Shown one piece after another: positions 1 to 64,000 of a DNA stretch of 64,000 bases; positions within the stretch are counted from its first letter, which is position 1, and every line of letters begins with the position of its first letter. The notes under the pieces are model-generated. The model was not told the origin of the DNA. It saw only the letters and a program-made list of their open reading frames with translations, and did not search any database. Position numbers and translations under genes: made by a program. Source of the DNA: a virus; IMG/VR virus record IMGVR_UViG_3300021962_008382, positions 1 through 64,000 of that record; one strand, written 5' to 3'.

Positions 1-2019
1 AACAATCTCCATACCCAGAACTTTGAGTTTAGGAGGATCGTATACCACCCCTTCAGCATTGTGTACGGTCAGGGCATATCTTTTCTTAGCAATCCATACA
101 CCCCTCTCGGCAATAACTTCCCGCTTGAACTTAATCTTACTCTGCAGAGTATTTAAGTAACTTGAAAATTCTTCGCATGTCTTACTGATAGCAGGTTCGA
201 TAACTTTCGTACAATATTTGTCGAGTACATCTACAGTTTCTTTTGTCGTCTTGTTAGGTATAACAGACTTAACTATCTCATTAAGAGTAACATAAGTCGA
301 ATCCGTATCGGAATAGAACGAGAAGTCTTTATCTGGAACTTTACCTGTAGACTTTGCTACCTCATTAGTAATGAGCTGATTAAGTTGCTTTGCTACAGAT
401 CGAATAATTAGCTGACCGGTCATTGTAATACCTTCAGCTATCCTGATATCATAGTACCGAAAGAAGATATTACCCATTGCACCGTATAGTGAGTTCATTA
501 AGATCTTTGCAGCCATCTGCTTCGAGTTCAAACTTGATATCTCACCCAGGTATTTCTTGTCTTTAGTCTTTTCGTAACTCGTCTGAGCCTCTAACATGGC
601 CTTTTTAGCTTTCTGCCTTCCTGCAAAATAAAATTCAACCAGCTCGGGGAAGATACCTAATCTATCTTTTCTAAAGCACTGACCGTTTGCAGTCATAGTG
701 ATTTGATCTTGATGCAGAGAGCTTGTATCGAACTCCCGATCAATAAGTTTCTGAATAGACTTATCGTCATCTGCAAGATACTTTTGACCATCAATCAAAG
801 TTTCCGGCGACATATTAAACGACATAATGATAGAAGGATACAGCGACGTGGCGTCAAACGAAACCACCCAGTCGTACTGACCAGGGACAGGCTCTTTTAC
901 ATATGCACCCATTATCTGTCGATCTCGTTCTGGGTCTACGTTAGGAGGGTTATGTACAATAATGTTACGCTTAAGCAGAGCGTTATATAATATACAGTCC
1001 CAGGTTCTTACAGAAGAGTAAATATCGGTGTAATTACATTTTGCATCGTATGCCATAGTAAGAATAAGATTGATAAGCTTCATCTTATCTTCTAGTTCGT
1101 CTACCAGCTCAACGTCGACGATATTATAATCTACAAACAGGTTCCAGTCTTTTGTATAAAATTCTTTAAATGATGTATACGGGTGTTTAACCTTCTCCTT
1201 GCCTAGCTCTTCTTTAGCAATGCTATCCAGTTTATAACTTTCTTGCATCTTAAAAGAAAACTTCTTATAGAGATCCATATAATCTAGAATACTGATACCC
1301 GTCCAGTTATACGCTATCTGAGTTCTACCTCTTGCAAACTCAACCTCGCTGTTGAGTACCACCCCATGAGGAGATAAGTCTTGCAGCGCCTTCTCCCCCA
1401 GAACGCGACGTATCCTGGAAGAGAGATATGCAACGTCAAACAACTGTACATTCCAGCCTGTAATTACATCGGGGTAACCACCATCTCTAAAGCTGTCGAT
1501 AAAACGGCGTAGAAGATCCATTTCATCTTTGCATTGTACATAGGTGCAGTAATCTTTCTTAGAGAGGAAAGGTTTGCAACCATAAGTTGTTATCTTCTTA
1601 GTATTGAAGTCTCTAACAGTGATAAGCAGTACTTCTTCTTGAGCTTCTCTTGTGTCCGGAAAACCATAATCAACAGTAGTCTCAATATCCACCGTTATTA
1701 TTTTCAGCAGAGACATATCAAAGGTTATAGTCTCTGGAAAGAGTTTACTTATGAATTGATAACCGTAGTTGGTATTCCCGTAGATAGGGAAGTTAGATAC
1801 TTCTTTATACTTACTGACGAAATCTCTAGCTTCTTGAATCGATGAGAATTTTATACTATCGAGATTCTCACCAAACAGAGATTTATACTTAGTTTCTTTT
1901 TTCGAGCGAACAAAGAGAGTAGGCTGAAAGTCTATTTTTTGACTTACACGCTTACCGTCTTTAAACCCTCGAAAATAAACTGCATTACCGCGTGCAAATA
2001 CATTCGTATAAAAAAACAT
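1..2019 (-). CDS. 43: T4-like family B DNA polymerase (gp43), 3' end outside window
   Basis: Manual translation from ATG at 2019: MFFYTNVFARGNAVYFRGFKDGKRV..., exonuclease VDIET, polymerase motif SFDATSLYPSII, and KILMNSLYGAMGN..FRYYD; absent from the ORF track, presumably because it runs off the edge. Confidence 0.97.
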   Translation of the reverse strand, partial: MFFYTNVFARGNAVYFRGFKDGKRVSQKIDFQPTLFVRSKKETKYKSLFGENLDSIKFSSIQEARDFVSKYKEVSNFPIYGNTNYGYQFISKLFPETITFDMSLLKIITVDIETTVDYGFPDTREAQEEVLLITVRDFNTKKITTYGCKPFLSKKDYCTYVQCKDEMDLLRRFIDSFRDGGYPDVITGWNVQLFDVAYLSSRIRRVLGEKALQDLSPHGVVLNSEVEFARGRTQIAYNWTGISILDYMDLYKKFSFKMQESYKLDSIAKEELGKEKVKHPYTSFKEFYTKDWNLFVDYNIVDVELVDELEDKMKLINLILTMAYDAKCNYTDIYSSVRTWDCILYNALLKRNIIVHNPPNVDPERDRQIMGAYVKEPVPGQYDWVVSFDATSLYPSIIMSFNMSPETLIDGQKYLADDDKSIQKLIDREFDTSSLHQDQITMTANGQCFRKDRLGIFPELVEFYFAGRQKAKKAMLEAQTSYEKTKDKKYLGEISSLNSKQMAAKILMNSLYGAMGNIFFRYYDIRIAEGITMTGQLIIRSVAKQLNQLITNEVAKSTGKVPDKDFSFYSDTDSTYVTLNEIVKSVIPNKTTKETVDVLDKYCTKVIEPAISKTCEEFSSYLNTLQSKIKFKREVIAERGVWIAKKRYALTVHNAEGVVYDPPKLKVLGMEIV

Positions 2020-2739
2020 TTACTCAACCTGATTTAACCACGGATACTTACCACTGTACTGCTTCCAGGTATGCTTGTTGCCTTCGAGGAAAAACTCCGG
2101 TTTGACAGAACCTTCATTACCTCCGAGTCTGTATTGTAGAGTATACTTACCTGTACAGCCATAGTTTTTATGCTGAATTTGATCTTTAACTACCGTATAA
2201 AAACGACGATCAGCTCCCCACCCGAAGTCCCAGATATGACCAACCATTCGTAGAAACGGTTTAGTAAAACAATATGAGCTAGTATCAATTAAATACTGAT
2301 CGGATTTAACCCAAACCGGCCATCTACCAAGGGACTCACAGTTATCTTCACAGATAAAGTTACCGTCTTTATCGTTAATAGTTCTCAGCGAGTGAGCCCA
2401 GTCGTATTTAAATCTCTTGATAATATCAACCAAGCTTTCAACGTGATCAGGTGCAAAAGTATTATCTTGATCTAAGAATAAAATATAATCATGATTTACT
2501 AGATGACTAAACCCGGCCATGATTCGATGACCATAAAATCCACCCCCACCTGTATTAAAGGGTAGATAACATACTTGAACGTCTGTACCTTCTACTATGC
2601 AGTTAGTCTGTTCTCTGAATTTTTCCCCGTCGCAAACCACTAGATGATCGACATGTACAGTTTGATTTTGTACCGAGCGGATAGCATCCATGAGTACATC
2701 GGCACCCGTGGTAGGGGTGATAACTAATATATCACTCAT
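2020..2739 (-). CDS. Glycosyltransferase family 2
   Basis: VITPT...SVQNQT..HLVVCDG, YILFLDQDN (DxD) GT-A motifs. Confidence 0.85.
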   Translation of the reverse strand: MSDILVITPTTGADVLMDAIRSVQNQTVHVDHLVVCDGEKFREQTNCIVEGTDVQVCYLPFNTGGGGFYGHRIMAGFSHLVNHDYILFLDQDNTFAPDHVESLVDIIKRFKYDWAHSLRTINDKDGNFICEDNCESLGRWPVWVKSDQYLIDTSSYCFTKPFLRMVGHIWDFGWGADRRFYTVVKDQIQHKNYGCTGKYTLQYRLGGNEGSVKPEFFLEGNKHTWKQYSGKYPWLNQVE

Positions 2740-3008
2740 TCTGCACCTACTTTTTTCAGAGCATCTTTACGAATAAGAAGCTGACGATTAGGAAGCTCTT
2801 CTTTAAATACCTTTACATATTCCACACCATCTATAGAGGTAATATCGAAATAATTTTCACACATCCAGACTTCCTGGTCTAGAACATTTTTGTATTTACC
2901 ACCGCTCTTTGAAGTAAAGATTTTATCCCAGTTATTAGAAAACTGCTTTCTAGTTACTGAAAGAGGTCTTTGCTTTGACCCTTTCCCTGCTTCTCTGCTC
3001 TTTGACAT
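2736..3008 (-). CDS. Hypothetical protein
   Basis: ORF coupled by overlaps to both neighbours. Confidence 0.6.
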   Translation of the reverse strand: MSKSREAGKGSKQRPLSVTRKQFSNNWDKIFTSKSGGKYKNVLDQEVWMCENYFDITSIDGVEYVKVFKEELPNRQLLIRKDALKKVGAE

Positions 3009-3286
3009 TAGATTATTAACCCTGATCCAAACACTTTTTGATATTGATTATAAAGTTCATCTATTGGTTTACCTTGCCATACTACATGCGCGCGACCCAA
3101 TTCAATAGCATGATTCTCAGTATACGGCGCATAAGGTACGAGCCCCAACATAGGTCTTTCAGGATCTGCTCGGGAAGGAACCAGCTGTATATAACAAGGT
3201 CGTTTGATACGCAGGGTATCATTCACCTCGGTTAAGTCACCAATAACTTCTTCACCTGTAATAAGCTTAAGAATTTGAACAGACAT
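3008..3286 (-). CDS. Conserved T4-like phage small protein (possibly Sm-like fold)
   Basis: KLITGEEVIG N-terminus and YQKVFGSGLII C-terminus resemble the family often found near gp43/Hsp20. Confidence 0.65.
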   Translation of the reverse strand: MSVQILKLITGEEVIGDLTEVNDTLRIKRPCYIQLVPSRADPERPMLGLVPYAPYTENHAIELGRAHVVWQGKPIDELYNQYQKVFGSGLII

Positions 3287-3310
3287 AATTTATCCTCGAA
3301 AAGGGACCTC

Positions 3311-3339
3311 ATTATAACATACAACTTTTTACTTATCAA
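3311..3339 (-). promoter_or_regulatory. sigma70-type promoter
   Basis: TTGATA-17 bp-TATAAT on the minus strand, upstream of the gp43 transcription unit. Confidence 0.7.
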
Positions 3340-3342
3340 CAG

Positions 3343-3365
3343 AAAGGGGCCCGAAGGCCCCTTTT
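3343..3365 (-). terminator. Rho-independent terminator after hsp20
   Basis: AAAGGGGCC-TTCG-GGCCCCTTT stem with a cUUCGg loop. Confidence 0.85.
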
Positions 3366-3366
3366 G

Positions 3367-3843
3367 CTACTCTTGCAGCAGCTGCGGTGTTTTGGGTGTA
3401 TCGTTATCGAGGATGGGTATCTTTCTTGGTTTTTTGTGTTCAGGATAAATCTTTTCTAGATTAACCCGTAGCATACCTCTGCTTAGCGATGTATCTTTTA
3501 CTACAGTAAAATCATCTAGCGTAAATACACGTTTAAATGTTCTTGCAGCTATGCCTTGATACAGGTATTCTTGCGATGATGGGTTAGAAGAACCAGATAT
3601 AGTTAGTTGATTGTCACGAACTTCAATTGAAAGGTCCTCTTTATCAAAACCAGCTACTGCCAGTTCAATTACATATTTAAACACATCTACTTTATAGATG
3701 TTATAAGGTGGGAAGTTACTAGAAGGGGTTTTAATGTCTGATGCTAGTTTATTAAACCGCTCAAACCATTCGTCAGATCCAATAAAAACTTTATTAAGAT
3801 CTTTGAACAAATCATTACCAAAAACGTCTTTTACGTAGGTCAT
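3367..3843 (-). CDS. hsp20: Small heat-shock protein Hsp20 (IbpA-like)
   Basis: NFPPYNI, IELAVAGF, YLYQGIAARTFKRVFTL, GML.V.L motifs. Confidence 0.95.
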   Translation of the reverse strand: MTYVKDVFGNDLFKDLNKVFIGSDEWFERFNKLASDIKTPSSNFPPYNIYKVDVFKYVIELAVAGFDKEDLSIEVRDNQLTISGSSNPSSQEYLYQGIAARTFKRVFTLDDFTVVKDTSLSRGMLRVNLEKIYPEHKKPRKIPILDNDTPKTPQLLQE

Positions 3844-3848
3844 ATAGT

Positions 3849-3915
3849 CTCCTTAATTAAGCGAGTTAAAGTTGTGATAGTACCAGCCCCTAAGGCGCCG
3901 GTACTATTATTTATA
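3849..3915 (-). promoter_or_regulatory. T4 late promoter plus structured leader with ROSE-like thermometer
   Basis: TATAAATA at 3908-3915, hairpin TAGTACCGGC..GCTGGTACTA, and CTCGCTT pairing with the SD AAGGAG with a bulged G. Confidence 0.65.
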
Positions 3916-3916
3916 A

Positions 3917-4153
3917 TCAACCGTTAGAAATAAATCCGTTCAGCTGGGAAGCTGTTTTCATTATTTCTGATGCAGCTGGAAACGCAGGTAGGTCTGGATA
4001 CGCTGGCTTTTTTTCATTGTGAGATGCAGCTAAATCAACCTGACTGTTCCACCCCTGTATAATTGTATCTCTTGAGGCAAAGTAATCTGCTTCATGTATC
4101 TCTTTAGCCATTCTCAAAAGATCGAGGCGGATCTCGTACGGTGTCTTACTCAT
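3917..4153 (-). CDS. Conserved hypothetical phage protein
   Basis: MSKTPYEIRLDLLRMAK; good RBS AAGGAG after a CA-rich leader. Confidence 0.75.
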   Translation of the reverse strand: MSKTPYEIRLDLLRMAKEIHEADYFASRDTIIQGWNSQVDLAASHNEKKPAYPDLPAFPAASEIMKTASQLNGFISNG

Positions 4154-4214
4154 AATTTTCTCCTTGTGTGTGTTTGTGTGTTATAGGTCTCCATCCTTGG
4201 AGAGGGTGTCCTAA

Positions 4215-4247
4215 ATGTGAATCAATTGATTCACATCTTTATTTATA
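4215..4247 (-). promoter_or_regulatory. T4 late promoter followed by a perfect 22-bp palindrome
   Basis: TATAAATA (4240-4247) and ATGTGAATCAATTGATTCACAT (4215-4236). Confidence 0.6.
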
Positions 4248-4249
4248 TA

Positions 4250-4678
4250 TCAATCACCTTTCTTCTTACCAATATTATACTTGGCTTGTAATGTCCATTC
4301 ATTTTTTTCTTTAAACGAAATGACTTTGATCTGAGAAAGAGGTGCCTGATCTGATAGAATATCCGGGTAGTTTACTTTAATAAGACCCCAGTCGGCTAGT
4401 AGCTTAGCAATAGAGTTTCTACGCTGTATATCATTCTCAGTGATATCTGTCGACTTACCATCTAATGCAAATAGTTCTTTAAAATGTACGATGTAGTACT
4501 TTCCCTGCTTATGAAGAATATGGCAGGACTGATAAAGTATCTTATCTTTTCTAGAAGCAACACCTATGCGAGTGAGCGTTTCACGTATCTTTAAAAAATC
4601 GTCCGGGTGAGAAATGGTGACTTCAAGCGGGGTATACCCCGGTAAGTCAATTTTGAAAAACTCAGACATTAAGGCCAC
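4250..4678 (-). CDS. regA: RegA translational repressor
   Basis: DDFLKIRETLTRIGVAS...LYQSCHILHKQGKYYIVHFKELFALDG signature. Confidence 0.97.
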   Translation of the reverse strand: MALMSEFFKIDLPGYTPLEVTISHPDDFLKIRETLTRIGVASRKDKILYQSCHILHKQGKYYIVHFKELFALDGKSTDITENDIQRRNSIAKLLADWGLIKVNYPDILSDQAPLSQIKVISFKEKNEWTLQAKYNIGKKKGD

Positions 4679-5114
4679 CTTTATCTATTCTTTTTCTTAT
4701 TATATCAAGTTGCTGATCAGATAAGATTGATAAAACTTGGCGGGCTTTTTCTGTACTATATCCATAATAGGATTTTACTATATCAAGCGCTTCAATTTTA
4801 TCAGACTTTATCCATTTATTAAACCGTTTTCTCGGTCTAATACTATTTATAAGAAAACGAAACTGTAACTCTTTTTCCAGATGCGGTCTTGAGTTCATTT
4901 CATTAGCGAATATAACTGTATCCGAACCGTATGATAGTCCTTTGTTTACAATATACGGAACATACTGTTTTTCGGTGCTTTCATCGACAATTAGATTATC
5001 TTTACTGAAATTAATTGCATTAATAAAATCGAACGGTGATAGGTTATTTGTACTAACTTTCTCAACGGGTTCTTCTGGTTTTATTACACCAAATATCTCG
5101 TTAATATTGATCAT
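4662..5114 (-). CDS. 62: Clamp loader small subunit gp62
   Basis: SPFDFINAIN, YVPYIVNKGLS, YYGYSTEKARQVL; synteny with gp44 and regA. Confidence 0.92.
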   Translation of the reverse strand: MININEIFGVIKPEEPVEKVSTNNLSPFDFINAINFSKDNLIVDESTEKQYVPYIVNKGLSYGSDTVIFANEMNSRPHLEKELQFRFLINSIRPRKRFNKWIKSDKIEALDIVKSYYGYSTEKARQVLSILSDQQLDIIRKRIDKGGLNV

Positions 5115-5383
5115 ATCATTCTCGAAAAACCAACGATATCAATCGTGACGAGCAAGAGGTAATTTGCGAGCATTCCAAAAGATCCCCGAGTATAAGCAGC
5201 CCAAGCATACATACTGCAACCGCTAATCCAAGCCGGATAAAGAGCCATAAGAGGTGGGTTAGGAACTGTAATAGCCATAACAAGACTACAGCCAATACTA
5301 AGAGACCAAGCCACGAACTCGATAATAAATCTAAGAGGGTATGCGTGGTAATCATCTTTTATCCATTGTATAGTGTCGTTCAT
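5111..5383 (-). CDS. Small membrane protein
   Basis: About three hydrophobic helices; overlaps both neighbours. Confidence 0.65.
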   Translation of the reverse strand: MNDTIQWIKDDYHAYPLRFIIEFVAWSLSIGCSLVMAITVPNPPLMALYPAWISGCSMYAWAAYTRGSFGMLANYLLLVTIDIVGFSRMI

Positions 5384-6312
5384 TTTACATTCGCTGTTGC
5401 CATTATTTCAGTTAAACATGCTACTAAATTAATCTCTTGATCAGCTACAAAAGCAGACTTATACTGATAATCTGCAATAGTCATAATAACGTGAGGTACT
5501 TGATCTGTCAGCGGTATGATAGTATCATATATCTTTCGAAAGAGTACTGGAGGATCATTATCTAGATTATTTACTACCCACGATCTCATTTTTTTCCAAT
5601 CTTTTGTCTTGAGAGCTTGAACAAGCTCATCCATACTTTCGTCAGACAAACTAACCAGTATACCTTCGTTTATACTGCCCGACTGAGAATACCTCTGAAG
5701 CTCGTTTAACGTTCTTCGGAAGTCTGGAAAGTATTTTTCAACTACCTTTGCGAGTACTTTTTGATCGAAGGTAACATCTTCAACCTGTAGAATTTTCTGT
5801 ACCTTATTAAAGAAAGAAAAAGCTATTCTCTGCTTTTCATTCTTAGGTATTTTAAACTCTACAACAGTACTTCTTGAATGAAGAGGTTGAATGATTCTAT
5901 TCTTGTAATTACAGGTAAATATAAATCTACAATTCTCTGCAAACTCTTCTATGAAGCCACGCAAGGCAGGTTGAGTAGAATTAGGATTAAGATAATCCGC
6001 CTCATCAAGTATAACAACCTTGGTATTACCCGTAAACGAAACCGTGGACGCGAACGATTTAATCTTCGTCCTCAGAACATCAATACCCGATTCTTCAGAA
6101 CCGTTAATTACAATATAATCTAGATTAAGTTCTTCACATATGGCTCGGGCAACAGTAGTCTTACCTGTACCAGCAGACCCGCAAAAGAGCATATTCTGAA
6201 TATCCCCTTTGCGTATAACATCGTTGAAGAACGTTCTTAGACTATCAGGTAGAATACATTGATCAACCGTCTTAGGTCTATACTTCTCACACCACAAAAA
6301 CATATCAGTCAT
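5380..6312 (-). CDS. 44: Clamp loader large subunit gp44
   Basis: LWCEKYRP, Walker A GSAGTGKTT, ILDEADYL, HSR sensor. Confidence 0.97.
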   Translation of the reverse strand: MTDMFLWCEKYRPKTVDQCILPDSLRTFFNDVIRKGDIQNMLFCGSAGTGKTTVARAICEELNLDYIVINGSEESGIDVLRTKIKSFASTVSFTGNTKVVILDEADYLNPNSTQPALRGFIEEFAENCRFIFTCNYKNRIIQPLHSRSTVVEFKIPKNEKQRIAFSFFNKVQKILQVEDVTFDQKVLAKVVEKYFPDFRRTLNELQRYSQSGSINEGILVSLSDESMDELVQALKTKDWKKMRSWVVNNLDNDPPVLFRKIYDTIIPLTDQVPHVIMTIADYQYKSAFVADQEINLVACLTEIMATANVK

Positions 6313-6328
6313 AATATAAGTCGCCTAA

Positions 6329-6997
6329 TTAAACTACAGATCCTGGCTCACACGCAATCCAATATTGAAGAGGTCGGGTTTCACTCTTGAAGTGAAGAAA
6401 TTTAGCCCTACCATTAGGGGTCTTTGCTACCGATACCTCATAAGCATCAGGTAGAACTTTTAGATTTTCTACAGCAATAAAGACATCGAAATTTTCAAAG
6501 GATGTGCCGATAATCTTTTTAAAACTGTTTGCTGTATCGTTCTTTCTATCGCTAACAGCAACTACAACACTCTGATTTTTATTAGTAACTGAGATAGTAG
6601 GCGAACCAGTTATAGCGGCCGCTTTCATTAGCGTCTGTATATCATCTGCAGTCAATTTAAAAGAATAGACCGTTACATGTTCAATCTCCCCGGACGGAGC
6701 ACCCTTCACTATATCTGGATTCGAGTAGTAATATTCGAACGTACCTTTATCACTCGAAACTTCTATGCTTTTATCTTTGAACTCAACCTTCTGATCTCCA
6801 AGGGTAAGTATTGCTAGTAACGAATTAAGATCGTAGATAGCAAATCGCATCGGAAGATCTTCTTTGATAGAAGCTTTAGCAAATATATTGTTACCGCTAG
6901 AGATAGTACTAATTACATCCCCGGGATTAAAAACTATGTTTGTATTGATAGAAGAAAAGTTCTTCAGAAGAGAAAGCGTATCACTAGTAAATTTCAT
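6329..6997 (-). CDS. 45: Sliding clamp gp45
   Basis: MKFTSDTLSLLKNFSSIN, FAIYDLN, YWIACE; synteny. Confidence 0.93.
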   Translation of the reverse strand: MKFTSDTLSLLKNFSSINTNIVFNPGDVISTISSGNNIFAKASIKEDLPMRFAIYDLNSLLAILTLGDQKVEFKDKSIEVSSDKGTFEYYYSNPDIVKGAPSGEIEHVTVYSFKLTADDIQTLMKAAAITGSPTISVTNKNQSVVVAVSDRKNDTANSFKKIIGTSFENFDVFIAVENLKVLPDAYEVSVAKTPNGRAKFLHFKSETRPLQYWIACEPGSVV

Positions 6998-7014
6998 AAT
7001 ATAGCCTCACATTG

Positions 7015-7749
7015 TTAGACGTATTGTATAAGCTTTCGTTCAACCTCTCCACTAAATTTGTCCGCGCAGTATTGTCTTTCTTTAGCATCCAAAGCTGATA
7101 AATCTGGTCTCTTGAAGGCAGAGTCGCTATGATCTCGGAAGCATACAAGATATTCTTTAATAAGAATCGGGTCACCGTAGTGATAATAGGACCGATAAAA
7201 GTATTCCCCGTCAACTATCCATAACAGATTTTCATCCATCTCTAGAGCGCTTTCTCTTCGAACGGTATAATTGGAAGGGTTACCTGTTGTATTATCCCCG
7301 TTAACATACTTATTACCATACCATGGCATTCTATGATTGTAATAGGTACTTTTGTTTTGGTCACAGCACATGAAACCGGAAATCAACCAATGCTGGTTCG
7401 GATTGTTCTCAAACGCTTTTGCGATCTTTTCCAGAGCAAGAAAGTCTACAAAGAAATCATCAACATATAGCAGTTTAATTATATCACCAGATGCATGCTT
7501 TAAAGCGTAGTTTACATTAGCAGCCGCGGTTTTCTTACTACCCGGGTTGCGGATATATTTAATACTAAGGACATGAGAGAAAGTATTGCAAATATTTTTA
7601 AGACTATCATCCTCACTCTGATCTGAAACTACCACTTCGAAGTTACTAAATGTCTGAAACATTAATAGGGAAAGATATTCGACGAGAAACTTCTCCCCCA
7701 AACCGTCTTTCATTTTGTAAACTGGACATATTATAGAAATTTTAGACAT
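7015..7749 (-). CDS. Glycosyltransferase family 2
   Basis: ISIICPVY, EVVVSDQS, IIKLLYVDD. Confidence 0.85.
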   Translation of the reverse strand: MSKISIICPVYKMKDGLGEKFLVEYLSLLMFQTFSNFEVVVSDQSEDDSLKNICNTFSHVLSIKYIRNPGSKKTAAANVNYALKHASGDIIKLLYVDDFFVDFLALEKIAKAFENNPNQHWLISGFMCCDQNKSTYYNHRMPWYGNKYVNGDNTTGNPSNYTVRRESALEMDENLLWIVDGEYFYRSYYHYGDPILIKEYLVCFRDHSDSAFKRPDLSALDAKERQYCADKFSGEVERKLIQYV

Positions 7750-8470
7750 ACTTCAATAACTCCGCGGAAAGATCTCTTGACTGAGGCATAAATTTATTCT
7801 GCCAGTCACTTGTTAATTTGTCGTGTGATGTGATATGCTCACCACCATATCCTCTAGCTTTATCAGATTCTGGTATGCGAGTTTGTATCTGTAGTTTTCT
7901 TTTAATTGTAAAGTCATTGAAAGGCGACCAACCATACCAAAGTATTTGCAGCTTATCGGTCATCCAATCGTTATAGTGTCTACCAAGTGGATAATTTTCA
8001 AATCTGTTGCAATGAGCTGTTCTACCTCTTCTTATCTTAGAACCGCCTTGTGAATAATATATGCCATGATATTTCTGTTCAATAAGAGATTTATCATAAG
8101 TAGGTAAATCATCAGGTTTGTTATCTACCATTACTGTACAGGGCATTGTAATACGTCTGTCACGCCAGATATCGAAAAGAGAATAATCACCGACTAAGAA
8201 TTCGGTTAAGTTAAGACATAGTTTCCACCCATCAATATTTTCTTCAATATCCTGAACTTCTTCATCTACTTTCTTAGCATCAAACACTGCGCCGTTTCTA
8301 GAATCTACAACTTCCCAATTTGGACATATATCTTTTATAATATCAACAGACCTATCAGTAGAAGCATAGTTTATTAATATACCGTGATCGAAAATTTTTT
8401 TATGGTGTTCCAGCCACCATGGGAGTAAATATTCTTCGTTATAAAATACTGCAGTAATAGTTTTACGCAT
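7742..8470 (-). CDS. Putative GT-A glycosyltransferase
   Basis: FYNEEYLLPWWLEHH..FDHGILINYASTDRS pattern of the GT2-like family. Confidence 0.75.
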   Translation of the reverse strand: MRKTITAVFYNEEYLLPWWLEHHKKIFDHGILINYASTDRSVDIIKDICPNWEVVDSRNGAVFDAKKVDEEVQDIEENIDGWKLCLNLTEFLVGDYSLFDIWRDRRITMPCTVMVDNKPDDLPTYDKSLIEQKYHGIYYSQGGSKIRRGRTAHCNRFENYPLGRHYNDWMTDKLQILWYGWSPFNDFTIKRKLQIQTRIPESDKARGYGGEHITSHDKLTSDWQNKFMPQSRDLSAELLKYV

Positions 8471-10388
8471 TTATAACTTCCTGCTCAGGGAAATACTTAA
8501 AGAAGATTATATTATCTGTCTTACGTTGTAGTACTTTATTTTTAATCTCTTTAAAGAAGTTCCACGCAAGAGGTACTACACAGACCGGTTCGCCTTCTTG
8601 GCTGATCATATCAGGAGAGTAAATCGGCACCTTATTACCCGGTGTATATAGACCTACCTTAAGAGGGTTGTCGTCTACGATATAATCCAGGAGAATACCG
8701 GAGTAGTTTAAGAATGTATTACCTTTAGCAGCTGCACCGTATCCAATTACCTTATAACCTTTACGTTTAAGATCTGAAATCGCGCGATATGTATCTTCAG
8801 CTACATTATTACATTTCATTGCATACTGCAGCATGTTTTTGTAAGTTATTCTCGGTCCTTCCTGTGCAATGAGTAAGTCCGAATTATCCTCACCTGTCTT
8901 TGATAGTACAAATACAAAGCTTGTACCATGAACAGGGGTTCTTTCAACCGCTCGTACAACTAAACCTGCTCTTTTAGCGAGCGCGCAGAACGACTCCACA
9001 CTAAAAAAAGAAATATGCTCGTGGTAGATAGTGTCAAACTGATTATTTTTTATCATATCAGCTTGGGATGTTTGTATAAACACATGACCATTGTCGTTTA
9101 GAATTTCTTTACAAAATTTTAAAAATTCTAATGGGTAGTCGTTATGTGCAAATACATTTTGAGCGGTAATAATATCGAACTTAGTATTAACGGTATCGAC
9201 ATAATCTCGGTCAAAATATCCTAACCATACGTTATGGTTTTTAGAACTAGTTGGAAAAAGGTTTTCTGCTGGATCTACTCCGTAAGTTGTATACCCCTTC
9301 TTCTTATAAGCATCCAGCTGAGTACCGTCGTTACAGGCGATATCAAGAACGGTTTTACTACCATCTCCGAACTGGGTCGTATAGTCTACAAACCAATCAA
9401 AATAATCTTTTAAGGTTTTAGTAGTACCGCTAACATAAAGGTAATCTTTAAAAAGAAGATCAGGATTAACTCTGTGTGTGAGCTGCACGTGGGTACATTT
9501 TTCACAGTAGTTAATTGCTAGAGGGTACTTGTATTCGAATTCTTCTTTTGTTTTTGTATAGCTGTTAGCAAGAGGTTGATCTTTTAGATCTAATATGACA
9601 TCTAACTGCTTATTACCGCAGCATAAACATTCAGTTATTTTTCGAAAATTATTGTAATCAGATGAAATAATATTTTCAATTTCTTCTTTAGACTTCATAT
9701 TCCAGCGGCGGTGGGATCCTGCAACGTAATGCATACCCATGACTCTTTCCCCATCTCGGAAGAAACATTTACCGTAGTCGGTTGCATCTGTCTTCCAGGT
9801 ATATGTCTTTATTTTATTTTCTAGGATATGTTTTCTAATTCTATAACCTACTTCTACGAAGCCGGTTGAACGATTTTGATTTACTTCCTCAGCAGTTATT
9901 ATCCATGATTGCGATTTAGCCAGGTTAACGTTGTAATATGCCCCGAAACAGCAAGGTATGTTTTTAAAGTTTGCTGGGTTTATATTTACCCAGTTCTTAG
10001 TATCTCTACCGTCGTTATACTCACAGCCAACTGCCAAATATCCTTGATCAAATTTTTCTCGTACATAGTCATGTATATTATTGTCTAAAAGAAAAAAATC
10101 GGAATCAATAATACTAACGATACCAGAATTAATATAAGACAGACCGATATTAATCGCATTACCGTGAGACACTCCATCATGAGCTGGATGGCTATCGATG
10201 GAAACCATAATATCAATAATAGGATCTGGTTCGAACGTTTTTTTATTTTCATTAAGAGTGTTATCAACAACTATTAGTCGATAGTCTTTATTAGGTAGTC
10301 TTCTCTTAAAATTTTTTATTTGAAGGTCTAAGAGGTCGTAATTGCCGAAGATTACGATGAGGTAGTTAATCATACTGGAAATACTCAT
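8463..10388 (-). CDS. Fusion: GT-A-like domain + NDP-sugar C-methyltransferase
   Basis: N-terminal LIVVDN...IIDSDFF; C-terminal Zn motif CLCCG...CEKC, DIACNDG, NVFAH, FDTIYHEH, GYGAAAKG. Confidence 0.88.
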   Translation of the reverse strand: MSISSMINYLIVIFGNYDLLDLQIKNFKRRLPNKDYRLIVVDNTLNENKKTFEPDPIIDIMVSIDSHPAHDGVSHGNAINIGLSYINSGIVSIIDSDFFLLDNNIHDYVREKFDQGYLAVGCEYNDGRDTKNWVNINPANFKNIPCCFGAYYNVNLAKSQSWIITAEEVNQNRSTGFVEVGYRIRKHILENKIKTYTWKTDATDYGKCFFRDGERVMGMHYVAGSHRRWNMKSKEEIENIISSDYNNFRKITECLCCGNKQLDVILDLKDQPLANSYTKTKEEFEYKYPLAINYCEKCTHVQLTHRVNPDLLFKDYLYVSGTTKTLKDYFDWFVDYTTQFGDGSKTVLDIACNDGTQLDAYKKKGYTTYGVDPAENLFPTSSKNHNVWLGYFDRDYVDTVNTKFDIITAQNVFAHNDYPLEFLKFCKEILNDNGHVFIQTSQADMIKNNQFDTIYHEHISFFSVESFCALAKRAGLVVRAVERTPVHGTSFVFVLSKTGEDNSDLLIAQEGPRITYKNMLQYAMKCNNVAEDTYRAISDLKRKGYKVIGYGAAAKGNTFLNYSGILLDYIVDDNPLKVGLYTPGNKVPIYSPDMISQEGEPVCVVPLAWNFFKEIKNKVLQRKTDNIIFFKYFPEQEVINA

Positions 10389-11286
10389 TACGAGAAACGA
10401 TCACAGGCGATTTTTTAGTGTAACATTCGATGACATCGTCTACTACGCTAGATAGTGTTTCTTTAAATGTATACCCGTAGCTATTTTGAAATTTACTAGA
10501 GTCGGTGGCGAAGTTATAAATTCCTTGAGTATTACCTTTGTCGGTTATAGGTACACCCGTCTTTTCGCTTACTACCTTAGATATTTCACCTACTGTTGAA
10601 TTAAAAGATACAAGATTGTAAATATCAGAAACACCGGGATTAACAAGAATAATATACACTGCTCTTACTAGATCTTTAATTGATAAAATAGGTCTATTAA
10701 TATGGCTATTAGTTACATTAATTAGATTTTGATATAGAGCTGTATACACCATGCAGTTTATCATAAGATCTCTGCGAATTACAGGTGATCCTCCGTTAAC
10801 GGTCCCGAATCTAAGACCTACTATCTTTCTACCTGACCCGGGTTTTTTATACGCATTAGCTACGAAGTCTAGAGTGAGTTTTGTAAGATCATAGTTGTTT
10901 ATGTATTCTAAGCAAATATCTTCTTCTGTAAATACTTTATTATTTCGATTACCATAAACTGAAGAACTACTAGCATAGATTATTTTCTGAGAGGGGGTCG
11001 TCTTTTCAATGAGATTGTGGAAATTACGCACATTATTCTTCCACGGTGATGATAACGGCCCGTCACACATTTGAACGCTAGAATGACCAGCAAGTAAAAC
11101 AATATTATTGAATTCTCTTAGAAAAGATTCTGAAAGATTATTATAATCGCAACCTCTATTACCAAAATTAATAACCTCTAATGGTATTTTATTTGCCCCG
11201 TCAATGTCAGTTGATGATTGTAAGTATGGTACTAAGTGCGACCCTATGTATCCATTACCCCCTAAAATAAGTGTTCTTGATCTCAT
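10366..11286 (-). CDS. NAD-dependent epimerase/dehydratase (extended SDR)
   Basis: GGNGYIG, YASSSSVYG, YxxxK (YDLTK). Confidence 0.9.
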   Translation of the reverse strand: MRSRTLILGGNGYIGSHLVPYLQSSTDIDGANKIPLEVINFGNRGCDYNNLSESFLREFNNIVLLAGHSSVQMCDGPLSSPWKNNVRNFHNLIEKTTPSQKIIYASSSSVYGNRNNKVFTEEDICLEYINNYDLTKLTLDFVANAYKKPGSGRKIVGLRFGTVNGGSPVIRRDLMINCMVYTALYQNLINVTNSHINRPILSIKDLVRAVYIILVNPGVSDIYNLVSFNSTVGEISKVVSEKTGVPITDKGNTQGIYNFATDSSKFQNSYGYTFKETLSSVVDDVIECYTKKSPVIVSRNEYFQYD

Positions 11287-12116
11287 TCATTCACCATGTA
11301 CATATACTCTTCTAGATTACCTGTTGATTTCTTATCTGTAGAAGTAATAGGTATATACTTTTCGTTTTTTGTTATAGTTCTGTAATCAATGCTGAATCGA
11401 ACTAAGTTAGTAGTATTATTGTGCGACCCATGAACATGGTGAGCAGAAAAGACCGTCTCTGTACCTCTAGGATGAATTATTAAAAACTTATGCTCGTCTA
11501 ACACATCATCATAAGGTACAGGGTGAGGTCTATCTTCTTTGGTTACGTTTTCCCTCGCGATATTTCTATATTTTTGATCCCATGTATCTAAATCAAAGAC
11601 TTCAGAGTTATTTTCAATTTTAAGGTTAAAATACGCAGGTGCAATATAGAAAGTAGATTCAGGAGTAACGTTAGAAAGAGTCATCCAATGATTAACCTGT
11701 CTTTCAGTACCCCCATACCAAGTGTCTCGGTGTGGTTTATAATTATAAGAGATTCCTGAAGAAAGAAAAGATGAATTCGGTATAATACGAAGTCTCGGCT
11801 TATCAAACAACATTAATTCTACATCTTCAGTATTATAGCGATCTCGTATAAGTTGACGGGTAAGTTCCTTTGTTAGATCGCTTTCCGTAAACCGGGATTT
11901 AACCCAGGTACTTTTCTTTACAAAAAGATCTATATTTTCTTCATATGGTTTATGAGATATATTTTCGATCTTTTCTTCAAAGACTCCCTCTATTAAATCT
12001 TTTGCATATTCACAAAGAAGAAGACTAGCTTTATTTGCTGGGAGTGTTGCAATACTCCCGTTTAATATTTCTTGAATATTAACTTTGTTATCTAATCTAA
12101 ACGTTTTTGTTTTCAA
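11283..12116 (-). CDS. Putative 2OG-Fe(II) oxygenase (PhyH-like)
   Basis: HxD (PHRDTW), distal H (HVHGS), RFSIDYR. Confidence 0.65.
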   Translation of the reverse strand: MKTKTFRLDNKVNIQEILNGSIATLPANKASLLLCEYAKDLIEGVFEEKIENISHKPYEENIDLFVKKSTWVKSRFTESDLTKELTRQLIRDRYNTEDVELMLFDKPRLRIIPNSSFLSSGISYNYKPHRDTWYGGTERQVNHWMTLSNVTPESTFYIAPAYFNLKIENNSEVFDLDTWDQKYRNIARENVTKEDRPHPVPYDDVLDEHKFLIIHPRGTETVFSAHHVHGSHNNTTNLVRFSIDYRTITKNEKYIPITSTDKKSTGNLEEYMYMVNE

Positions 12117-13216
12117 GCTAAAGCCTCATATCGAAAATTGTTAAGTAATTTTATGATCTTATACTTATCTTTTTCTGTTAGCCAGCAACCTACTGGTATA
12201 CAGATTTGTGTTTCCGAAAATTTATCGACACCTGGTCTTTCATCACCACCATAATGAATAGTTGTATCGTACATATCGTTACGATAGTGAACCGGGCTTG
12301 TGGCTACATCATTTTTATGCATGTAGTCTGTAAATACCTGGCGCATACCTTTCTCAACATGCATACTGAATAACCAATAAGAGCAAGTATTATCCCATGT
12401 AGGTAGAGTTAAGCGGGGATTGTCTATATTTTCGATATACTTTTTTGCATTATTACGGTTGGCTACAACCGACTTAAAAGATAAGGGTAGATTAGCGATA
12501 CCTATAGCGGCATTAATATCATTCATGTGGTATTTAAAACCAACATTAGTAATATTTTGCGTGCATCTAAACGATTGATTTTTTGTTCTATCTAACCCAT
12601 ACCAACGTAAAGTTTTAGCTAGTTGAGTAGTTTCTTCATCCGGGGCAATCAAGATACCTCCGTCCCCACATGTCAAGAACTTGATAGCCTGAAAGCTATA
12701 GCAGATATAATCTCCTCGTTCAGGTTTATTTTCCGCAGATAGAAATACATCCCAGGTATGTGCTGCGTCTTCTATTACCGGTATATTAAACGACTTAAGC
12801 TGTTTATAATCGCAGAATTTACCTGCCCAGTTAACGGCTATAATAGCTTTCGTTCTTGGGGTGATAAGTTTTTTTACGGATTCTGGTTTAATTAGCCCTG
12901 TGATCGGATCAATATCAGCCCACTTTATAATAGCGTGACGATGAATAATATGTACGTTAGACGCAAAACATGTTTGAGGGGTAGTTATTATCTCATCACC
13001 AGGTTTAACACCAATAAGCTCTAGTGCAAGATCAATAGCTGAAGTACAACTATTTACTGTCACCGGTGAAGTTTTAGTACCGAGAAAACTTGAACTTTGA
13101 AGCATGTCTTCAAATTCATCTACCTTACTTCCTTGGCCAATATAACCTGAATTAAGTACAGCTGAGACGCTTGCTGCAGCTGTATCTGACATCACAACTT
13201 TAAATAAAGGTATCAT
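12113..13216 (-). CDS. DegT/DnrJ/EryC1/StrS PLP-dependent sugar aminotransferase
   Basis: NSCTSA, VIEDAAH, SFQAIKFLTCGDGG. Confidence 0.93.
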   Translation of the reverse strand: MIPLFKVVMSDTAAASVSAVLNSGYIGQGSKVDEFEDMLQSSSFLGTKTSPVTVNSCTSAIDLALELIGVKPGDEIITTPQTCFASNVHIIHRHAIIKWADIDPITGLIKPESVKKLITPRTKAIIAVNWAGKFCDYKQLKSFNIPVIEDAAHTWDVFLSAENKPERGDYICYSFQAIKFLTCGDGGILIAPDEETTQLAKTLRWYGLDRTKNQSFRCTQNITNVGFKYHMNDINAAIGIANLPLSFKSVVANRNNAKKYIENIDNPRLTLPTWDNTCSYWLFSMHVEKGMRQVFTDYMHKNDVATSPVHYRNDMYDTTIHYGGDERPGVDKFSETQICIPVGCWLTEKDKYKIIKLLNNFRYEALA

Positions 13217-13893
13217 ACTCTTATTTTATCTAGTTTACCGAATATTTTTTCGTGATAACTTCTTTTTACAAACATAATATCTATCTGAAGTAGTACATTT
13301 TCAGAGCGATGTATTTCAAATACATCTACAGGAATAAAATCTTTTGATCCCATGTGTGCAATATATTCCCCGATTCTAGGTGCACCGCTATTGTAGTTAA
13401 TAATAGGGCATTCCATGTAGACCAGACTAGCATTATTTAGCGCTTTCTCCCCACCTAAGAAAATATCCAGTTCAGAACCCTGAGTATCAATTTTTATGAA
13501 ATCAGGCAAAGGTAGATTGTGTTGATTGATTATACTGTCGAGTGTTGTACAAGGCAACCTAGTTGGGATACTATTATCGTAATGAGCGGTAGTTTCTTTA
13601 TAATAGGAATCCCCAGTATCACCACTCTGATAGAAGTCTACAAATTTAGTATTTGGACTACTCAGCACACCGATGTTGTAAAAGAATGAAAGCTGATTAT
13701 TAAGTTGCTTAATATGCGGTTCATATTGTGGATTGGCTTCAAAAAGAAAAAAATCACTATCAAAAAGAACACTAGACTTCATTTGAGAAGTCCAAATACC
13801 TCTACATGCACCTACATCATAAACAGTCTTTAGACTGCCGCCATTTGCTTTTATTTGTCTTATGAAGTTTGTTAAATTAGATACCTGAGTCAT
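13213..13893 (-). CDS. FkbM-family methyltransferase
   Basis: YDVGAC.G, FEAN, TLDS, FIKIDTQGSEL; start placed at MTQV. Confidence 0.9.
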   Translation of the reverse strand: MTQVSNLTNFIRQIKANGGSLKTVYDVGACRGIWTSQMKSSVLFDSDFFLFEANPQYEPHIKQLNNQLSFFYNIGVLSSPNTKFVDFYQSGDTGDSYYKETTAHYDNSIPTRLPCTTLDSIINQHNLPLPDFIKIDTQGSELDIFLGGEKALNNASLVYMECPIINYNSGAPRIGEYIAHMGSKDFIPVDVFEIHRSENVLLQIDIMFVKRSYHEKIFGKLDKIRV

Positions 13894-14335
13894 ATTTGTA
13901 TTCCATAGTATAGATTTTTTCGTTCTCACCGATGATACTAAAACCTAACTTTTCATATACCTTGAAAGCTCTTAAGTTTGTCTTCAATACTTCTAGTCTA
14001 ATGGGTTGCTGTTTGTTGCAGTTATCTACCAAGAACTTAAAGAGCGTTTGACCGAGGCCCTTGTCGCGATATTCCGGAATTAACCCTCCTGTAAGTAAAT
14101 ACTGACTTGGTTCAAGGTGAATAACCCCAAATCCAGCATCTACAGCAACCGCCCCGTACTCAATACTATACGCAATATACAACTCGTATTTCTTATAAGC
14201 AGTCTTAAACCATTCTCGCTGCTGCTCAGGAGTAATTTCATCGGTACTCCTCGTCATAAAAGAGGAGCATTTATTTCGAATTGTACGAAGAATCTCAGCT
14301 TCTGCTTCCGTAGTTACTCTCTTAAACACTAGCAT
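13877..14335 (-). CDS. GNAT acetyltransferase (PseH-like)
   Basis: PEYRDKGLG, LEVLKTNLRA..VYEKLGF. Confidence 0.88.
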   Translation of the reverse strand: MLVFKRVTTEAEAEILRTIRNKCSSFMTRSTDEITPEQQREWFKTAYKKYELYIAYSIEYGAVAVDAGFGVIHLEPSQYLLTGGLIPEYRDKGLGQTLFKFLVDNCNKQQPIRLEVLKTNLRAFKVYEKLGFSIIGENEKIYTMEYKYDSGI

Positions 14336-15279
14336 AAAAATACCTCGTCAAATTTCTTCATAACATCTTTAGGGTTAAATTCTTTTACACGTTGCGTCCA
14401 ATCTTCTTTAATATCTTTAACGTTGTGGAGTAGATAGTTAAGATCGTCTTCGTTGTTGTAGAGGGTATTAGACCCCTTTAGCATTTCTAAATGATTTTTG
14501 TCATGCCCTCCGTTCCATGCAATAACGGGCTTATTGAAATGTAGAAACTCTGCGATCGACAAACCAAATGACTCGCCGCGACCTCTTGCGTGAAGCATAG
14601 CATCACACATATGGATAAAGTTAGACTTTTTCACCGGGGAATGGGTTTCATTGAAGTACATTACATTATCATGTTGTACGAAAGGTTCAGTATTTAAGAA
14701 TGCAAAAACAAACTTATCTGTATCTAGTAATTTTTTAATCGTTTCCTTCACACCTGGAATGTCGAACGTATAGTATCCCCCCATTCTACCAATGACTGTT
14801 TGATCCGGTCTTATCATGAAAAATTCTCTTAGATCGGTATCACCCGGGGGTGGTAGATTTACTATATGAGGTACATAAGGAGTTTGCCCCTGCGACATCT
14901 CATCAGATAACCATTTCGAAATGTATGCATACTTATCGCCATGAGGTTGATTATACTGAAACACAGCATGAACAGCGGTCTTACAATTGGTAGGCAAGGG
15001 CTTTCGCTCACCTGAATCAATAAAGTAAGCCAGATCGACTTTTTCTTGGTCGATTTTCTTTTCTAGATCACCGGCCCTATATCCTACTACTTTAAATTTT
15101 TTTTCTAATTCATCTATTACTGCCTGCTCATTACCCATGTCTTTTTCTGGACCATAAGTCTTGCAGTAGGTAATTACTGACTCATTACCAAGTATTTCCT
15201 GGTTGTAGTGCGCATAGTCTGCAATCGCAACAGATGTGCCTCTGTAGTTGAGCGTATTAGCATGAAACAAAATTTTCAC
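14329..15279 (-). CDS. GT-B (GT4-like) glycosyltransferase
   Basis: CDAMLHAR.RGESFGLSIAEF...KPVI motif. Confidence 0.85.
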   Translation of the reverse strand: MKILFHANTLNYRGTSVAIADYAHYNQEILGNESVITYCKTYGPEKDMGNEQAVIDELEKKFKVVGYRAGDLEKKIDQEKVDLAYFIDSGERKPLPTNCKTAVHAVFQYNQPHGDKYAYISKWLSDEMSQGQTPYVPHIVNLPPPGDTDLREFFMIRPDQTVIGRMGGYYTFDIPGVKETIKKLLDTDKFVFAFLNTEPFVQHDNVMYFNETHSPVKKSNFIHMCDAMLHARGRGESFGLSIAEFLHFNKPVIAWNGGHDKNHLEMLKGSNTLYNNEDDLNYLLHNVKDIKEDWTQRVKEFNPKDVMKKFDEVFLC

Positions 15280-15956
15280 GGGACGACTTTTCCTCTATAA
15301 TCTAGTGTCTTCGAATTAAAGTGGGTTGTATTATCAAATCTACCTTTTACTATTTCTTCACATCTTTCTGCAAACAGCTGCATGTTATTACCCATTCTAC
15401 CTTGATAGAGATGGTAGACTGTGTTTTCAAAAGTTGTACCTACCCCATAATAACCATAATTACCTAACGGCCAAACTCCTTCTACTGGTTCACGTTCGAA
15501 TGTAGTTGGATACAAACAGCGATACCGAATATTAAGTTCTTCTGCTCTATAGGTAACTTCTTCGGCTACGTCGCCGCGATTGCTTTCAGCAAATGATGTA
15601 TGCAGTTGTTGCCAACAGCTTTTCGTCATTACATAAAAAGCTGGTGCTGCATATATGTGTGTCTTAGGGGGTATGTGATTAGATACTTGAGTTATACCTA
15701 GAAAGGTCTTCGTTCTTTGTACATGCTTGATGCATTCAAGCATTTTAATCTTATCAATCGGTACACAGTCAGCATCAAAGAATACGACAATATCGGATGT
15801 AGAGTTGGCCATGACTCTATCCATCCATTGACCGTGAGGGGTATATTCTTCGTAATAATTTACAGGTATCTCGAAGTGATCGGTTACCCGTTTATGTGCT
15901 TTAATTTGAAGGGGGTCTGAGTTAGGCCAGTATAAGCAATTAAACTCAACTTTCAT
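15276..15956 (-). CDS. Putative glycosyltransferase-like protein
   Basis: VVFFDADCVP DxD motif; first gene of the sugar cluster; start placed at MKVEF. Confidence 0.6.
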   Translation of the reverse strand: MKVEFNCLYWPNSDPLQIKAHKRVTDHFEIPVNYYEEYTPHGQWMDRVMANSTSDIVVFFDADCVPIDKIKMLECIKHVQRTKTFLGITQVSNHIPPKTHIYAAPAFYVMTKSCWQQLHTSFAESNRGDVAEEVTYRAEELNIRYRCLYPTTFEREPVEGVWPLGNYGYYGVGTTFENTVYHLYQGRMGNNMQLFAERCEEIVKGRFDNTTHFNSKTLDYRGKVVP

Positions 15957-15986
15957 AGTATAGTCATCCTGTAAAAGACACCACAC

Positions 15987-16015
15987 ATTATATAGGAGTT
16001 AAAACAGGAGTGCAA
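15987..16015 (-). promoter_or_regulatory. sigma70-type promoter for the sugar cluster
   Basis: TTGCAC-17 bp-TATAAT. Confidence 0.7.
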
Positions 16016-16034
16016 TAGCTACACCCCTGTTTTT
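16001..16034 (-). terminator. Terminator after the TonB-dependent receptor
   Basis: AAAACAGGGGTG..CACTCCTGTTTT stem followed by Ts. Confidence 0.7.
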
Positions 16035-16041
16035 GGTTAAG

Positions 16042-18255
16042 TTAAATTGAATACTTTACCGATATTCCAAACGTTCTTGGTGCGTTGAAGTTACCATAAG
16101 TACCTAATACTGCGTCGTTAGACGGATCTCTTCTAAACACAAAGTGACCATCAAGAAGATTCCTCGCCCAGACTTGGAAAGATACTCCGGGTAAGTTATT
16201 TATTTCAGTAATATCAATACTACTGTTAACTATAAAAGAACCATCGTTGAAAATTTCAAATTCTGAAAATGGGTGAGACGGGTCTGATCTATTAGCGTCA
16301 ATATGAGTTTCCATTAAAAAAGATTTAAATTTTTTAGAATGGTCAAGACTTAAGTTCCAAACATTCTTAGGAGTGAAGACAATAAACACCGGCTGAATAA
16401 GGTTTTTGAAAGGGTTAATTGTAGGAGGTACGTAAGTGTCAGTATAAGTATACGCTAAAGTAACATCTAAATTATCTGTAACTAAAATAGTACCATCCAC
16501 TTCCAAACCTTCGATCTGAGTAACCCCCGGGGCGTTCATTGTTTCAAGAGTGTGTCTTGATGACCTAGAAACAGGATCATATATTACCTGGCTAAAATCT
16601 ATCTGGCTGCCAGTTCTCTCCATAGTGTAGGCAGCAACGTTTATTCTTGCAATACCTGCTTGTGCTTTAACACCCAGTTCATAAGAGATATTATCTTCCG
16701 GCCCGAAGGATCTAAAGGTGGCTGATCTTGAGCTTGCTCCCCCTGATCTATAGCCTGTAGCGTATTTTATATACACATTTACGTTATCAAATGCATCATA
16801 TGCAGCGATAGCCAGCGGATTAAATCTAGACGATTCTTCGATAAAGGTATAGGGGGAAGGAACATTTCTAAGTAAGTAGAGTGAACCATCTTTTTTGTCT
16901 TGAGTATATCTGCCCCCTAATGTAAGATGGAGTTTTTCTAGAAAACTAGGGGTATATGTAGCTTGTGAGAAAACCGCTCTACTTTCTGCAGTAGCCTCGC
17001 TACCTCTATCGATGAATCTTCTACCTGGTAAAGTAGGAGTAAGATCATTAATAGTATAATCTGTTAGTGTTGAGTTCCAGGTATTTGTAGAAGGGGTCGC
17101 CGCTTCTTCATAAGCATCTTCTATAAAATAGTATATTCCTGCAACATAATCAATGCTATCTGTACTACCTATAAGCTGAAATTCTTGACTAAACTGGGTC
17201 TGATGTAATTCCGAAATACTGTATCTACTAAACACGCTATTTGGCTTAGCTACTGGTATACGATGGGCTCCCCCAGCATTATCCCACTGAGTTGAGTCAA
17301 CATATCTTTTCGATGTAATAGATTTTATCTCTATGTTATCTGTAGCGTTCCAAGAAGCGGTGAGACTTGTTCCTCCTACATCTGCTACGCTGGGTTGTTG
17401 TGGTACACCAATATCTGCTACTTTCATAATGCTGGTACCATTCACAACTACCTGTGGAGGTAAGGGGGTAATTGTAGATACATTTAAAGGGTTAAAATTA
17501 AGAAGTTGGCTGTAGAAAGGGCTGCTTGCATCTTTACTGACATCATAAGAAAAATCAAGTGTTAGATTATCTGTTTCTAACCTATTAGAAAGCTTGAAAC
17601 CGGTTCTTTCAAAAAAGTTCCAACCTGTTTGACCTGCTAGGGGATTTCTTGTTGTAGGGTCTTGATACTGAGATAATGCATCTATCTTAGTACTAATGTT
17701 AAAAACCTCGGGTAAGTTTAAATGAAAATCAACATTATTACTATTATAGTTACCAACACCCGCATTGAATCTAAAATCGAATTCACCGATAGGTTTTTTT
17801 GTAACCATACTAAGAGCACCGCCTTCAGTATTGCGGCCAAATAAAGTACCCTGTGGACCTTTCAATACTTCTATGCGCTCTAAGTCTAATAATGCTGCAT
17901 TGAGACCATGTTGACGACCGAGATAAACACCGTCAATGTATATCCCTACCCCCTGTTCTCTAGCTGGTTGATTAGCATCAAGAGGCACAATACCACGAAT
18001 ACCTACTGTTACTGCAGATTGTCTAGACTCAAAAGGAGCTATATTAAGACCGGGGACAGACCCATCTGCAAGATCCATTAAACTCTGTACGTGCTTTTTT
18101 TCTATATTCTCAGAACTAAGAACTGACATTGATATAGGTGTATCAATGAGGTTAGTTTCTCTTTTTGTAGCGGTTACAATTATTTCTTCGAAGGCAGGTT
18201 GAGCGTAAAGAGGAGAAGAAAATAATAAGAAAAAAGAAAGATATTTTCGTAACAT
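16042..18255 (-). CDS. TonB-dependent outer-membrane receptor
   Basis: Signal peptide, TonB box EEIIVTA, plug motif IEVLKGPQGTLFGRNTEGGA, C-terminal APRTFGISVKY. Confidence 0.95.
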   Translation of the reverse strand: MLRKYLSFFLLFSSPLYAQPAFEEIIVTATKRETNLIDTPISMSVLSSENIEKKHVQSLMDLADGSVPGLNIAPFESRQSAVTVGIRGIVPLDANQPAREQGVGIYIDGVYLGRQHGLNAALLDLERIEVLKGPQGTLFGRNTEGGALSMVTKKPIGEFDFRFNAGVGNYNSNNVDFHLNLPEVFNISTKIDALSQYQDPTTRNPLAGQTGWNFFERTGFKLSNRLETDNLTLDFSYDVSKDASSPFYSQLLNFNPLNVSTITPLPPQVVVNGTSIMKVADIGVPQQPSVADVGGTSLTASWNATDNIEIKSITSKRYVDSTQWDNAGGAHRIPVAKPNSVFSRYSISELHQTQFSQEFQLIGSTDSIDYVAGIYYFIEDAYEEAATPSTNTWNSTLTDYTINDLTPTLPGRRFIDRGSEATAESRAVFSQATYTPSFLEKLHLTLGGRYTQDKKDGSLYLLRNVPSPYTFIEESSRFNPLAIAAYDAFDNVNVYIKYATGYRSGGASSRSATFRSFGPEDNISYELGVKAQAGIARINVAAYTMERTGSQIDFSQVIYDPVSRSSRHTLETMNAPGVTQIEGLEVDGTILVTDNLDVTLAYTYTDTYVPPTINPFKNLIQPVFIVFTPKNVWNLSLDHSKKFKSFLMETHIDANRSDPSHPFSEFEIFNDGSFIVNSSIDITEINNLPGVSFQVWARNLLDGHFVFRRDPSNDAVLGTYGNFNAPRTFGISVKYSI

Positions 18256-18326
18256 ATAAAGCTCCTTTAAATGTCGCTTTATATATTTTTTATATGTTAA
18301 AGAAGGGTTTAAGAAGAAATTAATTG

Positions 18327-18551
18327 TTAATTAATTGTTGTTCGAATACGAACTATGCCTTTATACAATATAGGTACGTACCACCAAGATCTTTTTCTTT
18401 GATCAGTTATAGTATACTCCCATGTTATATTTGTTGCCGGGTCGGTCCAAGAGGTATGAAAACCGAACCACGTCTTGGCTTTATGCCAATTAATAGTTCC
18501 CCCATGTTTAATTTTTTGATGAATAGCCCAGATAAGACAGTTACTATACAT
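18327..18551 (-). CDS. Hypothetical protein
   Basis: 74-aa ORF co-oriented between DUF1552 and the receptor. Confidence 0.55.
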   Translation of the reverse strand: MYSNCLIWAIHQKIKHGGTINWHKAKTWFGFHTSWTDPATNITWEYTITDQRKRSWWYVPILYKGIVRIRTTIN

Positions 18552-18589
18552 AACTGTATATATGGATAGAATTCTTAACGTTTTCTTAA

Positions 18590-19807
18590 CTAAACTTCTT
18601 GAAAAGGCCCGGTGCTATCTGCAAAAGATTCGATGGGAATACCAGCTTTAACAAGCATAGTGTGTATCAGATTTGCATGAGGTGTATTTTGAGGATACGC
18701 TAAATGTTGATTACCCCTTATACCTCCAGCTTTACCTATTAGAACACTTGGAAGCGGGTCATTATTATGCATATCGCTATTACTCATATTACTACCAAAA
18801 AGAATAATAGTATTATCAAGTAATCCAGCAGATTTAAGTCTATTGGCAAATTTTACAACTCTTTCCGTTTGCCATCTTTGTAGTCTTACCAGTTGCTCGT
18901 ATTTTTCTTCTTTTTGCTGATGGTGGCTGAGAGGATGAAAAGCTTCCTCAATACCTAAATTACTAAAGACTCTCATGCTAGCTTCTCGAACCATACGCAT
19001 TGAAGCTATACGAGTCTGTCCTGTTTGAAAAGCTAAAGTCATCATTTCGAACTGTATATCTAACAGCTCTTGAAAATCATCCGGAGGACCGATAGGTGCT
19101 TCTGGAACAGAATTTAAATTAGCTGCAGAAGATTCGAGCGCTCCTATGCGTTTTTCTATATCTCGAACACTAGTTAGATATTCATCTACTTTTAATCTAT
19201 CGCTGCTGTCTAGTTTTTTATTTAACTGCTGAGTTGATTCTAATACATAGTCTAATAGACTTGATTTTTGTTGCAATATAGAGATTCTATCTTCGTAATT
19301 ATCACCATCACCAAACATTGTGTAATATACTTTACGGGGATTACCTTCTAGTGGAAGTGGTACGTTTCCATCTCGATAATTTAAAGACCCACCAGGTTCA
19401 CCACACAGCTCTATAGATGATAGAGGTGTAGAGCCGGAAAAATGCTTAGCAGCTATCTGATCTGCACTCACTGATCTTTGATCTGGTGCAACACATGTCA
19501 GCCAAGTTTCTTCAATGATACCATGTGGATTAGTACTCTCACCACCTTTGTTTCTTAAACCGCTTACCACAGTGGTATATTCGCGAAGTTCTTCTAATGG
19601 TTGCAGTATAGGAGAAAATTTAAAATTAGACCCTGTTTGTTCAGGAGTCCAGTACTTCATTACTGCCCCGTGCGGAAAATAAACATAGGCGAGGTTAGAC
19701 TGAACAGGTGCATTACCATAAGCTCCTGGTATCATTGCATCTAACAGGGGCAGGCTTAATGTATAACCAGCCCCTCTTAGAACAGTACGCCTACTCAATG
19801 GTTTCAT
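18590..19807 (-). CDS. DUF1552 (HXXSHH) family protein with Tat signal
   Basis: LSRRTVLRG Tat motif, YFPHG, FHPLSHH, LLDNTIILFGSNMSNSDMH. Confidence 0.9.
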   Translation of the reverse strand: MKPLSRRTVLRGAGYTLSLPLLDAMIPGAYGNAPVQSNLAYVYFPHGAVMKYWTPEQTGSNFKFSPILQPLEELREYTTVVSGLRNKGGESTNPHGIIEETWLTCVAPDQRSVSADQIAAKHFSGSTPLSSIELCGEPGGSLNYRDGNVPLPLEGNPRKVYYTMFGDGDNYEDRISILQQKSSLLDYVLESTQQLNKKLDSSDRLKVDEYLTSVRDIEKRIGALESSAANLNSVPEAPIGPPDDFQELLDIQFEMMTLAFQTGQTRIASMRMVREASMRVFSNLGIEEAFHPLSHHQQKEEKYEQLVRLQRWQTERVVKFANRLKSAGLLDNTIILFGSNMSNSDMHNNDPLPSVLIGKAGGIRGNQHLAYPQNTPHANLIHTMLVKAGIPIESFADSTGPFQEV

Positions 19808-21213
19808 GTTTCTATAAGCCCGGTTGATTCTAACCTACTATCACCAAATCTTTTACCGTCAAATACTTCATCGTGAACTTTCCCAGTCTCCTCAATTTTT
19901 TCTGAATATAGAAGAGTGTTTTGTGGTATATCAAATATATTTAAAACATCGACAAGCATATCACAGTTAGTTACTGTTCTCTTTTCAAAAGCTAGGTGTC
20001 GATTACCTTTAAGCTTTTTTCCTGCGCCGCCTATAAATACAAGAGGTGTATCATAGTGTAAATGTTGATTGGGATTACCCATATTACTACCGTACATGAT
20101 TAAAGAATTATCTAATACAGTAGTACCATCAGTATCTTGCATCTCATTAAGTTTTATAGCTAAGCTAGCTACCATATCATTGTGGTAGCGGTTAATCTCT
20201 CCAAATTCTTTTATTCTAGACGGGTCTTCACCATGATGAGAACCCGAGTGAAAACCCAACGTAGGTACCTTGCTCATCGGGTATGTTCTGCCTGTTAAAT
20301 CTCGCGCCATCAGCATTGTACTAACTCTTGTGATATCACTTTGAAAAGCTAAAGACATAAGATCAGCCATAATATTGAAATGATCATGAAAATTATTGGG
20401 TATTCCTAAAGGCTTTTCCGGGGATTCAGCACCCATTTCATCCGATTTAGCTATTGCTAAATCTATTCTACGCTCAACTTCTCTTATATTAGTAAAGTAC
20501 TGATCAATTCTTTCAACATCAGGCTGCGATAAAGACTTTTCAAGTTTCTTTGTCTTATCCATCACACTGTCTAAAATACTTTGATCTCTTCTTCTATTTT
20601 TTAGTTGTATCTCTTTAGATGAGCCATAACCAAACATTCTCTCGTAAATAACTACCGGATTAAGTTCCATGGGATTAGGGCTCCACGGGTCTGACCAGCT
20701 TACGGTATTAGTATATACACATGAATAACCTTCTCCGCAGTTGCTTGATCCTGATCCTGGATCTTCCAAAGCTATTTGCATAGAAGGCATCAGACTGTTT
20801 TGCCCATGTATTTTTGCGATTACTTGATCAATGCTAGGCCCACAAATACCGCTCCCTGTGGTCTTGACAGGCTTAACCCCTGAAAAGAAACCTGCTGCTA
20901 CGAAGTGATCTGCCCCAGTAATACCAGGAGGATTATCACAGCTTTCGCTCCAAATACCAGATGTGATTACCATCTTATTTTTAATTTGCTCAAAACCCCC
21001 ATACAAGTAAGGAAGTTTTTCTAGTGTGGGACCTTGTGGTACCCAATAACCAGGAGCAGCTCCATGAGGTACAAATATGCCTACAAATCGCTGCGGAGGT
21101 TTAGGGGCTTCAGCAAAAGCGGGTATCATAGCAGAAAGGAAGGGTAGAGATACCCCTCCTAGCGCCCCTCTCAATACAGTTCGTCTATCTAACTTCTCTT
21201 TTGTAATAATCAT
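19804..21213 (-). CDS. DUF1552 (HXXSHH) family protein with Tat signal
   Basis: LDRRTVLRG, FVPHG, GYSCVYTNTVSW, FHSGSHH, LDNSLIMYGSNMGNPNQH. Confidence 0.92.
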   Translation of the reverse strand: MIITKEKLDRRTVLRGALGGVSLPFLSAMIPAFAEAPKPPQRFVGIFVPHGAAPGYWVPQGPTLEKLPYLYGGFEQIKNKMVITSGIWSESCDNPPGITGADHFVAAGFFSGVKPVKTTGSGICGPSIDQVIAKIHGQNSLMPSMQIALEDPGSGSSNCGEGYSCVYTNTVSWSDPWSPNPMELNPVVIYERMFGYGSSKEIQLKNRRRDQSILDSVMDKTKKLEKSLSQPDVERIDQYFTNIREVERRIDLAIAKSDEMGAESPEKPLGIPNNFHDHFNIMADLMSLAFQSDITRVSTMLMARDLTGRTYPMSKVPTLGFHSGSHHGEDPSRIKEFGEINRYHNDMVASLAIKLNEMQDTDGTTVLDNSLIMYGSNMGNPNQHLHYDTPLVFIGGAGKKLKGNRHLAFEKRTVTNCDMLVDVLNIFDIPQNTLLYSEKIEETGKVHDEVFDGKRFGDSRLESTGLIET

Positions 21214-21234
21214 TATAACCCCGTAATGAGATTA

Positions 21235-21549
21235 TTAGCTTCTCGACATGTATGCAGAAGATCCAAAGAAGGTAGCTACAACACCAGCTTGAGCAATATA
21301 GAACATACTAAGCAGATTATCTAATGCAGCAAGTCTTTCTACACTAATCATTGGGAAAAACAATGCAATGGTAAATACAACCATGGATAGCATAGCCACC
21401 CAGGCCATTTGTCTAAGCTGATCTTCTTTCTTATCTTTGTTTTCGATTTCAGCTAACCGTTCACCTCTAGACATTTCCTCGTCTGTAACTACACCATCAC
21501 CATCTGAGTCAAACTGATTGTATATTGAATTAGATTCTAACTTCTTCAT
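21235..21549 (-). CDS. EF-hand-like loop + 2-TM membrane protein
   Basis: DSDGDGVVTDEE loop, two hydrophobic helices. Confidence 0.7.
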   Translation of the reverse strand: MKKLESNSIYNQFDSDGDGVVTDEEMSRGERLAEIENKDKKEDQLRQMAWVAMLSMVVFTIALFFPMISVERLAALDNLLSMFYIAQAGVVATFFGSSAYMSRS

Positions 21550-21568
21550 ATATCCTCTTCTATTAAAG

Positions 21569-22084
21569 TTACTCTTCTGCTAAAGGATTTTCAAGTATTT
21601 GTTGTATTTTATCCTCTAGCTCATCCCTTGCTTCTCTCAACTGCGCATCAATCTCTCTCATACGATCATTTAATGTAGATTCCATTGCATACACATCGTT
21701 TCTTAGATCACGCTGTGTTACATTGGTGTTCTCGTCAATATTACGAACAAAAGCATCAACTGTATCTAGATCAGATCTTATTTCTTCAATGTCTGTTCTT
21801 GCTGAATCAAGTAATGTAGTTACAGTTTGAAACTGCTGTGCAACGTCTTCCTGTAATGCAGTAATTGATTCAGCTTGAACAGCCAGCTGCTGATTAATAC
21901 CTGACATATCTGGTGCTACATAGGTTGTAATTGCTTCTTCAGCGTCTAATAGACGTTGATATACCTCAAAACCACCCCAGAGTGCTCCACCTAGCGAACC
22001 CAATATTGGAACGAGCAACAGCATTTTGCTGCCTGTTAAACTCATTCCAGCAAATTCTATTTGAGCGCCATTCTCGTCACTCAT
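21569..22084 (-). CDS. Membrane-anchored coiled-coil protein
   Basis: N-terminal TM followed by heptad-rich sequence. Confidence 0.7.
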   Translation of the reverse strand: MSDENGAQIEFAGMSLTGSKMLLLVPILGSLGGALWGGFEVYQRLLDAEEAITTYVAPDMSGINQQLAVQAESITALQEDVAQQFQTVTTLLDSARTDIEEIRSDLDTVDAFVRNIDENTNVTQRDLRNDVYAMESTLNDRMREIDAQLREARDELEDKIQQILENPLAEE

Positions 22085-22102
22085 TTCTTTCTCCTGAAGA
22101 AC

Positions 22103-22384
22103 TTATGTTTTTATTTTCGATCTTGCTTTTTTAACACCTTTATCTACAGCATCTTTTACCTTAGTACCAGCAAGTTTCGCATCTTCTGTATTTACTACAC
22201 CATCTTTATTTAAGTCGGCTGTTGATTTAACCGTGTTAACGACTTTGTTAAGAGCATCCTTAGCGTCTTTTGAATCTACTACACCATCAGAATTAACATC
22301 TAATTTAGATGGGCTGCTAATGACGTAAATCAAGAAGCCAATAATTGCTACAACTACTAATATACCTAAGACTAAACTATCCAT
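22103..22384 (-). CDS. TM protein with two dockerin/EF-hand-like loops
   Basis: DVNSDGVVDSKD and DLNKDGVVNTED. Confidence 0.7.
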   Translation of the reverse strand: MDSLVLGILVVVAIIGFLIYVISSPSKLDVNSDGVVDSKDAKDALNKVVNTVKSTADLNKDGVVNTEDAKLAGTKVKDAVDKGVKKARSKIKT

Positions 22385-22446
22385 ACTTTTCTCCTATAAT
22401 ATTAAAGATACAACCCTGTATTTTTTACAGAGTATGCCAATATGTA

Positions 22447-24390
22447 TCATTTAAATTGCATTTCTACCATTTGTTCATGTTTATTATCTACCCCAATAAG
22501 TTGGAGCATACTATTTCTATCGTTTTGAACTTTATTATTTAAATAAAGATCTTTGCTTTTATAGAATTCTACATCTTGTAATGTACCACCGTATGTATCA
22601 AACCCGGGCCTATAAGCGATAAGCTGCAACGCGATCGCCTGTGCTTCTGGGTCCATTGACCCAATTCGATCTTGAGCCTGCTGTTCTATTTCTTCTTGAC
22701 TCATTGTCTGAATAGCGTTTTCTACTTTAGCTGTTTGTACTTGCTCTTCTTGAGCTGGTGGTTTAATATCGTACTTGCTAAAATTAGGAACCACGGTATT
22801 AAGTATTTCTGTAATAGTACCCCCTGTCGCCAATACCTGTTGCATACTATTGTTTGAGAATACTGTTGCAGCGTTATTATTGACTACAACTAGATCAATA
22901 AGTGGCTGACTAATTTCTAATAGTTCATTTTCTGCTGATTCTAAGGTATTATCATCTTCCAGATTTTGTTGTAGGCTGAATAGTGTCTGGTCTTGCTCGG
23001 TTGTTTCATATGTCGTACTCTGAGTATCACCAAATATTAGATTATTATCATTAACTGTTTCCGCTGCAGTTTTATCTTCTATAGTAGAATTATTTTCCTT
23101 ATTACCTTCTTCCTGCGATATTACTTGATCTGTTGTGTTAGATATTTCTTTAATTTCTGTTATAACATCAGCTGTATCAGATATCTCTTGAATGGGTTCT
23201 AATTTTATTTCCTCTTCTACTGTAGTTTCAGTTACTATTAGCATATCAGGATCTAGATTATCTGTTTCAACGGTGATATCATTAGAGGGTTCTACTAATG
23301 CAGATATATCAGCTATTCTAGATTCAGATGTAGGCTTAGCATTAGATTGCTCGATAGTTTGATTAATAGCCAGCGGGGTAGCAGTAGTAGGGGGTTGAGA
23401 TAAAGAATCTTCACTGGTAGAAGTTTCTACTATACTTAATATTAGCTTAAGTAAGGAAGAAGAAGGTGTATCTTTATTTACTTCTGCAATTTCTTCCTCA
23501 TTATCTACCTCCTCTTCAAATACTTCTTCCTCAGATTCTTCTTGAGCTGTCTCAATCGGCTCATCAATATCATCTATTATCTCTTCTTGCAAAGGTTCCT
23601 CGATATCAGCTATAAGCTCTTCTTCCTCAATAGGCTCTTCATCTTCCTGTTCTGGTTCATCAACGTCTGCTGCTAGAGACGCTTCTAAATAACCAGGGCA
23701 TTCTATACTCGAAAGTGGGTCCGTGCTGCATTGTAATTCTAGAAGTGCTTCTTGGAAATTGGGGCAAGAAGGAGACGAAAAGGGATCGTTTGCGCAAGGA
23801 TCAGGACCGTAGTTTAGACTAAAGGACATACTATTGACTTCTGGACCGTAGAACCCAGCCCAGAAGTTAGCATCTCTTCCTACAAAACCAACTCTCACAT
23901 TATCTAGTTCATAGATTCTGTAGGGGTCAGCGAACGTCTCTGTATAGTTAAAATTAGACCAATTAAATTGATATTGCAGGTCGTAGTTATAAGCCTCAAG
24001 CAGGGTGTTGCTGCTGTCATAGAAGTTAGCATATGCTCGTAAATAATCAGTTCTCCCGTCGTCCCAGCCGTTTCCGTTTTTCGCAGTGAAGCTAAAATTG
24101 AAACCTGTTATTATAATACTATTCCCTGCAGCATTTAACGCAGTCTGAATACTTATTAACTGATATAGATCGGCCAGCCCGTAAGAGAAATTAATGGAAT
24201 CGGGGGTAAAGGCCCCTACTGCTGGCAGGGGCCCACAATAACCAGGATCAGCGGCAGACCAACAAGTTAACGGTTCATTTATCATACCGTAACCGTTCCA
24301 CTCATTATAATCTAATAAATTTTGAGTGGAGTCTTGGCTTCTACAAATAGATGAAACCAATAGCAATAAGATTACAATAACACCCTTCAT
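22447..24390 (-). CDS. Large secreted acidic protein
   Basis: Signal peptide, aromatic-rich N-domain, CxxDPxxxxxCP repeats, long E/D/T-rich linker. Confidence 0.75.
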   Translation of the reverse strand: MKGVIVILLLLVSSICRSQDSTQNLLDYNEWNGYGMINEPLTCWSAADPGYCGPLPAVGAFTPDSINFSYGLADLYQLISIQTALNAAGNSIIITGFNFSFTAKNGNGWDDGRTDYLRAYANFYDSSNTLLEAYNYDLQYQFNWSNFNYTETFADPYRIYELDNVRVGFVGRDANFWAGFYGPEVNSMSFSLNYGPDPCANDPFSSPSCPNFQEALLELQCSTDPLSSIECPGYLEASLAADVDEPEQEDEEPIEEEELIADIEEPLQEEIIDDIDEPIETAQEESEEEVFEEEVDNEEEIAEVNKDTPSSSLLKLILSIVETSTSEDSLSQPPTTATPLAINQTIEQSNAKPTSESRIADISALVEPSNDITVETDNLDPDMLIVTETTVEEEIKLEPIQEISDTADVITEIKEISNTTDQVISQEEGNKENNSTIEDKTAAETVNDNNLIFGDTQSTTYETTEQDQTLFSLQQNLEDDNTLESAENELLEISQPLIDLVVVNNNAATVFSNNSMQQVLATGGTITEILNTVVPNFSKYDIKPPAQEEQVQTAKVENAIQTMSQEEIEQQAQDRIGSMDPEAQAIALQLIAYRPGFDTYGGTLQDVEFYKSKDLYLNNKVQNDRNSMLQLIGVDNKHEQMVEMQFK

Positions 24391-25634
24391 TTAGTTCTCG
24401 GCATGTTAGGTGTATCGGTAAGATCTCTATCTCTTCTTTCATTATAACCTGGAACTTCAGTTCTATTCTCTTCCCAGGCCTGGGATGCCTCATCTCCAAT
24501 AAGACCTTCATACGGGCAAGGTGTTCCAGCCATTTTCATAGCGGTCCACACACGCTCATCTTGACACATTAATGATACGGCTGCAACTCTCATACCCATG
24601 TCGTATAAGGTTTTGCTCAGCTTAATTCTTTCGCAATTTTCATCTGTAACAGATTTACCACCAGATATACCTAGAATTTGAGTTTGAACCCCGCCACTAA
24701 TTCCCGTAGTACATAAGTCTTGCGAATAGCTACTTCCAATACTAGGGGCAATGGCGCTCGGAGGTGGTGAGTTAATATCCTGTTCCATTCGCTGTACACT
24801 TTCGTTTCTAGTTATATTTTCATTATAGTTAGTGTTAGTATTATCAGAGACACTTGAGTTTTGATTTATGTTGGTATTACTATTTGTATTAGTGCTAGTA
24901 GTATTTTGATTAATAATACTTTCACTGGTGCTGGTGCTAGTGTTTTGATTTACATTTAAATTTTCACTTACTGAAGTACTATTATTATTGCTATTAATTA
25001 CACTGTTGCTATTGCTTGTGTTAACTGTCTGGTTAAAGTTATTGTTGGTGTTTGTGCTAGTATTATTGTTATTGTTTGTGCTTACCGATTGATTAAAATT
25101 ATTATTAGTATTTGTACTTGTACTAACGTTGTTATTGTTATTAGTATTTACAGACTGTGTATAGTTAAAATTATTATTAGTATTTGTACTTGTACTAACG
25201 TTGTTATTGTTATTAGTATTTACAGACTGAGTATAGTTGTTGTTAGTACTATCAATAACGCTAGTACTCGTGTTAATGTTATTGTTGTTATTAGTGTTTA
25301 CAGAAGTGCTTGTACTTATGTTATTGTTATTATTGGTGTTGGTATTAACAGATGTACTATTGTTGGTGTTAGTGTTATTATTTGTAGAGGTTGTAGTATT
25401 AATATTAGTATTAAGGTTAGTGTTATCGCTAGTACTAGTACTATTATTGGTATTAATATTAGTAGAGGTACTCGTTGATGTAGAAACCGAGTCGTTAATA
25501 TTGGTATTAGTAGCCGTAGAGGTAGTTGTACCTGTATACGTAGTATTAGTATCGTTGGTCGTATTTACAGTTGTGGTCTGAGCATGTACAAAAGAGGTCA
25601 TCAGAAACATAATAAGAAAATGAACTAACTTCAT
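24387..25634 (-). CDS. Secreted Asn/Thr-repeat protein with Cys-containing C-terminal domain
   Basis: Signal peptide, ~260 aa of N/T/S low complexity, then PPPSAIAP..DLC..CERIKL..MCQD..GTPCP. Confidence 0.8.
   Translation of the reverse strand: MKLVHFLIMFLMTSFVHAQTTTVNTTNDTNTTYTGTTTSTATNTNINDSVSTSTSTSTNINTNNSTSTSDNTNLNTNINTTTSTNNNTNTNNSTSVNTNTNNNNNISTSTSVNTNNNNNINTSTSVIDSTNNNYTQSVNTNNNNNVSTSTNTNNNFNYTQSVNTNNNNNVSTSTNTNNNFNQSVSTNNNNNTSTNTNNNFNQTVNTSNSNSVINSNNNSTSVSENLNVNQNTSTSTSESIINQNTTSTNTNSNTNINQNSSVSDNTNTNYNENITRNESVQRMEQDINSPPPSAIAPSIGSSYSQDLCTTGISGGVQTQILGISGGKSVTDENCERIKLSKTLYDMGMRVAAVSLMCQDERVWTAMKMAGTPCPYEGLIGDEASQAWEENRTEVPGYNERRDRDLTDTPNMPRTK
25093..25238. repeat. Near-perfect 72-bp tandem duplication in the N/T-rich gene
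   Basis: TTAAAATTATTATTAGTATTTGTACTTGTACTAACG... occurs at 25093 and 25165. Confidence 0.85.
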
Positions 25635-25654
25635 TTCCGCTCCGATGTTTTAAT

Positions 25655-26122
25655 TTATCTTATTAGGAGATTAAGGAAGAACACTAGAATTACAACAGTT
25701 GCTACACCTAAAAACCCTACAAATATCATATCCATCAGAAACTTATTTCTTTGGGCCTTTATTCTAGCTTGTTCTATCCTTGCTTCTCTTATATTTCTTC
25801 TTTCTCTCATCATATCTTCGTAAAATTGACCTTGACCGCTGTATATGAGAAATTCTCTTAGCTCTTTTTCCAGCTGAGCTGTCTTATACTTAGCAGCTGT
25901 AACTTCTAGAGCTTGAGCTTCTACACTTCTCCCGGTAAATAATTTCTTAACGAGAGGTACATTGCTGTTATACTGAGAAGCTTCGATTATCGATTCTTTA
26001 GCTTCAAAGAATCTCGAGAAATATCCGGCAACATCTTCAACCTCTCTACCTGCTTCTACAGCTTTTTTAATTCCGTTGAAGGCTGATACAGCCATATTCA
26101 TGGCTACTGCAATTTCAATCAT
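25655..26122 (-). CDS. Hypothetical protein with C-terminal TM
   Basis: MIEIAVAM..AFNGIKKAVEAGREVED; C-terminal hydrophobic helix; start placed at MIEIA. Confidence 0.7.
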   Translation of the reverse strand: MIEIAVAMNMAVSAFNGIKKAVEAGREVEDVAGYFSRFFEAKESIIEASQYNSNVPLVKKLFTGRSVEAQALEVTAAKYKTAQLEKELREFLIYSGQGQFYEDMMRERRNIREARIEQARIKAQRNKFLMDMIFVGFLGVATVVILVFFLNLLIR

Positions 26123-26230
26123 GATACCCCCCATGATATAGATCATGTATAGCTAAGGTTAGCAAATTGGGGATCATCAGAAACATAACAATGAAACTAA
26201 TCTTGTTCATTGCTGCCTCTATAGAGAATG

Positions 26231-26510
26231 TGCTGGTTGATTCTGTTGCCAAGTTCAACCAGCAAAACTCCGACTAATGCTTAAGCAGCAAGAGCCAGGT
26301 TATAAACGTCATCGTTTGCGTTTATTTTAAGTTTAGTTTTTACGTCTACTCTGACGATTCTCCACATGCCTTCAGTCGTCTGTCGAATCCAGAACAGCCC
26401 CATCAAATAACCTCTCAGCCGACCTTTCGGTATTCTACGGAGAGAGGCCATTTGGTGGAGCTGGGGGGAGTTGAACCCCCGTCCAAACTTCCTATTACAT
26501 GCTTCAACGA
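26231..26510 (-). ncRNA. ssrA: Circularly permuted (two-piece) tmRNA
   Basis: The acceptor piece GGACGGGGGTTCAACTCCCCCCAGCTCCACCA (ends 26453) precedes the coding piece that starts GGGGCTGTTCTGGATTCGAC (26401); G3.U70 pair; tag ANDDVYNLALAA* at 26319-26281; outer ends approximate. Confidence 0.92.
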
Positions 26511-26534
26511 ATACTATATAACCATTATTTATGG

Positions 26535-27545
26535 TTATGCTGGCTCCGGTACCCCTTCCGGTAGTGTTATAGATGATGGAATACCAATAAGATTCATAAA
26601 ATCACAGAACGTAAAGGTAATCCAATCTACTAACGCACTTAAACCTATTGCATTAAAGAAAGAAGTTACTAAATTCATCCATTCTTGAATAAGCTTCTTA
26701 GGAAATTCAACAGCAAAGTTTCTAAGCGATTCTACAATTCTATCTATAATTCTTTCAGGATTAGTAATTTTATCTCTTATCTCCCCACCTATCATAGTGA
26801 GTACGTTAAAACCAGCAATAGTTAAATTCTCTAGTTGTTGTATCTTTTCTTGAGCAGTAGTTTCAAGATTGCTAAGTATGGAATCTATTAACCCTGGTAT
26901 GTCAATCACAGTAAGTGTCGGCAAGGCAGGTAGACCTAAAGAGTTCCACGTACTTTGAAATGTAGATATAAGTGTTCCTAGCTTCTGATAAAGTAAGTTT
27001 AATAAACCACCGTTAATTAAACTTACAAAATTAGACCATGCAGCTTCTACCTTTAATGCTAAACTATCATAACCATACTTACCAGTAAACGACTGGAAGG
27101 AACTTTCAATGCTAGAAATAAAGGTATCTATATCTTCAGCTATTTGTGCTTTGAGGTTCTGCACATATTCTTTATCTGTAAAGATCTTCACGATATCAAC
27201 AGTAATACCTAGAACATTGATAGACAGTGTTACCGGAATTACAGTTGATATAATCTCAATCATTTTAGCCATTACATAACCGTGAAACTCTTGAACAACG
27301 CGGGTCATTTTTGCTTCCCACTCAAACTCCGGGCATTCAAAGTTAATATAAAAGGGATCTGAAGACCCCATCGGGAAGTTACCCAAGGCTGATTCAATAC
27401 TGTCGAGCAGTTGCTGAACTTTGAGCGCTTCCTCTTCTAGCCCCTGAATAATGAGCTCAGACGGCAGTCGCGCTAAATCAACAAACGTATTTACTAAATT
27501 AGCTTTAGTTGGGAAGAACGTTGCTTGGCAGATTGGTTGTTCCAT
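26535..27545 (-). CDS. Hypothetical protein (helical, possibly structural)
   Basis: 336-aa ORF; no motif recognised. Confidence 0.65.
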   Translation of the reverse strand: MEQPICQATFFPTKANLVNTFVDLARLPSELIIQGLEEEALKVQQLLDSIESALGNFPMGSSDPFYINFECPEFEWEAKMTRVVQEFHGYVMAKMIEIISTVIPVTLSINVLGITVDIVKIFTDKEYVQNLKAQIAEDIDTFISSIESSFQSFTGKYGYDSLALKVEAAWSNFVSLINGGLLNLLYQKLGTLISTFQSTWNSLGLPALPTLTVIDIPGLIDSILSNLETTAQEKIQQLENLTIAGFNVLTMIGGEIRDKITNPERIIDRIVESLRNFAVEFPKKLIQEWMNLVTSFFNAIGLSALVDWITFTFCDFMNLIGIPSSITLPEGVPEPA

Positions 27546-27699
27546 TTACTACTCTATAGTTGGGTTTGTTCCGGCTTGTGTTAATATCTATATTTTTATC
27601 CCGCACGCATATACCACACTTACTACCCACAATATTGATTAACTCAGGGTTCTTTTCCAAGTCTTTTTCTGAAATATTATTACACACACATACTATCAT
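27505..27699 (-). CDS. Bfd-like [2Fe-2S] protein
   Basis: MIVCVCNNISE...GSKCGIC four-Cys pattern. Confidence 0.75.
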   Translation of the reverse strand: MIVCVCNNISEKDLEKNPELINIVGSKCGICVRDKNIDINTSRNKPNYRVVNGTTNLPSNVLPN

Positions 27700-27902
27700 T
27701 TTACTTTTGAAAGTTTAAGCTCTTTACGGGCATAATATTCAAGCATCATACGCTGCATAGTACCTAAAGGATTAGCTGTACCAGGTACTTTAAATCTATA
27801 CGGGCTATTACCCCAGGTATTACTAAGTACAAAAGTATTAAAATGCTGACGATGCTCTTTTTTACTAACATCAAAAAATACTTCAGGTCTCATATTATCC
27901 AT
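27696..27902 (-). CDS. Hypothetical protein
   Basis: Coupled ORF. Confidence 0.6.
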   Translation of the reverse strand: MDNMRPEVFFDVSKKEHRQHFNTFVLSNTWGNSPYRFKVPGTANPLGTMQRMMLEYYARKELKLSKVK

Positions 27903-27904
27903 AT

Positions 27905-28597
27905 TTACTCTGATTTAGCTGCTACTAAGTTGTTAGTCCATTTACACGCTTTGATTTTACCTATAATTTGACGTATATCAGATGCATACTCCTTACCGCG
28001 AGTTGAGCTAGCACCACCAGTACCAGCGTGGTATGAGGCCCATGTAGACATCCAATTATAGGTAGTATTACGTCTCCAAGACTGTAGTTCCTTTACTGCT
28101 AATTCTGCTGCAAGCTCGGGTTTATTAACCAGTTCTTGCATTGCTCGATTCAGATTATACGGGGTATTTTTCCACCGGTAATATCTAAGAACTTTATCAA
28201 GGGTGACATGATAGTATCCTCCAGATGGGTCACCGATGTTAACGTTAATGCGACCCCCGTTACTTTCTTTAAGAGCGATCGCAGCAAGAGTATATCCCAG
28301 ATCATACTTTACACCATATTCATAAGAAAAATTAACTACATCAAGCTGATCTTTTTCGATATAACATTCTTCCGTTACCATAGGACCGATCTCTTGAGCT
28401 ATCGGCTCTACCGGTTCTACCGGTTCTAAATACGGTTCGTAGAGATCGGATATCTCAAGCGGAGATATCTCACTTTCAAATACTACCTCATCCTCGCTAT
28501 CTAGAACCTGTTGTGCTATAACACCTATGAATAACCCGGTAACAACCCAAAAAATTATAGTATCTACTTCTACTTTTAACGGCTTAGATACTGACAT
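27905..28597 (-). CDS. Membrane-anchored lytic transglycosylase (SLT-like)
   Basis: N-terminal TM; AAIALKES catalytic motif, GYYHV, ASYHAG. Confidence 0.7.
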   Translation of the reverse strand: MSVSKPLKVEVDTIIFWVVTGLFIGVIAQQVLDSEDEVVFESEISPLEISDLYEPYLEPVEPVEPIAQEIGPMVTEECYIEKDQLDVVNFSYEYGVKYDLGYTLAAIALKESNGGRINVNIGDPSGGYYHVTLDKVLRYYRWKNTPYNLNRAMQELVNKPELAAELAVKELQSWRRNTTYNWMSTWASYHAGTGGASSTRGKEYASDIRQIIGKIKACKWTNNLVAAKSE

Positions 28598-28706
28598 TTA
28601 GGAGTCCTGTGTTACTGTCTTTTCTTTGCTCTTGAGAAAAGCCAGATAGTTTGACCTCTGTAATGCTACTTTATATCTACTATTCTTGTTACGATTAACG
28701 AAGTGT

Positions 28707-28964
28707 TTATTTACCGGTTTCATCTTTCCACACCGCAAAGAACCATTCTGTGAAATTATAATAGTCATTTTTATATTTAGCCTCCCATTCAGTTAACAAA
28801 GTCTTTAGAGCTTCGATCAAGGTGTATACTGCAATTACAAAAACATACCAGCTAACTACTACAACTGTGAATGCAACGAGCGTAAATCTACGAACAATTA
28901 CATTTTTTATAGAGGAAACTGCATCATATAGATTCATAGTAAAATATTTCCAGGCTTTACACAA
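28707..28964 (-). CDS. Hypothetical membrane protein
   Basis: One TM helix. Confidence 0.5.
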   Translation of the reverse strand: MCKAWKYFTMNLYDAVSSIKNVIVRRFTLVAFTVVVVSWYVFVIAVYTLIEALKTLLTEWEAKYKNDYYNFTEWFFAVWKDETGK

Positions 28965-29230
28965 TTACACTTAATATAACCACTATAACTTACTCTTAGA
29001 TTATGCTCTTTCGGGTCAATCCCAACGCATTGCATAATACGAGAAACTTTTTCAACTATCGCATCAGGGTCAGTTGTTACATTATAAGTAACAATTCGCT
29101 TAGATGGATCTTTGTTAGTCTTCTTATTGCGATAAGTCTTGTCTGTCCAGGTGCAGTAGATGCTACCAGAGAGCTCCCCACATACCAGGCGAACAATATT
29201 ACGAAATGTAGTAGTATACAACGTTTTCAT
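28934..29230 (-). CDS. Hypothetical protein
   Basis: RBS GAGGG; downstream of a TTGAAC-17-TATAAT promoter (29260-29288). Confidence 0.6.
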   Translation of the reverse strand: MKTLYTTTFRNIVRLVCGELSGSIYCTWTDKTYRNKKTNKDPSKRIVTYNVTTDPDAIVEKVSRIMQCVGIDPKEHNLRVSYSGYIKCNCVKPGNILL

Positions 29231-29295
29231 TCTTCCCTCACTCTCTTTATAATGAACATATTATAGCTAGTTACTTATTACGGTTCAACTGTAAC

Positions 29296-29778
29296 TTAGT
29301 TAGCTTGAAGTAAACTTATACCGCGATCAGCTGCGAAAGAAGCTGCAAAAGCGTTGGGTTTGATAAGAGGAATTACGTTACAAGTTCCTCGTATATAACC
29401 GATAGCTTGTTGAACAACGCAAGACGAACCATGCGACTTGTCAGGATTAATATCCAAGTGAACTTCCATCTCACGATCGTAAATAACTTCTTTAAGTTTA
29501 GAAAAAACTTCTGCAACTTTGTAGACTTCATTCATGAGTCTTTGAGCTGGTCTATCTTTACGTTGATCGTAATCCCGCTCACGAGTAACTTCACCGAAGA
29601 CCTTACACCCATGACGACCGTCAATATGTACGCAGATAGCAATCATATAGTCAGCGTACCATTCCCCGTTCATTCTAAAGCGTTCAGAATCCGAGCCAAT
29701 GTAGACCTTGGTCTGAGGAGATTGAGCATCGATGAATGCTTTTACTTCCTCGATATTAAGTTTTTTTAATACTCTCAT
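29296..29778 (-). CDS. RNase H-like YkuK/DUF458 protein
   Basis: YIGSDS, RLMNEV, EVHLDIN, IKPNAFAASFAAD. Confidence 0.85.
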   Translation of the reverse strand: MRVLKKLNIEEVKAFIDAQSPQTKVYIGSDSERFRMNGEWYADYMIAICVHIDGRHGCKVFGEVTRERDYDQRKDRPAQRLMNEVYKVAEVFSKLKEVIYDREMEVHLDINPDKSHGSSCVVQQAIGYIRGTCNVIPLIKPNAFAASFAADRGISLLQAN

Positions 29779-29784
29779 ATACCT

Positions 29785-29862
29785 TGGAGCTCAGGGCCGG
29801 ATTCGAACCGGCGGCTTTACGGTTTTGCAGACCGTTGCATTGGGCCTCTCTGCCACCTGAGC
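29785..29862 (-). tRNA. tRNA-Cys(GCA)
   Basis: Cloverleaf, anticodon loop CTGCAAA, GGTTCGAATCC, encoded CCA. Confidence 0.9.
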
Positions 29863-29921
29863 ATTAATTACCTACTTACTCACTCCGACCAGGGCAAGTT
29901 TAAAGTGCTTCCGACACTATC

Positions 29922-29998
29922 TGGTGCGTCTGAGAGGACTCGAACCTCTGACCCTGTGCTTAGAAGGCACATGCTCTATCCAGCTGAGCTACAAACGC
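29922..29998 (-). tRNA. tRNA-Arg(TCT)
   Basis: TGTGC-CTTCTAA-GCACA arm, encoded CCA. Confidence 0.93.
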
Positions 29999-30003
29999 AT
30001 GTA

Positions 30004-30079
30004 TGGTAGGGATAGATGGAATCGAACCATCGACCCGCAGCTTATAAGACTGCTGCTCTCACCACTGAGCTATACCCCC
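30004..30079 (-). tRNA. tRNA-Ile(TAT)
   Basis: GCAGT-CTTATAA-GCTGC arm, A73, CCA. Confidence 0.88.
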
Positions 30080-30128
30080 GTTGCGTATACATTATACTAT
30101 ATTACGTTCTACCATGCAAGGTTTATTA

Positions 30129-30206
30129 TGGTGCCCTCGGTGGGATTCGAACCCACACTGTACTGGTTCTAAGCCAGCTTCCTCTGCCTGATTGGGATAC
30201 AAGGGC
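30129..30206 (-). tRNA. tRNA-Leu(TAG) with short variable loop
   Basis: GCTGG-CTTAGAA-CCAGT arm, A73, CCA. Confidence 0.85.
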
Positions 30207-30210
30207 GGTA

Positions 30211-30279
30211 TAGAAGTCTTAGAAGGAATCGAGCCTTCGTCTTCGCAGTTGCGTTGTTTTACCATTAAACTATAAAACT
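30211..30279 (-). pseudogene. Degenerate tRNA-like element lacking an anticodon loop
   Basis: Acceptor AGTTTTA/TAAGACT, D arm and T arm present; anticodon arm reduced to CGCAACTGCG; no CCA. Confidence 0.6.
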
Positions 30280-30404
30280 TTAATTCTTCCGTAGCAGTCT
30301 TCAATATCAACATGAGGCCAATGCAAAATTTTGCATTCGCCGTTTTCTTTTACTGATGCACAACTTGTTAAAAGTAACATTACCATACACAGGTATTTTT
30401 TCAT
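30270..30404 (-). CDS. Small lipoprotein (44 aa)
   Basis: MKKYLCMVMLLLTSCASV... with lipobox LTSC; below the ORF-track cutoff. Confidence 0.6.
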   Translation of the reverse strand: MKKYLCMVMLLLTSCASVKENGECKILHWPHVDIEDCYGRIKVL

Positions 30405-30418
30405 TTATTCTACTTAAG

Positions 30419-30495
30419 TGGTCGGAGATGAGGGATTCGAACCCACGACCCTCTGCTCCCAAAGCAGATGCTCTACCAAGCTGAGCTAATCTCCG
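30419..30495 (-). tRNA. tRNA-Pro(TGG)
   Basis: C1-G72, TCTGC-TTTGGGA-GCAGA, CCA. Confidence 0.93.
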
Positions 30496-30501
30496 AAAAA
30501 T

Positions 30502-30589
30502 TGGCGGAGAGAGAGGGATTTGAACCCCCGTGGCTGTTACACCCATCTGTTTTCAAGACAGCGCCGATAAGCCTCTCCGGCATCTCTCC
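30502..30589 (-). tRNA. tRNA-Ser(TGA)
   Basis: Loop CTTGAAA, long variable arm, G73, CCA. Confidence 0.92.
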
Positions 30590-30594
30590 TTATG

Positions 30595-30668
30595 TGGTGC
30601 CGAAACTCAGAATCGAACTGAGGATAGAGGGTTACAAAGCCTCTGTTATACCACTTAACTATATCGGC
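30595..30668 (-). tRNA. tRNA-Thr(TGT)
   Basis: GAGGC-TTTGTAA-CCCTC arm, CCA. Confidence 0.88.
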
Positions 30669-30693
30669 GTTACAACGTTGTAACTTATTTATC

Positions 30694-31689
30694 TTAGAAC
30701 GGTTTCGGCTCCGGTGTAGCTTCTGTTGACGGGGGTAGTACCGGTAACGTAATAGTCGGTAACTCACCAGTCAAAGTTTTAAGAAACGCTACGATCTTTT
30801 GTGTTTCTTCCTCACTAAACTCATATCCCAACTGAATCTTACCCATTATGTTTACGGCTTCAGATAAGGTTTTAACTTGACCGTCATGGAAGTAGGGGTA
30901 AGTAAGTTCTACATTTCTAAGCATAGGAACTTTAAATACGTTACGGTCGTCATCGTCGTTAGTTACATCATAGCGACCCTGAGAAGGATTGGCAGTTTCG
31001 TATTCTCCCACAATACCCAACTTCATAAACATCGTACCACCAAAAGTAGGACCGCTGTGGCAGGCTGTACAACCGGTTGTGGTAAACAACTGATAACCAT
31101 CCAGCTCTTCAGGGGTAATAGCTTCTTGATTACCCATCGCAAACTGATCAAATCTAGAATTTGTAGTTACTAATGAGCGCTCAAACTCAGCAATGCTATT
31201 TGCTACGTTATCGATATTAACATATTCTTCTGCGGTAGCTTTACTGTCTGGTGTATCGTAGATATCTTCAAACTCTTGAACATAAGCTGGAATAGACTTC
31301 AATACCGCAATCGTGAGATCATGATTAGATGCCATTTCGCCTGGTTCCTGTATTGGACCTTTAGCCTGCTCTTCTAAAGTAGCAGCGCGACCATTCCAAA
31401 ATTGCGAGGTCTGAAATCCAGAATTAAACACCGTAGGTGAATTCATTCCCACATCTTCCCACTCATGACCAACTGAAGTTTCGAGGTTATCTGTACCTGA
31501 CAATGCAAGATTATGACAAGAATTGCAAGAGATTATGCCTGACTTAGATACTCGTGTATCGAAGAACAGTTTCTTACCCAACTCAACTTTATCTGGATTG
31601 AGATCGTCCGGTGCGACCAGGGTTAAAGCCTGCTGGGCAAGTACCTGGTTAGCAGCTAGTATCGAAAGAGCAAGTAATTTTTTAAGCAT
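30694..31689 (-). CDS. Di-haem cytochrome c peroxidase (CCP/MauG family)
   Basis: Signal peptide, LGKKLFFDTRVS, CNSCH, QFWNGRA, CTACH, FKVPMLRNVELTYPYFHDG. Confidence 0.95.
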   Translation of the reverse strand: MLKKLLALSILAANQVLAQQALTLVAPDDLNPDKVELGKKLFFDTRVSKSGIISCNSCHNLALSGTDNLETSVGHEWEDVGMNSPTVFNSGFQTSQFWNGRAATLEEQAKGPIQEPGEMASNHDLTIAVLKSIPAYVQEFEDIYDTPDSKATAEEYVNIDNVANSIAEFERSLVTTNSRFDQFAMGNQEAITPEELDGYQLFTTTGCTACHSGPTFGGTMFMKLGIVGEYETANPSQGRYDVTNDDDDRNVFKVPMLRNVELTYPYFHDGQVKTLSEAVNIMGKIQLGYEFSEEETQKIVAFLKTLTGELPTITLPVLPPSTEATPEPKPF

Positions 31690-31696
31690 AAGTCTC

Positions 31697-31924
31697 CTAA
31701 TTAATAATTTCAATATCTGATTCTGTAATAACCGCTACTCTGGCACCACACGAAAGCAACATCTTATCGTTACCCGAGTAAATAACTTCACTAGGTCCTA
31801 AAATACGAACCCCACGGCAGTATGTATTCTTTCTTCCTTCTTTAATAGTGATGACAGGTTCATCTTCCCCTGTCTTTTTGTTCTGCCTAATTACATGCTG
31901 ATTAACGTGTATGTATTTTTTCAT
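31697..31924 (-). CDS. Conserved hypothetical phage protein
   Basis: IHVNQHVIR...LSCGARV pattern. Confidence 0.7.
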   Translation of the reverse strand: MKKYIHVNQHVIRQNKKTGEDEPVITIKEGRKNTYCRGVRILGPSEVIYSGNDKMLLSCGARVAVITESDIEIIN

Positions 31925-31949
31925 ATCAGTTTTTCAGTTATAACGAATT

Positions 31950-31980
31950 TGGTGCCCGAGGCCGGACTTGAACCGGCATG
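31950..31980 (-). pseudogene. 3' fragment of the interrupted tRNA-Leu
   Basis: CATGCCGGTTCAAGTCCGGCCTCGGGCACCA (T arm + acceptor strand + CCA). Confidence 0.85.
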
Positions 31981-31986
31981 TCTTAT

Positions 31987-32073
31987 TGGTGCGGGTGGTG
32001 GGAATCGAACCCACAAGGGATATACCCGACAGATTTTAAGTCTGTTCTGTTTACCTAGTTTCAGCACACCCGC
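31987..32073 (-). tRNA. tRNA-Leu(TAA)
   Basis: ACAGA-CTTAAAA-TCTGT, long variable arm, A73, CCA. Confidence 0.92.
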
Positions 32074-32495
32074 TTATTCTTACCTCTATAGGTGTCTGTC
32101 GTTGCATGACAGTTAGGACAAAGAATACGAAGATTTTCCAATCTATGATCATATGTGTCACCGTTTATATGATCTAGCTCTAGTCCTATTTTAACACCTC
32201 CCCATTCAGAAATCCCGCACATTTCACACTCATTCTTTTTAATACCTTCATCAAAGAGCCTTTTTTTAATTCCTCTTCTCTGGTACTGCGGGTGCTTTCC
32301 TGCTAAAATATCTTCTGTTTCAATTACTGCTGGTCTGACTTTACTTACACCTTTACCAGGCTGATTAGTATTCCATACACCAAGTTTCTTCGCATACTTG
32401 CGATACGTGTCATATTGTATCCCCAGCGATGCTGCCGCTTGAGCAGCTGATGGCAATTTCGATGCTTCAACAATCTTTTCTGCTGTAACTTTCAT
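32061..32495 (-). CDS. HNH homing endonuclease (tRNA-associated type)
   Basis: CEMCG...LELDHINGD..DHRLENLRILCPNCH; RBS GGAGG before MKVTAE. Confidence 0.93.
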   Translation of the reverse strand: MKVTAEKIVEASKLPSAAQAAASLGIQYDTYRKYAKKLGVWNTNQPGKGVSKVRPAVIETEDILAGKHPQYQRRGIKKRLFDEGIKKNECEMCGISEWGGVKIGLELDHINGDTYDHRLENLRILCPNCHATTDTYRGKNKRVC

Positions 32496-32535
32496 AGACA
32501 CCTCCATGTACTATATGTATGTGTCTACTACTTTT

Positions 32536-32562
32536 GAGCGTATACCATTTCACCACTCGGGC
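32536..32562 (-). pseudogene. 5' fragment of the interrupted tRNA-Leu
   Basis: GCCCGAGTGGTGAAATGGTATACGC; GCCCGAG is the exact complement of CTCGGGC in the 3' fragment. Confidence 0.85.
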
Positions 32563-32566
32563 TTAA

Positions 32567-32682
32567 GTGCTAGTCTTTCCTAGCTGTCAATAACGCCACT
32601 GTTCTACCTGTATCTCTCATACCGCTGTTTCAGATATGCAGTTCCCTAATTACTAGGCCACCAGTTAAGGGAGGCGTTATCT
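32567..32682 (-). ncRNA. Candidate structured RNA
   Basis: ATAACGCC/GGCGTTAT closing stem, internal hairpins, terminal GCTAG-GAAAGA-CTAGC; no ORF. Confidence 0.45.
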
Positions 32683-32696
32683 CCACCCATCAATTC

Positions 32697-32846
32697 TTTA
32701 GTTAGTGCTACACTAGGACAAACTTTCCAGTCGATGGCCGATCGTGGTAAGCCTTTGTCAGGGTTATATCAGACTTCGAAGAAGGCCCTTTGATGTCGCG
32801 TAGTTGGTGTTCCTGCCAACGGTACCCCTTGTAGCACTAACTAAAA
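32697..32846 (-). ncRNA. Candidate structured RNA closed by a 16-bp perfect stem
   Basis: TTTAGTTAGTGCTACA / TGTAGCACTAACTAAA enclosing ~115 nt of GC-richer hairpins. Confidence 0.55.
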
Positions 32847-32891
32847 AATACCGGTTACGGCTCCGGTGTCTGCTCAACAGACCGATTACGA

Positions 32892-33869
32892 TTAAGCTGC
32901 TTTCGAATACTCCAGAGCCAGATCCAACGCTTTCTCTTTCTTAGCTCGGTTCAGACCATACCAGGCCGAAGTCAGGCGTGAATCTTTCGAACGACCCAGC
33001 GTATGATCGGTCATATACGTTACCGTATTGAACGCCTGCCACCAAGACCCTTCAGCAAACTTAGCACCCGGCTGCACATGAATCACAGCCATAGCTTCCT
33101 CAGCATTAGCCGATACGGCAGTTTTGCGAAGATCGATTTTCTTCAGCTCTTCCGGTTCCATGATCGGTGGGAAGACACGATTGAAGTACTCGGTCAGCGT
33201 CTCCTTATTATAACGTTTCGAGCCCAGGTATTTAGCCTGCTCACGATAACCGACCAGGCGATCCTTAGCGATACCTAGAGTCTCTTTCACCATATCACCA
33301 TCAAACTGACTGCGGTGATTCAATCGAACGGCGTGCTTAGCGCGATCCGACAGAGCCATAGTCAACGTATTGTTGCATACTACGCGGACCGGTGTAAATC
33401 GAATATCGATCGAGCGACCGAATTCATGAGGGTTAGAGAAGAGCAGATACCCCTCTACCTTATCCCCACCAAACAGCTCGAACGATTCTTTAATCTGAGC
33501 CAGCGCCCAGACCATCTTACCACCTCGCAAAGAACCAGCCGTATGCATCTCCATATCACCGGTCATTACGAAGTCGTTGAAGAACTCAAAGGCTTCCTGA
33601 TTCTGTACCGGTTTCCAGTTCTTGGAAATAACCGTCAGAAGCTTCTCATCAGAAGTCCGAATCAGAGCTTGCTGATTGGATTTTACCGGGCCGTTAGCCG
33701 TATCGTAGTACAGATCGCGTTTCTCGACCGTCCAATCCAGTCCAGCCGTAATCAACACCTGCTCAGGCGTCAGATCTGCCGGAACTTTCTTACCCAGACC
33801 GTGCCAGGGCGTTTCACCTGCATAGACCATCTGAGCTTCGCCGTTTACAATTTCAAGTTCATGTGCCAT
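32892..33869 (-). CDS. DUF932 / TIGR03299-type phage/plasmid protein
   Basis: PWHGLG, AGLDWTV, TAGSLRGGK.VWALA, TPVRVVCNNTL. Confidence 0.9.
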   Translation of the reverse strand: MAHELEIVNGEAQMVYAGETPWHGLGKKVPADLTPEQVLITAGLDWTVEKRDLYYDTANGPVKSNQQALIRTSDEKLLTVISKNWKPVQNQEAFEFFNDFVMTGDMEMHTAGSLRGGKMVWALAQIKESFELFGGDKVEGYLLFSNPHEFGRSIDIRFTPVRVVCNNTLTMALSDRAKHAVRLNHRSQFDGDMVKETLGIAKDRLVGYREQAKYLGSKRYNKETLTEYFNRVFPPIMEPEELKKIDLRKTAVSANAEEAMAVIHVQPGAKFAEGSWWQAFNTVTYMTDHTLGRSKDSRLTSAWYGLNRAKKEKALDLALEYSKAA

Positions 33870-33907
33870 AATATAATCCTCAGTTAAGTTATTTGTTCCT
33901 ACAACGT

Positions 33908-33936
33908 TATTATAATCTGTTACGGGTTACAAATCA
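33908..33936 (-). promoter_or_regulatory. sigma70-type early promoter
   Basis: TTGATT-17 bp (containing CGTAAC)-TATAAT. Confidence 0.7.
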
Positions 33937-33944
33937 ACTTTATT

Positions 33945-34361
33945 TTAAGCATCGAGCCAGGCAGTATCGGTAAGAAGTTCAATTTTCTCATCCCACTCAC
34001 CGTAACGAGTTTTTTCGACAATTCTAAACTTCTCCCCCAGCGCAACCCACTCCACTCTTAAAGTAAACCCTGCCATAGGGGGAAACGATATATGAGGATA
34101 CTGCTGTTTCAGATATTGATCGATAATATCATTGATTTTATCAGTTTCTCGACTCCATTCGGACTCATCTTCTATAGACTCCAGACTATCTATCTGCTCT
34201 ATCATCTCAACCAGAAACGGATCAAACAATAGATCATAGTTATGGTATTCGGTCCACCAGCCGTCACAAGAAAGAATCACGGCTACCTTATCATCACGAA
34301 TCTCTTTCTGCTTACTCATAGTAATAGTAATCTTATCCTGAACGGCAGTAGAGTCTTTCAT
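33945..34361 (-). CDS. Hypothetical protein
   Basis: Coupled ORF. Confidence 0.65.
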   Translation of the reverse strand: MKDSTAVQDKITITMSKQKEIRDDKVAVILSCDGWWTEYHNYDLLFDPFLVEMIEQIDSLESIEDESEWSRETDKINDIIDQYLKQQYPHISFPPMAGFTLRVEWVALGEKFRIVEKTRYGEWDEKIELLTDTAWLDA

Positions 34362-34610
34362 TATTCCTCACCAAAATACTGATTAATCGAGTATACCAGC
34401 TTCATGGCTTCATCATACGACAGCCTAATTACATCTTTACATTCGGTCTTAGATCCATTCTCATCGGTAGTTACATCATAATACCGAATCTCAATGGCAT
34501 CTACGTTACTTCCTACCAAAGGATTACCCACTTCATAGTAGTAATCTATGGTCTCCTTGCCTTCATCTTTAGTTGAGATAGTATAAGTAAGGTTTCTGTA
34601 TAGTTCAGTC
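34361..34610 (-). CDS. Hypothetical protein
   Basis: Coupled ORF; start approximate. Confidence 0.55.
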
Positions 34611-34991
34611 ATTTTTCTCTCTCCATTCCAGTTCACGTGTTAAAAGAATCTTAAATTGTGGATGAATTCTGAGCTGAGTACTCAAAATCGCTTGAATATG
34701 CTCTTCAGTCATATCCTTCACTAGTATATAGTGCAGCTTCTCCCGACCACTCTTACCATAAGTACCCCAAGTAACCAAATTTCTTGCAGTTTCATGGTCA
34801 GTTTCCAAGGTTACACTGCTGTCCTTAGCTGGAACTTTGTTAACCGACCGCCTCAGATAGTCTAGACCCCCATCTACCATGTAAATCTCACCGGAAATGG
34901 TGTCAGTATGTGATCGAAAATCATGTCTATGGCGGGATTCCAATACAGTCCCATCAGGAGTTATGATAGCATTACGGATAATATTAGTCAT
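34605..34991 (-). CDS. Conserved hypothetical phage protein
   Basis: TPDGTVLESRHRHDF, MVDGGLDYLRR, WGTYGK motifs. Confidence 0.75.
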   Translation of the reverse strand: MTNIIRNAIITPDGTVLESRHRHDFRSHTDTISGEIYMVDGGLDYLRRSVNKVPAKDSSVTLETDHETARNLVTWGTYGKSGREKLHYILVKDMTEEHIQAILSTQLRIHPQFKILLTRELEWREKND

Positions 34992-35150
34992 ATGGTGTTA
35001 CTCTATAGTTTTCCATGTTTGCGCGCGGAAATTTTTCTATATTTCTCTATATCGCGCGGGAAAAAATTTTTAAGTAAGATGGTAACTACTCCTGAAACCT
35101 AGTTATACAGAGTAACTATACTTTTTTTGAGAAGTTGTACTACTGTTTTT

Positions 35151-35309
35151 CTATACCTCTTCTATACCGTCTATCTGACTCAGGCAGCCTTCTACTATCC
35201 ACACCTCAAAGCCTGTCTTAGCTGCTATCTCTTGTACGGAGAGCCCCTGATCATACAGCGACTTCACCATGTCCTTGAACTCGAACCACATGTTCTGTGT
35301 ATAGGTCAT
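35151..35309 (-). CDS. Small HTH-like protein
   Basis: LYDQGLSVQEIAAKTG; start placed at MTYTQ. Confidence 0.55.
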   Translation of the reverse strand: MTYTQNMWFEFKDMVKSLYDQGLSVQEIAAKTGFEVWIVEGCLSQIDGIEEV

Positions 35310-35402
35310 GGAGTCACCACCAGGAACATCCAGGCTACGCCTACCCACATGACCATGGCTACTAGTGCCATGCCTACATCTACTATATCTTTCATTGTCA
35401 TA

Positions 35403-36293
35403 TCAAGCACCTTGAGTCAGGACGTATTTAGCCAGCGCCTTCCACTCGCCACCTTCATGAGCGATCTTCGATACAGCGATCAACGAGCGCAAGGACATGT
35501 TCGACACCTGGCCTACCATGGACTTCAGGAAGGCTACGGCGGCTTGCTTGTGCAGAGGCGGGATCTCGGGGAGGAACTCGTCGGACTTAGCGATGACTTC
35601 CATGCGCTCGATCTTCTGCTGCTCGGTCATGGACAGATCTACACACATGGCACGAGTACGTACGGCCTGATCGATCTTATCCATCTGACGATTCGAGATG
35701 AAGATCACGCGACCGGTGAACTGAAACGACTTGGGAAGGTCGTCATCACGCATATCGGCCATCCAGGAGATGTAACGCTTGGAGTATGAGTCCAGAGCAC
35801 CCTTCAGCAGGTTCGTCGCTACATCGTCCTTGAGGATTGAATCGCAGTCGTCGAATACGATCGTCGAACCGTTCGATTCGAAGAGAGTACGATACAGACC
35901 CTTGGCTGTCGAGAAGCCCTTCACCACGCGATAGCACTTGGATACGTTGAACGTGGTACCTACGGCAAACTCGGCCAGGTCGGTGATGTTCTTGAGACCG
36001 GCACGCTCGAGGGCTTTCAGAACCGTATAGGTTTTACCCAGGCCACCCTCACCGGTGATGATAACCGAAGGCATCGACGCCTTGGCCACCATGTTGACCA
36101 TCTGAGTCACGAAGTCAAAGCGCTGGTTGATCGAGAATTCCGATGGGCGAGCCTGGGCTTCTTTCACCGCACCAGACATCTCTTTGACCTTGGCTTTGAC
36201 GTAGTACTGCGAGGTCGACTTGACCACTACCTTGCCGGCTACGATGCCGTGATACTTACCGGAAACTGCGTCGTACTTAACTTCGTTCATCAT
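35403..36293 (-). CDS. AAA+ ATPase (early gene)
   Basis: Walker A GEGGLGKT, Walker B IVFDDCD, FTGRVIFISN. Confidence 0.88.
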   Translation of the reverse strand: MMNEVKYDAVSGKYHGIVAGKVVVKSTSQYYVKAKVKEMSGAVKEAQARPSEFSINQRFDFVTQMVNMVAKASMPSVIITGEGGLGKTYTVLKALERAGLKNITDLAEFAVGTTFNVSKCYRVVKGFSTAKGLYRTLFESNGSTIVFDDCDSILKDDVATNLLKGALDSYSKRYISWMADMRDDDLPKSFQFTGRVIFISNRQMDKIDQAVRTRAMCVDLSMTEQQKIERMEVIAKSDEFLPEIPPLHKQAAVAFLKSMVGQVSNMSLRSLIAVSKIAHEGGEWKALAKYVLTQGA

Positions 36294-36418
36294 CTCGTTA
36301 TCCTCTTCTCAATTTGTACAGCCATTATACTACCGTTACGACCAAAAGGCAACTGTTTTTTCAAGAAAAAACACTAAGGAAATCAACAAGTTATAACCCA
36401 TTGATTTCCTTGGAGAAA

Positions 36419-36775
36419 TTACCGACCTACGTAGCGCTGGAAGTTACTCGACACCGTAGTGGGTTTCATGAACGGATTCGGCATAACCGATTCTGACGCA
36501 TGCGGATCGCGATCCTTACCTGACTTAGCAACCATATTCTTGACTGCTGCTTTGCGGTCTTCACTCGCTTCCATGTCACTCTCGACGTCGCGAGTGTCGA
36601 CCACCGGCTTAGCTCTAACACCGGACTTCAGCAGCTTCGAAGCTTTGGTGTGGTATACGAAGGCATTGCCTTTCTTCACACCCAGCTCATTCATCAGACG
36701 CTCGATGCAGGCCTGCTTATTCGGGGTTACACGTACAATCTCTACTGCTTTCTGAAGGTTCGTCGTTTTCATCAT
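36419..36775 (-). CDS. Early hypothetical protein
   Basis: Own promoter cassette and RBS GAGGAG. Confidence 0.75.
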   Translation of the reverse strand: MMKTTNLQKAVEIVRVTPNKQACIERLMNELGVKKGNAFVYHTKASKLLKSGVRAKPVVDTRDVESDMEASEDRKAAVKNMVAKSGKDRDPHASESVMPNPFMKPTTVSSNFQRYVGR

Positions 36776-36884
36776 ATATCTCCTCAATTGGTACAGCCAT
36801 TATACTACAGTTACGACCAAAATGCAACTGTTATTTTCTTCAATGAAATCAACAAGTTATAACCCATTGATTTCATTGGAGTTT

Positions 36885-37130
36885 TTAGAACGGTGCATCT
36901 TCACCGTAGCAGCCGTAGTCCTCATCGGTACCCCATCCGGCAGAGGCCAGAGCCGAAGCGTGGTCTCCGTCCATGGAATCATCACCGATGTACTCCTCAG
37001 ATTCCATAGCCTCCAAAACCGTCTGTACCCATTCAATCGGTACGGACAATCCTTTAGATACCTGCTCTACACTGTAGCCAGCGCACAGCATCTCTTCAAT
37101 ATCAATCATCACATCAGAAATACGTCCCAT
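36885..37130 (-). CDS. Early acidic protein (paralog of 38911-39177)
   Basis: HTH-like N-part; C-terminus GWGTDEDYGCYGEDAPF. Confidence 0.8.
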   Translation of the reverse strand: MGRISDVMIDIEEMLCAGYSVEQVSKGLSVPIEWVQTVLEAMESEEYIGDDSMDGDHASALASAGWGTDEDYGCYGEDAPF

Positions 37131-37350
37131 CTTAGATCTCCTCTTGGTTTCTCATTTTGTACACGTATTATACTACCGTTACGACCAAAAGGCAACTGTT
37201 TTTTACAGAAGAATACCTGAGCAGATCGATAGGATATAGAGGTACTCGCCCTGTTTGTCTCCCCCCGTCTCCGGTTGCCGTACGGCATTATACATCATTT
37301 CGGTCGGAAAATCCACTAGAAAAACCCTAAGGAAATCAATGGGTTATAAC

Positions 37351-37671
37351 TTATTGATTTGCAAGGCCTTTTGTAGCTACCACCAACATAGCCATAGCTC
37401 GATCGATCACGCGGTGTGCACCACCGGCCACCCAGCCAGCTTCCTCGCAGAAGTCGACACTGGAGGACTTGTAGATGTCATCCTTCGTGGTAATACCGTT
37501 AGCGATGAACAGATCCAGCAACTCAGAGGCTGAGGTAGCTCGACCCACTCTCACTCGATTGACGTCTACTTCTAACGCCGATGCACGTGCACTGATGAAT
37601 ACATGGTTGATCATGGTACGCTCCCATTCACCGTTTACTTTTTTGAAGCCAGGTGGAGTAAAATAGGCCAT
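37351..37671 (-). CDS. Early hypothetical protein
   Basis: Coupled to the upstream ORF by TAATG. Confidence 0.7.
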   Translation of the reverse strand: MAYFTPPGFKKVNGEWERTMINHVFISARASALEVDVNRVRVGRATSASELLDLFIANGITTKDDIYKSSSVDFCEEAGWVAGGAHRVIDRAMAMLVVATKGLANQ

Positions 37672-37904
37672 TACGCTTGCTCCGCATATTCCTGAACTTC
37701 ATCGATGCAGTTCATGAGATCTTCACACATTCCGAACATCTCATTGAACGCCTGGCGTTCTTCGCGTGACATGTCGTTCAAAAACTCATGAGCCCCTTCT
37801 CGACCGTTTTCCAACGCTTCTCGCATATTATCGATTAGCTGATCCATGGCTTGCTTGGTGTTCTCGAACATGCAGTATGACATATTAGGGTAACGGCTTG
37901 ACAT
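37671..37904 (-). CDS. Early protein (paralog of 40142-40351)
   Basis: PNMSYCMFENT motif. Confidence 0.78.
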   Translation of the reverse strand: MSSRYPNMSYCMFENTKQAMDQLIDNMREALENGREGAHEFLNDMSREERQAFNEMFGMCEDLMNCIDEVQEYAEQA

Positions 37905-38137
37905 TAGATAGTCTCCAGTTGTTTTTCAGTATCGCGAAAGAGAACAGTGAATCTCATGAGACTCAGGTTCAGGTCAGTACCACAGATTTCAACCCGGTTC
38001 GAACCGTATTCAATCGTCAACCACGGTACCAGCTCTTCATTGGCATTTAGAACTAGTCTAATATCTACGATCTCACCACGAATAACACCCGCAACGCATT
38101 CCCAACGAACCCTATCACCAATCTGTATACTTTTCAT
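37904..38137 (-). CDS. Early SH3-like protein (probable paralog of 39367-39618)
   Basis: IQIGDRVRW...G.I..I...LVP...VLFRD. Confidence 0.7.
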   Translation of the reverse strand: MKSIQIGDRVRWECVAGVIRGEIVDIRLVLNANEELVPWLTIEYGSNRVEICGTDLNLSLMRFTVLFRDTEKQLETI

Positions 38138-38198
38138 ATCTATCTCCTCATTTCGTACAGCCATTATACACCAGTTACGACCAAAAGGCCACTACTTT

Positions 38199-38420
38199 TT
38201 ACTGGAAGTCAGGATAACCACCAATGATTTTGATCTGGTCGTATGCCTGCTGAATAGAGATGGGCCTAATACCGGCCGCGTCCAGATACTCCGGACCTAC
38301 GTACATCACCGGACACCAGCGACCGGTCTGACCCTGAGCTACTATCCAGGCACCCTTCACCGGTACCGGGTACTTGCGTTCGGTGAAGTCGCACTCTGTT
38401 ACCATGGCTCTCACGTACAT
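38199..38420 (-). CDS. Early hypothetical protein
   Basis: Own promoter cassette and RBS. Confidence 0.7.
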   Translation of the reverse strand: MYVRAMVTECDFTERKYPVPVKGAWIVAQGQTGRWCPVMYVGPEYLDAAGIRPISIQQAYDQIKIIGGYPDFQ

Positions 38421-38482
38421 ATCGATCTCCTCTTCTCAATTTGTACAGCCATTATACACCAGTTACGACCAAAATGCCACTG

Positions 38483-38791
38483 TTATTTTACAATGCTCGT
38501 AGATGCATCTACAAACCCTTCCGAATCGACGGTGATATCCCGAACGAGAACTTTGGATCGCAACACTGCCTGAGTAAATTCATCCCGAATAACGCTGGTG
38601 ATTTCATCGATGTATTCATCCAACATACCGCATTCTACCTCAACTTTAATTGCATCCTCTAGTACCGAACTCGCACTTACATATGAGGCATAATCGCCGG
38701 GCATATCTGACATCATTTCCTTAGCGCGCGCCACGCAGAATTCCGTAAAATTTTCAACCAGCTGATTAATATATTCTTTTTGCATAACCAT
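38483..38791 (-). CDS. Early hypothetical protein
   Basis: Own promoter cassette and RBS. Confidence 0.7.
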   Translation of the reverse strand: MVMQKEYINQLVENFTEFCVARAKEMMSDMPGDYASYVSASSVLEDAIKVEVECGMLDEYIDEITSVIRDEFTQAVLRSKVLVRDITVDSEGFVDASTSIVK

Positions 38792-38910
38792 CTCCTCTTC
38801 TCAATTTGTACACGTATTATACTACCGTTACGCCCAAAAGGCAACTGTTTTTTCAAGAAAAAACTCCAATGAAATCAATAGGTTATAACTCGTTGATTTC
38901 ATTAGACTTT

Positions 38911-39177
38911 TTAGAACGGTGCTTCTTCACCGTAGTACCCGTAATCCTCATCGGTACCGTAGCCAGCCGAAGCCATAGCCGTGTCCCAATCACCATCCAT
39001 TTCAGCCTGATATCGATCGATGCGGTGGGATTCCTCTTCGATCATCTCTTGGATCATCTCTTGGATTGGAGTTACCCATGAAGTCGGGATACCCAGCGCT
39101 TTCGCGGTTTCCTCGACCGTCTTTCCGTTCAACAGCATGTCTTCAATATCGATAGCAAGATCACTCATACGGCTCAT
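38911..39177 (-). CDS. Early acidic protein (paralog of 36885-37130)
   Basis: C-terminus GYGTDEDYGYYGEEAPF. Confidence 0.8.
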   Translation of the reverse strand: MSRMSDLAIDIEDMLLNGKTVEETAKALGIPTSWVTPIQEMIQEMIEEESHRIDRYQAEMDGDWDTAMASAGYGTDEDYGYYGEEAPF

Positions 39178-39366
39178 ATCACTTTCCTCTTGTGGTTTCC
39201 TCATTTCGTACAGCCATTATACTACAGTTACGACCAAAAATCCACTACTTTTTACAAAAAAAACTCCAATGAAATCAATAGGTTATAACTCGTTGAATTC
39301 ATTGGAGTTTTCGAAGAAGCGAGGGCCCGGGTGCAAAGAGGAGGAGAAGCACCCAGACCCCCTTAA

Positions 39367-39618
39367 CTAGCAGGTGAATCGACAGCGACTCTGCATAGCC
39401 ACGTCGCGGAACAACACCTTAATATCTTTAGTAACATCTACCATGGCAATACGGTTATAGCTGCCATCCATATACGAGATCTCTGCCACCGGTACGAGCT
39501 TACCACTGGCCGTCTCCTGAACCACGATGTTAGTAACCTCACCAAACCAATCGCTTGGATGATTCTTCAACGGGAACCGCACTCGATCCCCTACGCTCAG
39601 ATTGAATCGCTTACTCAT
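39367..39618 (-). CDS. Early SH3-like protein
   Basis: LSVGDRVRF...GEV..I...LVP...VLFRD. Confidence 0.7.
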   Translation of the reverse strand: MSKRFNLSVGDRVRFPLKNHPSDWFGEVTNIVVQETASGKLVPVAEISYMDGSYNRIAMVDVTKDIKVLFRDVAMQSRCRFTC

Positions 39619-40073
39619 TACGCAGCCTCCACAATAGAACCCAACCGCTTCACCAGATCACGACCGTAATCCGTGAAGAGAATGCCCTGCATGTAAACCC
39701 AATGCTCTAAATCCTGTTCGCCCTGAACTAACCAGCGAAGTGCAGTCTCCTCGTCACCTGCTCCCATCTCAATGGTGTGTTGAACCAGAGCTTTGAACTT
39801 CTCTACTGCCTGAGCAGCTTCCTTCTTTTCGAAGTCGATAGATTCTACCACGCGATCCGACCATGCGATGCACTCTTCCTCGAGCTCAGCAATGGTCATG
39901 TTTGTGATATCCATCCGAACACGCCAGCCCTGAGCGTCCTTAGATGCATCTGAGATATATTGATACAGCTCCACTGCGTAGGCCTCCATTGCTACTTCAG
40001 GAGTGCTATAGCGGCTGGCATCAACGCCATCGGCGATTACGGTGTATCCTACGTAGTCTTGTGTGGTGTTCAT
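39618..40073 (-). CDS. Early conserved hypothetical protein
   Basis: YISDASKDAQGWRVR, GAGDEETALRWL motifs; own promoter cassette. Confidence 0.75.
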   Translation of the reverse strand: MNTTQDYVGYTVIADGVDASRYSTPEVAMEAYAVELYQYISDASKDAQGWRVRMDITNMTIAELEEECIAWSDRVVESIDFEKKEAAQAVEKFKALVQHTIEMGAGDEETALRWLVQGEQDLEHWVYMQGILFTDYGRDLVKRLGSIVEAA

Positions 40074-40141
40074 ATCGATCTCCTCATTTCGTACAGCCAT
40101 TATACCATGGTTACGACCAAAAGGCAACTGTTTTTTCAGGG

Positions 40142-40351
40142 TTACTCGTCGAGTACATGGTGCATAGTTTCGCTCAGGCGATCATATTCCTCGAGGAACT
40201 GTTGACAAAGGCTTCTCATGTATCGATAAGCACTGTACTCAGTTGAGTTCAGATCTAGATCTTGCCAGGTATTAGACTCTATCATAGCATCGACGCAATC
40301 ACGAAGATCCCCACTGGTATTCTCAAAACGACAATAGCTCATGTTCGGCAT
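40142..40351 (-). CDS. Early protein (paralog of 37671-37904)
   Basis: MPNMSYCRFENT. Confidence 0.78.
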   Translation of the reverse strand: MPNMSYCRFENTSGDLRDCVDAMIESNTWQDLDLNSTEYSAYRYMRSLCQQFLEEYDRLSETMHHVLDE

Positions 40352-40432
40352 ATCACTTTCCTCTTGTGGATTCCTCATTTCGTACAGCCATTATACGGCA
40401 GTTACTTCCAAAAATCCACAACAATAACATGC

Positions 40433-40873
40433 GGTATTAGTTTAAGTTAATCAAACGGATAAATACGTATATCCACTCTGCTTATTTCGAGAATATGATA
40501 TCTTTCAAAGTGTTTATAATAGAAGGTGGTGATACACTTTCACCACAGCACAAACAAGCTATAGCTAGAGGCAGAAGAGGTTCTAGACATTCGAGCACTA
40601 CTAAGCTTAAGATAGCTAAGTCCATGGAAGGTAAAAAGAACTTCGAAGGTGAAGAGCACACCGAAAGATCTAAAGATCTTATAGGCGCTAAGCGTGGCTC
40701 AGCCGATAGAATTAAAGGCAGGCGATGGATAGTCAATCGCCGCGGCAAAACTTACCGCAAGTATCAAGCCCCCGTAGGCTATAAGCTAGGCAAGCGTGAA
40801 TTTAACCGACGATAAGTTTCTGTATATTCTCTTCGCGATCTCTTACTTGTGGTATTAGTTTAAGTTAATCAAA
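40433..40873 (+). mobile_element. NUMOD3-gene cassette bounded by 23-bp direct repeats
   Basis: GGTATTAGTTTAAGTTAATCAAA at 40433-40455 and 40851-40873. Confidence 0.55.
40495..40815 (+). CDS. NUMOD3-repeat DNA-binding protein, no nuclease motif seen
   Basis: LSPQHKQAIA, RHSSTTKLKIAKSMEG, EHTERSKDLI repeats; ATAAATA upstream. Confidence 0.75.
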   Translation: MISFKVFIIEGGDTLSPQHKQAIARGRRGSRHSSTTKLKIAKSMEGKKNFEGEEHTERSKDLIGAKRGSADRIKGRRWIVNRRGKTYRKYQAPVGYKLGKREFNRR

Positions 40874-41066
40874 ACAACGTATACCTGTATATACTACGAC
40901 CAAAAGGCAACTGATTTTAAACTATTGATTTTAGTGGAGTTTTACCCTGTTTTTTCTCGATTTGCAATATTTTCCGACACTTACTCGATATCGCCGTAGT
41001 ATAATCGATTACGCGCAGTTTTTCTTTTTCTATATAATACCAATGTATCAGTTTAACGTTCTTAAA

Positions 41067-41107
41067 TAGTAGTGTAATCTACTAACTAGTAGTGTATTCT
41101 ACTACTA
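41067..41107. repeat. Tandem imperfect palindromic repeat
   Basis: TAGTAGTGTAWTCTACTA x2 in a non-coding stretch. Confidence 0.6.
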
Positions 41108-41153
41108 TTCGATCTCTTCAGCGAAGCTTCCAGCGATGTGGTCTAGCGAAGTG

Positions 41154-41420
41154 TTATAGCGAATAGCCATACTCTTCTACTAGTTTATCAAAGCGTTTCA
41201 GGGCTTTTTTGAGTCCTTTGCGAAGAGCTTTCACTTCATCTCTATGGCATTCTTTAATAGGACCACCGAAAGTATAATACTCAATATTCCTTTGAATGAT
41301 CTCTTCCCAAGTCTCTACTTCATTGACCTGACTCTGATCAGTATCACCGATCCATACAGTTTTACGAATACCCTTAGGGTCTAGATCTGCGGTACATACT
41401 ACGTCTAATACTGTTTTCAT
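41154..41420 (-). CDS. Hypothetical protein
   Basis: Coupled ORF. Confidence 0.65.
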   Translation of the reverse strand: MKTVLDVVCTADLDPKGIRKTVWIGDTDQSQVNEVETWEEIIQRNIEYYTFGGPIKECHRDEVKALRKGLKKALKRFDKLVEEYGYSL

Positions 41421-41671
41421 TATTCAACTCCGAACTTTTTTTCCACCGCTTCCATAGACTTATACCAGGCCGGTAGATTAGAAAGATCTATATGGTGTTT
41501 ATCCATCTGATCGCATAACTCATTTAAGCAATCTTTTACAATCAACTCGGCGAACTTTTGTACTTCTTCTAGGTCAGCATGACCATGAATGAAACATCTT
41601 CGCGGAGTTTCGTTATCCACATAGTTGAGCAATCCTGCATCTAAAGCAAGTTCACGAATTCGTTCATTCAT
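41420..41671 (-). CDS. MNERI-family small protein, copy 4
   Basis: MNERIRELA...KFAELIVKDC...KKFGVE. Confidence 0.8.
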   Translation of the reverse strand: MNERIRELALDAGLLNYVDNETPRRCFIHGHADLEEVQKFAELIVKDCLNELCDQMDKHHIDLSNLPAWYKSMEAVEKKFGVE

Positions 41672-41895
41672 TATTCAACTCCGAAATGTTCTTTAATGTG
41701 TCTAGCAATGATAGCACCCATATCATCATCACGATGACTATGTTTTAGTGATACTTGTTTACATTCCTTCACAATCAGCTCGGCAAACTTTTCTATTTGT
41801 TCATCAGTGAAAGCGGTAACTGTTCCGTTAGTGTAATAATCGTTTATCCGTTGGTATCCAGCTTGTAGAGCAAGTTCACGAATTCGTTCATTCAT
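41671..41895 (-). CDS. MNERI-family small protein, copy 3
   Basis: MNERIRELA...EKFAELIVKEC...IKEHFGVE. Confidence 0.8.
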   Translation of the reverse strand: MNERIRELALQAGYQRINDYYTNGTVTAFTDEQIEKFAELIVKECKQVSLKHSHRDDDMGAIIARHIKEHFGVE

Positions 41896-42131
41896 TATTC
41901 AACTCCGAAATGTTTTCTAATCTGTTTGATATGTTTCATTGACCGTAGATACTTTTCAGTATTGTGGCCATCACGAGTAATGCCCATTTGAATAGTTAGA
42001 ATACATTCCTTCACAATCAACTCGGCGAATCGTTCTACTTCAGTCTGACTTAATCGCCAGTCTCCCTCGGCATCATATGATAACATACCTCCAGCAGCCT
42101 GATTTGCAAGTTCTTTAACTCGATTATTCAT
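41895..42131 (-). CDS. MNERI-family small protein, copy 2
   Basis: MNNRVKELA...ERFAELIVKEC...IRKHFGVE. Confidence 0.8.
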   Translation of the reverse strand: MNNRVKELANQAAGGMLSYDAEGDWRLSQTEVERFAELIVKECILTIQMGITRDGHNTEKYLRSMKHIKQIRKHFGVE

Positions 42132-42355
42132 TATTTTACACCAAAATGTTCTTTAATACCTCTCGCAATCTGCTCTTGACTGGGTTGGAACATCCATCGT
42201 GTTTCTTCTACAAACTTAGCGCATTCCTTCACAATCAGCTCGGCGAACTTTTCTAATTCAAACTCGGTGAATAACACACCATCATGCCTTCCCATAGCCA
42301 TTACATTACGCACGGCACCGACTTGCTTGGCAAGTTCTTTAATTCGTTCGTTCAT
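42131..42355 (-). CDS. MNERI-family small protein, copy 1
   Basis: MNERIKELA...EKFAELIVKEC...IKEHFGVK. Confidence 0.8.
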   Translation of the reverse strand: MNERIKELAKQVGAVRNVMAMGRHDGVLFTEFELEKFAELIVKECAKFVEETRWMFQPSQEQIARGIKEHFGVK

Positions 42356-42480
42356 CTTTATCACCATATAATGCAGCGTGTAGTCTCTCAATTCGTTCTG
42401 CTGCTATAATCAATAACATCTGCAAAGCAATGTTATCTTGACTTTCACTGGCTTTTTTCAAGGTACTAATCAATTCTTGA

Positions 42481-42741
42481 TTAGTCATTTTTTACCTCTA
42501 CAAAAATACCCTCTTTGGTACTCGAAATACGAGTAATAGGCTTATTATCTACCTTATAGCCAATACTAACAAAGGGTCCACCTGAAGGATCAAAATAACC
42601 CAGATCAGTTTCGTCTAATTCTGTTTGCCCATCCTGAACACCAAACCTCATCCATTCGTCAGCACCTTCTTCCATATGGAATCGATAAGTGGTCTCAGAG
42701 ACCTTCTCAAACCAGTATTCTTTACCGTATCTATTCTTCAT
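42481..42741 (-). CDS. Conserved hypothetical protein
   Basis: KNRYG...FDPSGGPFVSIG. Confidence 0.7.
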   Translation of the reverse strand: MKNRYGKEYWFEKVSETTYRFHMEEGADEWMRFGVQDGQTELDETDLGYFDPSGGPFVSIGYKVDNKPITRISSTKEGIFVEVKND

Positions 42742-42871
42742 TAATTACCCCAGTACCACCACAGGCATAGCAGATGTACTCATTCCCAGATTCTTCTTCA
42801 AATCCGTGATTACCAAACCCACCGCAACTGGGGCAGTATTCAAGCTCAGTCTTCTTACAGTATACGTTCAT
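42731..42871 (-). CDS. Small DnaJ-type zinc-finger protein (46 aa)
   Basis: CPSCGGFG and CYACGGTG; below the ORF-track cutoff. Confidence 0.6.
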   Translation of the reverse strand: MNVYCKKTELEYCPSCGGFGNHGFEEESGNEYICYACGGTGVINEE

Positions 42872-43058
42872 AATAAACCACACAAGCTATTCCTATTAAT
42901 AACATAATCAACATATATACTCCCATCATCGAGCAGAAATCAATCGTGAATGACTCTGTTAAAGGTTAAAGTCATGATAGTCACCCATGATTTGACCAAT
43001 ACAGTATCCTATTACAAAAGAAATCGATACTGCCATCAACAACAAAAATAACATACCA

Positions 43059-43376
43059 TTAAGATCCTGTAGTCAGTATAAGTACGCCAGGTTGTCCCCT
43101 GCTTTTACTGAATCTCTCAATATACACATGATGTAAGTCATTACTCGTAAGAATACACTTATCTGCAGCTGCCCATAAATCTAACCAGCTTTTTCCGCAG
43201 ATAGGGGCTGATACATCGTTATACACTAACTCTACAGCATTGGGAAAAGGGTGAGGTTGATGGATTCTATTACCACACCAGACTTCGTAAATCGACCAGC
43301 ATGACGTAAAACCATAGCTAACTCGAATCGCTTCGAAGTAACTTAGTTTTTCTAAAAAGTTGTCCTTGTATTCCAT
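43059..43376 (-). CDS. Hypothetical protein
   Basis: Preceded by a copy of the early promoter cassette (43393-43430). Confidence 0.7.
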   Translation of the reverse strand: MEYKDNFLEKLSYFEAIRVSYGFTSCWSIYEVWCGNRIHQPHPFPNAVELVYNDVSAPICGKSWLDLWAAADKCILTSNDLHHVYIERFSKSRGQPGVLILTTGS

Positions 43377-43509
43377 AATGTATCCTCTTATCGTACAGCC
43401 ATTATACCATGGTTACTACCTAAAATCAAGAGGCTAGGTATCGTGAAGGAAGTAAGCTATTAAGTAACCACTCACGAAAGCAATAAAAAATGCCAACAGT
43501 ATAGACAAA

Positions 43510-43962
43510 TCACTCATAATCTTTTTTCTTTACGATTTGTTCTACCAGATAATCTGACCAGCTATCTGAATGATGGCTTATCATTAAATCGTAACGTTCA
43601 GGTGGTTCGAATACCCTATTAGTATCTTCGTACCGTCCCTCTGGTATAGTATTAAGCCATACCGTGTAGTCAGGTTTTAAAATATCTCTCATATCAGCTA
43701 AAGGAGCTACCAGGTCTAACAGTATAACATCAGCTTTAGAATTGTTCGCTAGATATAACATCCTATAGCTTTGTCTAAGTCTGCCTTCTCGACTGAAATC
43801 CCAATCGTTGTGATCTTTTCTTACTTCATCAGCATTGAACCAGTCCACCGAGACATATCTCTCTAGTTTTTCTTTTAATTCTCTTGCTAGAGTGGTTTTA
43901 CCTGATCCTGGTAATCCCATAATTAAAACGGTTCTATACGGCATTGGATTCTGATTTTCCAA
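43510..43962 (-). CDS. Adenylylsulfate-kinase-like P-loop protein
   Basis: IMGLPGSGKTTLA, NADEVR..DWDFS.EGR, FEPP. Confidence 0.8.
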   Translation of the reverse strand: MENQNPMPYRTVLIMGLPGSGKTTLARELKEKLERYVSVDWFNADEVRKDHNDWDFSREGRLRQSYRMLYLANNSKADVILLDLVAPLADMRDILKPDYTVWLNTIPEGRYEDTNRVFEPPERYDLMISHHSDSWSDYLVEQIVKKKDYE

Positions 43963-44575
43963 ATTCTGTCATGTAGCTGCTGTCTGTAAACGTTACTCGA
44001 GTATTTTCTACTGTATATTCCGTCATATCAATTCGATAACCTGGGTTTTTAGAGATGGGATTATGTATCCAAGCATCATCATGCCAAATTATACGGTTGT
44101 TAGGGTAAAGAAAATAGTTACCTGAATCCTCTTTTATAAAATGAGCACACTTATGTTCTGGAGTCTCAGAAAAATTAGTGTTGAGATTGGTTCTGTTTTC
44201 CCATGACCAATCGAGAGTAAACATATAAACCCCGTAATGAATATCCCCTTTCCAATCTATCAGCTTGCATCGAAGACCCTGAAGTCTAGATCTCACGTTA
44301 ACATCAATATAAGGAGAAAAACAATCCCAGTACTGATGAATGTTTAAATCATAAACTGGAGCTTCTTTCTTCCAGGCAAAAGCTGTAATGGGGCGACGAG
44401 TCCAGTTTACCCCATTTTCTAACAAAGCTTCAAATAACGGAACTCTTTTTTCAATAGAGGCTACGGTATGAATATCACAGGGAGTATATTCACCGTGACC
44501 TTTTTCATGATTAAACAAATACTCGTTGCGAATATATCCAGTAACTGTAGGTATAGAATGATTAAGATACGCCAT
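43934..44575 (-). CDS. Conserved hypothetical phage protein
   Basis: WDCFS, YMFTLDW, EHKCAH, YPNNRI motifs. Confidence 0.75.
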   Translation of the reverse strand: MAYLNHSIPTVTGYIRNEYLFNHEKGHGEYTPCDIHTVASIEKRVPLFEALLENGVNWTRRPITAFAWKKEAPVYDLNIHQYWDCFSPYIDVNVRSRLQGLRCKLIDWKGDIHYGVYMFTLDWSWENRTNLNTNFSETPEHKCAHFIKEDSGNYFLYPNNRIIWHDDAWIHNPISKNPGYRIDMTEYTVENTRVTFTDSSYMTEFGKSESNAV

Positions 44576-44787
44576 TTTTTAATAGTTGTACGTGAAGGAC
44601 CATATTTTCTACCAGAAGACTAACTAAACAGGCTTTTAGCATTATCGGATCATCATCCATCTCTTGACAGTGTAACGCCATTAAACGATACGCATCCTCT
44701 TTAGATACCTGAATTTCTGACCAATCAAATGAAATTTGCGATTCAGATTCTTTAGCTAGATCAACTAACTGATTAAGGGGAATCATG
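44562..44787 (-). CDS. Hypothetical protein
   Basis: Coupled ORF; start approximate. Confidence 0.55.
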
Positions 44788-45240
44788 GAACGGGTTGTCG
44801 TACATATGTTCATAGGGAAGAAGAGATAACTCTCTGCTGAGCATAGCAATTGCTCGACAGTCTTCTAGTGCATTATGCGGTATTTTAGATTTACTAGAAG
44901 ACAGATCACGTCTTACCTCGCAGGAAAAAGATGGAACAGACATCATCTCCCCGGGTTTAGTTATAATCGATTGCATAAAATATTTAATATCCTCAGGCCA
45001 ATCTGATATCAGATTAAAGTCTGTATACCAAGCTAGAAAATACCAGAGTTTTTGTTGAAATATATAGTTAGGGATAGGTTCTTTATTGAGATAGGGTATT
45101 ACATGTTGCTCTACCCAAGGTTGAATTGGTTCAGATGTGTTTAATACTTCGTAAAATTCTGCTCCGTCCTCTGCCACTAAAGCCATGGAAATTAATTCAC
45201 CCCCATGTCCGTTAAATTCACAGTCGATGTATATGTTCAT
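44773..45240 (-). CDS. DEDDh 3'-5' exonuclease (DUF5051/Rv2179c-like)
   Basis: YIDCEF..LISMALV, HNALED. Confidence 0.85.
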   Translation of the reverse strand: MNIYIDCEFNGHGGELISMALVAEDGAEFYEVLNTSEPIQPWVEQHVIPYLNKEPIPNYIFQQKLWYFLAWYTDFNLISDWPEDIKYFMQSIITKPGEMMSVPSFSCEVRRDLSSSKSKIPHNALEDCRAIAMLSRELSLLPYEHMYDNPFHDSP

Positions 45241-45467
45241 ATTATTTTCTCTACAGATACCGCTTGTCTATATTCAGATTGAACTATAAAAACATGAAGA
45301 TTGTTGTTGCTATCCCAGATATTTAGTTCACCAGTGTAATCGTAATCAATAGCTTGTCGGGTTATTATTTCAGCTAGAATAATTGCATCTTGAGTTGATA
45401 GATCAAAATTTAAATGAGTACAAAAATGAGATCTAGTTCCATCAATTTCAAAATAAAATTTATTCAT
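45237..45467 (-). CDS. Hypothetical protein
   Basis: Coupled ORF. Confidence 0.55.
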   Translation of the reverse strand: MNKFYFEIDGTRSHFCTHLNFDLSTQDAIILAEIITRQAIDYDYTGELNIWDSNNNLHVFIVQSEYRQAVSVEKII

Positions 45468-45584
45468 TATATTTTCTCTCTAGAACTGTAAATTCAAATC
45501 CTGAGTTACGGCCATAATGATAAGCTTCTTCGCGTGTGTTAAACCAAATAGTATGACCCATAGTATAAAAATAACAGCCGAACT

Positions 45585-45788
45585 TCATTGATACCTTCTA
45601 TTAGAGTGTTTTTTGTAATGATATTTTATATTGTTACTGGTTAATTTACCAGCGCTCTGTAAAGTTTTAAGTACCTCTATAAGTTCTTGTATATCTTTAG
45701 AATCTTTTTTAGGATCAATCTCGATATTAATCTCAATTTTTACTTTCATCCGATCTGGAATCCCTGGTTGTACTTTACTCGATTCCAA
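45585..45788 (-). CDS. Hypothetical protein
   Basis: ORF in a co-oriented string. Confidence 0.5.
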   Translation of the reverse strand: MESSKVQPGIPDRMKVKIEINIEIDPKKDSKDIQELIEVLKTLQSAGKLTSNNIKYHYKKHSNRRYQ

Positions 45789-45922
45789 CCCATTACATAC
45801 ATTTCACTCTTACCTTTAAGTAACTCTCTATCTTCCGGATCAACCATTTTAAGTCTATCTGAAGACATTCGAGAAGGAGTGACAATGTCTTTCTTTTTTT
45901 CTTTCTTAGCCATATAGATTTA

Positions 45923-46220
45923 TTAAAAAGAGGCCCATTCGTATATAGAGTTATTGGTTTTAAACCGAACATAATCACCATATTCCGTCTTACGAGACTC
46001 TATAATTTCTGTAATTACTGTTGTCTGCCACCAATCTTGACCGTACGTTCTAGTAAACCGGCTACCTACTCGCATAGCAACTCCAACAGCAGGGCGAGCA
46101 TCCTCTTTAACTTCCATGTGCTCTTTTCCCGTACTCGGATCAATAGTAAAGATTAAAGCCTGGCTCATAGAGCCACTATCTCCAGCACCATCCTGTGTAC
46201 GTCGCAAACTATATGTCATA
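45923..46220 (-). CDS. Hypothetical protein
   Basis: YSLRR..DG.GDSG...WWQTT.ITEI...FKT.NS.Y pattern; start approximate. Confidence 0.65.
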
Positions 46221-46838
46221 TTAGTCCCATAAATGCTGATAGTATTTACCAAATAATACAAGACCGTTGTGAATACGATCCTGATGTGCTTTTAATCCTT
46301 TTCTATCTACTTTTAGATTTCTTAAATAATCTTCAAAAGAAGAACCTGCTTTAAATTCATCTTTGCTGTAAAATTGAGCTTCATTATCCTCTTTATTAAT
46401 GATCTGCTCAAATGACCAGATCATTTCATCCATTACCCAGTTCCATCGTTCTTCTAAAAAACTATCTTCTTCCTCAGTTACAGGAAATTGAGATCGAATA
46501 TTTCTGGGAAGATCTTTATCATTTACATAGCAGCAGCCATGCTGGGTTTCTTTAAGTTGTTTAAGCATAGGAACAATAATTAAAGCTAAAGTATGATCCA
46601 TACTCCAGGTATCATACTTATCAATTTTTATTTTAATTTTTCTTTCTTTATGGGCTTCCAACCATTCAAGAGCAAAACCCACCCAGGTATTACTTAGCCA
46701 TTCACCAAAATCTTCGACCCAGTTAGGATATATTTCTACTCCATACTTATCTTCCACCCGATCAACCCAAAAGCACAACAGTCGCGCTAGCTGATAAGGA
46801 CCGAAATAATTAGTATAAGGGCCAATGTTAATTTTCAT
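46221..46838 (-). CDS. Conserved T4-like hypothetical protein
   Basis: DTWSMDHTLALII.PMLKQLK...W.WVMDEMIWSF...GL.LFGKYY..LWD. Confidence 0.8.
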   Translation of the reverse strand: MKINIGPYTNYFGPYQLARLLCFWVDRVEDKYGVEIYPNWVEDFGEWLSNTWVGFALEWLEAHKERKIKIKIDKYDTWSMDHTLALIIVPMLKQLKETQHGCCYVNDKDLPRNIRSQFPVTEEEDSFLEERWNWVMDEMIWSFEQIINKEDNEAQFYSKDEFKAGSSFEDYLRNLKVDRKGLKAHQDRIHNGLVLFGKYYQHLWD

Positions 46839-47098
46839 TTCAAAAACTCTTTAAGAGTAAAATGAGCATCAAGAACGGATTGACCGTAGTTAAGAAGGGC
46901 GATAAACTCTTTTTCTGGTAAACAGGCAATTAACCTACCTCCTACCGATTCAACATAATAACCTTCTTTATTCAAACGCCAAAATGCTATAGTATAGCAA
47001 GTCCCGTTTTCTAGAAATTTAACAATTTCCGGGTCTCGATTACGGTCACTTTCCGATTCACCATGACGATATTCAAATGATCCAATACGAAGTTTCAT
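46835..47098 (-). CDS. Hypothetical protein
   Basis: Coupled ORF. Confidence 0.6.
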   Translation of the reverse strand: MKLRIGSFEYRHGESESDRNRDPEIVKFLENGTCYTIAFWRLNKEGYYVESVGGRLIACLPEKEFIALLNYGQSVLDAHFTLKEFLK

Positions 47099-47297
47099 AT
47101 ATTTTACATTAAAGTGATAAGAGGGGCCACATATGGAAATAGAATAATTACAGCGAAAGTACTAATTGTAATAACAGTTTCAATACAGATTTGATTTACA
47201 GTTTTCATTGGGTTTCCTATGAATTAATTTCGTTGAGTTGACTCTTGTAAAGTCAACCCTATTTATATTCTCATATGGTTATACGAGAATAATTAAA

Positions 47298-47531
47298 TTA
47301 TAAATTGTTACTGCTTAATGTTCTACTATTTTTTTTTAACCTCTCTTTTTCTTGTTCCGTCTGTTCGTTACGAAGTCTAATAGTAGTAGGGCTTAAATAA
47401 CATAAAGCTTCTACCAAATGCTGTCTAGTAAGCTCGCTGATCTCACCTTTACCATCCAACAACGCTTTGGCAATATAACACCTAGCATTGTGAAGGCATA
47501 CAATATCTTCATCAGTTACTATATACTTCAT
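47298..47531 (-). CDS. Hypothetical protein
   Basis: RBS GAGG before MKYIV. Confidence 0.55.
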   Translation of the reverse strand: MKYIVTDEDIVCLHNARCYIAKALLDGKGEISELTRQHLVEALCYLSPTTIRLRNEQTEQEKERLKKNSRTLSSNNL

Positions 47532-47694
47532 GGTTAGCCTCTTGTCGCACTTTATAATATTTAGTAAGCACCTCGAGGGTAGAAGTATTGTATTCCATAG
47601 CAATGTCTCTCATTACTTCCCTAAACTCATCTTTAGTGTCAAAACCACGAAGCATTTCGGTTTTTAACGTATCTTCTAGACTTATTCTTACCAT
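47512..47694 (-). CDS. Hypothetical protein
   Basis: Short co-oriented ORF. Confidence 0.5.
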   Translation of the reverse strand: MVRISLEDTLKTEMLRGFDTKDEFREVMRDIAMEYNTSTLEVLTKYYKVRQEANHEVYSN

Positions 47695-47704
47695 ATATAT
47701 TTTA

Positions 47705-48259
47705 ATGATCCATTACTATTGTTTTCACAAAACTAGACAAATAATCGTTTCTGATCTTCCTGTAGAAAAGATCAGAAAGAAATATGGTCATGAGTACGAA
47801 ATTCTTACTTCTGTAAAAGAAAAATCTTCTGTAGAAGTAATTAATGCTCGTACTGCTCGATCTTATTCCAAATATATTATAACTGAAGACTATTTAGTAA
47901 TCAAGAAGAGAAATACCGAAAAAGCTGTAGCTGCTGCAATTCTAGCTACTAAAGGTAAACCGAGAAGTGAGGAAGTAAAACGTAAAATATCTTTAAAGCT
48001 TAAAGGCCGGGGTAGATTTACGGGTAAAAAACATAGACCAGAATCTAAACAAAAAACTTCTGAAGCTATGAAAGGCAATACTAATTCTAAAGATTTATAT
48101 TGGGTTTACGATCCTAATTCTGATTATGAAACTCGTATTAAAAATAGAGAGGACCTTCCCCCAGGCATGAAGTTTGGTAGAGATTATTATTCTACTGAAG
48201 CAATATCTATGTTTAAATCTTCTACCAGGCCTCCCACCAATTCTCCCAAGGAAAAATAA
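47705..48259 (+). CDS. NUMOD3-repeat protein (homing-endonuclease related)
   Basis: KGKPRSEEVKRKIS, FTGKKHRPESKQKTSEAMKG; start placed at MIHYY. Confidence 0.75.
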   Translation: MIHYYCFHKTRQIIVSDLPVEKIRKKYGHEYEILTSVKEKSSVEVINARTARSYSKYIITEDYLVIKKRNTEKAVAAAILATKGKPRSEEVKRKISLKLKGRGRFTGKKHRPESKQKTSEAMKGNTNSKDLYWVYDPNSDYETRIKNREDLPPGMKFGRDYYSTEAISMFKSSTRPPTNSPKEK

Positions 48260-48659
48260 CCCAGCAAGGGTCTTCTAGCTTGTTAATTGTAAGCCCGGAA
48301 AAATCTGCCGTAAAAGTAGAAGACTCATTATCAATTAAATAGCAATACTTTACATTTAGTTTTGCATATCTAGAATCTAAATCTTGTTTTATTTTATGGG
48401 ATGATGACCCGGTGTCGTTTATATCATCTATAAACAATATCTTAATGTGAGGAAATATTTGAGGGAGGATTATTCCTACCCCTTTATTAATAATATAACA
48501 AGGTATATCATAATATTGACTGATGTAGTTCGCAGGAACGATGCCTCCTCTCGCTGGCCCTAAAACCAGATCCGGTCTCCAGTTTTTAAGAGTAAGTTGC
48601 CGAATAATATCAGAAGTATATTTTTTTACTTGTGTATCACTGATATACAATTTTTTCAT
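48222..48659 (-). CDS. Purine phosphoribosyltransferase (Gpt-like)
   Basis: ARGG, ILFIDDINDTG PRPP motif, WVIFPWE. Confidence 0.88.
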   Translation of the reverse strand: MKKLYISDTQVKKYTSDIIRQLTLKNWRPDLVLGPARGGIVPANYISQYYDIPCYIINKGVGIILPQIFPHIKILFIDDINDTGSSSHKIKQDLDSRYAKLNVKYCYLIDNESSTFTADFSGLTINKLEDPCWVIFPWENWWEAW

Positions 48660-48661
48660 AT

Positions 48662-49066
48662 TTAAGATCGAGTAATAGATATAATTTTATCTATTTGTTT
48701 TTGAATAAGGGCTGATCTGTTCGGCCAATGTATATAGTCTTTCTCTGGATTCTTCATTAAGTTAACCAGCAGAGGCATGATCATACTTTCTAACAGTTTA
48801 AGCTTTTCATTAATATCTTTACTAATTAATGCTTTATACTCTTCAGTGTCTAGGTTAGGAGTACTGGCTTGTTCTATTCGTTCTAAAATATTTACGACTT
48901 CTTCGATATTGGTTTCTAATTTTTTAATACGCTCTAGAATAGGTCCAGAAATTTCTTCTGTGCTTACTGCAGGAGCAGAAGGTACTGGGGTTTTATCTGG
49001 GTCGTCTACAGCAGAAAAACCAAAATCGAAACTTGATTCTAGATATTCTTTCGGTATGGTCGACAT
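48662..49066 (-). CDS. Conserved T4-like hypothetical protein
   Basis: FDFGFSAVD...LMKNPEKDYIHWPNR; adjacent to gp46. Confidence 0.8.
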   Translation of the reverse strand: MSTIPKEYLESSFDFGFSAVDDPDKTPVPSAPAVSTEEISGPILERIKKLETNIEEVVNILERIEQASTPNLDTEEYKALISKDINEKLKLLESMIMPLLVNLMKNPEKDYIHWPNRSALIQKQIDKIISITRS

Positions 49067-49073
49067 ATTACCT

Positions 49074-50786
49074 CTAAGCTATAGTACTGAAGTTATTTTT
49101 CTTTACAAATCTAATGACAGATCTAAATTTATCGAATAACGCATCTTTATGACTAATTACAAAGATGTTACTCTCTTCACCTATAGTATTTAGAATATTC
49201 ATTACATAATCTGTACCATTAAGGTCTAGAGACCCATCAAATACTTCATCCAGCAGAAGTAAATTAGTATTGGTAGAATTTTTCATCCTAGCAATAGTTC
49301 TCCAGGTAAATAACAATGCCAAGTCAATTTTAGCTTTTTCGCCTTCAGAAAACGAAGCATAGCTAAATTCATCTCGGTGTCTAGATTTAATAGTTTCGTT
49401 AAATGACTCATTTAGTTCAAAAGAAACAAAAAAATCCATAGATTGTAAAAATTTATTTACTAGTTTATTAATCAACGGTAGATATTGTTTAATAATTTTA
49501 GTCTTGATGCCCGTATCTTTTAATAAAATTTCTGCCATATTTAAATATTGACGTTCTTCAGCTGCAGCGGCTTTCTCTTCGTTAAGTTTTACGACCTCTT
49601 TAGCTATTTCTTTTAGTTTTAACTTCTCATCATCTATATTACCAGTATTAGTTCGACATTGTTCAATCTCTTTATTCATTCTACCAATGAGAGATTGCTC
49701 TGTAATAATATCGCTCGAGGTTTTATTAATTAAATTTTGATTAGCAATAATTTCATTTTTAATTTCATTTATTTGTTCTAATCTACTCTCTACATCCAGA
49801 ATTTGATTTTCAATCTGCTCTATAGCAGCTGCTAATTCATTCAATTTTTCTTCATGACTATGTACAGCTTGTACTTTAAACTCTTCATCTAAAGTTTGAC
49901 TGCATGTAGGACAGGTATCGTTATCTTTATAAAAATTAATCTCTTTAATAGAGTCTTTCTTTTTTAACTTTAACTTATCTAAAATAGCTTTTAGTTTACT
50001 CTCTTTTGATGTATTAGCGTCCAGATCAGTAATAGAGTTTTTTAGATTATCGATAATGCTTTGTTGCTTATCTCTAGTATCGATTAAGACTTGTATCTTT
50101 TCATTACACTTTTCTATCTCTGCTGTGAGTAGATTTACTTTTTCCAGCTTATCATTCTCTAGCGTTTCTATATACCCTTGCTGCAGTTTAGCTTTAGACT
50201 TTCCTAGCTGAATATTATTTTCTAATAAAGTTATATTATTTTTATTCTCGTTGTGCTTTTCTTTCAGCACATCGTTCATATACGAAAATATTTTAATATC
50301 CAGAAGATCTTCGATGATCTCTCGACGGTGACCGGCTGGTAGTTGCATGAATGGAGTAAAAGAAGCCGACCCCAGAATTACTATCTGAGTAAACGATTTA
50401 TAATTAAGCTTTAATACATGCTCTTCTAGATATTGCTGATAATCTCTAGAATCAGCTACTTGGTTTACCAGATCACCGTTTAGATATATTTCAAACACAG
50501 TAGGCTTAGCTCCCCGAACAATTTTATATTGCTTGGGACCTACATTAAAATCTATCTCCACCACCATTTGCTTTTGATTAATACTATTAACCAGCTGTGG
50601 CTTATTAATATTTCTAAACGGTTTATTAAACAGAACATAACAAATGGCATCGAGTATTGTACTCTTGCCAGCACCGTTTTCCCCTACAATAAGTGTAGTA
50701 GGAGATCTATCTAGCTTGATTTCAGTAAATTGTGCGCCCGTAGATAAAAAGTTACGATAGCGCACTGCTTTAAAGTGTACAGACAT
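49074..50786 (-). CDS. 46: Recombination endonuclease subunit gp46 (Rad50-like)
   Basis: GENGAGKST, CPTC zinc hook, FSEGEK, LLDEVFD. Confidence 0.97.
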   Translation of the reverse strand: MSVHFKAVRYRNFLSTGAQFTEIKLDRSPTTLIVGENGAGKSTILDAICYVLFNKPFRNINKPQLVNSINQKQMVVEIDFNVGPKQYKIVRGAKPTVFEIYLNGDLVNQVADSRDYQQYLEEHVLKLNYKSFTQIVILGSASFTPFMQLPAGHRREIIEDLLDIKIFSYMNDVLKEKHNENKNNITLLENNIQLGKSKAKLQQGYIETLENDKLEKVNLLTAEIEKCNEKIQVLIDTRDKQQSIIDNLKNSITDLDANTSKESKLKAILDKLKLKKKDSIKEINFYKDNDTCPTCSQTLDEEFKVQAVHSHEEKLNELAAAIEQIENQILDVESRLEQINEIKNEIIANQNLINKTSSDIITEQSLIGRMNKEIEQCRTNTGNIDDEKLKLKEIAKEVVKLNEEKAAAAEERQYLNMAEILLKDTGIKTKIIKQYLPLINKLVNKFLQSMDFFVSFELNESFNETIKSRHRDEFSYASFSEGEKAKIDLALLFTWRTIARMKNSTNTNLLLLDEVFDGSLDLNGTDYVMNILNTIGEESNIFVISHKDALFDKFRSVIRFVKKNNFSTIA

Positions 50787-51847
50787 CAGTCATCGCCCTT
50801 ATTCTGAGCTTCAATATAAAGTGTTTTCATTAGAGTCTTCAAACGATTTTTATCACCCATAATATCAACACTGTCAATATATTGAGAAAGTAATGACATA
50901 GTATCTTCTACATCTAGATTATCATCCTGAAGTATGTCTGCTTCAAATTCTGACATATCTTCTATTATTTTTAACTCGATAGGACCATAATTATTAATCC
51001 TATCGATTAATTGATCAAACTTATAATAGTCTGTTTTATTTACTACCACCAGCTTCACGTGTTTATCTTTAAAATCATCTTCTGAATATCCCCAATCTTT
51101 AGTATCATCGTAATATACTTTTGTAAAGATAGTGAAGGGGTTTGGAATAAATTCTAGCTCAGCAGTATCAGTATTAAATAGGTGAAAACCTCGAGGATCA
51201 TCATAATCTGACCATGTCATTTCATACGGATTGCCCAAATAGGTAATATTACCTTCTGTAGATCTATGATGAAAATGACCTGAGCAAACTAAATCAAATT
51301 TATCGAATACTTTACGATCAAATCCTTCATGGTTATCATGGCCTTTATACATCTGAAACCCGGCAATCTCAAAATGACCAAACATAACTTTAGAGTTAGT
51401 TTCTTTTATTTTAGTCTGAAAGAGCTGGTAATTATCAGTACACACCCAAGGCATAAGTAATATTTGAGTATTACCTACTTTAATCTCAACTGGTATTGAG
51501 TGTGATATTACATTATTATACTCTCTAAGAAGAAGATCAGGAGAATTAACATCATTAGTATTCTTATGGTAGGTATCGTGATTTCCTACAATCATAACAA
51601 TACGAACATCACGTTTCTTAGCTTGATCAAAAAAATATTCTCTACAAGACTTAAGCGTGTTGTAGTTAATATATTTCCTTCTATCAAAACAGTCCCCTAG
51701 ATGAAAGATAGTTTTAATACCTTTTGCATCTATAGTTGGCCAGAAGCATTCTTCGTAAAACTTTTTAAAGAATGAATCGAAAGGAAGGGAATCTGATCTA
51801 GCTCCAAAATGAGTATCTGTTACTAAAGCTACTAGCTTATCCTTCAT
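50786..51847 (-). CDS. 47: Recombination endonuclease subunit gp47 (Mre11-like)
   Basis: TDTHFG, LGDCFDRR, GNHD, SGHFH. Confidence 0.97.
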   Translation of the reverse strand: MKDKLVALVTDTHFGARSDSLPFDSFFKKFYEECFWPTIDAKGIKTIFHLGDCFDRRKYINYNTLKSCREYFFDQAKKRDVRIVMIVGNHDTYHKNTNDVNSPDLLLREYNNVISHSIPVEIKVGNTQILLMPWVCTDNYQLFQTKIKETNSKVMFGHFEIAGFQMYKGHDNHEGFDRKVFDKFDLVCSGHFHHRSTEGNITYLGNPYEMTWSDYDDPRGFHLFNTDTAELEFIPNPFTIFTKVYYDDTKDWGYSEDDFKDKHVKLVVVNKTDYYKFDQLIDRINNYGPIELKIIEDMSEFEADILQDDNLDVEDTMSLLSQYIDSVDIMGDKNRLKTLMKTLYIEAQNKGDD

Positions 51848-52355
51848 AGATAGCGGAGTTTCCGGCATGTTCAAATACTTCAACAGATTTAACTCTTACT
51901 GTATGATTTAACAACTTACCATCGAAGAGTTTAATATGTAGGATTCTAGATAGCTCTTGATAGGCCATTTCGGCAAATCTCTCACAACCTACCCCAGGTA
52001 CGATTCTAAGATCACAAACAGCACCACGTTTATAAGCAACTGAACTTTCGAGATCAAGTGCTGTCATATCTACTATATTAGATAGTTCGCGAAAGGTACT
52101 AATATGAGGATCGTCTTCTGCAATGAGTAGAGTATGATCGAACATATAGTCTAGCCAATTTTTGAAATCTTTAAGACCGCCGAAATCCATTACCCAGTTT
52201 CTTTCATCTAAACTTTCACACTCAAAAATAACTTTAACACCGATAGAATATCCATGCAACGTAGAGCAGTGTGAATGCTTAGCTCGCCACTGACGAAAAC
52301 AGCACGACAGCCCACGATCAGTTCCATATGTCTTTGTAGAATAAAATTTGCCCAT
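51837..52355 (-). CDS. queD: 6-carboxytetrahydropterin synthase
   Basis: HC..LHGY, WVMDFGGLK, FDHT, GCE. Confidence 0.92.
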   Translation of the reverse strand: MGKFYSTKTYGTDRGLSCCFRQWRAKHSHCSTLHGYSIGVKVIFECESLDERNWVMDFGGLKDFKNWLDYMFDHTLLIAEDDPHISTFRELSNIVDMTALDLESSVAYKRGAVCDLRIVPGVGCERFAEMAYQELSRILHIKLFDGKLLNHTVRVKSVEVFEHAGNSAIYEG

Positions 52356-52361
52356 ATTATC

Positions 52362-52712
52362 TCACATTTTGCAATTAGTAAAGTCTGCAGTATACCAATT
52401 AGCTTGTGCTTCAGGTGATTTATCTTTCTGCCATTTTTTACTTACCGGGTCGTATTGGCCTACTCGAGAAGATATTTCTTTGATTACTTCGTTCATAACT
52501 TTATCGCCATTATAACCGTACTTAGCAATCTCCCCATAAGCAAATACAATAATATCTGCCATAGCATCTATGCGACCTTCTGTATCGGGAGCTGCAATAA
52601 ATTCTCCAAGCTCTTCGACGATCATAGAAACGAAACCATTACGATCAGGTGTTTGAAACGTAATCAGACGTTCATCAGACCAGTCTCTAATACGTTCAAA
52701 ATTAGTTTTCAC
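52362..52712 (-). CDS. MazG-like all-alpha NTP pyrophosphohydrolase
   Basis: EELGEF...DAMADIIVF motif. Confidence 0.75.
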   Translation of the reverse strand: MKTNFERIRDWSDERLITFQTPDRNGFVSMIVEELGEFIAAPDTEGRIDAMADIIVFAYGEIAKYGYNGDKVMNEVIKEISSRVGQYDPVSKKWQKDKSPEAQANWYTADFTNCKM

Positions 52713-52878
52713 TCTTAACCTCTCGATCTTTAACTAAACTCATTTTTCTAGCCTGATCAGCACACAATTGAGCTGATACCACCGAACGCAGGTATTTACC
52801 TCTTTCGTGTTTATCTAGATATCTAGATGCGATAATTTTATTTTCCTTATTTAGTTTAAATGTATCGGTAGGTTTCAT
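52702..52878 (-). CDS. Hypothetical protein (58 aa)
   Basis: Fills the gap, overlapping both neighbours; below the ORF-track cutoff. Confidence 0.55.
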   Translation of the reverse strand: MKPTDTFKLNKENKIIASRYLDKHERGKYLRSVVSAQLCADQARKMSLVKDREVKSEN

Positions 52879-53477
52879 TAGAACTCCATGAAGTACGGGT
52901 TTTCAAAAGTGTTAAATTCGTGTATTGATATTAATTTTCTTTGCGCTAGATCTATTTTAAAGACATGATTAGGAATAAGTGACTGACTATTCTCAAATTT
53001 AGTAGAAGAAAAATTCATCTGACTATCATAATACATAGGAGATATTTCATTACGAAAAACATACAGCCCGTCGTTATTATATAAGATACAAGCAAATGTT
53101 CCATCTATTTCGGAAAGAGAATCCCATCCCTGTTCTTTAATTTTTTGTAGTAACCAAATAGTATCCCACTGACCGGGTACTAAGGTTTTCTGTTTTACTA
53201 TACCATTATGCCAGAGATAAGAACCTCTATACACAGCAGGATGTATATTACTTGCTTGAGTAGTAGGAGCCTGTGAGTGACAGACTGTAAAATACGATTT
53301 ATCATTAAATAAAAAATCAGGAGCTACGCCTTTACCTCTTACTAACTCTTGCATAGTAAACTCTTCTTCCCACAAAGTAAAGTATGCAAAAGAATAACTC
53401 AAAGATCCTCTGTACGAATTTAGCGTATAAAGATCTTTGAGTTTATTAGAAGAGAAAGATGCGATTATAGAGCACAT
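52878..53477 (-). CDS. Class II (Ntn) glutamine amidotransferase
   Basis: N-terminal MC, HSQAPT, HP, LWHNG. Confidence 0.8.
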   Translation of the reverse strand: MCSIIASFSSNKLKDLYTLNSYRGSLSYSFAYFTLWEEEFTMQELVRGKGVAPDFLFNDKSYFTVCHSQAPTTQASNIHPAVYRGSYLWHNGIVKQKTLVPGQWDTIWLLQKIKEQGWDSLSEIDGTFACILYNNDGLYVFRNEISPMYYDSQMNFSSTKFENSQSLIPNHVFKIDLAQRKLISIHEFNTFENPYFMEF

Positions 53478-53479
53478 AG

Positions 53480-54067
53480 TTATTTTTTCTTACAGTTATC
53501 AAAATGCCATCTCTTAGCATTACCTATAGTAGTAGTATAGTTGCAATAAGGACAAGTTGCCATAAGTTTAGCAGGGTGTTTACCGGAACTAATAGCGTTT
53601 TTTGCTGCTATACTTTTTGCTGCCCGATCTTCTTTTGATCTAGTTTTACCTTTCCACCATTTATTAATACCTAACTTAATAAACGTTTCTCTAGCATCTG
53701 GTCTAGGTCTTCCTCTGTTAGCTTGAGAGATTTTTTGTTTCGATTCTTCGGAATGATAAAATACTCTTTCTAAATAATATGTGTAGCCTCCGTGACCCCC
53801 TATCGCTAAATTATAGCATGCTGGATCCTTAACAACATCTTCTGTAATAATTTTTTGCTCTTCCAAAATTAATTCTTTTTCTGTACTATGTATGGAAATA
53901 ATTTTTTTATTAAAATTTTGTTTACCGTATTTTTTAATAGCGGCTTTTAACCTCTTACCTGAACCAAAATATAAATCTTGCTCAGGGTCCTTTCCATCGA
54001 AAGCTCTTCTACCGTAATAATAATGATTATTTAAAACGTTAGTTATTTTATAAATGTAGTAAACCAT
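53480..54067 (-). CDS. GIY-YIG (Seg-like) homing endonuclease with NUMOD3
   Basis: YIYKITN..N.HYYYG, YFGSG, YNLAIGG, HSEESKQKIS. Confidence 0.9.
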   Translation of the reverse strand: MVYYIYKITNVLNNHYYYGRRAFDGKDPEQDLYFGSGKRLKAAIKKYGKQNFNKKIISIHSTEKELILEEQKIITEDVVKDPACYNLAIGGHGGYTYYLERVFYHSEESKQKISQANRGRPRPDARETFIKLGINKWWKGKTRSKEDRAAKSIAAKNAISSGKHPAKLMATCPYCNYTTTIGNAKRWHFDNCKKK

Positions 54068-54117
54068 TTTTTTTCCTAATAAACGTATATAATATATAGC
54101 TATTAGGATCTTTAGAT

Positions 54118-54852
54118 TTACCATGTAATTTTTATATTATACGGGGCGGGGTCTTTAAGTTTTAATTTTAAGAAAGCATTGATTCTTTCAGCACACGAGG
54201 GACACTTTCCGCATGAATAGCCGTTTTTTCCGGGGTTATAACACGTTATCGTGTTAGCTAAAAGGTCGGTATTACCATCAAGCTCCTGTAGAATTTTTAT
54301 TTCTTCATATTTACTTAAACTACTAAAAGGTGCAATAAGCTTGATTTTTATTATTCTATTTTCAGACAACAAGTCATTAACCTTACCAATCCATCGCGCT
54401 GTAGTGTCGTGATAATTATATTCATCCGTTGATTGAAGACCGCAAAGAATAGTATCTACATTTTTAGTCTCTGCATATGCAGCTGCAATCGACATAAGTA
54501 TCATATTGCGATTAGGGACATACGTTGGAGGACGAGGGTCCCCTAGAACATCTCTAATAGTAGGCATCTCAATGTTTTTATCTACATTAGCTGAGAAACC
54601 TTGAGATATATCTCCTAAGAAAGAAGCATCTACTACTTTATGACAGACCCCTAACATGCTTGTTGATAGCTTGGCGCATTCTATTTCAAATGCCTGTTTC
54701 TGACCGTAAAAAAAAGTAAGAGCCGAAACATTTTCAGCCCCATACTTTTCTACAGCCAGTCGCATGGTAATAGTAGAATCTAAACCACCGGAAAGAATAA
54801 CTACACAACCCTTGGTATCGGGTAGTAAATTAAGAGCTTCACTTAAGATCAT
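54118..54852 (-). CDS. queC: 7-cyano-7-deazaguanine synthase
   Basis: SGGLDST, YGQK, TYVPNRN, TCY...CGKCPSC.ER. Confidence 0.95.
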   Translation of the reverse strand: MILSEALNLLPDTKGCVVILSGGLDSTITMRLAVEKYGAENVSALTFFYGQKQAFEIECAKLSTSMLGVCHKVVDASFLGDISQGFSANVDKNIEMPTIRDVLGDPRPPTYVPNRNMILMSIAAAYAETKNVDTILCGLQSTDEYNYHDTTARWIGKVNDLLSENRIIKIKLIAPFSSLSKYEEIKILQELDGNTDLLANTITCYNPGKNGYSCGKCPSCAERINAFLKLKLKDPAPYNIKITW

Positions 54853-55051
54853 CTTTTACTCTCATCAACTCTTTTTGAATTCTATGAATATACACACAAG
54901 AATCCATAAGCTCTTCCTTGAGGTGTTGTATCCAGTCTTCCAATGATAGATCATTACGCTCAGTGGTAACACCGTATTTGGTAAATCCTTTTTGTGATCT
55001 GCTTACAAACTCTTCACATAGTTCATTTACATTCTTATCAGGTGAGTTCAT
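54839..55051 (-). CDS. Small all-alpha NTP-pyrophosphohydrolase-like protein
   Basis: KYGVT.ER.DL...WIQHLKEELMD..VY; start placed at MNSPD. Confidence 0.6.
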   Translation of the reverse strand: MNSPDKNVNELCEEFVSRSQKGFTKYGVTTERNDLSLEDWIQHLKEELMDSCVYIHRIQKELMRVKDDLK

Positions 55052-55968
55052 TATTGCCTCGGTGTCTTTTGACATGGACGAGTAACGTTAAGAATATTCG
55101 ATTGACGGTAAGCTAATTCATATGAAGAAGCTCGTATAGGGTTGATATCAATGCCCCCTCTCCGAGTATAGAGGCACATCACTAATAGCTCCTCGGGTTG
55201 TATTAGATCCCACAAACGCTTATAAATGCATTCGGTAATCTCTTCATGAAAGTGGTTCTCTTTTCGCATCGATACAATATACTTAAGTAAAGATTCCGGT
55301 GTAACCGCCTTATCCCCTTTAATATGGATATAGACATCTCCCCAATCGGGCTGATTAGTTACACGACAGTTCGATCGAAGTGAGTGTGAACGCCATCTTT
55401 CATACCGTCCAATGGATGGTACTACTTCAAGAATATCAGCTGATTCATTATAATCTGTAAATACCATTTTTTCAATATTACAATACTTCTCAAGCGAGAT
55501 GAAATCGCCTGTGACTGGTTTAAACGTATCTACATCACCTATATGGATAGTTACATTAACTTCACCGCCTACTACATCTGATAAATCCATAGAGATTTTA
55601 TCTTCTATGATCCATAAATCATCTAATGTGGTCATAATCTTATCCATATTATATGAATTAAGATATAACTTGACAGATTTAGATTCTACGATATTAGGTG
55701 TATTAGATTGGTATTGAAATTTTAACCAACCGGATACTGGAAATCCATTCTTAAGAAGAGTGGAAAATTCATACGCGTTCCAGGCATCACCACCTACGAA
55801 AGGCAGATTATCATCTTCGATACCGTAAGCAGTTCTATTAAGAGAACGAGGAACACCGACTAAGAGACTGCTGTCTACTTTATCGGGCGTAACGTATGGT
55901 TTTACTACAGATCCATCTCCAGCTTTACCAAGATGGACCGAAGCTAGTTCGTTAATTTTATCGACCAT
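55051..55968 (-). CDS. queF: preQ0 reductase (bimodular QueF)
   Basis: IVESKSVKLYLNS, LRSNCRVTNQPDWG, FHEE, YTRRGGIDINP. Confidence 0.95.
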   Translation of the reverse strand: MVDKINELASVHLGKAGDGSVVKPYVTPDKVDSSLLVGVPRSLNRTAYGIEDDNLPFVGGDAWNAYEFSTLLKNGFPVSGWLKFQYQSNTPNIVESKSVKLYLNSYNMDKIMTTLDDLWIIEDKISMDLSDVVGGEVNVTIHIGDVDTFKPVTGDFISLEKYCNIEKMVFTDYNESADILEVVPSIGRYERWRSHSLRSNCRVTNQPDWGDVYIHIKGDKAVTPESLLKYIVSMRKENHFHEEITECIYKRLWDLIQPEELLVMCLYTRRGGIDINPIRASSYELAYRQSNILNVTRPCQKTPRQ

Positions 55969-56491
55969 TAATCACCTCAAGTACTTGATTGACTCTTTCT
56001 CTTACGGAGCCGGATACATAATGCACCGGTATGTTATGTTCTTCAATTACATCTATGAAGGATCTATTGATCTGATTCCGAAATGATGTATTGGTAGAAC
56101 GAACACCATCTGAAACTATATCAAACTCTGGTTTAATAAAGAACAGATAATCATAATAAGAAATAAGCTTATGAAACACATTATAGGCTATTTCCATAGT
56201 TTCTTCTTTTATGTTACCGCTCTGTCTTAGCCATTTCGTATACACTAAACCATCTAATACAGTTCGATCAGTAATCATATTCTTATTTAAAAATATATTA
56301 TAAACATGTTTCATCATGATTAACTCTTGAGTATGGTCATTACCTTGCTCGTTAATTGGTAGACCGATTTTTTTTACCCATCGAGTTACTTCGTCACACA
56401 CTACGTAATCTTGAAATTCCTTTTCTGATCTTAGAGCGTTAAGCAGAGTTGTCTTACCTACTGACTGCGACCCCGTTATTCCAATACGCAT
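55958..56491 (-). CDS. P-loop nucleotide kinase (AAA_28/NadR-like)
   Basis: GSQSVGKTT, ITDRTVLD, DGVR. Confidence 0.8.
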   Translation of the reverse strand: MRIGITGSQSVGKTTLLNALRSEKEFQDYVVCDEVTRWVKKIGLPINEQGNDHTQELIMMKHVYNIFLNKNMITDRTVLDGLVYTKWLRQSGNIKEETMEIAYNVFHKLISYYDYLFFIKPEFDIVSDGVRSTNTSFRNQINRSFIDVIEEHNIPVHYVSGSVRERVNQVLEVINGR

Positions 56492-57023
56492 TAGTTCTCA
56501 TCCTCATGAATTGTGTCCACGATTGTAATGACAATTCCTTTAAAGTTCCATATACTTCATCTAAGTTTTTTGCCAGATTCTTTTGGTGCTTCTTAGTATA
56601 AATCTCACCAGCATCTACTTCAGGTATTACTCTATGAACTACTGATCCCAGAGTATTATATTTACCCTCCCATGTTCTTACTTGCGGGTCCTTACCTTTG
56701 AGTTCTGGGTAGATATCAATAGCTGCAGGGTGGCCATTATAAATCTCATACATTTCACAAACGTCTTGTGGTACAAGTCGAAGATATCCATGCAGGGTAA
56801 TTATAGTATCACAGGGTCGCCAAAGGGTCTGTTCTCGTAAGAAGGTCATCAGCATATCGTGACTGCCATACTGAATCGGCGCACCAATCATTCTAAGCTT
56901 AGGGTTAATTTTTAATGTCGTCTCGTAATTATTAGTAGCAATTAAATCCGGTACTTTGTTTAAAGATTGGGATAACTGAACAATCTCAGAACCGGTCTGA
57001 CTAAAAAATGCAATCCATTTCAC
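56454..57023 (-). CDS. PurN-like formyltransferase (DpdN candidate)
   Basis: FSQTGS, LHGYLR, YNGHP, GSVVH.V..EVDAGE. Confidence 0.85.
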   Translation of the reverse strand: MKWIAFFSQTGSEIVQLSQSLNKVPDLIATNNYETTLKINPKLRMIGAPIQYGSHDMLMTFLREQTLWRPCDTIITLHGYLRLVPQDVCEMYEIYNGHPAAIDIYPELKGKDPQVRTWEGKYNTLGSVVHRVIPEVDAGEIYTKKHQKNLAKNLDEVYGTLKELSLQSWTQFMRMRTNAYWNNGVAVSR

Positions 57024-57829
57024 TCATAATCTCCTGTTACAATTTGTCTAAACACATCAATATTCAAGTCAATAATATCAGAAGAAATATTATCAGGTTG
57101 AGCATTAATAAGGTTAACCAGCTTGGTAGATTCTTTAGTCATCAGACCGGTAGATTCATACATTATATTTTTTAGACCATGTACTATAGGGTTAGATGTA
57201 TCGACTGATTCTATCCAATCAAACCCGTTACGATAAAATAGGAATTCAATAGGAAGAGAACAACCTAACAGATGATGTGGTTTACTTTGATTTATAATAC
57301 CTTCTTCCAACATCCTACTCAGTACATGAACTCGGCCTAGCGCAAATGATACCCACTTATTAGGGTGTGGAAATACTTTTTGATAATAAGAATAATCAAA
57401 AGAAATAGCCAACTTATCTACGTTGATTATTTCATCTAGATACCGATAACAGCCAACAATTTCTTCATATGATCTACCCTGAGCCACTCCAATACTTTTA
57501 CATTGCTGTGGAATACTATCTGCATAAGTAGTCTTCCATTTAACCGCATTAGTAATAGTAGAGATACTATCTTCTAACGCATCTGGAAGAATATATTCGG
57601 TTGGAACTAGTTTCTTAACCCACTCTGCATACTTATTCATATCGAATGCAGTTCCTAATTCGAATATCGAGTTATCTAAAATAACCTCTCGACCCATTTT
57701 AAGAGAATCAACAAAGAACTCATGATATTGTGGTATTTCATCTAGAAGGTGTACTAAACAATAATCATAGTCATTATACACTCTCGAATGTTCGAGCATC
57801 GATAGAGGGGATTCATGTGAAATTTTCAT
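57020..57829 (-). CDS. TGT-like TIM barrel, candidate DpdA-family deazaguanine transglycosylase
   Basis: ILDNSIFE, ILPD, GVAQG, HHLLG, SVDTS motifs in TGT/DpdA order; context of que genes. Confidence 0.7.
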   Translation of the reverse strand: MKISHESPLSMLEHSRVYNDYDYCLVHLLDEIPQYHEFFVDSLKMGREVILDNSIFELGTAFDMNKYAEWVKKLVPTEYILPDALEDSISTITNAVKWKTTYADSIPQQCKSIGVAQGRSYEEIVGCYRYLDEIINVDKLAISFDYSYYQKVFPHPNKWVSFALGRVHVLSRMLEEGIINQSKPHHLLGCSLPIEFLFYRNGFDWIESVDTSNPIVHGLKNIMYESTGLMTKESTKLVNLINAQPDNISSDIIDLNIDVFRQIVTGDYE

Positions 57830-58263
57830 TGTAATTGCTCAATTATCTCTGTTTTTACTGGGACCCACAACAATAAATCACCAAATTTATTAGGTTTTTT
57901 CCTAGATAAATTTGCCCGTATATAATCTATCATATCATTAACTTTATAACGGTAGATGGATTTTGTTTCAGTATCTACACCATAAATTTCTTTTGCTGCA
58001 GATGAATATATCCACCCAACATTTTCACGTCTTTTATTATAAAGTTCAACACCAAGGTAACCTTTAAAATAATTGGACTTTACATCTACCGGTACACCAT
58101 TAATAATAAAGTCAATCTTTAAATTAACTTGACTGTTAGGATCTACTTTGTGTTCGTAATTAAGCTTATTATGCTCACAGTAAATACGAACAATCTCTTC
58201 ACCCTCGTCCCCTTTGGCTCCGTTAGTACCGTATCTACCTTCTGAATTATTATACCAGGTCAT
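57826..58263 (-). CDS. PD-(D/E)xK-like nuclease
   Basis: GDEGE...IDFII...VDVKS. Confidence 0.55.
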   Translation of the reverse strand: MTWYNNSEGRYGTNGAKGDEGEEIVRIYCEHNKLNYEHKVDPNSQVNLKIDFIINGVPVDVKSNYFKGYLGVELYNKRRENVGWIYSSAAKEIYGVDTETKSIYRYKVNDMIDYIRANLSRKKPNKFGDLLLWVPVKTEIIEQLQ

Positions 58264-58264
58264 A

Positions 58265-58942
58265 TTAGCGTTTAATTAAAGACATAAACTCAGCACGGGC
58301 TTCAGGTTCAGTTCTAAAACACCCACCCAGCTTAGCAGTGTAAGTATAAGAGGAATGATCTTCCACCCCTCTCGACTTTACACAATAATGAACCCCTTCA
58401 ATAACAACTGCAATATCCTCAGTACCAAGAATAAATGCAAGAGAATGATATACTTGCTCAGCAATGCGTTCTTGGACCTGCGGTCGTCGAGCAAAATATT
58501 CAACGATACGATTAAGCTTAGACAAACCGAGAACTTTATCTTTAGGAATATATGCTATATGGGCTTTACCGTCAATAGTTACAAAATGATGTTCGCAGTT
58601 AGACATTAATGTAATGTCTTTTTCAATTACCATCTCATCGTAACCCATCTTATTCTGAATTACAGTTACCTTAGGAAAATTATCTGGTTTCAACCCCCAG
58701 AAAATTTCATTTACATACATCTTTGCAACACGTTTAGGGGTATCAATAAGAGAATCATCTTGAAGATCTAAACCCAAAGTTTCCATAATAGATGTAAAAT
58801 ATTTTTCGATCTTTTTAATCTTCCATTCTTCTTTCTTAAGAAGAGGATCAATCAGCGTAGGGGTATGAACCCCTTTCGATTTTAAATACTCTTCCACTTT
58901 ATAACCGAGCTCGGCATCGGTTTTACCTTTTTGAAACGACAT
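58265..58942 (-). CDS. folE: GTP cyclohydrolase I
   Basis: TPKRVAKMY, CEHH, GLSKLNR, RPQVQER, HYCVKSRGV. Confidence 0.97.
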   Translation of the reverse strand: MSFQKGKTDAELGYKVEEYLKSKGVHTPTLIDPLLKKEEWKIKKIEKYFTSIMETLGLDLQDDSLIDTPKRVAKMYVNEIFWGLKPDNFPKVTVIQNKMGYDEMVIEKDITLMSNCEHHFVTIDGKAHIAYIPKDKVLGLSKLNRIVEYFARRPQVQERIAEQVYHSLAFILGTEDIAVVIEGVHYCVKSRGVEDHSSYTYTAKLGGCFRTEPEARAEFMSLIKR

Positions 58943-58960
58943 ACTTTACTCCTTAGTTAA

Positions 58961-59797
58961 TTAAGTTCCCCACTCGTTTTTGAAAAGAGGAACCTGCAAT
59001 CTATCTGAATATCTCCATCCTCTCTTCATAGCCATCTCAGCTACTGTTCGATTATTGAGATGATATACTGATTCCACACCACCTACGGGCATCAAGTATA
59101 CAGGACCTTTAAACCCAGCTTGCCTGTATAGTTTAACAGCTTTCTCGGCATCCTCTGCATCTTCTTTTGTTGCTACCACAAACTTAAGATAAGTATACCC
59201 TACCTCTTCATAAGATGCTACGATATCCGGTAGAATAGCATCTTCCCATTTTTCACCTGAGACCGGTAGTTTAGGTGATACGGAAAATGTGATACCATCC
59301 CATTTAAAACCGTAAAGTGAACGCTCAAGTTCTTCAGTAATTACTTGTGTTCCGTTAGTTTCAAAAGTGACATCTGTCAACGTCATCATCTTTTCGTTTT
59401 CTAACAAAGCCGGGTAAGCTCGTTGCCACCCGAGAAGTGGTTCCCCACCAGTTATAACTAAATGCTCTCCATCCCATACACCATGGGGAAGTAATTGTAT
59501 AATCTTTTCTACGATAGTTTCAACCGACAGCATCGGTGAAAGATGTTTAAACCTTACGTCCCAAGATGCGTAAGAATCACATCCTGTAGAGACTAAAGGT
59601 AACTCTTCGTATTTTTTGAAAGACTTTGCATCGGTAGCGATTATATCACGCTCAGTAGAAACTTCACCTATAGGCATACCGAAGCCTGAGCAAGTAAAGT
59701 TACAACCGAAGGTACGGAGAAACACAGACGGTACGCCCATGTACCGCCCTTCACCCTGAATAGAGTAAAACAGTTCTGCTATTTTTATCTTGGACAT
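58961..59797 (-). CDS. queE: 7-carboxy-7-deazaguanine synthase (radical SAM)
   Basis: ELFYSIQGEG, FLRTFGCNFTC...GCDS, ITGGEP, FETNGT, VSPK. Confidence 0.93.
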   Translation of the reverse strand: MSKIKIAELFYSIQGEGRYMGVPSVFLRTFGCNFTCSGFGMPIGEVSTERDIIATDAKSFKKYEELPLVSTGCDSYASWDVRFKHLSPMLSVETIVEKIIQLLPHGVWDGEHLVITGGEPLLGWQRAYPALLENEKMMTLTDVTFETNGTQVITEELERSLYGFKWDGITFSVSPKLPVSGEKWEDAILPDIVASYEEVGYTYLKFVVATKEDAEDAEKAVKLYRQAGFKGPVYLMPVGGVESVYHLNNRTVAEMAMKRGWRYSDRLQVPLFKNEWGT

Positions 59798-59846
59798 TTA
59801 TGCTCCTAGTTTTGTTAATAGGTGGAAGGGCACCTATCACCTGCAC

Positions 59847-59875
59847 ATTATAAATTATAACAATCAGAAAATCCA
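59847..59875 (-). promoter_or_regulatory. sigma70-type promoter upstream of the que cluster
   Basis: TGGATT-17 bp-TATAAT; same -35 variant as some early cassettes. Confidence 0.6.
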
Positions 59876-60466
59876 CTACTCCATATCTGAATTATCCGAT
59901 TCATCGTAACTATCAACCTTTTTTTCACGCTGCTTAATCATCTTGCGTTCTGGTTCGATAGTATCATTATGTTTCTTTACTAGCTCCAAAAGATAATTTA
60001 CAAATTCTTCATTATCTTCTGCTTGCGAGACAATTTGATCGATATCAATATTATCTAGTAACCTATATTTAGTTGCCTGATACTTTTTTTCTTTCTGAAT
60101 TCTTCTTACGAATGCAAAAAAAGTTATCTGAGTGTAGTAAGCAAAGGGGTTTGAAAATCTCGTAGGGTCAAATTTATCGACTGCAGATAAGCAATTTTCT
60201 ATACCGTCAGATATCATATCATCTTTAAAAGTATAGTTAATAAAATTACCCTTATAAGAAAGGTGAGTTGCTATCTTAATGAAGCAATCGCCTATGTAGT
60301 TACTTACTTTAGGTTTGGGCAAACCCTTGGCAGCTGCATCTGCAACTTGAGCTCTATACTCAATTAAAGCTTCGAGAAATTTTTTATTATCAACGTAGTG
60401 AGCATTTCTAAGCTCAATGGATTGTTGGCTTTTCTGCGACTTCGCTTTCTTCTTCATCATCTGCAT
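59876..60466 (-). CDS. 55: Late-transcription sigma factor gp55
   Basis: HYVDNKKF, YIGDCFIKIATHLS, DMISDGIENC, NPFAYYTQI..FAF.RRIQKEKK. Confidence 0.96.
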   Translation of the reverse strand: MQMMKKKAKSQKSQQSIELRNAHYVDNKKFLEALIEYRAQVADAAAKGLPKPKVSNYIGDCFIKIATHLSYKGNFINYTFKDDMISDGIENCLSAVDKFDPTRFSNPFAYYTQITFFAFVRRIQKEKKYQATKYRLLDNIDIDQIVSQAEDNEEFVNYLLELVKKHNDTIEPERKMIKQREKKVDSYDESDNSDME

Positions 60467-60815
60467 TACTAATATAGTCCATGAGTTCGTTTAGATAAGA
60501 ATATTCTTCGGAATCTTCTTTGCCTACCATTCTAATATATTCTTCGTACTTATTAGAAGCTTCTTGAGATAGCCTTGCAACAGCAAGAATAGAACTACCT
60601 TTGATGTGTATTATACTATCATCAGTCATATTAATCCACGGGTTTATAGAACAACCTTGATATACTCTGCCATTTTTATCAGCAGTTCTATAATAATTAA
60701 CGAGCATAGGGTGATGAAGTTCAACTAGTTCTGAATCTTCAAAATAAAAAATATCCTCAGCAATTTGTGCTAAAAGCTCATCACCGCTTATGAGTTTAAT
60801 TATTCTATTATACAT
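60414..60815 (-). CDS. Conserved hypothetical protein between UvsW and gp55
   Basis: IIKLISGDELLA N-terminus; synteny. Confidence 0.7.
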   Translation of the reverse strand: MYNRIIKLISGDELLAQIAEDIFYFEDSELVELHHPMLVNYYRTADKNGRVYQGCSINPWINMTDDSIIHIKGSSILAVARLSQEASNKYEEYIRMVGKEDSEEYSYLNELMDYISNADDEEESEVAEKPTIH

Positions 60816-62293
60816 TAGATATCTACCTTTACAGTATTGTAATCGAATTTTTCATCGTTGTAGATTTTAATTCTTTCGATCATATGAAGCAAGGTATAGT
60901 TTTTTCTACCTTTCCATTCCATATCATCACCAATATCGTAAAGCTTGCATTGCTCTTTCTGATCACCTTTTCTCAGCCCTCGGCCGATAGACTGAAGATT
61001 TCTAATTCTTGATTTACCAGAGGATGCAAATATAATATTATGAAGGTTTTTTATATTTATACCCGTACTATAAGTACCATATGATGCGACAATTATAGCA
61101 TCAGTTTCTTTCTCTATAATCTTTCTTATTTGTTCTCTTGACTCAGTTTCAGTAGCACCTGATACAAAAAATACTTTTCGATTTTCAGCTTTCTTAGATA
61201 TCATATCATGTAATAGCTTACCGTGCTTCTCAACATACTGAAACAGTACCAGTGTGTTACCTTGCTGAGAGGTAGCAAGGTTTCTTATAAACTTATTTCT
61301 TGCTTCGTATTGTAGTAGAAAGTCTACCTCTTCCTGATATTTAAGTTTGGAGTTTTGTTTTCTTATTTCTGGTGAGTAAGACAATACTAAGCAAAATATT
61401 TTTATATCTGCAAGTTGATCTTTATCAATTAACTCTCTTGTTGTAGTAACATGATACACTTGACCGAACATACCTTCTAAAACTAGCTTGTGAGTCTTAG
61501 TGCCGTCTAGCGTACCGGTTGTACCTATCCTGTATTGAGCTTTAGTTAACTTACCCATGATACTGGTAAGAGACTTTGCTTTGAAAGTATGACTTTCATC
61601 ACCTACGACGACATCGAATACCTCAAACCATTTCTTAGGCAATTCATAAACCGATTGCCAAGTAGATATTACAATTGGCAGATCCGTTATCTTTTCATGA
61701 CCCGAATATATTCGATGGCAGTTAGTAATTACATCCCAACCATTTAAGCAGGAATAATCCTGAAAGTCAGAATACATTTGTTCAACTAGTGACGTAGTAG
61801 GTACCAGGATAAGCTGTCTCTTTTCAAATTGTTCGTACCATCTAAGTAGACAATAGATTATTAGAGATTTACCAGACCCTGTTGGAGATAGTAGCAAGCG
61901 TCTTTCATCACAAATAGCTTTGTATACTGCCTCTATTTGATAGTCGCGAATCAGAAGAGGGTTACCTCCTGATCCTAGATTTAGATTGCTGCAAAACTCA
62001 GCAACTTGATCGTAAGTAACATCAGTATCTTTAGTCGGAAGATCTGTACTATCGATAGGGTAGTTATTTACTTCACAAAAATGCTTTAAGTAAGGAAGAA
62101 GACCGACATACAGCTCTTTTGTCACTAATGAGTATAGTCGAAGTTTACCATCCCACATTTTGTTGCGATACATAGGTGTAAATTTCGCACCAGGTACTTC
62201 AAAAGTAAAGTGCTCAGAAATCTCTTGTGCGATAGACATCTCGCACAAAACTTTCATATAGACTTCATCGCGCTTAATTATTTTTACAGACAC
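60815..62293 (-). CDS. uvsW: UvsW helicase
   Basis: WDGKLRL, RDYQ, SPTGSGKS, GDESH, GTTGT, QSIGRGLR. Confidence 0.96.
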   Translation of the reverse strand: MSVKIIKRDEVYMKVLCEMSIAQEISEHFTFEVPGAKFTPMYRNKMWDGKLRLYSLVTKELYVGLLPYLKHFCEVNNYPIDSTDLPTKDTDVTYDQVAEFCSNLNLGSGGNPLLIRDYQIEAVYKAICDERRLLLSPTGSGKSLIIYCLLRWYEQFEKRQLILVPTTSLVEQMYSDFQDYSCLNGWDVITNCHRIYSGHEKITDLPIVISTWQSVYELPKKWFEVFDVVVGDESHTFKAKSLTSIMGKLTKAQYRIGTTGTLDGTKTHKLVLEGMFGQVYHVTTTRELIDKDQLADIKIFCLVLSYSPEIRKQNSKLKYQEEVDFLLQYEARNKFIRNLATSQQGNTLVLFQYVEKHGKLLHDMISKKAENRKVFFVSGATETESREQIRKIIEKETDAIIVASYGTYSTGINIKNLHNIIFASSGKSRIRNLQSIGRGLRKGDQKEQCKLYDIGDDMEWKGRKNYTLLHMIERIKIYNDEKFDYNTVKVDI

Positions 62294-62733
62294 TAAAATG
62301 CACCATTAGTAAACTTAGTATATTCTATTGCTGACTTAATATCCCAAGTTCTAGAATTTATCGAGCGTATAATTTGCTCAAGCGTATAAATTACAGTTTT
62401 AAAATACTCGACTTTGTCGACTAGCTCTACCAGGTCAGTATCGCTTTGCAAGAATTCATCCATCTCAGCTTTGAGAGGTTTATTGCCTTGGTACTGCAAC
62501 CAGTCCATCGCTTGAAGTTCTTCTTGAGTTAGTTCGCCTCGATAGTAACGATACTTTATCTTGCGAGTACGTAGATAATCTGACTCTGCTTTTCTAAGCT
62601 GTAACTTAGCTTTAGATAACAGAGTCAGATACTTGGCGTGTAAAGTTGGAACCTTAGTTGCTTCTCTACCAAGGTTCAACTCATCAATGGCCGAATCAAT
62701 AGCCCATTGATCGGTGATATCAGTTAATTTCAT
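62293..62733 (-). CDS. uvsY: UvsY recombination mediator
   Basis: W..DS.ID...LHAKY...YYRG...IKSAIEY.KF. Confidence 0.9.
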   Translation of the reverse strand: MKLTDITDQWAIDSAIDELNLGREATKVPTLHAKYLTLLSKAKLQLRKAESDYLRTRKIKYRYYRGELTQEELQAMDWLQYQGNKPLKAEMDEFLQSDTDLVELVDKVEYFKTVIYTLEQIIRSINSRTWDIKSAIEYTKFTNGAF

Positions 62734-62751
62734 AATATAAGATTAATCTAC

Positions 62752-63621
62752 TTAGTCAGGAAGATCAATCGTTTTTACTTCTTGTGGTACCGGTTGTTGT
62801 TGTTGTGGTTTTTCCCAGTTAATGATCGCTTGCGGGTTACCCTGGAAGCAGAAATGACCGTAATGGTTTAGAGAAATAGTAGGATCTAACCAGATATCAC
62901 CGCCAATATCCTGCCAGCGACGACAGAACGTATAATCTTCTGAAAGGTATCGACGATCTACCGGGTCAATCATAGTATCAAATAGCGCATAGAAATTATC
63001 TTTAAGATCGCCGTTATTGATTACTACATCGTTGTTGTACTTAATTTCCGGGTAAGCGCGAATCAGCTTTAGAATAGCGTCTCGCTTGATCATCATGAAA
63101 CCGGTGCCTGCGTCGTGTAATTTAACAAGACCATTCTCTACAGCGATTGATTTGGTTTCACGATTAGTAAATTTAAAGTTAACAGCGTAGTCAGAACCGT
63201 GAGCTGCTATTTCTTTATCTGTAAGCGGTTGGTCGAGAGGAGTAGTGTGCATATTTTGACGAATACGATTCCAGGCAACTCCTTTCTTAGGATACGCCCC
63301 TACAGCCACTTCTTTATCTGCTGCGTAGAGCTTCAACACATCCTCTACACTAAACTCGATATCTGCGTCAATAAAGAGAAGATGTGTATAATCTGAATTA
63401 AGGAAATACGCTAGTAGTACGTTACGGGCTCTAGTAACTAGAGACTCGTTAGCAATTGTACCGAATGCTAGAGGAATTTGATGCTGGTTGAAAAAGGTCA
63501 TCATTCTGATGGTAGACCTAAAATAAGGCTCCATCAATTGACCACCATAGCAGGGGGTTGCGATAAAGAATTTATTCTTGCGGATTTCTTCCAGACTAAT
63601 CTGGCGAGTTTGGTTTTGCAT
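62752..63621 (-). CDS. Glycosyltransferase-like protein
   Basis: FIATPCYGG, ESLVTRARN, LLFIDADI, GTGFMMI, YLSEDYTFC. Confidence 0.8.
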   Translation of the reverse strand: MQNQTRQISLEEIRKNKFFIATPCYGGQLMEPYFRSTIRMMTFFNQHQIPLAFGTIANESLVTRARNVLLAYFLNSDYTHLLFIDADIEFSVEDVLKLYAADKEVAVGAYPKKGVAWNRIRQNMHTTPLDQPLTDKEIAAHGSDYAVNFKFTNRETKSIAVENGLVKLHDAGTGFMMIKRDAILKLIRAYPEIKYNNDVVINNGDLKDNFYALFDTMIDPVDRRYLSEDYTFCRRWQDIGGDIWLDPTISLNHYGHFCFQGNPQAIINWEKPQQQQPVPQEVKTIDLPD

Positions 63622-63639
63622 GATCTACTCCAAGGTTAA

Positions 63640-64000
63640 TTATAATGTTTCAATTGTTAACGTTCTGAACTTAAAAGTTGCTCTTGAGGTTAGATACTCT
63701 AAAGAACCACCCGCAGTAGTAGTATCGAAATCCAAAGGCTCTACTGATATAGGGAATAAGTCTTTGAGTATTATATTAGTTTTAGCATTATTATTGCTAT
63801 CTAAAATGGTCAAAGTTCCGTCTGAATATCCCAAAACTTCATTATTAGATGAACCAGCTTTAAAGGGAAATCTATTAAGTCTTTCATTTGCAAAGTTTTT
63901 AAATTCAGCATAATTGTTAGGAAACCCTAATGCTGTAACCCATTCATATAGCTCAACGTAATTGCTTAGATCTTCTGCAATAATAAATTTAATAGTTAAA
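63640..64000 (-). CDS. gp3-like tail tube terminator, 5' end outside window
   Basis: Frame open to the edge: LTIKFIIAEDLSNYVELYEW...SDGTLTILDSNNN...LFP; synteny with uvsY. Confidence 0.8.
   Translation of the reverse strand, partial: LTIKFIIAEDLSNYVELYEWVTALGFPNNYAEFKNFANERLNRFPFKAGSSNNEVLGYSDGTLTILDSNNNAKTNIILKDLFPISVEPLDFDTTTAGGSLEYLTSRATFKFRTLTIETL

Follow-up and report, generated by a model that had tools for sequence, protein, structure and literature searches.

Why would a T4-like phage carry genes for two exported DUF1552 proteins and a TonB-dependent receptor (TBDR), and what would their products do in an infected cell? The genes lie on a virus record from an uncultured T4-like phage of water, a contig of 158,915 bases (~159 kb) with a CheckV completeness of 94%. 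The window, the whole stretch of DNA analysed, comprises 64,000 nucleotides of this contig. It holds gp43, gp44, gp45 and gp46, and the receptor and DUF1552 genes sit in the ~42 kb variable region bounded by the latter two (Table 1).

Table 1. Features of the variable region and flanking phage genes, in contig coordinates
Feature	Coordinates	Strand	Description
gp45	6329-6997		bounds the variable region
Sugar-modification island	7015-15986		
236-aa protein past the receptor	15276..15986	-	weakly GT2-like (Pfam GT2 E 0.014); first gene of the sugar-modification island
TonB-dependent receptor (TBDR)	16042..18255	-	737 aa; Plug and barrel by Pfam
Small Trp-rich ORF, 74 aa	18327..18551	-	between DUF1552-B and the receptor
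DUF1552-B	18590..19807	-	405 aa; Pfam; twin-arginine leader, HPLSHH; alkaline-phosphatase-superfamily fold in AlphaFold2 model
DUF1552-A	19804..21213	-	469 aa; Pfam; twin-arginine leader, HSGSHH; subfamily other than that of B
Three small membrane / coiled-coil proteins, 104, 171 and 93 aa	21235..22384	-	EF-hand/dockerin-like Ca-binding loops; weak Pfam EF-hand and Dockerin matches
Phage-specific secreted proteins, 647 and 415 aa, and membrane protein, 163 aa	22447..26146	-	read from the sequences
Di-haem cytochrome c peroxidase gene	30694-31713		
gp46	49074-50786		bounds the variable region
Gp23 capsid gene	64313-65434		

The genes are phage-borne and under purifying selection

The three genes match their genome in composition. 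GC3 is 0.27 in the receptor, 0.24 in DUF1552-B and 0.29 in DUF1552-A, against 0.30 ± 0.07 across 128 of the genome's genes; in bacteria, four orthologues of B range from 0.36 to 0.79. The nearest bacterial proteins share 69% (B), 55% (A) and ~57-61% (receptor) identity, and no fewer than six further viral records have such genes in T4-like surroundings. Among the 20 runs listed, 11 contain half or more of the words sampled from the stretch, and three runs that are not flagged as a potential source cover 30/30 of its bins, with contigs that bridge the TBDR/B and A/104-aa junctions. A joint of 19315 to 22449 in run X4, with a side of 21 letters, was weak and was discounted as unreliable. There were no RNA runs among those listed as holding the stretch. 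Phage copies of B show pN of 0.11-0.19 against pS of 0.72-0.79, and a receptor pair (L153/L159) has a dN/dS of 0.067 at a dS of 0.69.

The receptor and DUF1552 genes are phage-borne, intact, old and under purifying selection; they are host-derived genes in a bona fide phage genome, kept by such selection, which is one mark of an auxiliary metabolic gene. The IMG/VR class of the contig is linear (no end repeats) and a sister record, G001, is labelled provirus, as might be seen with an assembly chimera or a viral bin containing a recent piece of host DNA. However, the entirely phage-like composition, the distance to the closest bacterial proteins, the independent runs and the recurrence of these genes in further T4-like surroundings make such an origin exceedingly improbable. 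The original prediction of intact genes long resident in a phage therefore stands on GC3 and selection alike, and the two pitfalls that it named, a host-contig chimera and near-identity to a host block, were checked and rejected.

Family, fold and origin of the DUF1552 proteins

Both proteins belong to Pfam HXXSHH/DUF1552 (PF07586), B at 4e-74 (250.4 bits) and A at 3.8e-67 (227.5 bits), where the curated cut-off is 30 bits. As first noticed in the sequence, the two genes are intact, overlapping (by 4 bases) and divergent (31% identity, 127/411), and both products begin with RRTVLRG and carry the HxxSHH motif. Their twin-arginine leaders, in which R6 and R7 are nearly invariant across the family alignment, predict export by Tat; every Pfam TAT_signal match in DUF1552 relatives fell below its cut-off. 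Across 129 sequences, A and B included, solely P20, H95, D186, D203, H291 and H295 are invariant, and no Ser, Thr or Cys is.

An AlphaFold2 model of B reached a pLDDT of 90.5 (an earlier one with 13 close sequences, at 50.9, was discarded) and matched the alkaline phosphatase superfamily by Foldseek with E from 1e-7 to 1e-4 and a probability of ~1.0. By VIA, all 50 matches listed were enzymes of that superfamily (Z 16.9-13.5, ~220-265 aligned residues), which takes in sulfatases, NPPs, PafA, LtaS and EptA/MCR-1; the best, to sulfatases and NPPs, had a Z of 16.9 and an rmsd of 3.7 over 253 residues. As modelled, then, DUF1552 is an alkaline-phosphatase-superfamily core fold. It differs from the known members in a long helical hairpin inserted at 171-229, in a His-rich invariant set that would stand in for the usual Asp/nucleophile set, and at the sequence level, where the 129-sequence profile gave chance matches to PDB sequences (E ≥ 0.82) and a Pfam search of 30 family members at E ≤ 1 returned one weak DUF1501 match (E 0.03) and no sulfatase. 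H95 appears to take the place of the superfamily's nucleophile (Ser, Thr or formylglycine), judged only from how secondary-structure elements succeed each other in the model.

A quick tree search, with SH-aLRT support only and with metagenome proteins of phage or bacterial origin as most of the close relatives, placed the phage sequences in four clades, each beside bacterial neighbours. The clade of the window's B (support 100) is nested within a clade (97) with Pseudohongiellaceae/Pseudomonadales MAGs; L006 and L007 form a separate phage clade; the window's A lies in a clade of its own (99); and L003 and L092 are sister to a gammaproteobacterial protein (99). The tree implies that T4-like phages captured DUF1552 at least four separate times. 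The term paralogs, as originally applied to A and B, is thus misleading if a phage duplication is meant, since the two come from distinct subfamilies of bacteria by separate captures. Elsewhere, a 358-kb terminal-repeat phage has DUF1552 flanked by RNR/Acb1/Thg1 and UvrD, and the gene is also found in a block flanked by UvsX/gp32/terminase in a 267-kb record, next to gp15/MazG in L003 and next to gp46/gp47/PDF in L092. A 753-aa ORF that follows DUF1552-A in L092 was considered as a receptor or partner and rejected: it has no Pfam match, and we take it for a cytoplasmic vWA/CobT-like protein, going by its sequence and by the AAA_5/CbbQ_C ATPase gene next to it on the downstream side.

Metagenome protein relatives, phage or bacterial, share 71-81% identity with B and 60-80% with A, and close relatives in metagenome contigs came to two short contigs only (L093 and L094). 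A tblastn search of 50,697 phage records returned no DUF1552 match, no PHROG matched, and no description of the family in phages was found in the literature under its family name, in line with the original prediction. The consulted passages on DUF1552 treat bacteria, those of He et al. 2017 (PMC5615132) among them.

The original prediction also envisaged A and B as a heterodimer, which could be one machine with the receptor. The 4-base overlap suggests coupled translation, the three genes are adjacent on one strand, and contigs of the same sizes (4850, 5590, 8757 and 17674 bases) among the DUF1552 and receptor matches suggest, by their lengths, further co-occurrence. However, A and B were taken up independently and from two subfamilies, bacteria pair each type with a cytochrome partner of its own, and each is found by itself in other phages, B in L005, L006, L007, L093 and L094, and A in L092 and, within its 8 kb, L003. 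We therefore regard a heterodimer as very doubtful.

The receptor and its neighbourhood

The receptor proved to be full length, as predicted. Pfam finds the Plug (PF07715, 2.5e-18, 67 bits, residues 36-147) and a 22-strand-type barrel (TonB_dep_Rec_b-barrel, PF00593, 2.7e-22, 80.7 bits, 187-700) far above cut-offs; its relatives span 89-57% identity, and those at 69-89% measure 733-745 aa with 98-100% cover. The N-terminus consists of the signal peptide MLRKYLSFFLLFSSPLYA followed by QPAFEEIIVTATKRE, with a TonB-box-like EEIIVTA that we take to be the TonB box from its consensus. The signal peptide is alike in the 20 viral loci with an N-terminus, and LEEIVVTATKRE or a close variant is present where 30 residues reach that far. 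All 19 NCBIfam matches, to siderophore, haem and B12 models, lie far under cut-off (best, 104 against 223.5 bits), and TonB_C and ExbB gave no match in 5/5 viral records.

The receptor family occupies 24 IMG/VR loci at 48-82% identity. DUF1552 adjoins the receptor in just 2 of these 24, so the co-occurrence search that had been proposed speaks against a fixed three-gene module. Phage receptors of this class as such have been reported: the portions consulted of Michniewski et al. 2021 (PMC9723777) describe a SusC-like TonB-dependent receptor of the marine megaphage Mar_Mega_1, read as an uptake-enhancing auxiliary gene. Both are full-length TonB-dependent receptors in phage genomes; the present one matches phrog_5687 (1.5e-28) in the plug region. 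It differs in belonging to another phage group (T4-like, 159 kb) and to a widespread family, and no test that we ran marks it as SusC-like.

Other secreted and membrane proteins travel with the receptor. The 104- and 171-aa proteins have homologues in L005, L152, L153, L154 and L159 (the 171-aa protein also in L158), and homologues of the 647/415/163-aa block lie upstream of the receptor in L005, L153, L154 and L159. The order of five phage-specific secreted or membrane proteins and the receptor is kept in L153, L154 and L159, and the short contig L152 has three. The sister phage L005/G001 resembles the window in its secreted-protein block, DUF1552-B gene and receptor of the same family, whereas the phage of the window carries DUF1552 twice and lacks the GT2 and calcineurin-like phosphoesterase pair that follows the receptor in L005 and L153.

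This company raises another reading, that the receptor and the upstream secreted proteins remodel the surface, blocking superinfection or the sticking of progeny to debris, with uptake incidental. The conserved gene order and the sugar-modification island after the receptor would fit, and many phages adsorb via TonB-dependent receptors. Yet TonB box, plug and barrel stand under strong purifying selection, which a functioning transporter explains more readily than a decoy would, PADLOC was empty for 10 of 11 proteins, with a weak coiled-coil match (E 8e-4) for the eleventh, and the DUF1552 genes are left unexplained. Remodelling is accordingly an unlikely account, and a defence role, for which the 11 proteins gave no meaningful PADLOC match, was rejected.

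Several smaller points concern the layout. The original prediction placed the receptor downstream of the DUF1552 genes; as a correction, a 74-aa ORF lies between it and DUF1552-B, its protein conserved in L153 with differences mainly at third codon positions, and missing from one contig of run X4, where 18331 joins 18591. Ahead of the receptor, Rfam at E ≤ 1 was empty over 18256-18589 and the stretch in common with L153 is this ORF, and a riboswitch or leader was accordingly rejected. Scans for promoters and terminators were uninformative, with 34 sigma-70-like sites against 41.9 expected and, for TATAAATA, 6 against 10.3, none of them upstream of the receptor or DUF1552 genes. The 647-aa protein has a beta-sandwich-like N-terminal domain followed by an acidic linker, and its Atlas neighbours are viral hypothetical proteins; a CBM/FBA-like beta-sandwich is a lead only. 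The 415-aa protein is N/T/S-rich.

A cytochrome partner probably supplied by the host

Bacterial DUF1552 genes have a constant neighbour. An ORF of 762-893 aa ends just upstream in 40/40 bacterial or metagenome loci; it reads PSD3-PSD5-PSD4-PSCyt3-PSD2 by Pfam in 5/5 scanned and conserves two CxxCH sites. A partner is present in 3/3 A-type loci, and a gene for an exported ankyrin-repeat protein lies directly downstream in 5/5 bacterial loci. The DUF1592/DUF1588 partner named in the original prediction is thus a regular feature of bacteria, and its noted absence from the window extends to the entire 158,915-base contig, with no DUF1592 (PSD4) or DUF1588 (PSCyt3) at E ≤ 1, and to all five viral records scanned, this contig among them. 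Instead of an ankyrin gene, B follows A in the window, and then come the 74-aa ORF and the receptor. As far as the sequences go, no phage took the bacterial cytochrome partner together with DUF1552.

PSCyt3/PSD (DUF1587-1595-1592-1588-1585), DUF1552 and ankyrin operons occur in Planctomycetota, Verrucomicrobiota and Proteobacteria, according to the consulted parts of PMC5615132, where nothing is said to be known of the function of the DUF1552 and PSD/PSCyt3 families (He et al. 2017). The phage proteins share the family, twin-arginine leader and HxxSHH with them, and the phage B clade branches from within their gammaproteobacterial representatives. In contrast to these operons, the phage lacks the cytochrome partner, the ankyrin gene and the metallo-beta-lactamase gene, and has two different DUF1552 subfamilies side by side. 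Five MAGs (2.5-3.9 Mb) are candidate hosts; each has 10-18 DUF1552 genes, and among these are the bacterial proteins that match A (53-55%) and B (65-69%) best. Their best match to the receptor is at 31-42%, so the receptor came from elsewhere.

A complex fold of phage B with residues 230-841 of the L013 partner, a stand-in from a MAG, using self-made alignments, scored 0.37 against 0.01 for the best control; the score mark is reached by 116/157 solved complexes and 2/215 mismatched pairs. Contact agreement among runs was at least 73% and the partner's pLDDT at least 81, which lends weak support to docking of phage B on a bacterial PSD/PSCyt3 protein. Of the predicted heterodimer working with a host partner, the partner half is plausible on these grounds.

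Since the phage genes are always without the haem partner present in bacteria, the phage probably supplements a single component of a bacterial envelope enzyme system while it infects. We lean, somewhat above even chances, towards host-derived auxiliary genes that provide the cytochrome partner of the host with its catalytic subunit, together with a separate importer. All three products would be made in the infected cell's envelope. The DUF1552 proteins would be loaded with metal in the cytoplasm, exported via the host Tat system and docked in the periplasm on whichever two-haem PSD/PSCyt3 protein of the host belongs to the matching subfamily, so that the phage may raise or renew the catalytic, alkaline-phosphatase-fold subunit of a periplasmic enzyme. 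The receptor, in the outer membrane and powered by host TonB-ExbBD, would import a scarce substrate; it and DUF1552 are presumably separate cargo that neighbour each other in this phage lineage, with no obligate three-part machine.

There is precedent in cyanophages, which supply D1 (psbA) without the remainder of photosystem II. Like psbA and other subunit-only auxiliary genes, the DUF1552 genes would provide one subunit of a host complex and stand under purifying selection in a hypervariable region of a T4-like phage; unlike it, the host complex here is periplasmic and of uncharacterised function. The label auxiliary metabolic would apply to the DUF1552 genes by analogy only.

DUF1552 could also act alone in the phage setting. 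In one such scheme an organic phosphate or sulfate ester would enter through the receptor and be hydrolysed in the periplasm by DUF1552 proteins working as stand-alone phosphatase/sulfatase-like enzymes, much as phage pstS and phoA serve scavenging. The superfamily fold, which brings Z scores of 16-17 to PafA, NPP and sulfatases, and the GT2/phosphoesterase pair of the sister phages L005 and L153 are compatible with this. Nevertheless, no Ser, Thr or Cys is invariant and His seems to occupy the nucleophile's place in the model, the two-haem partner of all 40 bacterial loci points to redox chemistry, receptor and DUF1552 rarely adjoin, and a protein search, whose empty result weighs little, found no PlcP-like or PstS-like gene in the phage. 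Phosphorus or sulfur scavenging keeps perhaps a minor chance.

Returning to the supplied subunit, at least four captures, never with the partner, and strong constraint mark DUF1552 as important to the infected cell and suggest a limiting subunit. We tentatively propose, with less than even confidence, that T4-like phages of aquatic Gammaproteobacteria repeatedly took only the catalytic DUF1552 subunit of the cytochrome-DUF1552-ankyrin system, maybe the labile or rate-limiting part of an energy- or nutrient-relevant enzyme. DUF1552 and PSD/PSCyt3 are abundant in aquatic and soil bacteria. If true, phage biology would provide the first functional handle on families unexplained since the Rhodopirellula genome, showing which subunit limits and which paralogues matter and offering a natural complementation test. 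New here are the two bacterial subfamilies, the four captures, the breadth of the receptor family and the modelled fold of DUF1552. The phage genes also extend the auxiliary repertoire of T4-like phages from fresh, estuarine and marine waters by a putative Tat-exported enzyme subunit and a widespread outer-membrane importer family, which bears on how infection reshapes nutrient uptake.

The window also encodes a di-haem cytochrome c peroxidase, of a family that differs from the PSD/PSCyt3 partner.

DUF1552 and receptor genes in a T4-like phage genome

The IMG/VR record whose first 64 kb form the window spans 158,915 bases (CheckV completeness 94%) and comes from a T4-like phage; our own crude ORF call places 194 of its 211 ORFs on the minus strand. 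Its gp46 is at most 50.5% identical to those of the 50,697 deposited phages compared, the nearest being Methylophilales phage Melnitz and cyanomyoviruses. The DUF1552 and receptor genes sit in the long variable stretch from gp45 to gp46. The minus-strand order begins with a 163-aa membrane protein and two secreted low-complexity proteins, continues through small membrane/coiled-coil proteins of 93, 171 and 104 aa, DUF1552-A and DUF1552-B, and ends with a 74-aa ORF, the TonB-dependent receptor and a sugar-modification island. The 415-aa secreted protein consists of N/T/S-rich repeats and a C-terminal domain that bears Cys (phrog_20531); in the 647-aa protein, a beta-sandwich-like domain lies at the N-terminus and is accompanied by a very acidic linker.

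Features of the phage genome (coordinates in the window unless stated)
Feature	Coordinates	Strand	Remarks
DNA polymerase gp43	1-2019
Clamp loader gp44	5380-6312
Sliding clamp gp45	6329-6997
Sugar-modification island	7015-15986	-	Directly after gp45; GT2 and GT1-like transferases, 641-aa C-methyltransferase fusion, NAD epimerase, DegT aminotransferase, FkbM methyltransferase, GNAT
TonB-dependent receptor	16042-18255	-	737 aa
74-aa Trp-rich ORF	18327-18551	-	Between DUF1552-B and receptor; conserved in viral receptor locus L153
DUF1552-B	18590-19807	-	405 aa
DUF1552-A	19804-21213	-	469 aa
Two secreted low-complexity proteins (415 aa, 647 aa)	22447-25634	-
Repeat region	24542-25428		Length variants seen in sequencing run X12
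tmRNA gene	26190-26569	-
tRNA array	29785-30668, plus 31987-32073
Di-haem cytochrome c peroxidase/MauG-family gene	30694-31713	-	tRNA genes on both sides
gp46	49074-50786
Gp23 capsid gene	64313-65434 of record

The original prediction described two intact, divergent DUF1552 genes beside a full-length receptor, and this description holds. Both DUF1552 proteins score far over the Pfam cut-offs and keep the RRTVLRG start and the HxxSHH motif; their genes overlap by 4 bases and the products are 31% identical. The receptor is intact, with a signal peptide, a TonB-box-like EEIIVTA, plug and barrel. The phage-like composition is likewise borne out, with GC3 at 0.24-0.29 in the three genes vs 0.30 ± 0.07 for the genome; four bacterial B orthologues have 0.36-0.79. 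The absence of the PSD4 (DUF1592) and PSCyt3 (DUF1588) domains of the bacterial partner extends to the entire contig, where neither gave a match at E ≤ 1.

A chimera with a host contig, the danger foreseen for this reading, is ruled out, as independent runs cover and bridge the stretch. Of the 20 runs listed, 11 contain half or more of the words sampled from 15200-22400, and three runs unmarked as a possible source cover all 30 bins of 12000-28000. Short contigs of run X12 bridge the receptor/spacer/B junctions with zero differences, those of runs X4 and X5 bridge the junction between A and the 104-aa gene, and the three proteins are recorded from three contigs in three sources. The DUF1552/receptor stretch is no assembly artefact. 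In one natural variant, an X4 contig that runs directly from 18331 into 18591, the 74-aa ORF is missing.

Phage B copies differ from one another with a pN of 0.11-0.19 and a pS of 0.72-0.79, synonymous sites being saturated; dN/dS is about 0.05 where computable, and 0.067 for a bacterial pair. Two viral receptors (L153 and L159), whose dS of 0.69 is below saturation, give a dN/dS of 0.067. The genes are host-derived, phage-resident and constrained, and their products are of exported and outer-membrane type.

Repeated DUF1552 capture and probably independent spread of the receptor

The DUF1552 subunit has been captured repeatedly without its partner, and this recurrence in T4-like phages is the main surprise of the analysis. 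DUF1552 gave no tblastn match in 50,697 deposited phage records, and no PHROGs family was found for A or B. A 267-kb IMG/VR record with Gp23 carries a block of 424-, 649-, 105-, 153- and 174-aa proteins, DUF1552-B (75%), receptor (78%), GT2 and phosphoesterase, flanked by UvsX, gp32 and terminase. In a 358-kb record, 100% complete with terminal repeats and Gp23, a solitary B-type gene (60%) has RNR/Acb1/Thg1 on one side and a UvrD helicase on the other; this gene (L007:7854-9156, phage G004) directly follows an Acb1 anti-CBASS homologue and a Thg1-like tRNA-His guanylyltransferase. Lone A-type genes (about 52%) occur in two more contigs, one adjoining gp15/MazG and the other gp47/gp46/peptide deformylase. 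B is also found at 81-82% in two short metagenome contigs: in one, genes homologous to those for the 647- and 163-aa proteins precede it; in the other, a phage gene other than the receptor comes next.

In a quick maximum-likelihood tree (79 rows, SH-aLRT support), B of the window, its 267-kb counterpart and metagenome relatives at 71-82% form one clade (100), nested (97) with MAGs labelled Pseudohongiellaceae, Pseudomonadales and Gammaproteobacteria. In L006 and the 358-kb phage, the B genes make up a clade of their own, next to another gammaproteobacterial MAG (80). A of the window lies in a 15-row clade (100) with a bacterial sister, and the other A-type genes (L003 and L092) have another gammaproteobacterial protein as their sister (99). 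Should the unlabelled metagenome rows within these clades be phage, the four phage clades would represent four captures. Because A and B fall into separate phage clades, they are not an in-phage duplication. The heterodimer proposed at first, with A and B binding each other, is unlikely on the same placement, and each type stands alone in other phages.

Five MAGs among the nearest to B hold 10-18 DUF1552 genes each, and their best match to A reaches 53-55%, a level that no named bacterial protein exceeded in a search of 5.8 billion proteins. Their best receptor match is only 31-42%, and the nearest named bacterial receptor relatives (57%) are Sphingomonadales; since the nearest relatives differ, the DUF1552 genes and the receptor come from different sources. 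The receptor alone is also far commoner, with 24 IMG/VR loci at 48-82% identity, 19 of which adjoin recognisable T4-like genes (gp44, gp46/47, gp32, gp59, terminase, ligases, Hsp20). DUF1552 adjoins it in only 2 of these 24 loci; receptor and DUF1552 genes are probably independent cargo. Five phage-specific secreted/membrane genes lie upstream of the receptor in constant order in L153, L154 and L159, and three of them are present in the short contig L152. Across L152-L175, the family occupies many genome positions in T4-like viral contigs, some adjoining ClpP, gp32/gp59, ligases or terminase. FecR and a CHASE2 cyclase adjoin the receptor in L157, which may be partly bacterial. The available part of PMC9723777 reports a SusC-like TonB-dependent receptor in a marine megaphage.

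Predicted fold, bacterial partner and possible role

AlphaFold2 modelled DUF1552 at pLDDT 90.5 with 129 diverse sequences and 50.9 with 13 close ones. Foldseek matched the model to sulfatases and LtaS (E 1e-7 to 1e-4), and the best 50 rows listed from an exhaustive VIA search contain only alkaline-phosphatase-superfamily enzymes (Z 16.9-13.5), comprising sulfatases, NPPs, PafA, MCR-1/EptA and LtaS; sequence profiles do not reach these enzymes. P20, H95, D186, D203, H291 and H295 are invariant and H347 nearly so, with no invariant Ser, Thr or Cys among the aligned DUF1552 sequences. By strand and helix order, H95, at the start of the helix after the second strand, would occupy the superfamily's nucleophile place. 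The H291/H295 spacing resembles that of the metal-binding DxxxH motif in NPP and alkaline phosphatase.

The fold, together with the GT2/phosphoesterase pair adjoining the receptor in sister phages, could suggest that DUF1552 and receptor scavenge phosphorus. We consider this rather unlikely: neither that pair nor a PstS-like gene was found in the phage of the window, and the haem partner and the apparent lack of a nucleophile in this family both disfavour a plain esterase. A redox metalloenzyme would account better than a classical esterase for the combination of a putative His-rich metal site, predicted Tat export and a haem partner.

In bacteria, an ORF of 762-893 aa ends directly before DUF1552 in 40 of 40 bacterial/metagenome loci with enough upstream DNA. 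All five partners scanned read PSD3-PSD5-PSD4-PSCyt3-PSD2 with an N-terminal cytochrome c domain, and two CxxCH motifs are conserved; in all five loci an ankyrin-repeat protein follows DUF1552, and a metallo-beta-lactamase-fold gene comes next in both loci scanned that far. A-type bacterial genes have their own partner (3/3 loci), and the partner is found in none of five viral records. A co-fold of mature phage B and the partner encoded at the Pseudohongiellaceae MAG locus L013 (partner residues 230-841) was rated as weak support, scoring 0.37 (best control 0.01). Of the solved complexes, 116 of 157 reached the mark, as did 2 of 215 mismatched pairs; passes this low often prove wrong when the guess had little to recommend it in advance, but here it was likely from the start because adjacency in bacteria is invariant. 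With at least 73% contact agreement between runs and partner pLDDT of at least 81, this lends modest support to the phage protein still being able to dock on a host-type partner.

The reading we consider most likely is that, during infection, the phage would make DUF1552-A and -B, which the host Tat system would export, and that each would join the host's matching cytochrome partner, so that this periplasmic system becomes more active or has its activity renewed. Import of a substrate would be raised by the receptor; it would need host TonB-ExbBD, as the viral records examined contain no phage copy. That the receptor instead serves as an exclusion or decoy protein is unlikely. We regard the genes as a real, previously undescribed set in T4-like phages, with a putative auxiliary function. 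PSCyt/PSD genes and adjoining unknown genes are described as entirely unknown in function in the available part of He et al. 2017 (PMC5615132). The DUF1552 papers listed are, in their available parts, on bacteria, and the available text of papers naming DUF1501 assigns it no function.

Other features of the genome

DUF1501 is a sister family whose bacterial members are paired with PSCyt2 proteins. A BFVD match, A0A6J5M742 from an uncultured Caudovirales phage, is a DUF1501-domain protein with weak likeness to the DUF1552 model (E 1e-3); phages may carry DUF1501 too. The di-haem peroxidase/MauG-family protein (CCP_MauG 1e-55, two CxxCH, signal peptide) scores below the cut-offs of the NCBIfam MbnH and MauG models and is predicted to be another periplasmic redox gene in the phage. 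The tmRNA gene scores 112.5 bits against the permuted (two-piece) model and 77.3 bits against the betaproteobacterial one, the latter under the 84-bit cut-off, and its type may hint at the host group; summed contig depth is very high there because tmRNAs of other organisms add in. Between 30000 and 40000, which holds tRNA genes and many small ORFs, GC rises to 0.42-0.47 vs 0.34-0.39 elsewhere.

What the first reader, a model, noticed from the sequence alone, without database searches (positions are those of the whole stretch)
31950..32562. tRNA-Leu gene split by an HNH endonuclease that carries a replacement tRNA-Leu
Seen: a 5' tRNA half (GCCCGAG.., 32562-32536) and a 3' half (..CTCGGGCACCA, 31980-31950) form a perfect acceptor stem. 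Their anticodon/variable region is replaced by ~555 bp holding an HNH ORF and a complete, sequence-divergent tRNA-Leu(TAA). The HNH stop codon lies inside the first 13 nt of the new tRNA, so the two are physically locked together. Inference: a selfish cassette inserts into and destroys a tRNA gene while supplying a cleavage-resistant substitute, i.e. homing without splicing.
Basis: partly seen in the sequence, partly recalled or inferred. Interest (0 to 1): 0.8.

Follow-up and report, generated by a model that had tools for sequence, protein, structure and literature searches.

The report
Homing nuclease cassette replacing phage tRNA-Leu
A selfish DNA-cutting gene that travels with its own spare leucine tRNA gene has overwritten the middle of a phage's leucine tRNA gene, and related phages show the footprint of its recent spread, so it behaves like a natural 'cut-and-rescue' gene drive.

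Summary
Confirmed. In this T4-like phage, a 553-bp cassette (leader, 144-aa HNH gene, complete tRNA-Leu(UAA) whose first 13 nt end the HNH gene) sits between nt 1-25 and the last 35 nt of another tRNA-Leu(UAA). The 24-nt anticodon arm is deleted, so splicing cannot restore it. All 9 members of the closest HNH clade overlap a tRNA-Leu(UAA); 7 lie between halves of resident tRNA genes. A relative carries an identical cassette (0/553 differences) beside an 8.5%-divergent flank, as recent homing predicts. Another contig lacks the cassette. The enzyme is homologous (35%) to T5/BF23 HegA (F-TflIV), which stands where a related phage has tRNA-Leu(UAA) but brings no replacement. A D-arm/anticodon motif found in 43/76 background genes is absent from 14/14 passengers, suggesting but not proving resistance. 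The motif was defined post hoc and has counter-examples. Verdict: a new variant of free-standing (intronless) homing, with a rescue tRNA. I found no paper describing it. This scan noted the same design before on other DNA (about 60 notes).

The parts
32538..32562 (-). 5' remnant (nt 1-25: acceptor strand and D-arm) of the resident tRNA-Leu(UAA) gene
   Evidence: 24/25 identical to the intact gene in L006; pairs 7/7 with the 3' remnant
32496..32537 (-). Cassette leader, 42 nt, with a T4-late-promoter-like octamer (6/8 here, 7-8/8 in homologues) and the Shine-Dalgarno sequence
   Evidence: The same leader starts after tRNA nt 25 in L029, L030 and L035. Promoter function is inferred from resemblance only.
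32494..32528 (-). Predicted hairpin that buries the RBS and the first bases of the start codon
   Evidence: MFE and centroid agree, but z = -1.2, so it is weak alone. Inverted arms are kept by eye in homologues. Same design as T-even homing endonuclease leaders (PMC2988022).
32061..32495 (-). HNH endonuclease, 144 aa (148 aa from the upstream ATG at 32507): N-terminal three-helix HTH-like domain, C-terminal zinc-binding HNH domain; HegA/F-TflIV-related
   Evidence: H109, N121, H130 and four Cys invariant in 19 sequences; pLDDT 86; 35% to F-TflIV, E 5e-22; dN 0.09 vs dS 0.94 against L029
31987..32073 (-). Passenger tRNA-Leu(UAA), 87 nt, CCA-encoded, with an unusual C10:G25 D-stem pair; the only UAA decoder in the record
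   Evidence: This D-stem type is in 1 of 76 background genes. TTA is the commonest Leu codon, 30%.
31950..31984 (-). 3' remnant (end of variable arm, T-arm, acceptor strand, CCA) of the resident tRNA-Leu(UAA) gene
   Evidence: 34/35 identical to L006. The cassette-free contig X7-20 matches up to exactly 31984. The first downstream difference in L550 lies inside it.
32892..33869 (-). Upstream flanking gene, DUF932 (context, not part of the cassette)
   Evidence: 90% identical and syntenic in L035
31697..31924 (-). Downstream flanking gene, phrog_8676, 75 aa (context)
   Evidence: 87% identical and syntenic in L035

Best explanation
A free-standing HNH homing endonuclease gene and an overlapping tRNA-Leu(UAA) gene form one mobile cassette. 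(1, inferred) In mixed infection the enzyme is made in small amounts, held down by an RBS-burying hairpin and by 5' processing of the passenger tRNA, which would clip the last codons off its mRNA. It cuts the rival phage's tRNA-Leu(UAA) gene at the anticodon arm. (2, inferred from junctions) On first entry to a new gene, the 5' end recombines through the short D-arm likeness just upstream of the leader, and the 3' end joins with little homology; the anticodon arm is lost and the outer halves remain as scars. (3, shown as a footprint) Among close relatives the cassette then spreads by gene conversion using the scars and flanks. (4, shown in sequence) The passenger restores UUA decoding, so no splicing is needed. 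(5, inferred, about 0.6) The passenger is a poor substrate because it departs from the common D-arm/anticodon sequence, here at the 10:25 pair.
For: Recurrence: all 9 members of the starred clade (100/98) overlap a full tRNA-Leu(UAA); 8 have a 5' remnant and 7 have both. Eight loci give 7/7 acceptor pairing across remnants, from at least six different resident genes. Cassette as a unit: HNH sister pairs share passenger type but not victim or locus (L035+L124, L036+L125, both 99/96). The window's cassette is 84% identical to L029's in another gene context, but 71% to L035's at the same locus, whose flanking proteins are 87-90% identical. Homing footprint: L550 has 0/553 differences in the cassette and 60/707 in the downstream genes (Fisher p 4e-16), and the switch lies in the 3' remnant. 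Cassette-free allele: contig X7-20 is about 98% identical in the flanks, skips 31985-32688 and has 72 other letters there. Cut position: no 5' remnant passes nt 34 and no 3' remnant starts before nt 33. Family: homologous to F-TflIV; in BF23 hegA stands where phage 5 has tRNA-Leu(UAA), with only a 10-nt 3' scar. Resistance: the motif is in 43/76 background genes, 0/14 passengers and 0/27 genes just upstream of homologues; at a matched cyanophage locus 0/18 vs 7/29, p 0.03.
Against: There is no cleavage assay. The motif was defined after seeing the passengers, and sequences are related, so p-values are overstated. The window's passenger keeps an ordinary anticodon arm. In L551 and L220 the 5' remnant is of a type that lacks the motif, and in L036/L125 victim and passenger types are nearly swapped, so specificity must drift or be loose. 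SegB cuts its own genome's tRNA genes in vitro and relies on low expression (PMC2330249), so resistance is not required for homing. The 72 letters of the cassette-free contig were not shown: an intact tRNA there fits the length (49 + 23) but was not read. The footprint rests on one readable contig and cannot give direction.
Confidence: 0.8

Rival explanations
1. Homing without allele discrimination: the enzyme cuts most tRNA-Leu(UAA) genes, its own passenger included. Self-cuts are tolerated through tight expression control and repair. Divergent passengers persist only because a passenger resembling the upstream remnant would recombine with it and delete the HNH gene.
For: SegB precedent of self-sites (PMC2330249). 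The passenger has a standard anticodon arm. Victim and passenger types overlap across loci (L036, L125, L551, L220).
Against: Depletion of the motif also holds for 27 tRNAs upstream of homologues, where there is no remnant to recombine with, and at a matched locus (p 0.03). HegA, which has no passenger, is accompanied by loss of the site in the BF23 tRNA region. L229 keeps a passenger identical to its 5' remnant.
Confidence: 0.3
2. Passive tRNA shuffling: tRNA genes are recombination hot spots, and an HNH gene lying next to a tRNA is carried along when blocks recombine through D-loop and T-loop microhomology, possibly selected for escape from host anticodon nucleases.
For: Junctions fall in conserved tRNA motifs. 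L124 shows a T-loop junction that brings in part of another tRNA. Phage tRNA swaps can counter host defence (PMC13096335).
Against: The split genes with matched halves are Leu-type, the same type as the passenger. The enzyme is under purifying selection with an intact active site. The identical tract is centred on the cassette. The family lies beside or within tRNA-Leu(UAA) genes and their introns across distant phages.
Confidence: 0.1
3. The insert is an intron, or the halves are trans-spliced, so the outer gene still works.
For: The halves base-pair in the predicted fold of the whole transcript. Distant homologues do sit in group I-like introns of tRNA genes. 'tRNA introns that may encode a tRNA' were reported in Lak phages (PMC6784885).
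Against: The 24-nt anticodon arm is absent. There is no Rfam intron match even at E up to 5. All 553 bp are accounted for by leader, ORF and tRNA. Junctions vary between homologues, unlike splice sites.
Confidence: 0.02
4. An integrase-type island that restores the tRNA gene it splits.
For: tRNA genes are common integration sites (established knowledge).
Against: No tyrosine integrase in the 159-kb record. The passenger is a whole, 67%-identical gene, not a duplicated att core. 24 bp of the target are deleted.
Confidence: 0.02

Closest known systems
T5/BF23 HegA = F-TflIV, free-standing HNH endonuclease of the T5 tRNA region (Akulenko et al. 2004, PMID 15456135; not held, cited in PMC10644984 and PMC5714182)
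   Same: Homologous: 35% over 125 aa, E 5e-22. hegA stands where phage 5 has tRNA-Leu(UAA), leaving a 3' scar. From memory, not verified here, its site is a 17-bp pseudopalindrome; the sequence I recalled is the anticodon arm of T5-like tRNA-Leu.
   Different: HegA is 227 aa with a C-terminal extension, removes the tRNA without replacing it, and falls on a separate long branch. The window's enzyme carries an overlapping replacement tRNA and leaves both halves.
T4/T6 SegB (PMC2330249; PMC13096335) and intronless homing generally (PMC2988022)
   Same: Free-standing endonuclease in a phage tRNA cluster that cuts tRNA genes; RBS-burying hairpin; its mRNA is clipped at the 3' end by maturation of the next tRNA; it co-converts neighbouring tRNAs.
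   Different: GIY-YIG rather than HNH; recognises the T-loop motif of many tRNAs; sits between genes, not inside a destroyed target; no dedicated cognate replacement.
Collaborative/trans homing and intron-encoded homing in tRNA-Leu(UAA) (PMC2988022)
   Same: A neighbouring element supplies the immune allele. Homologues occur next to intron-containing tRNA-Leu genes (RF00028 in L265, L271, L282) and inside intron-like sequence (L233).
   Different: Here a second tRNA gene, not an intron, preserves function.
'tRNA intron that may encode a tRNA' in Lak and jumbo phages (PMC6784885; PMC13037316)
   Same: Nested appearance: a tRNA between two tRNA halves.
   Different: Those were read as introns with no nuclease described. 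Whether they arise this way was not tested here.

Membership tests
Free-standing phage homing endonucleases (intronless homing) | Nuclease domain of a homing family with intact catalytic residues | tested here: met
   HNH; H109, N121, H130 and four Cys invariant; dN/dS about 0.1
Free-standing phage homing endonucleases (intronless homing) | Not inside an intron or intein | tested here: met
   No intron family match; insert fully accounted for
Free-standing phage homing endonucleases (intronless homing) | Optional presence: relatives lack the gene at the same locus | tested here: met
   Contig X7-20 joins across the cassette; its 72 replacing letters were not shown
Free-standing phage homing endonucleases (intronless homing) | Gene conversion of the gene with flanking co-conversion | tested here: inconclusive
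   Footprint 0/553 vs 60/707 fits, but direction and bias need crosses
Free-standing phage homing endonucleases (intronless homing) | Site-specific cleavage of the empty allele and sparing of its own | not testable with these tools
   Indirect only: motif depletion and junction positions
Free-standing phage homing endonucleases (intronless homing) | Cleavage site distant from the insertion site (PMC2988022) | tested here: inconclusive
   The gene sits inside the inferred target, which would be a departure, but the cut site is unmapped
HegA/F-TflIV | Homology across N-terminal HTH-like and HNH domains | tested here: met
   35% over query residues 16-140, E 5e-22; helical N-terminus in the model
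HegA/F-TflIV | Orthology: full 227-aa architecture and close clade | tested here: not met
   144 aa, lacks the C-terminal part; separate long branch. A relative, not an orthologue.
HegA/F-TflIV | Double-strand cut in the same 17-bp site | not testable with these tools
   Primary paper not held; site recalled from memory only
Group I intron in tRNA-Leu(UAA) | Ribozyme core and complete exons | tested here: not met
   No RF00028 match; 24 nt of exon missing
tRNA-targeting integrative element | Integrase and duplicated att core that restores the gene | tested here: not met
   No PF00589 in the record; no duplicated core

The most novel reading that the evidence does not exclude
A widespread natural 'cleave-and-rescue' homing element: the nuclease destroys the standard tRNA-Leu(UAA) gene, carries a recoded resistant copy of the same tRNA, uses the scars of earlier victims as homology arms to enter non-allelic tRNA genes of unrelated phages, and thereby drives the spread of atypical phage tRNA-Leu sequence types.
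Probability: 0.5. Interest if true: 0.75.

Novelty: new variant of a known kind. Interest (0 to 1): 0.6.

Why it matters
It shows a third way, besides introns and inteins, for a homing endonuclease to sit inside its own target at little cost: carry a spare, recoded copy of a small gene. If resistance holds, selfish nucleases help explain why phage tRNAs are so variable, why odd isotype shapes spread, and why some 'tRNA introns' in large phages look like nested tRNAs. The link to the characterised F-TflIV and to cultured phages with homologues beside tRNA-Leu makes this directly testable. Practically, such remnants can be misannotated as intron-containing tRNAs.

Tried and rejected
An intact allele at the syntenic locus was sought by sequence and not retrieved. 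Searches with the downstream gene in viral contigs and metagenome contigs gave 160 loci, none syntenic. Pattern scans gave intact resident-type genes only in other contexts. The only cassette-free allele is the unreadable joint. No RNA holder was listed, so expression and splicing were not tested. PDB sequence search gave nothing useful; Foldseek gave no match at E 0.001, only weak HNH nucleases such as McrA and Cap5. A scan for the leader 16-mer gave 55 hits, none with a D-arm or HNH. The sigma-70 scan found nothing above shuffles. The F-TflIV paper is not held. Three homologue contexts had no DNA. Literature searches and papers read found no description of an HNH-plus-replacement-tRNA cassette; subscription papers are not covered. 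Intron, trans-splicing, integrase island and assembly artefact were considered and rejected.

Full report
OBSERVATION. The window belongs to a 158,915-bp, 94%-complete virus record with a T4-type gp23 capsid gene. On the minus strand the order is: DUF932 gene, about 330 bp non-coding, tRNA nt 1-25 (32562-32538), a 42-nt leader, an HNH ORF (32495-32061, 144 aa), a complete tRNA-Leu(UAA) (32073-31987) whose nt 11-13 are the HNH stop codon, two spacer bases, the last 35 nt of a tRNA (31984-31950), then a 75-aa gene. The outer pieces match an intact phage tRNA-Leu(UAA) (L006) at 24/25 and 34/35 positions; the 24 nt between them, the whole anticodon arm, are gone. There is no intron match, and exon sequence is missing, so the outer gene is dead. 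The passenger is the only UAA decoder in the record, and TTA is the commonest Leu codon.

THE ARRANGEMENT RECURS AND THE CASSETTE IS THE MOBILE UNIT. Contexts of the closest homologues (66-84% identity) were fetched. All nine members of the starred clade that holds the window's enzyme (100/98) run into the 5' end of a full tRNA-Leu(UAA). Eight have a 5' tRNA remnant upstream and seven have both remnants. Eight loci in all show 7/7 acceptor pairing between remnants, from at least six different resident genes. Passenger type follows the HNH tree (L035+L124, L036+L125; the window is nearest L029, cassettes 84% identical), whereas victims and neighbouring genes do not. L035 has the same resident gene type and gene order as the window (flanking proteins 87-90% identical) but a cassette only 71% identical with a different passenger, which points to separate invasions or replacement at one locus. 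The 5' junction is fixed after nt 25 in four loci that share one leader; in others it lies at nt 33 or 34. The 3' junction varies and in L036 starts at the anticodon loop. No remnant crosses the anticodon, which places the break there (inference).

POPULATION EVIDENCE. Contigs from four other studies were laid on the locus. Three carry the cassette with diverged flanks. One contig (X7-20), about 98% identical in the flanks, leaves the window at exactly 31984 and rejoins at 32689 with 72 other letters. That length fits the 49 missing tRNA bases plus a 23-nt spacer, but the letters were not shown. The same run also holds a contig covering the cassette's 3' junction. L550 (SRR29004165) has 0 differences in the 553-bp cassette and 60 in 707 bp of downstream genes, with the first downstream difference inside the 3' remnant. 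Since the HNH gene otherwise accumulates synonymous change freely (dS 0.94 against L029), this identity indicates recent transfer, as homing predicts. Direction cannot be read.

THE ENZYME. It has a three-helix N-terminal domain and a zinc-binding HNH domain (pLDDT 86), invariant catalytic and zinc residues and dN/dS near 0.1. A predicted hairpin buries the RBS (weak alone), as in T-even homing endonucleases (PMC2988022). The overlap means 5' maturation of the passenger would clip the HNH message, a control proposed for SegB (PMC2330249). A cultured-phage homologue led to T5 hegA; the window's enzyme is 35% identical to F-TflIV over 125 aa. In the BF23 record hegA stands between tRNA-Ile and ORF trn2.3, where phage 5 has a small ORF and tRNA-Leu(UAA); only the last 10 nt of that tRNA remain. 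I recall that F-TflIV cuts a 17-bp pseudopalindrome; the sequence I recalled is the anticodon arm of T5-like tRNA-Leu in over 300 records, but the paper is not held, so this is a lead. More distant homologues lie just downstream of tRNA-Leu(UAA) genes, often intron-containing, or inside intron-like sequence at the anticodon.

IS THE PASSENGER RESISTANT? A motif running from the D-loop GG through the 3' D-stem strand to the anticodon loop (GGTAnACRY, four bases, then the usual anticodon stem-loop core) is in 43/76 unselected viral tRNA-Leu(UAA) genes, 0/14 passengers and 0/27 genes just upstream of homologues. At a matched cyanophage locus the counts are 0/18 with the enzyme and 7/29 without (p 0.03). 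Passengers depart by different routes: a flipped 10:25 pair (window; 1/76 in background), altered D-loop, short-arm type, or altered anticodon stem. Caveats: the motif was set after seeing the passengers; sequences are related; L551 and L220 have remnants that lack the motif; SegB tolerates self-sites. I put resistance at about 0.6.

COMPARISON AND NOVELTY. It works like intronless homing (SegB, F-TflIV) and is a relative, not an orthologue, of F-TflIV. It differs in sitting inside its destroyed target and in carrying an overlapping cognate replacement. It fails the tests for a group I intron and for an integrase island. I found no paper that describes the design; the nearest remark is a possible tRNA within a tRNA 'intron' in Lak phages (PMC6784885; PMC13037316). 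Earlier notes of this scan report the same design in other genomes and for other tRNAs; they are unchecked and are not counted as evidence. Verdict: real, new variant of a known kind, interest 0.6.

Noticed in passing
window 32698-32845 (-) and 32563-32697 (-): Two structured non-coding elements between DUF932 and the 5' remnant. The first is closed by a 15-bp terminal stem. Neither has an Rfam match. Both are absent in syntenic L035; the second is skipped in contig X7-20 and appears in other contigs with different flanks. Possibly mobile small RNAs of phage tRNA clusters.
   Followed up: partly
window 26190-26545 (-): Permuted (two-piece) tmRNA gene. It could rescue ribosomes on an HNH message clipped of its stop codon (speculation).
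   Followed up: no
window 30694-31686 (-): Phage-encoded di-haem cytochrome c peroxidase/MauG-family gene (PF03150, E 9e-56), conserved in L035.
   Followed up: no
window 30214-30279 (-): tRNA-like sequence scored by Rfam (51 bits) but not ARAGORN, with a shortened anticodon arm; possibly another tRNA scar or tRNA-like RNA.
   Followed up: partly
L229:1390-2010; L225; L218: Homologues paired with tRNA-Leu(UAG) passengers. In L229 the 5' remnant duplicates the first 28 nt or so of the passenger itself.
   Followed up: partly
L241, L249, L251: A separate well-supported clade of homologues lies directly before tRNA-Tyr-like genes; L251 has a 5' remnant ending at the anticodon loop, suggesting retargeting to another isotype.
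   Followed up: no
L407-L486: One freshwater-cyanophage-like locus holds a tRNA-Leu(UAA) in many alternative sequence types, with or without a group I intron and with or without a downstream homologue: a natural panel for intron/endonuclease interplay.
   Followed up: partly
L487 (Aeromonas phage avDM4), L489 (Edwardsiella phage PEi20), L490 (Serratia phage Slocum), L488 (Yersinia phage fHe-Yen9-04): Cultured phages with homologues adjacent to or overlapping a tRNA-Leu gene; unannotated in avDM4 and PEi20.
   Followed up: partly
L124:515-690: The 3' remnant is fused through its T-loop to the body of a tRNA-Met-like gene, giving a chimeric tRNA after the passenger.
   Followed up: no
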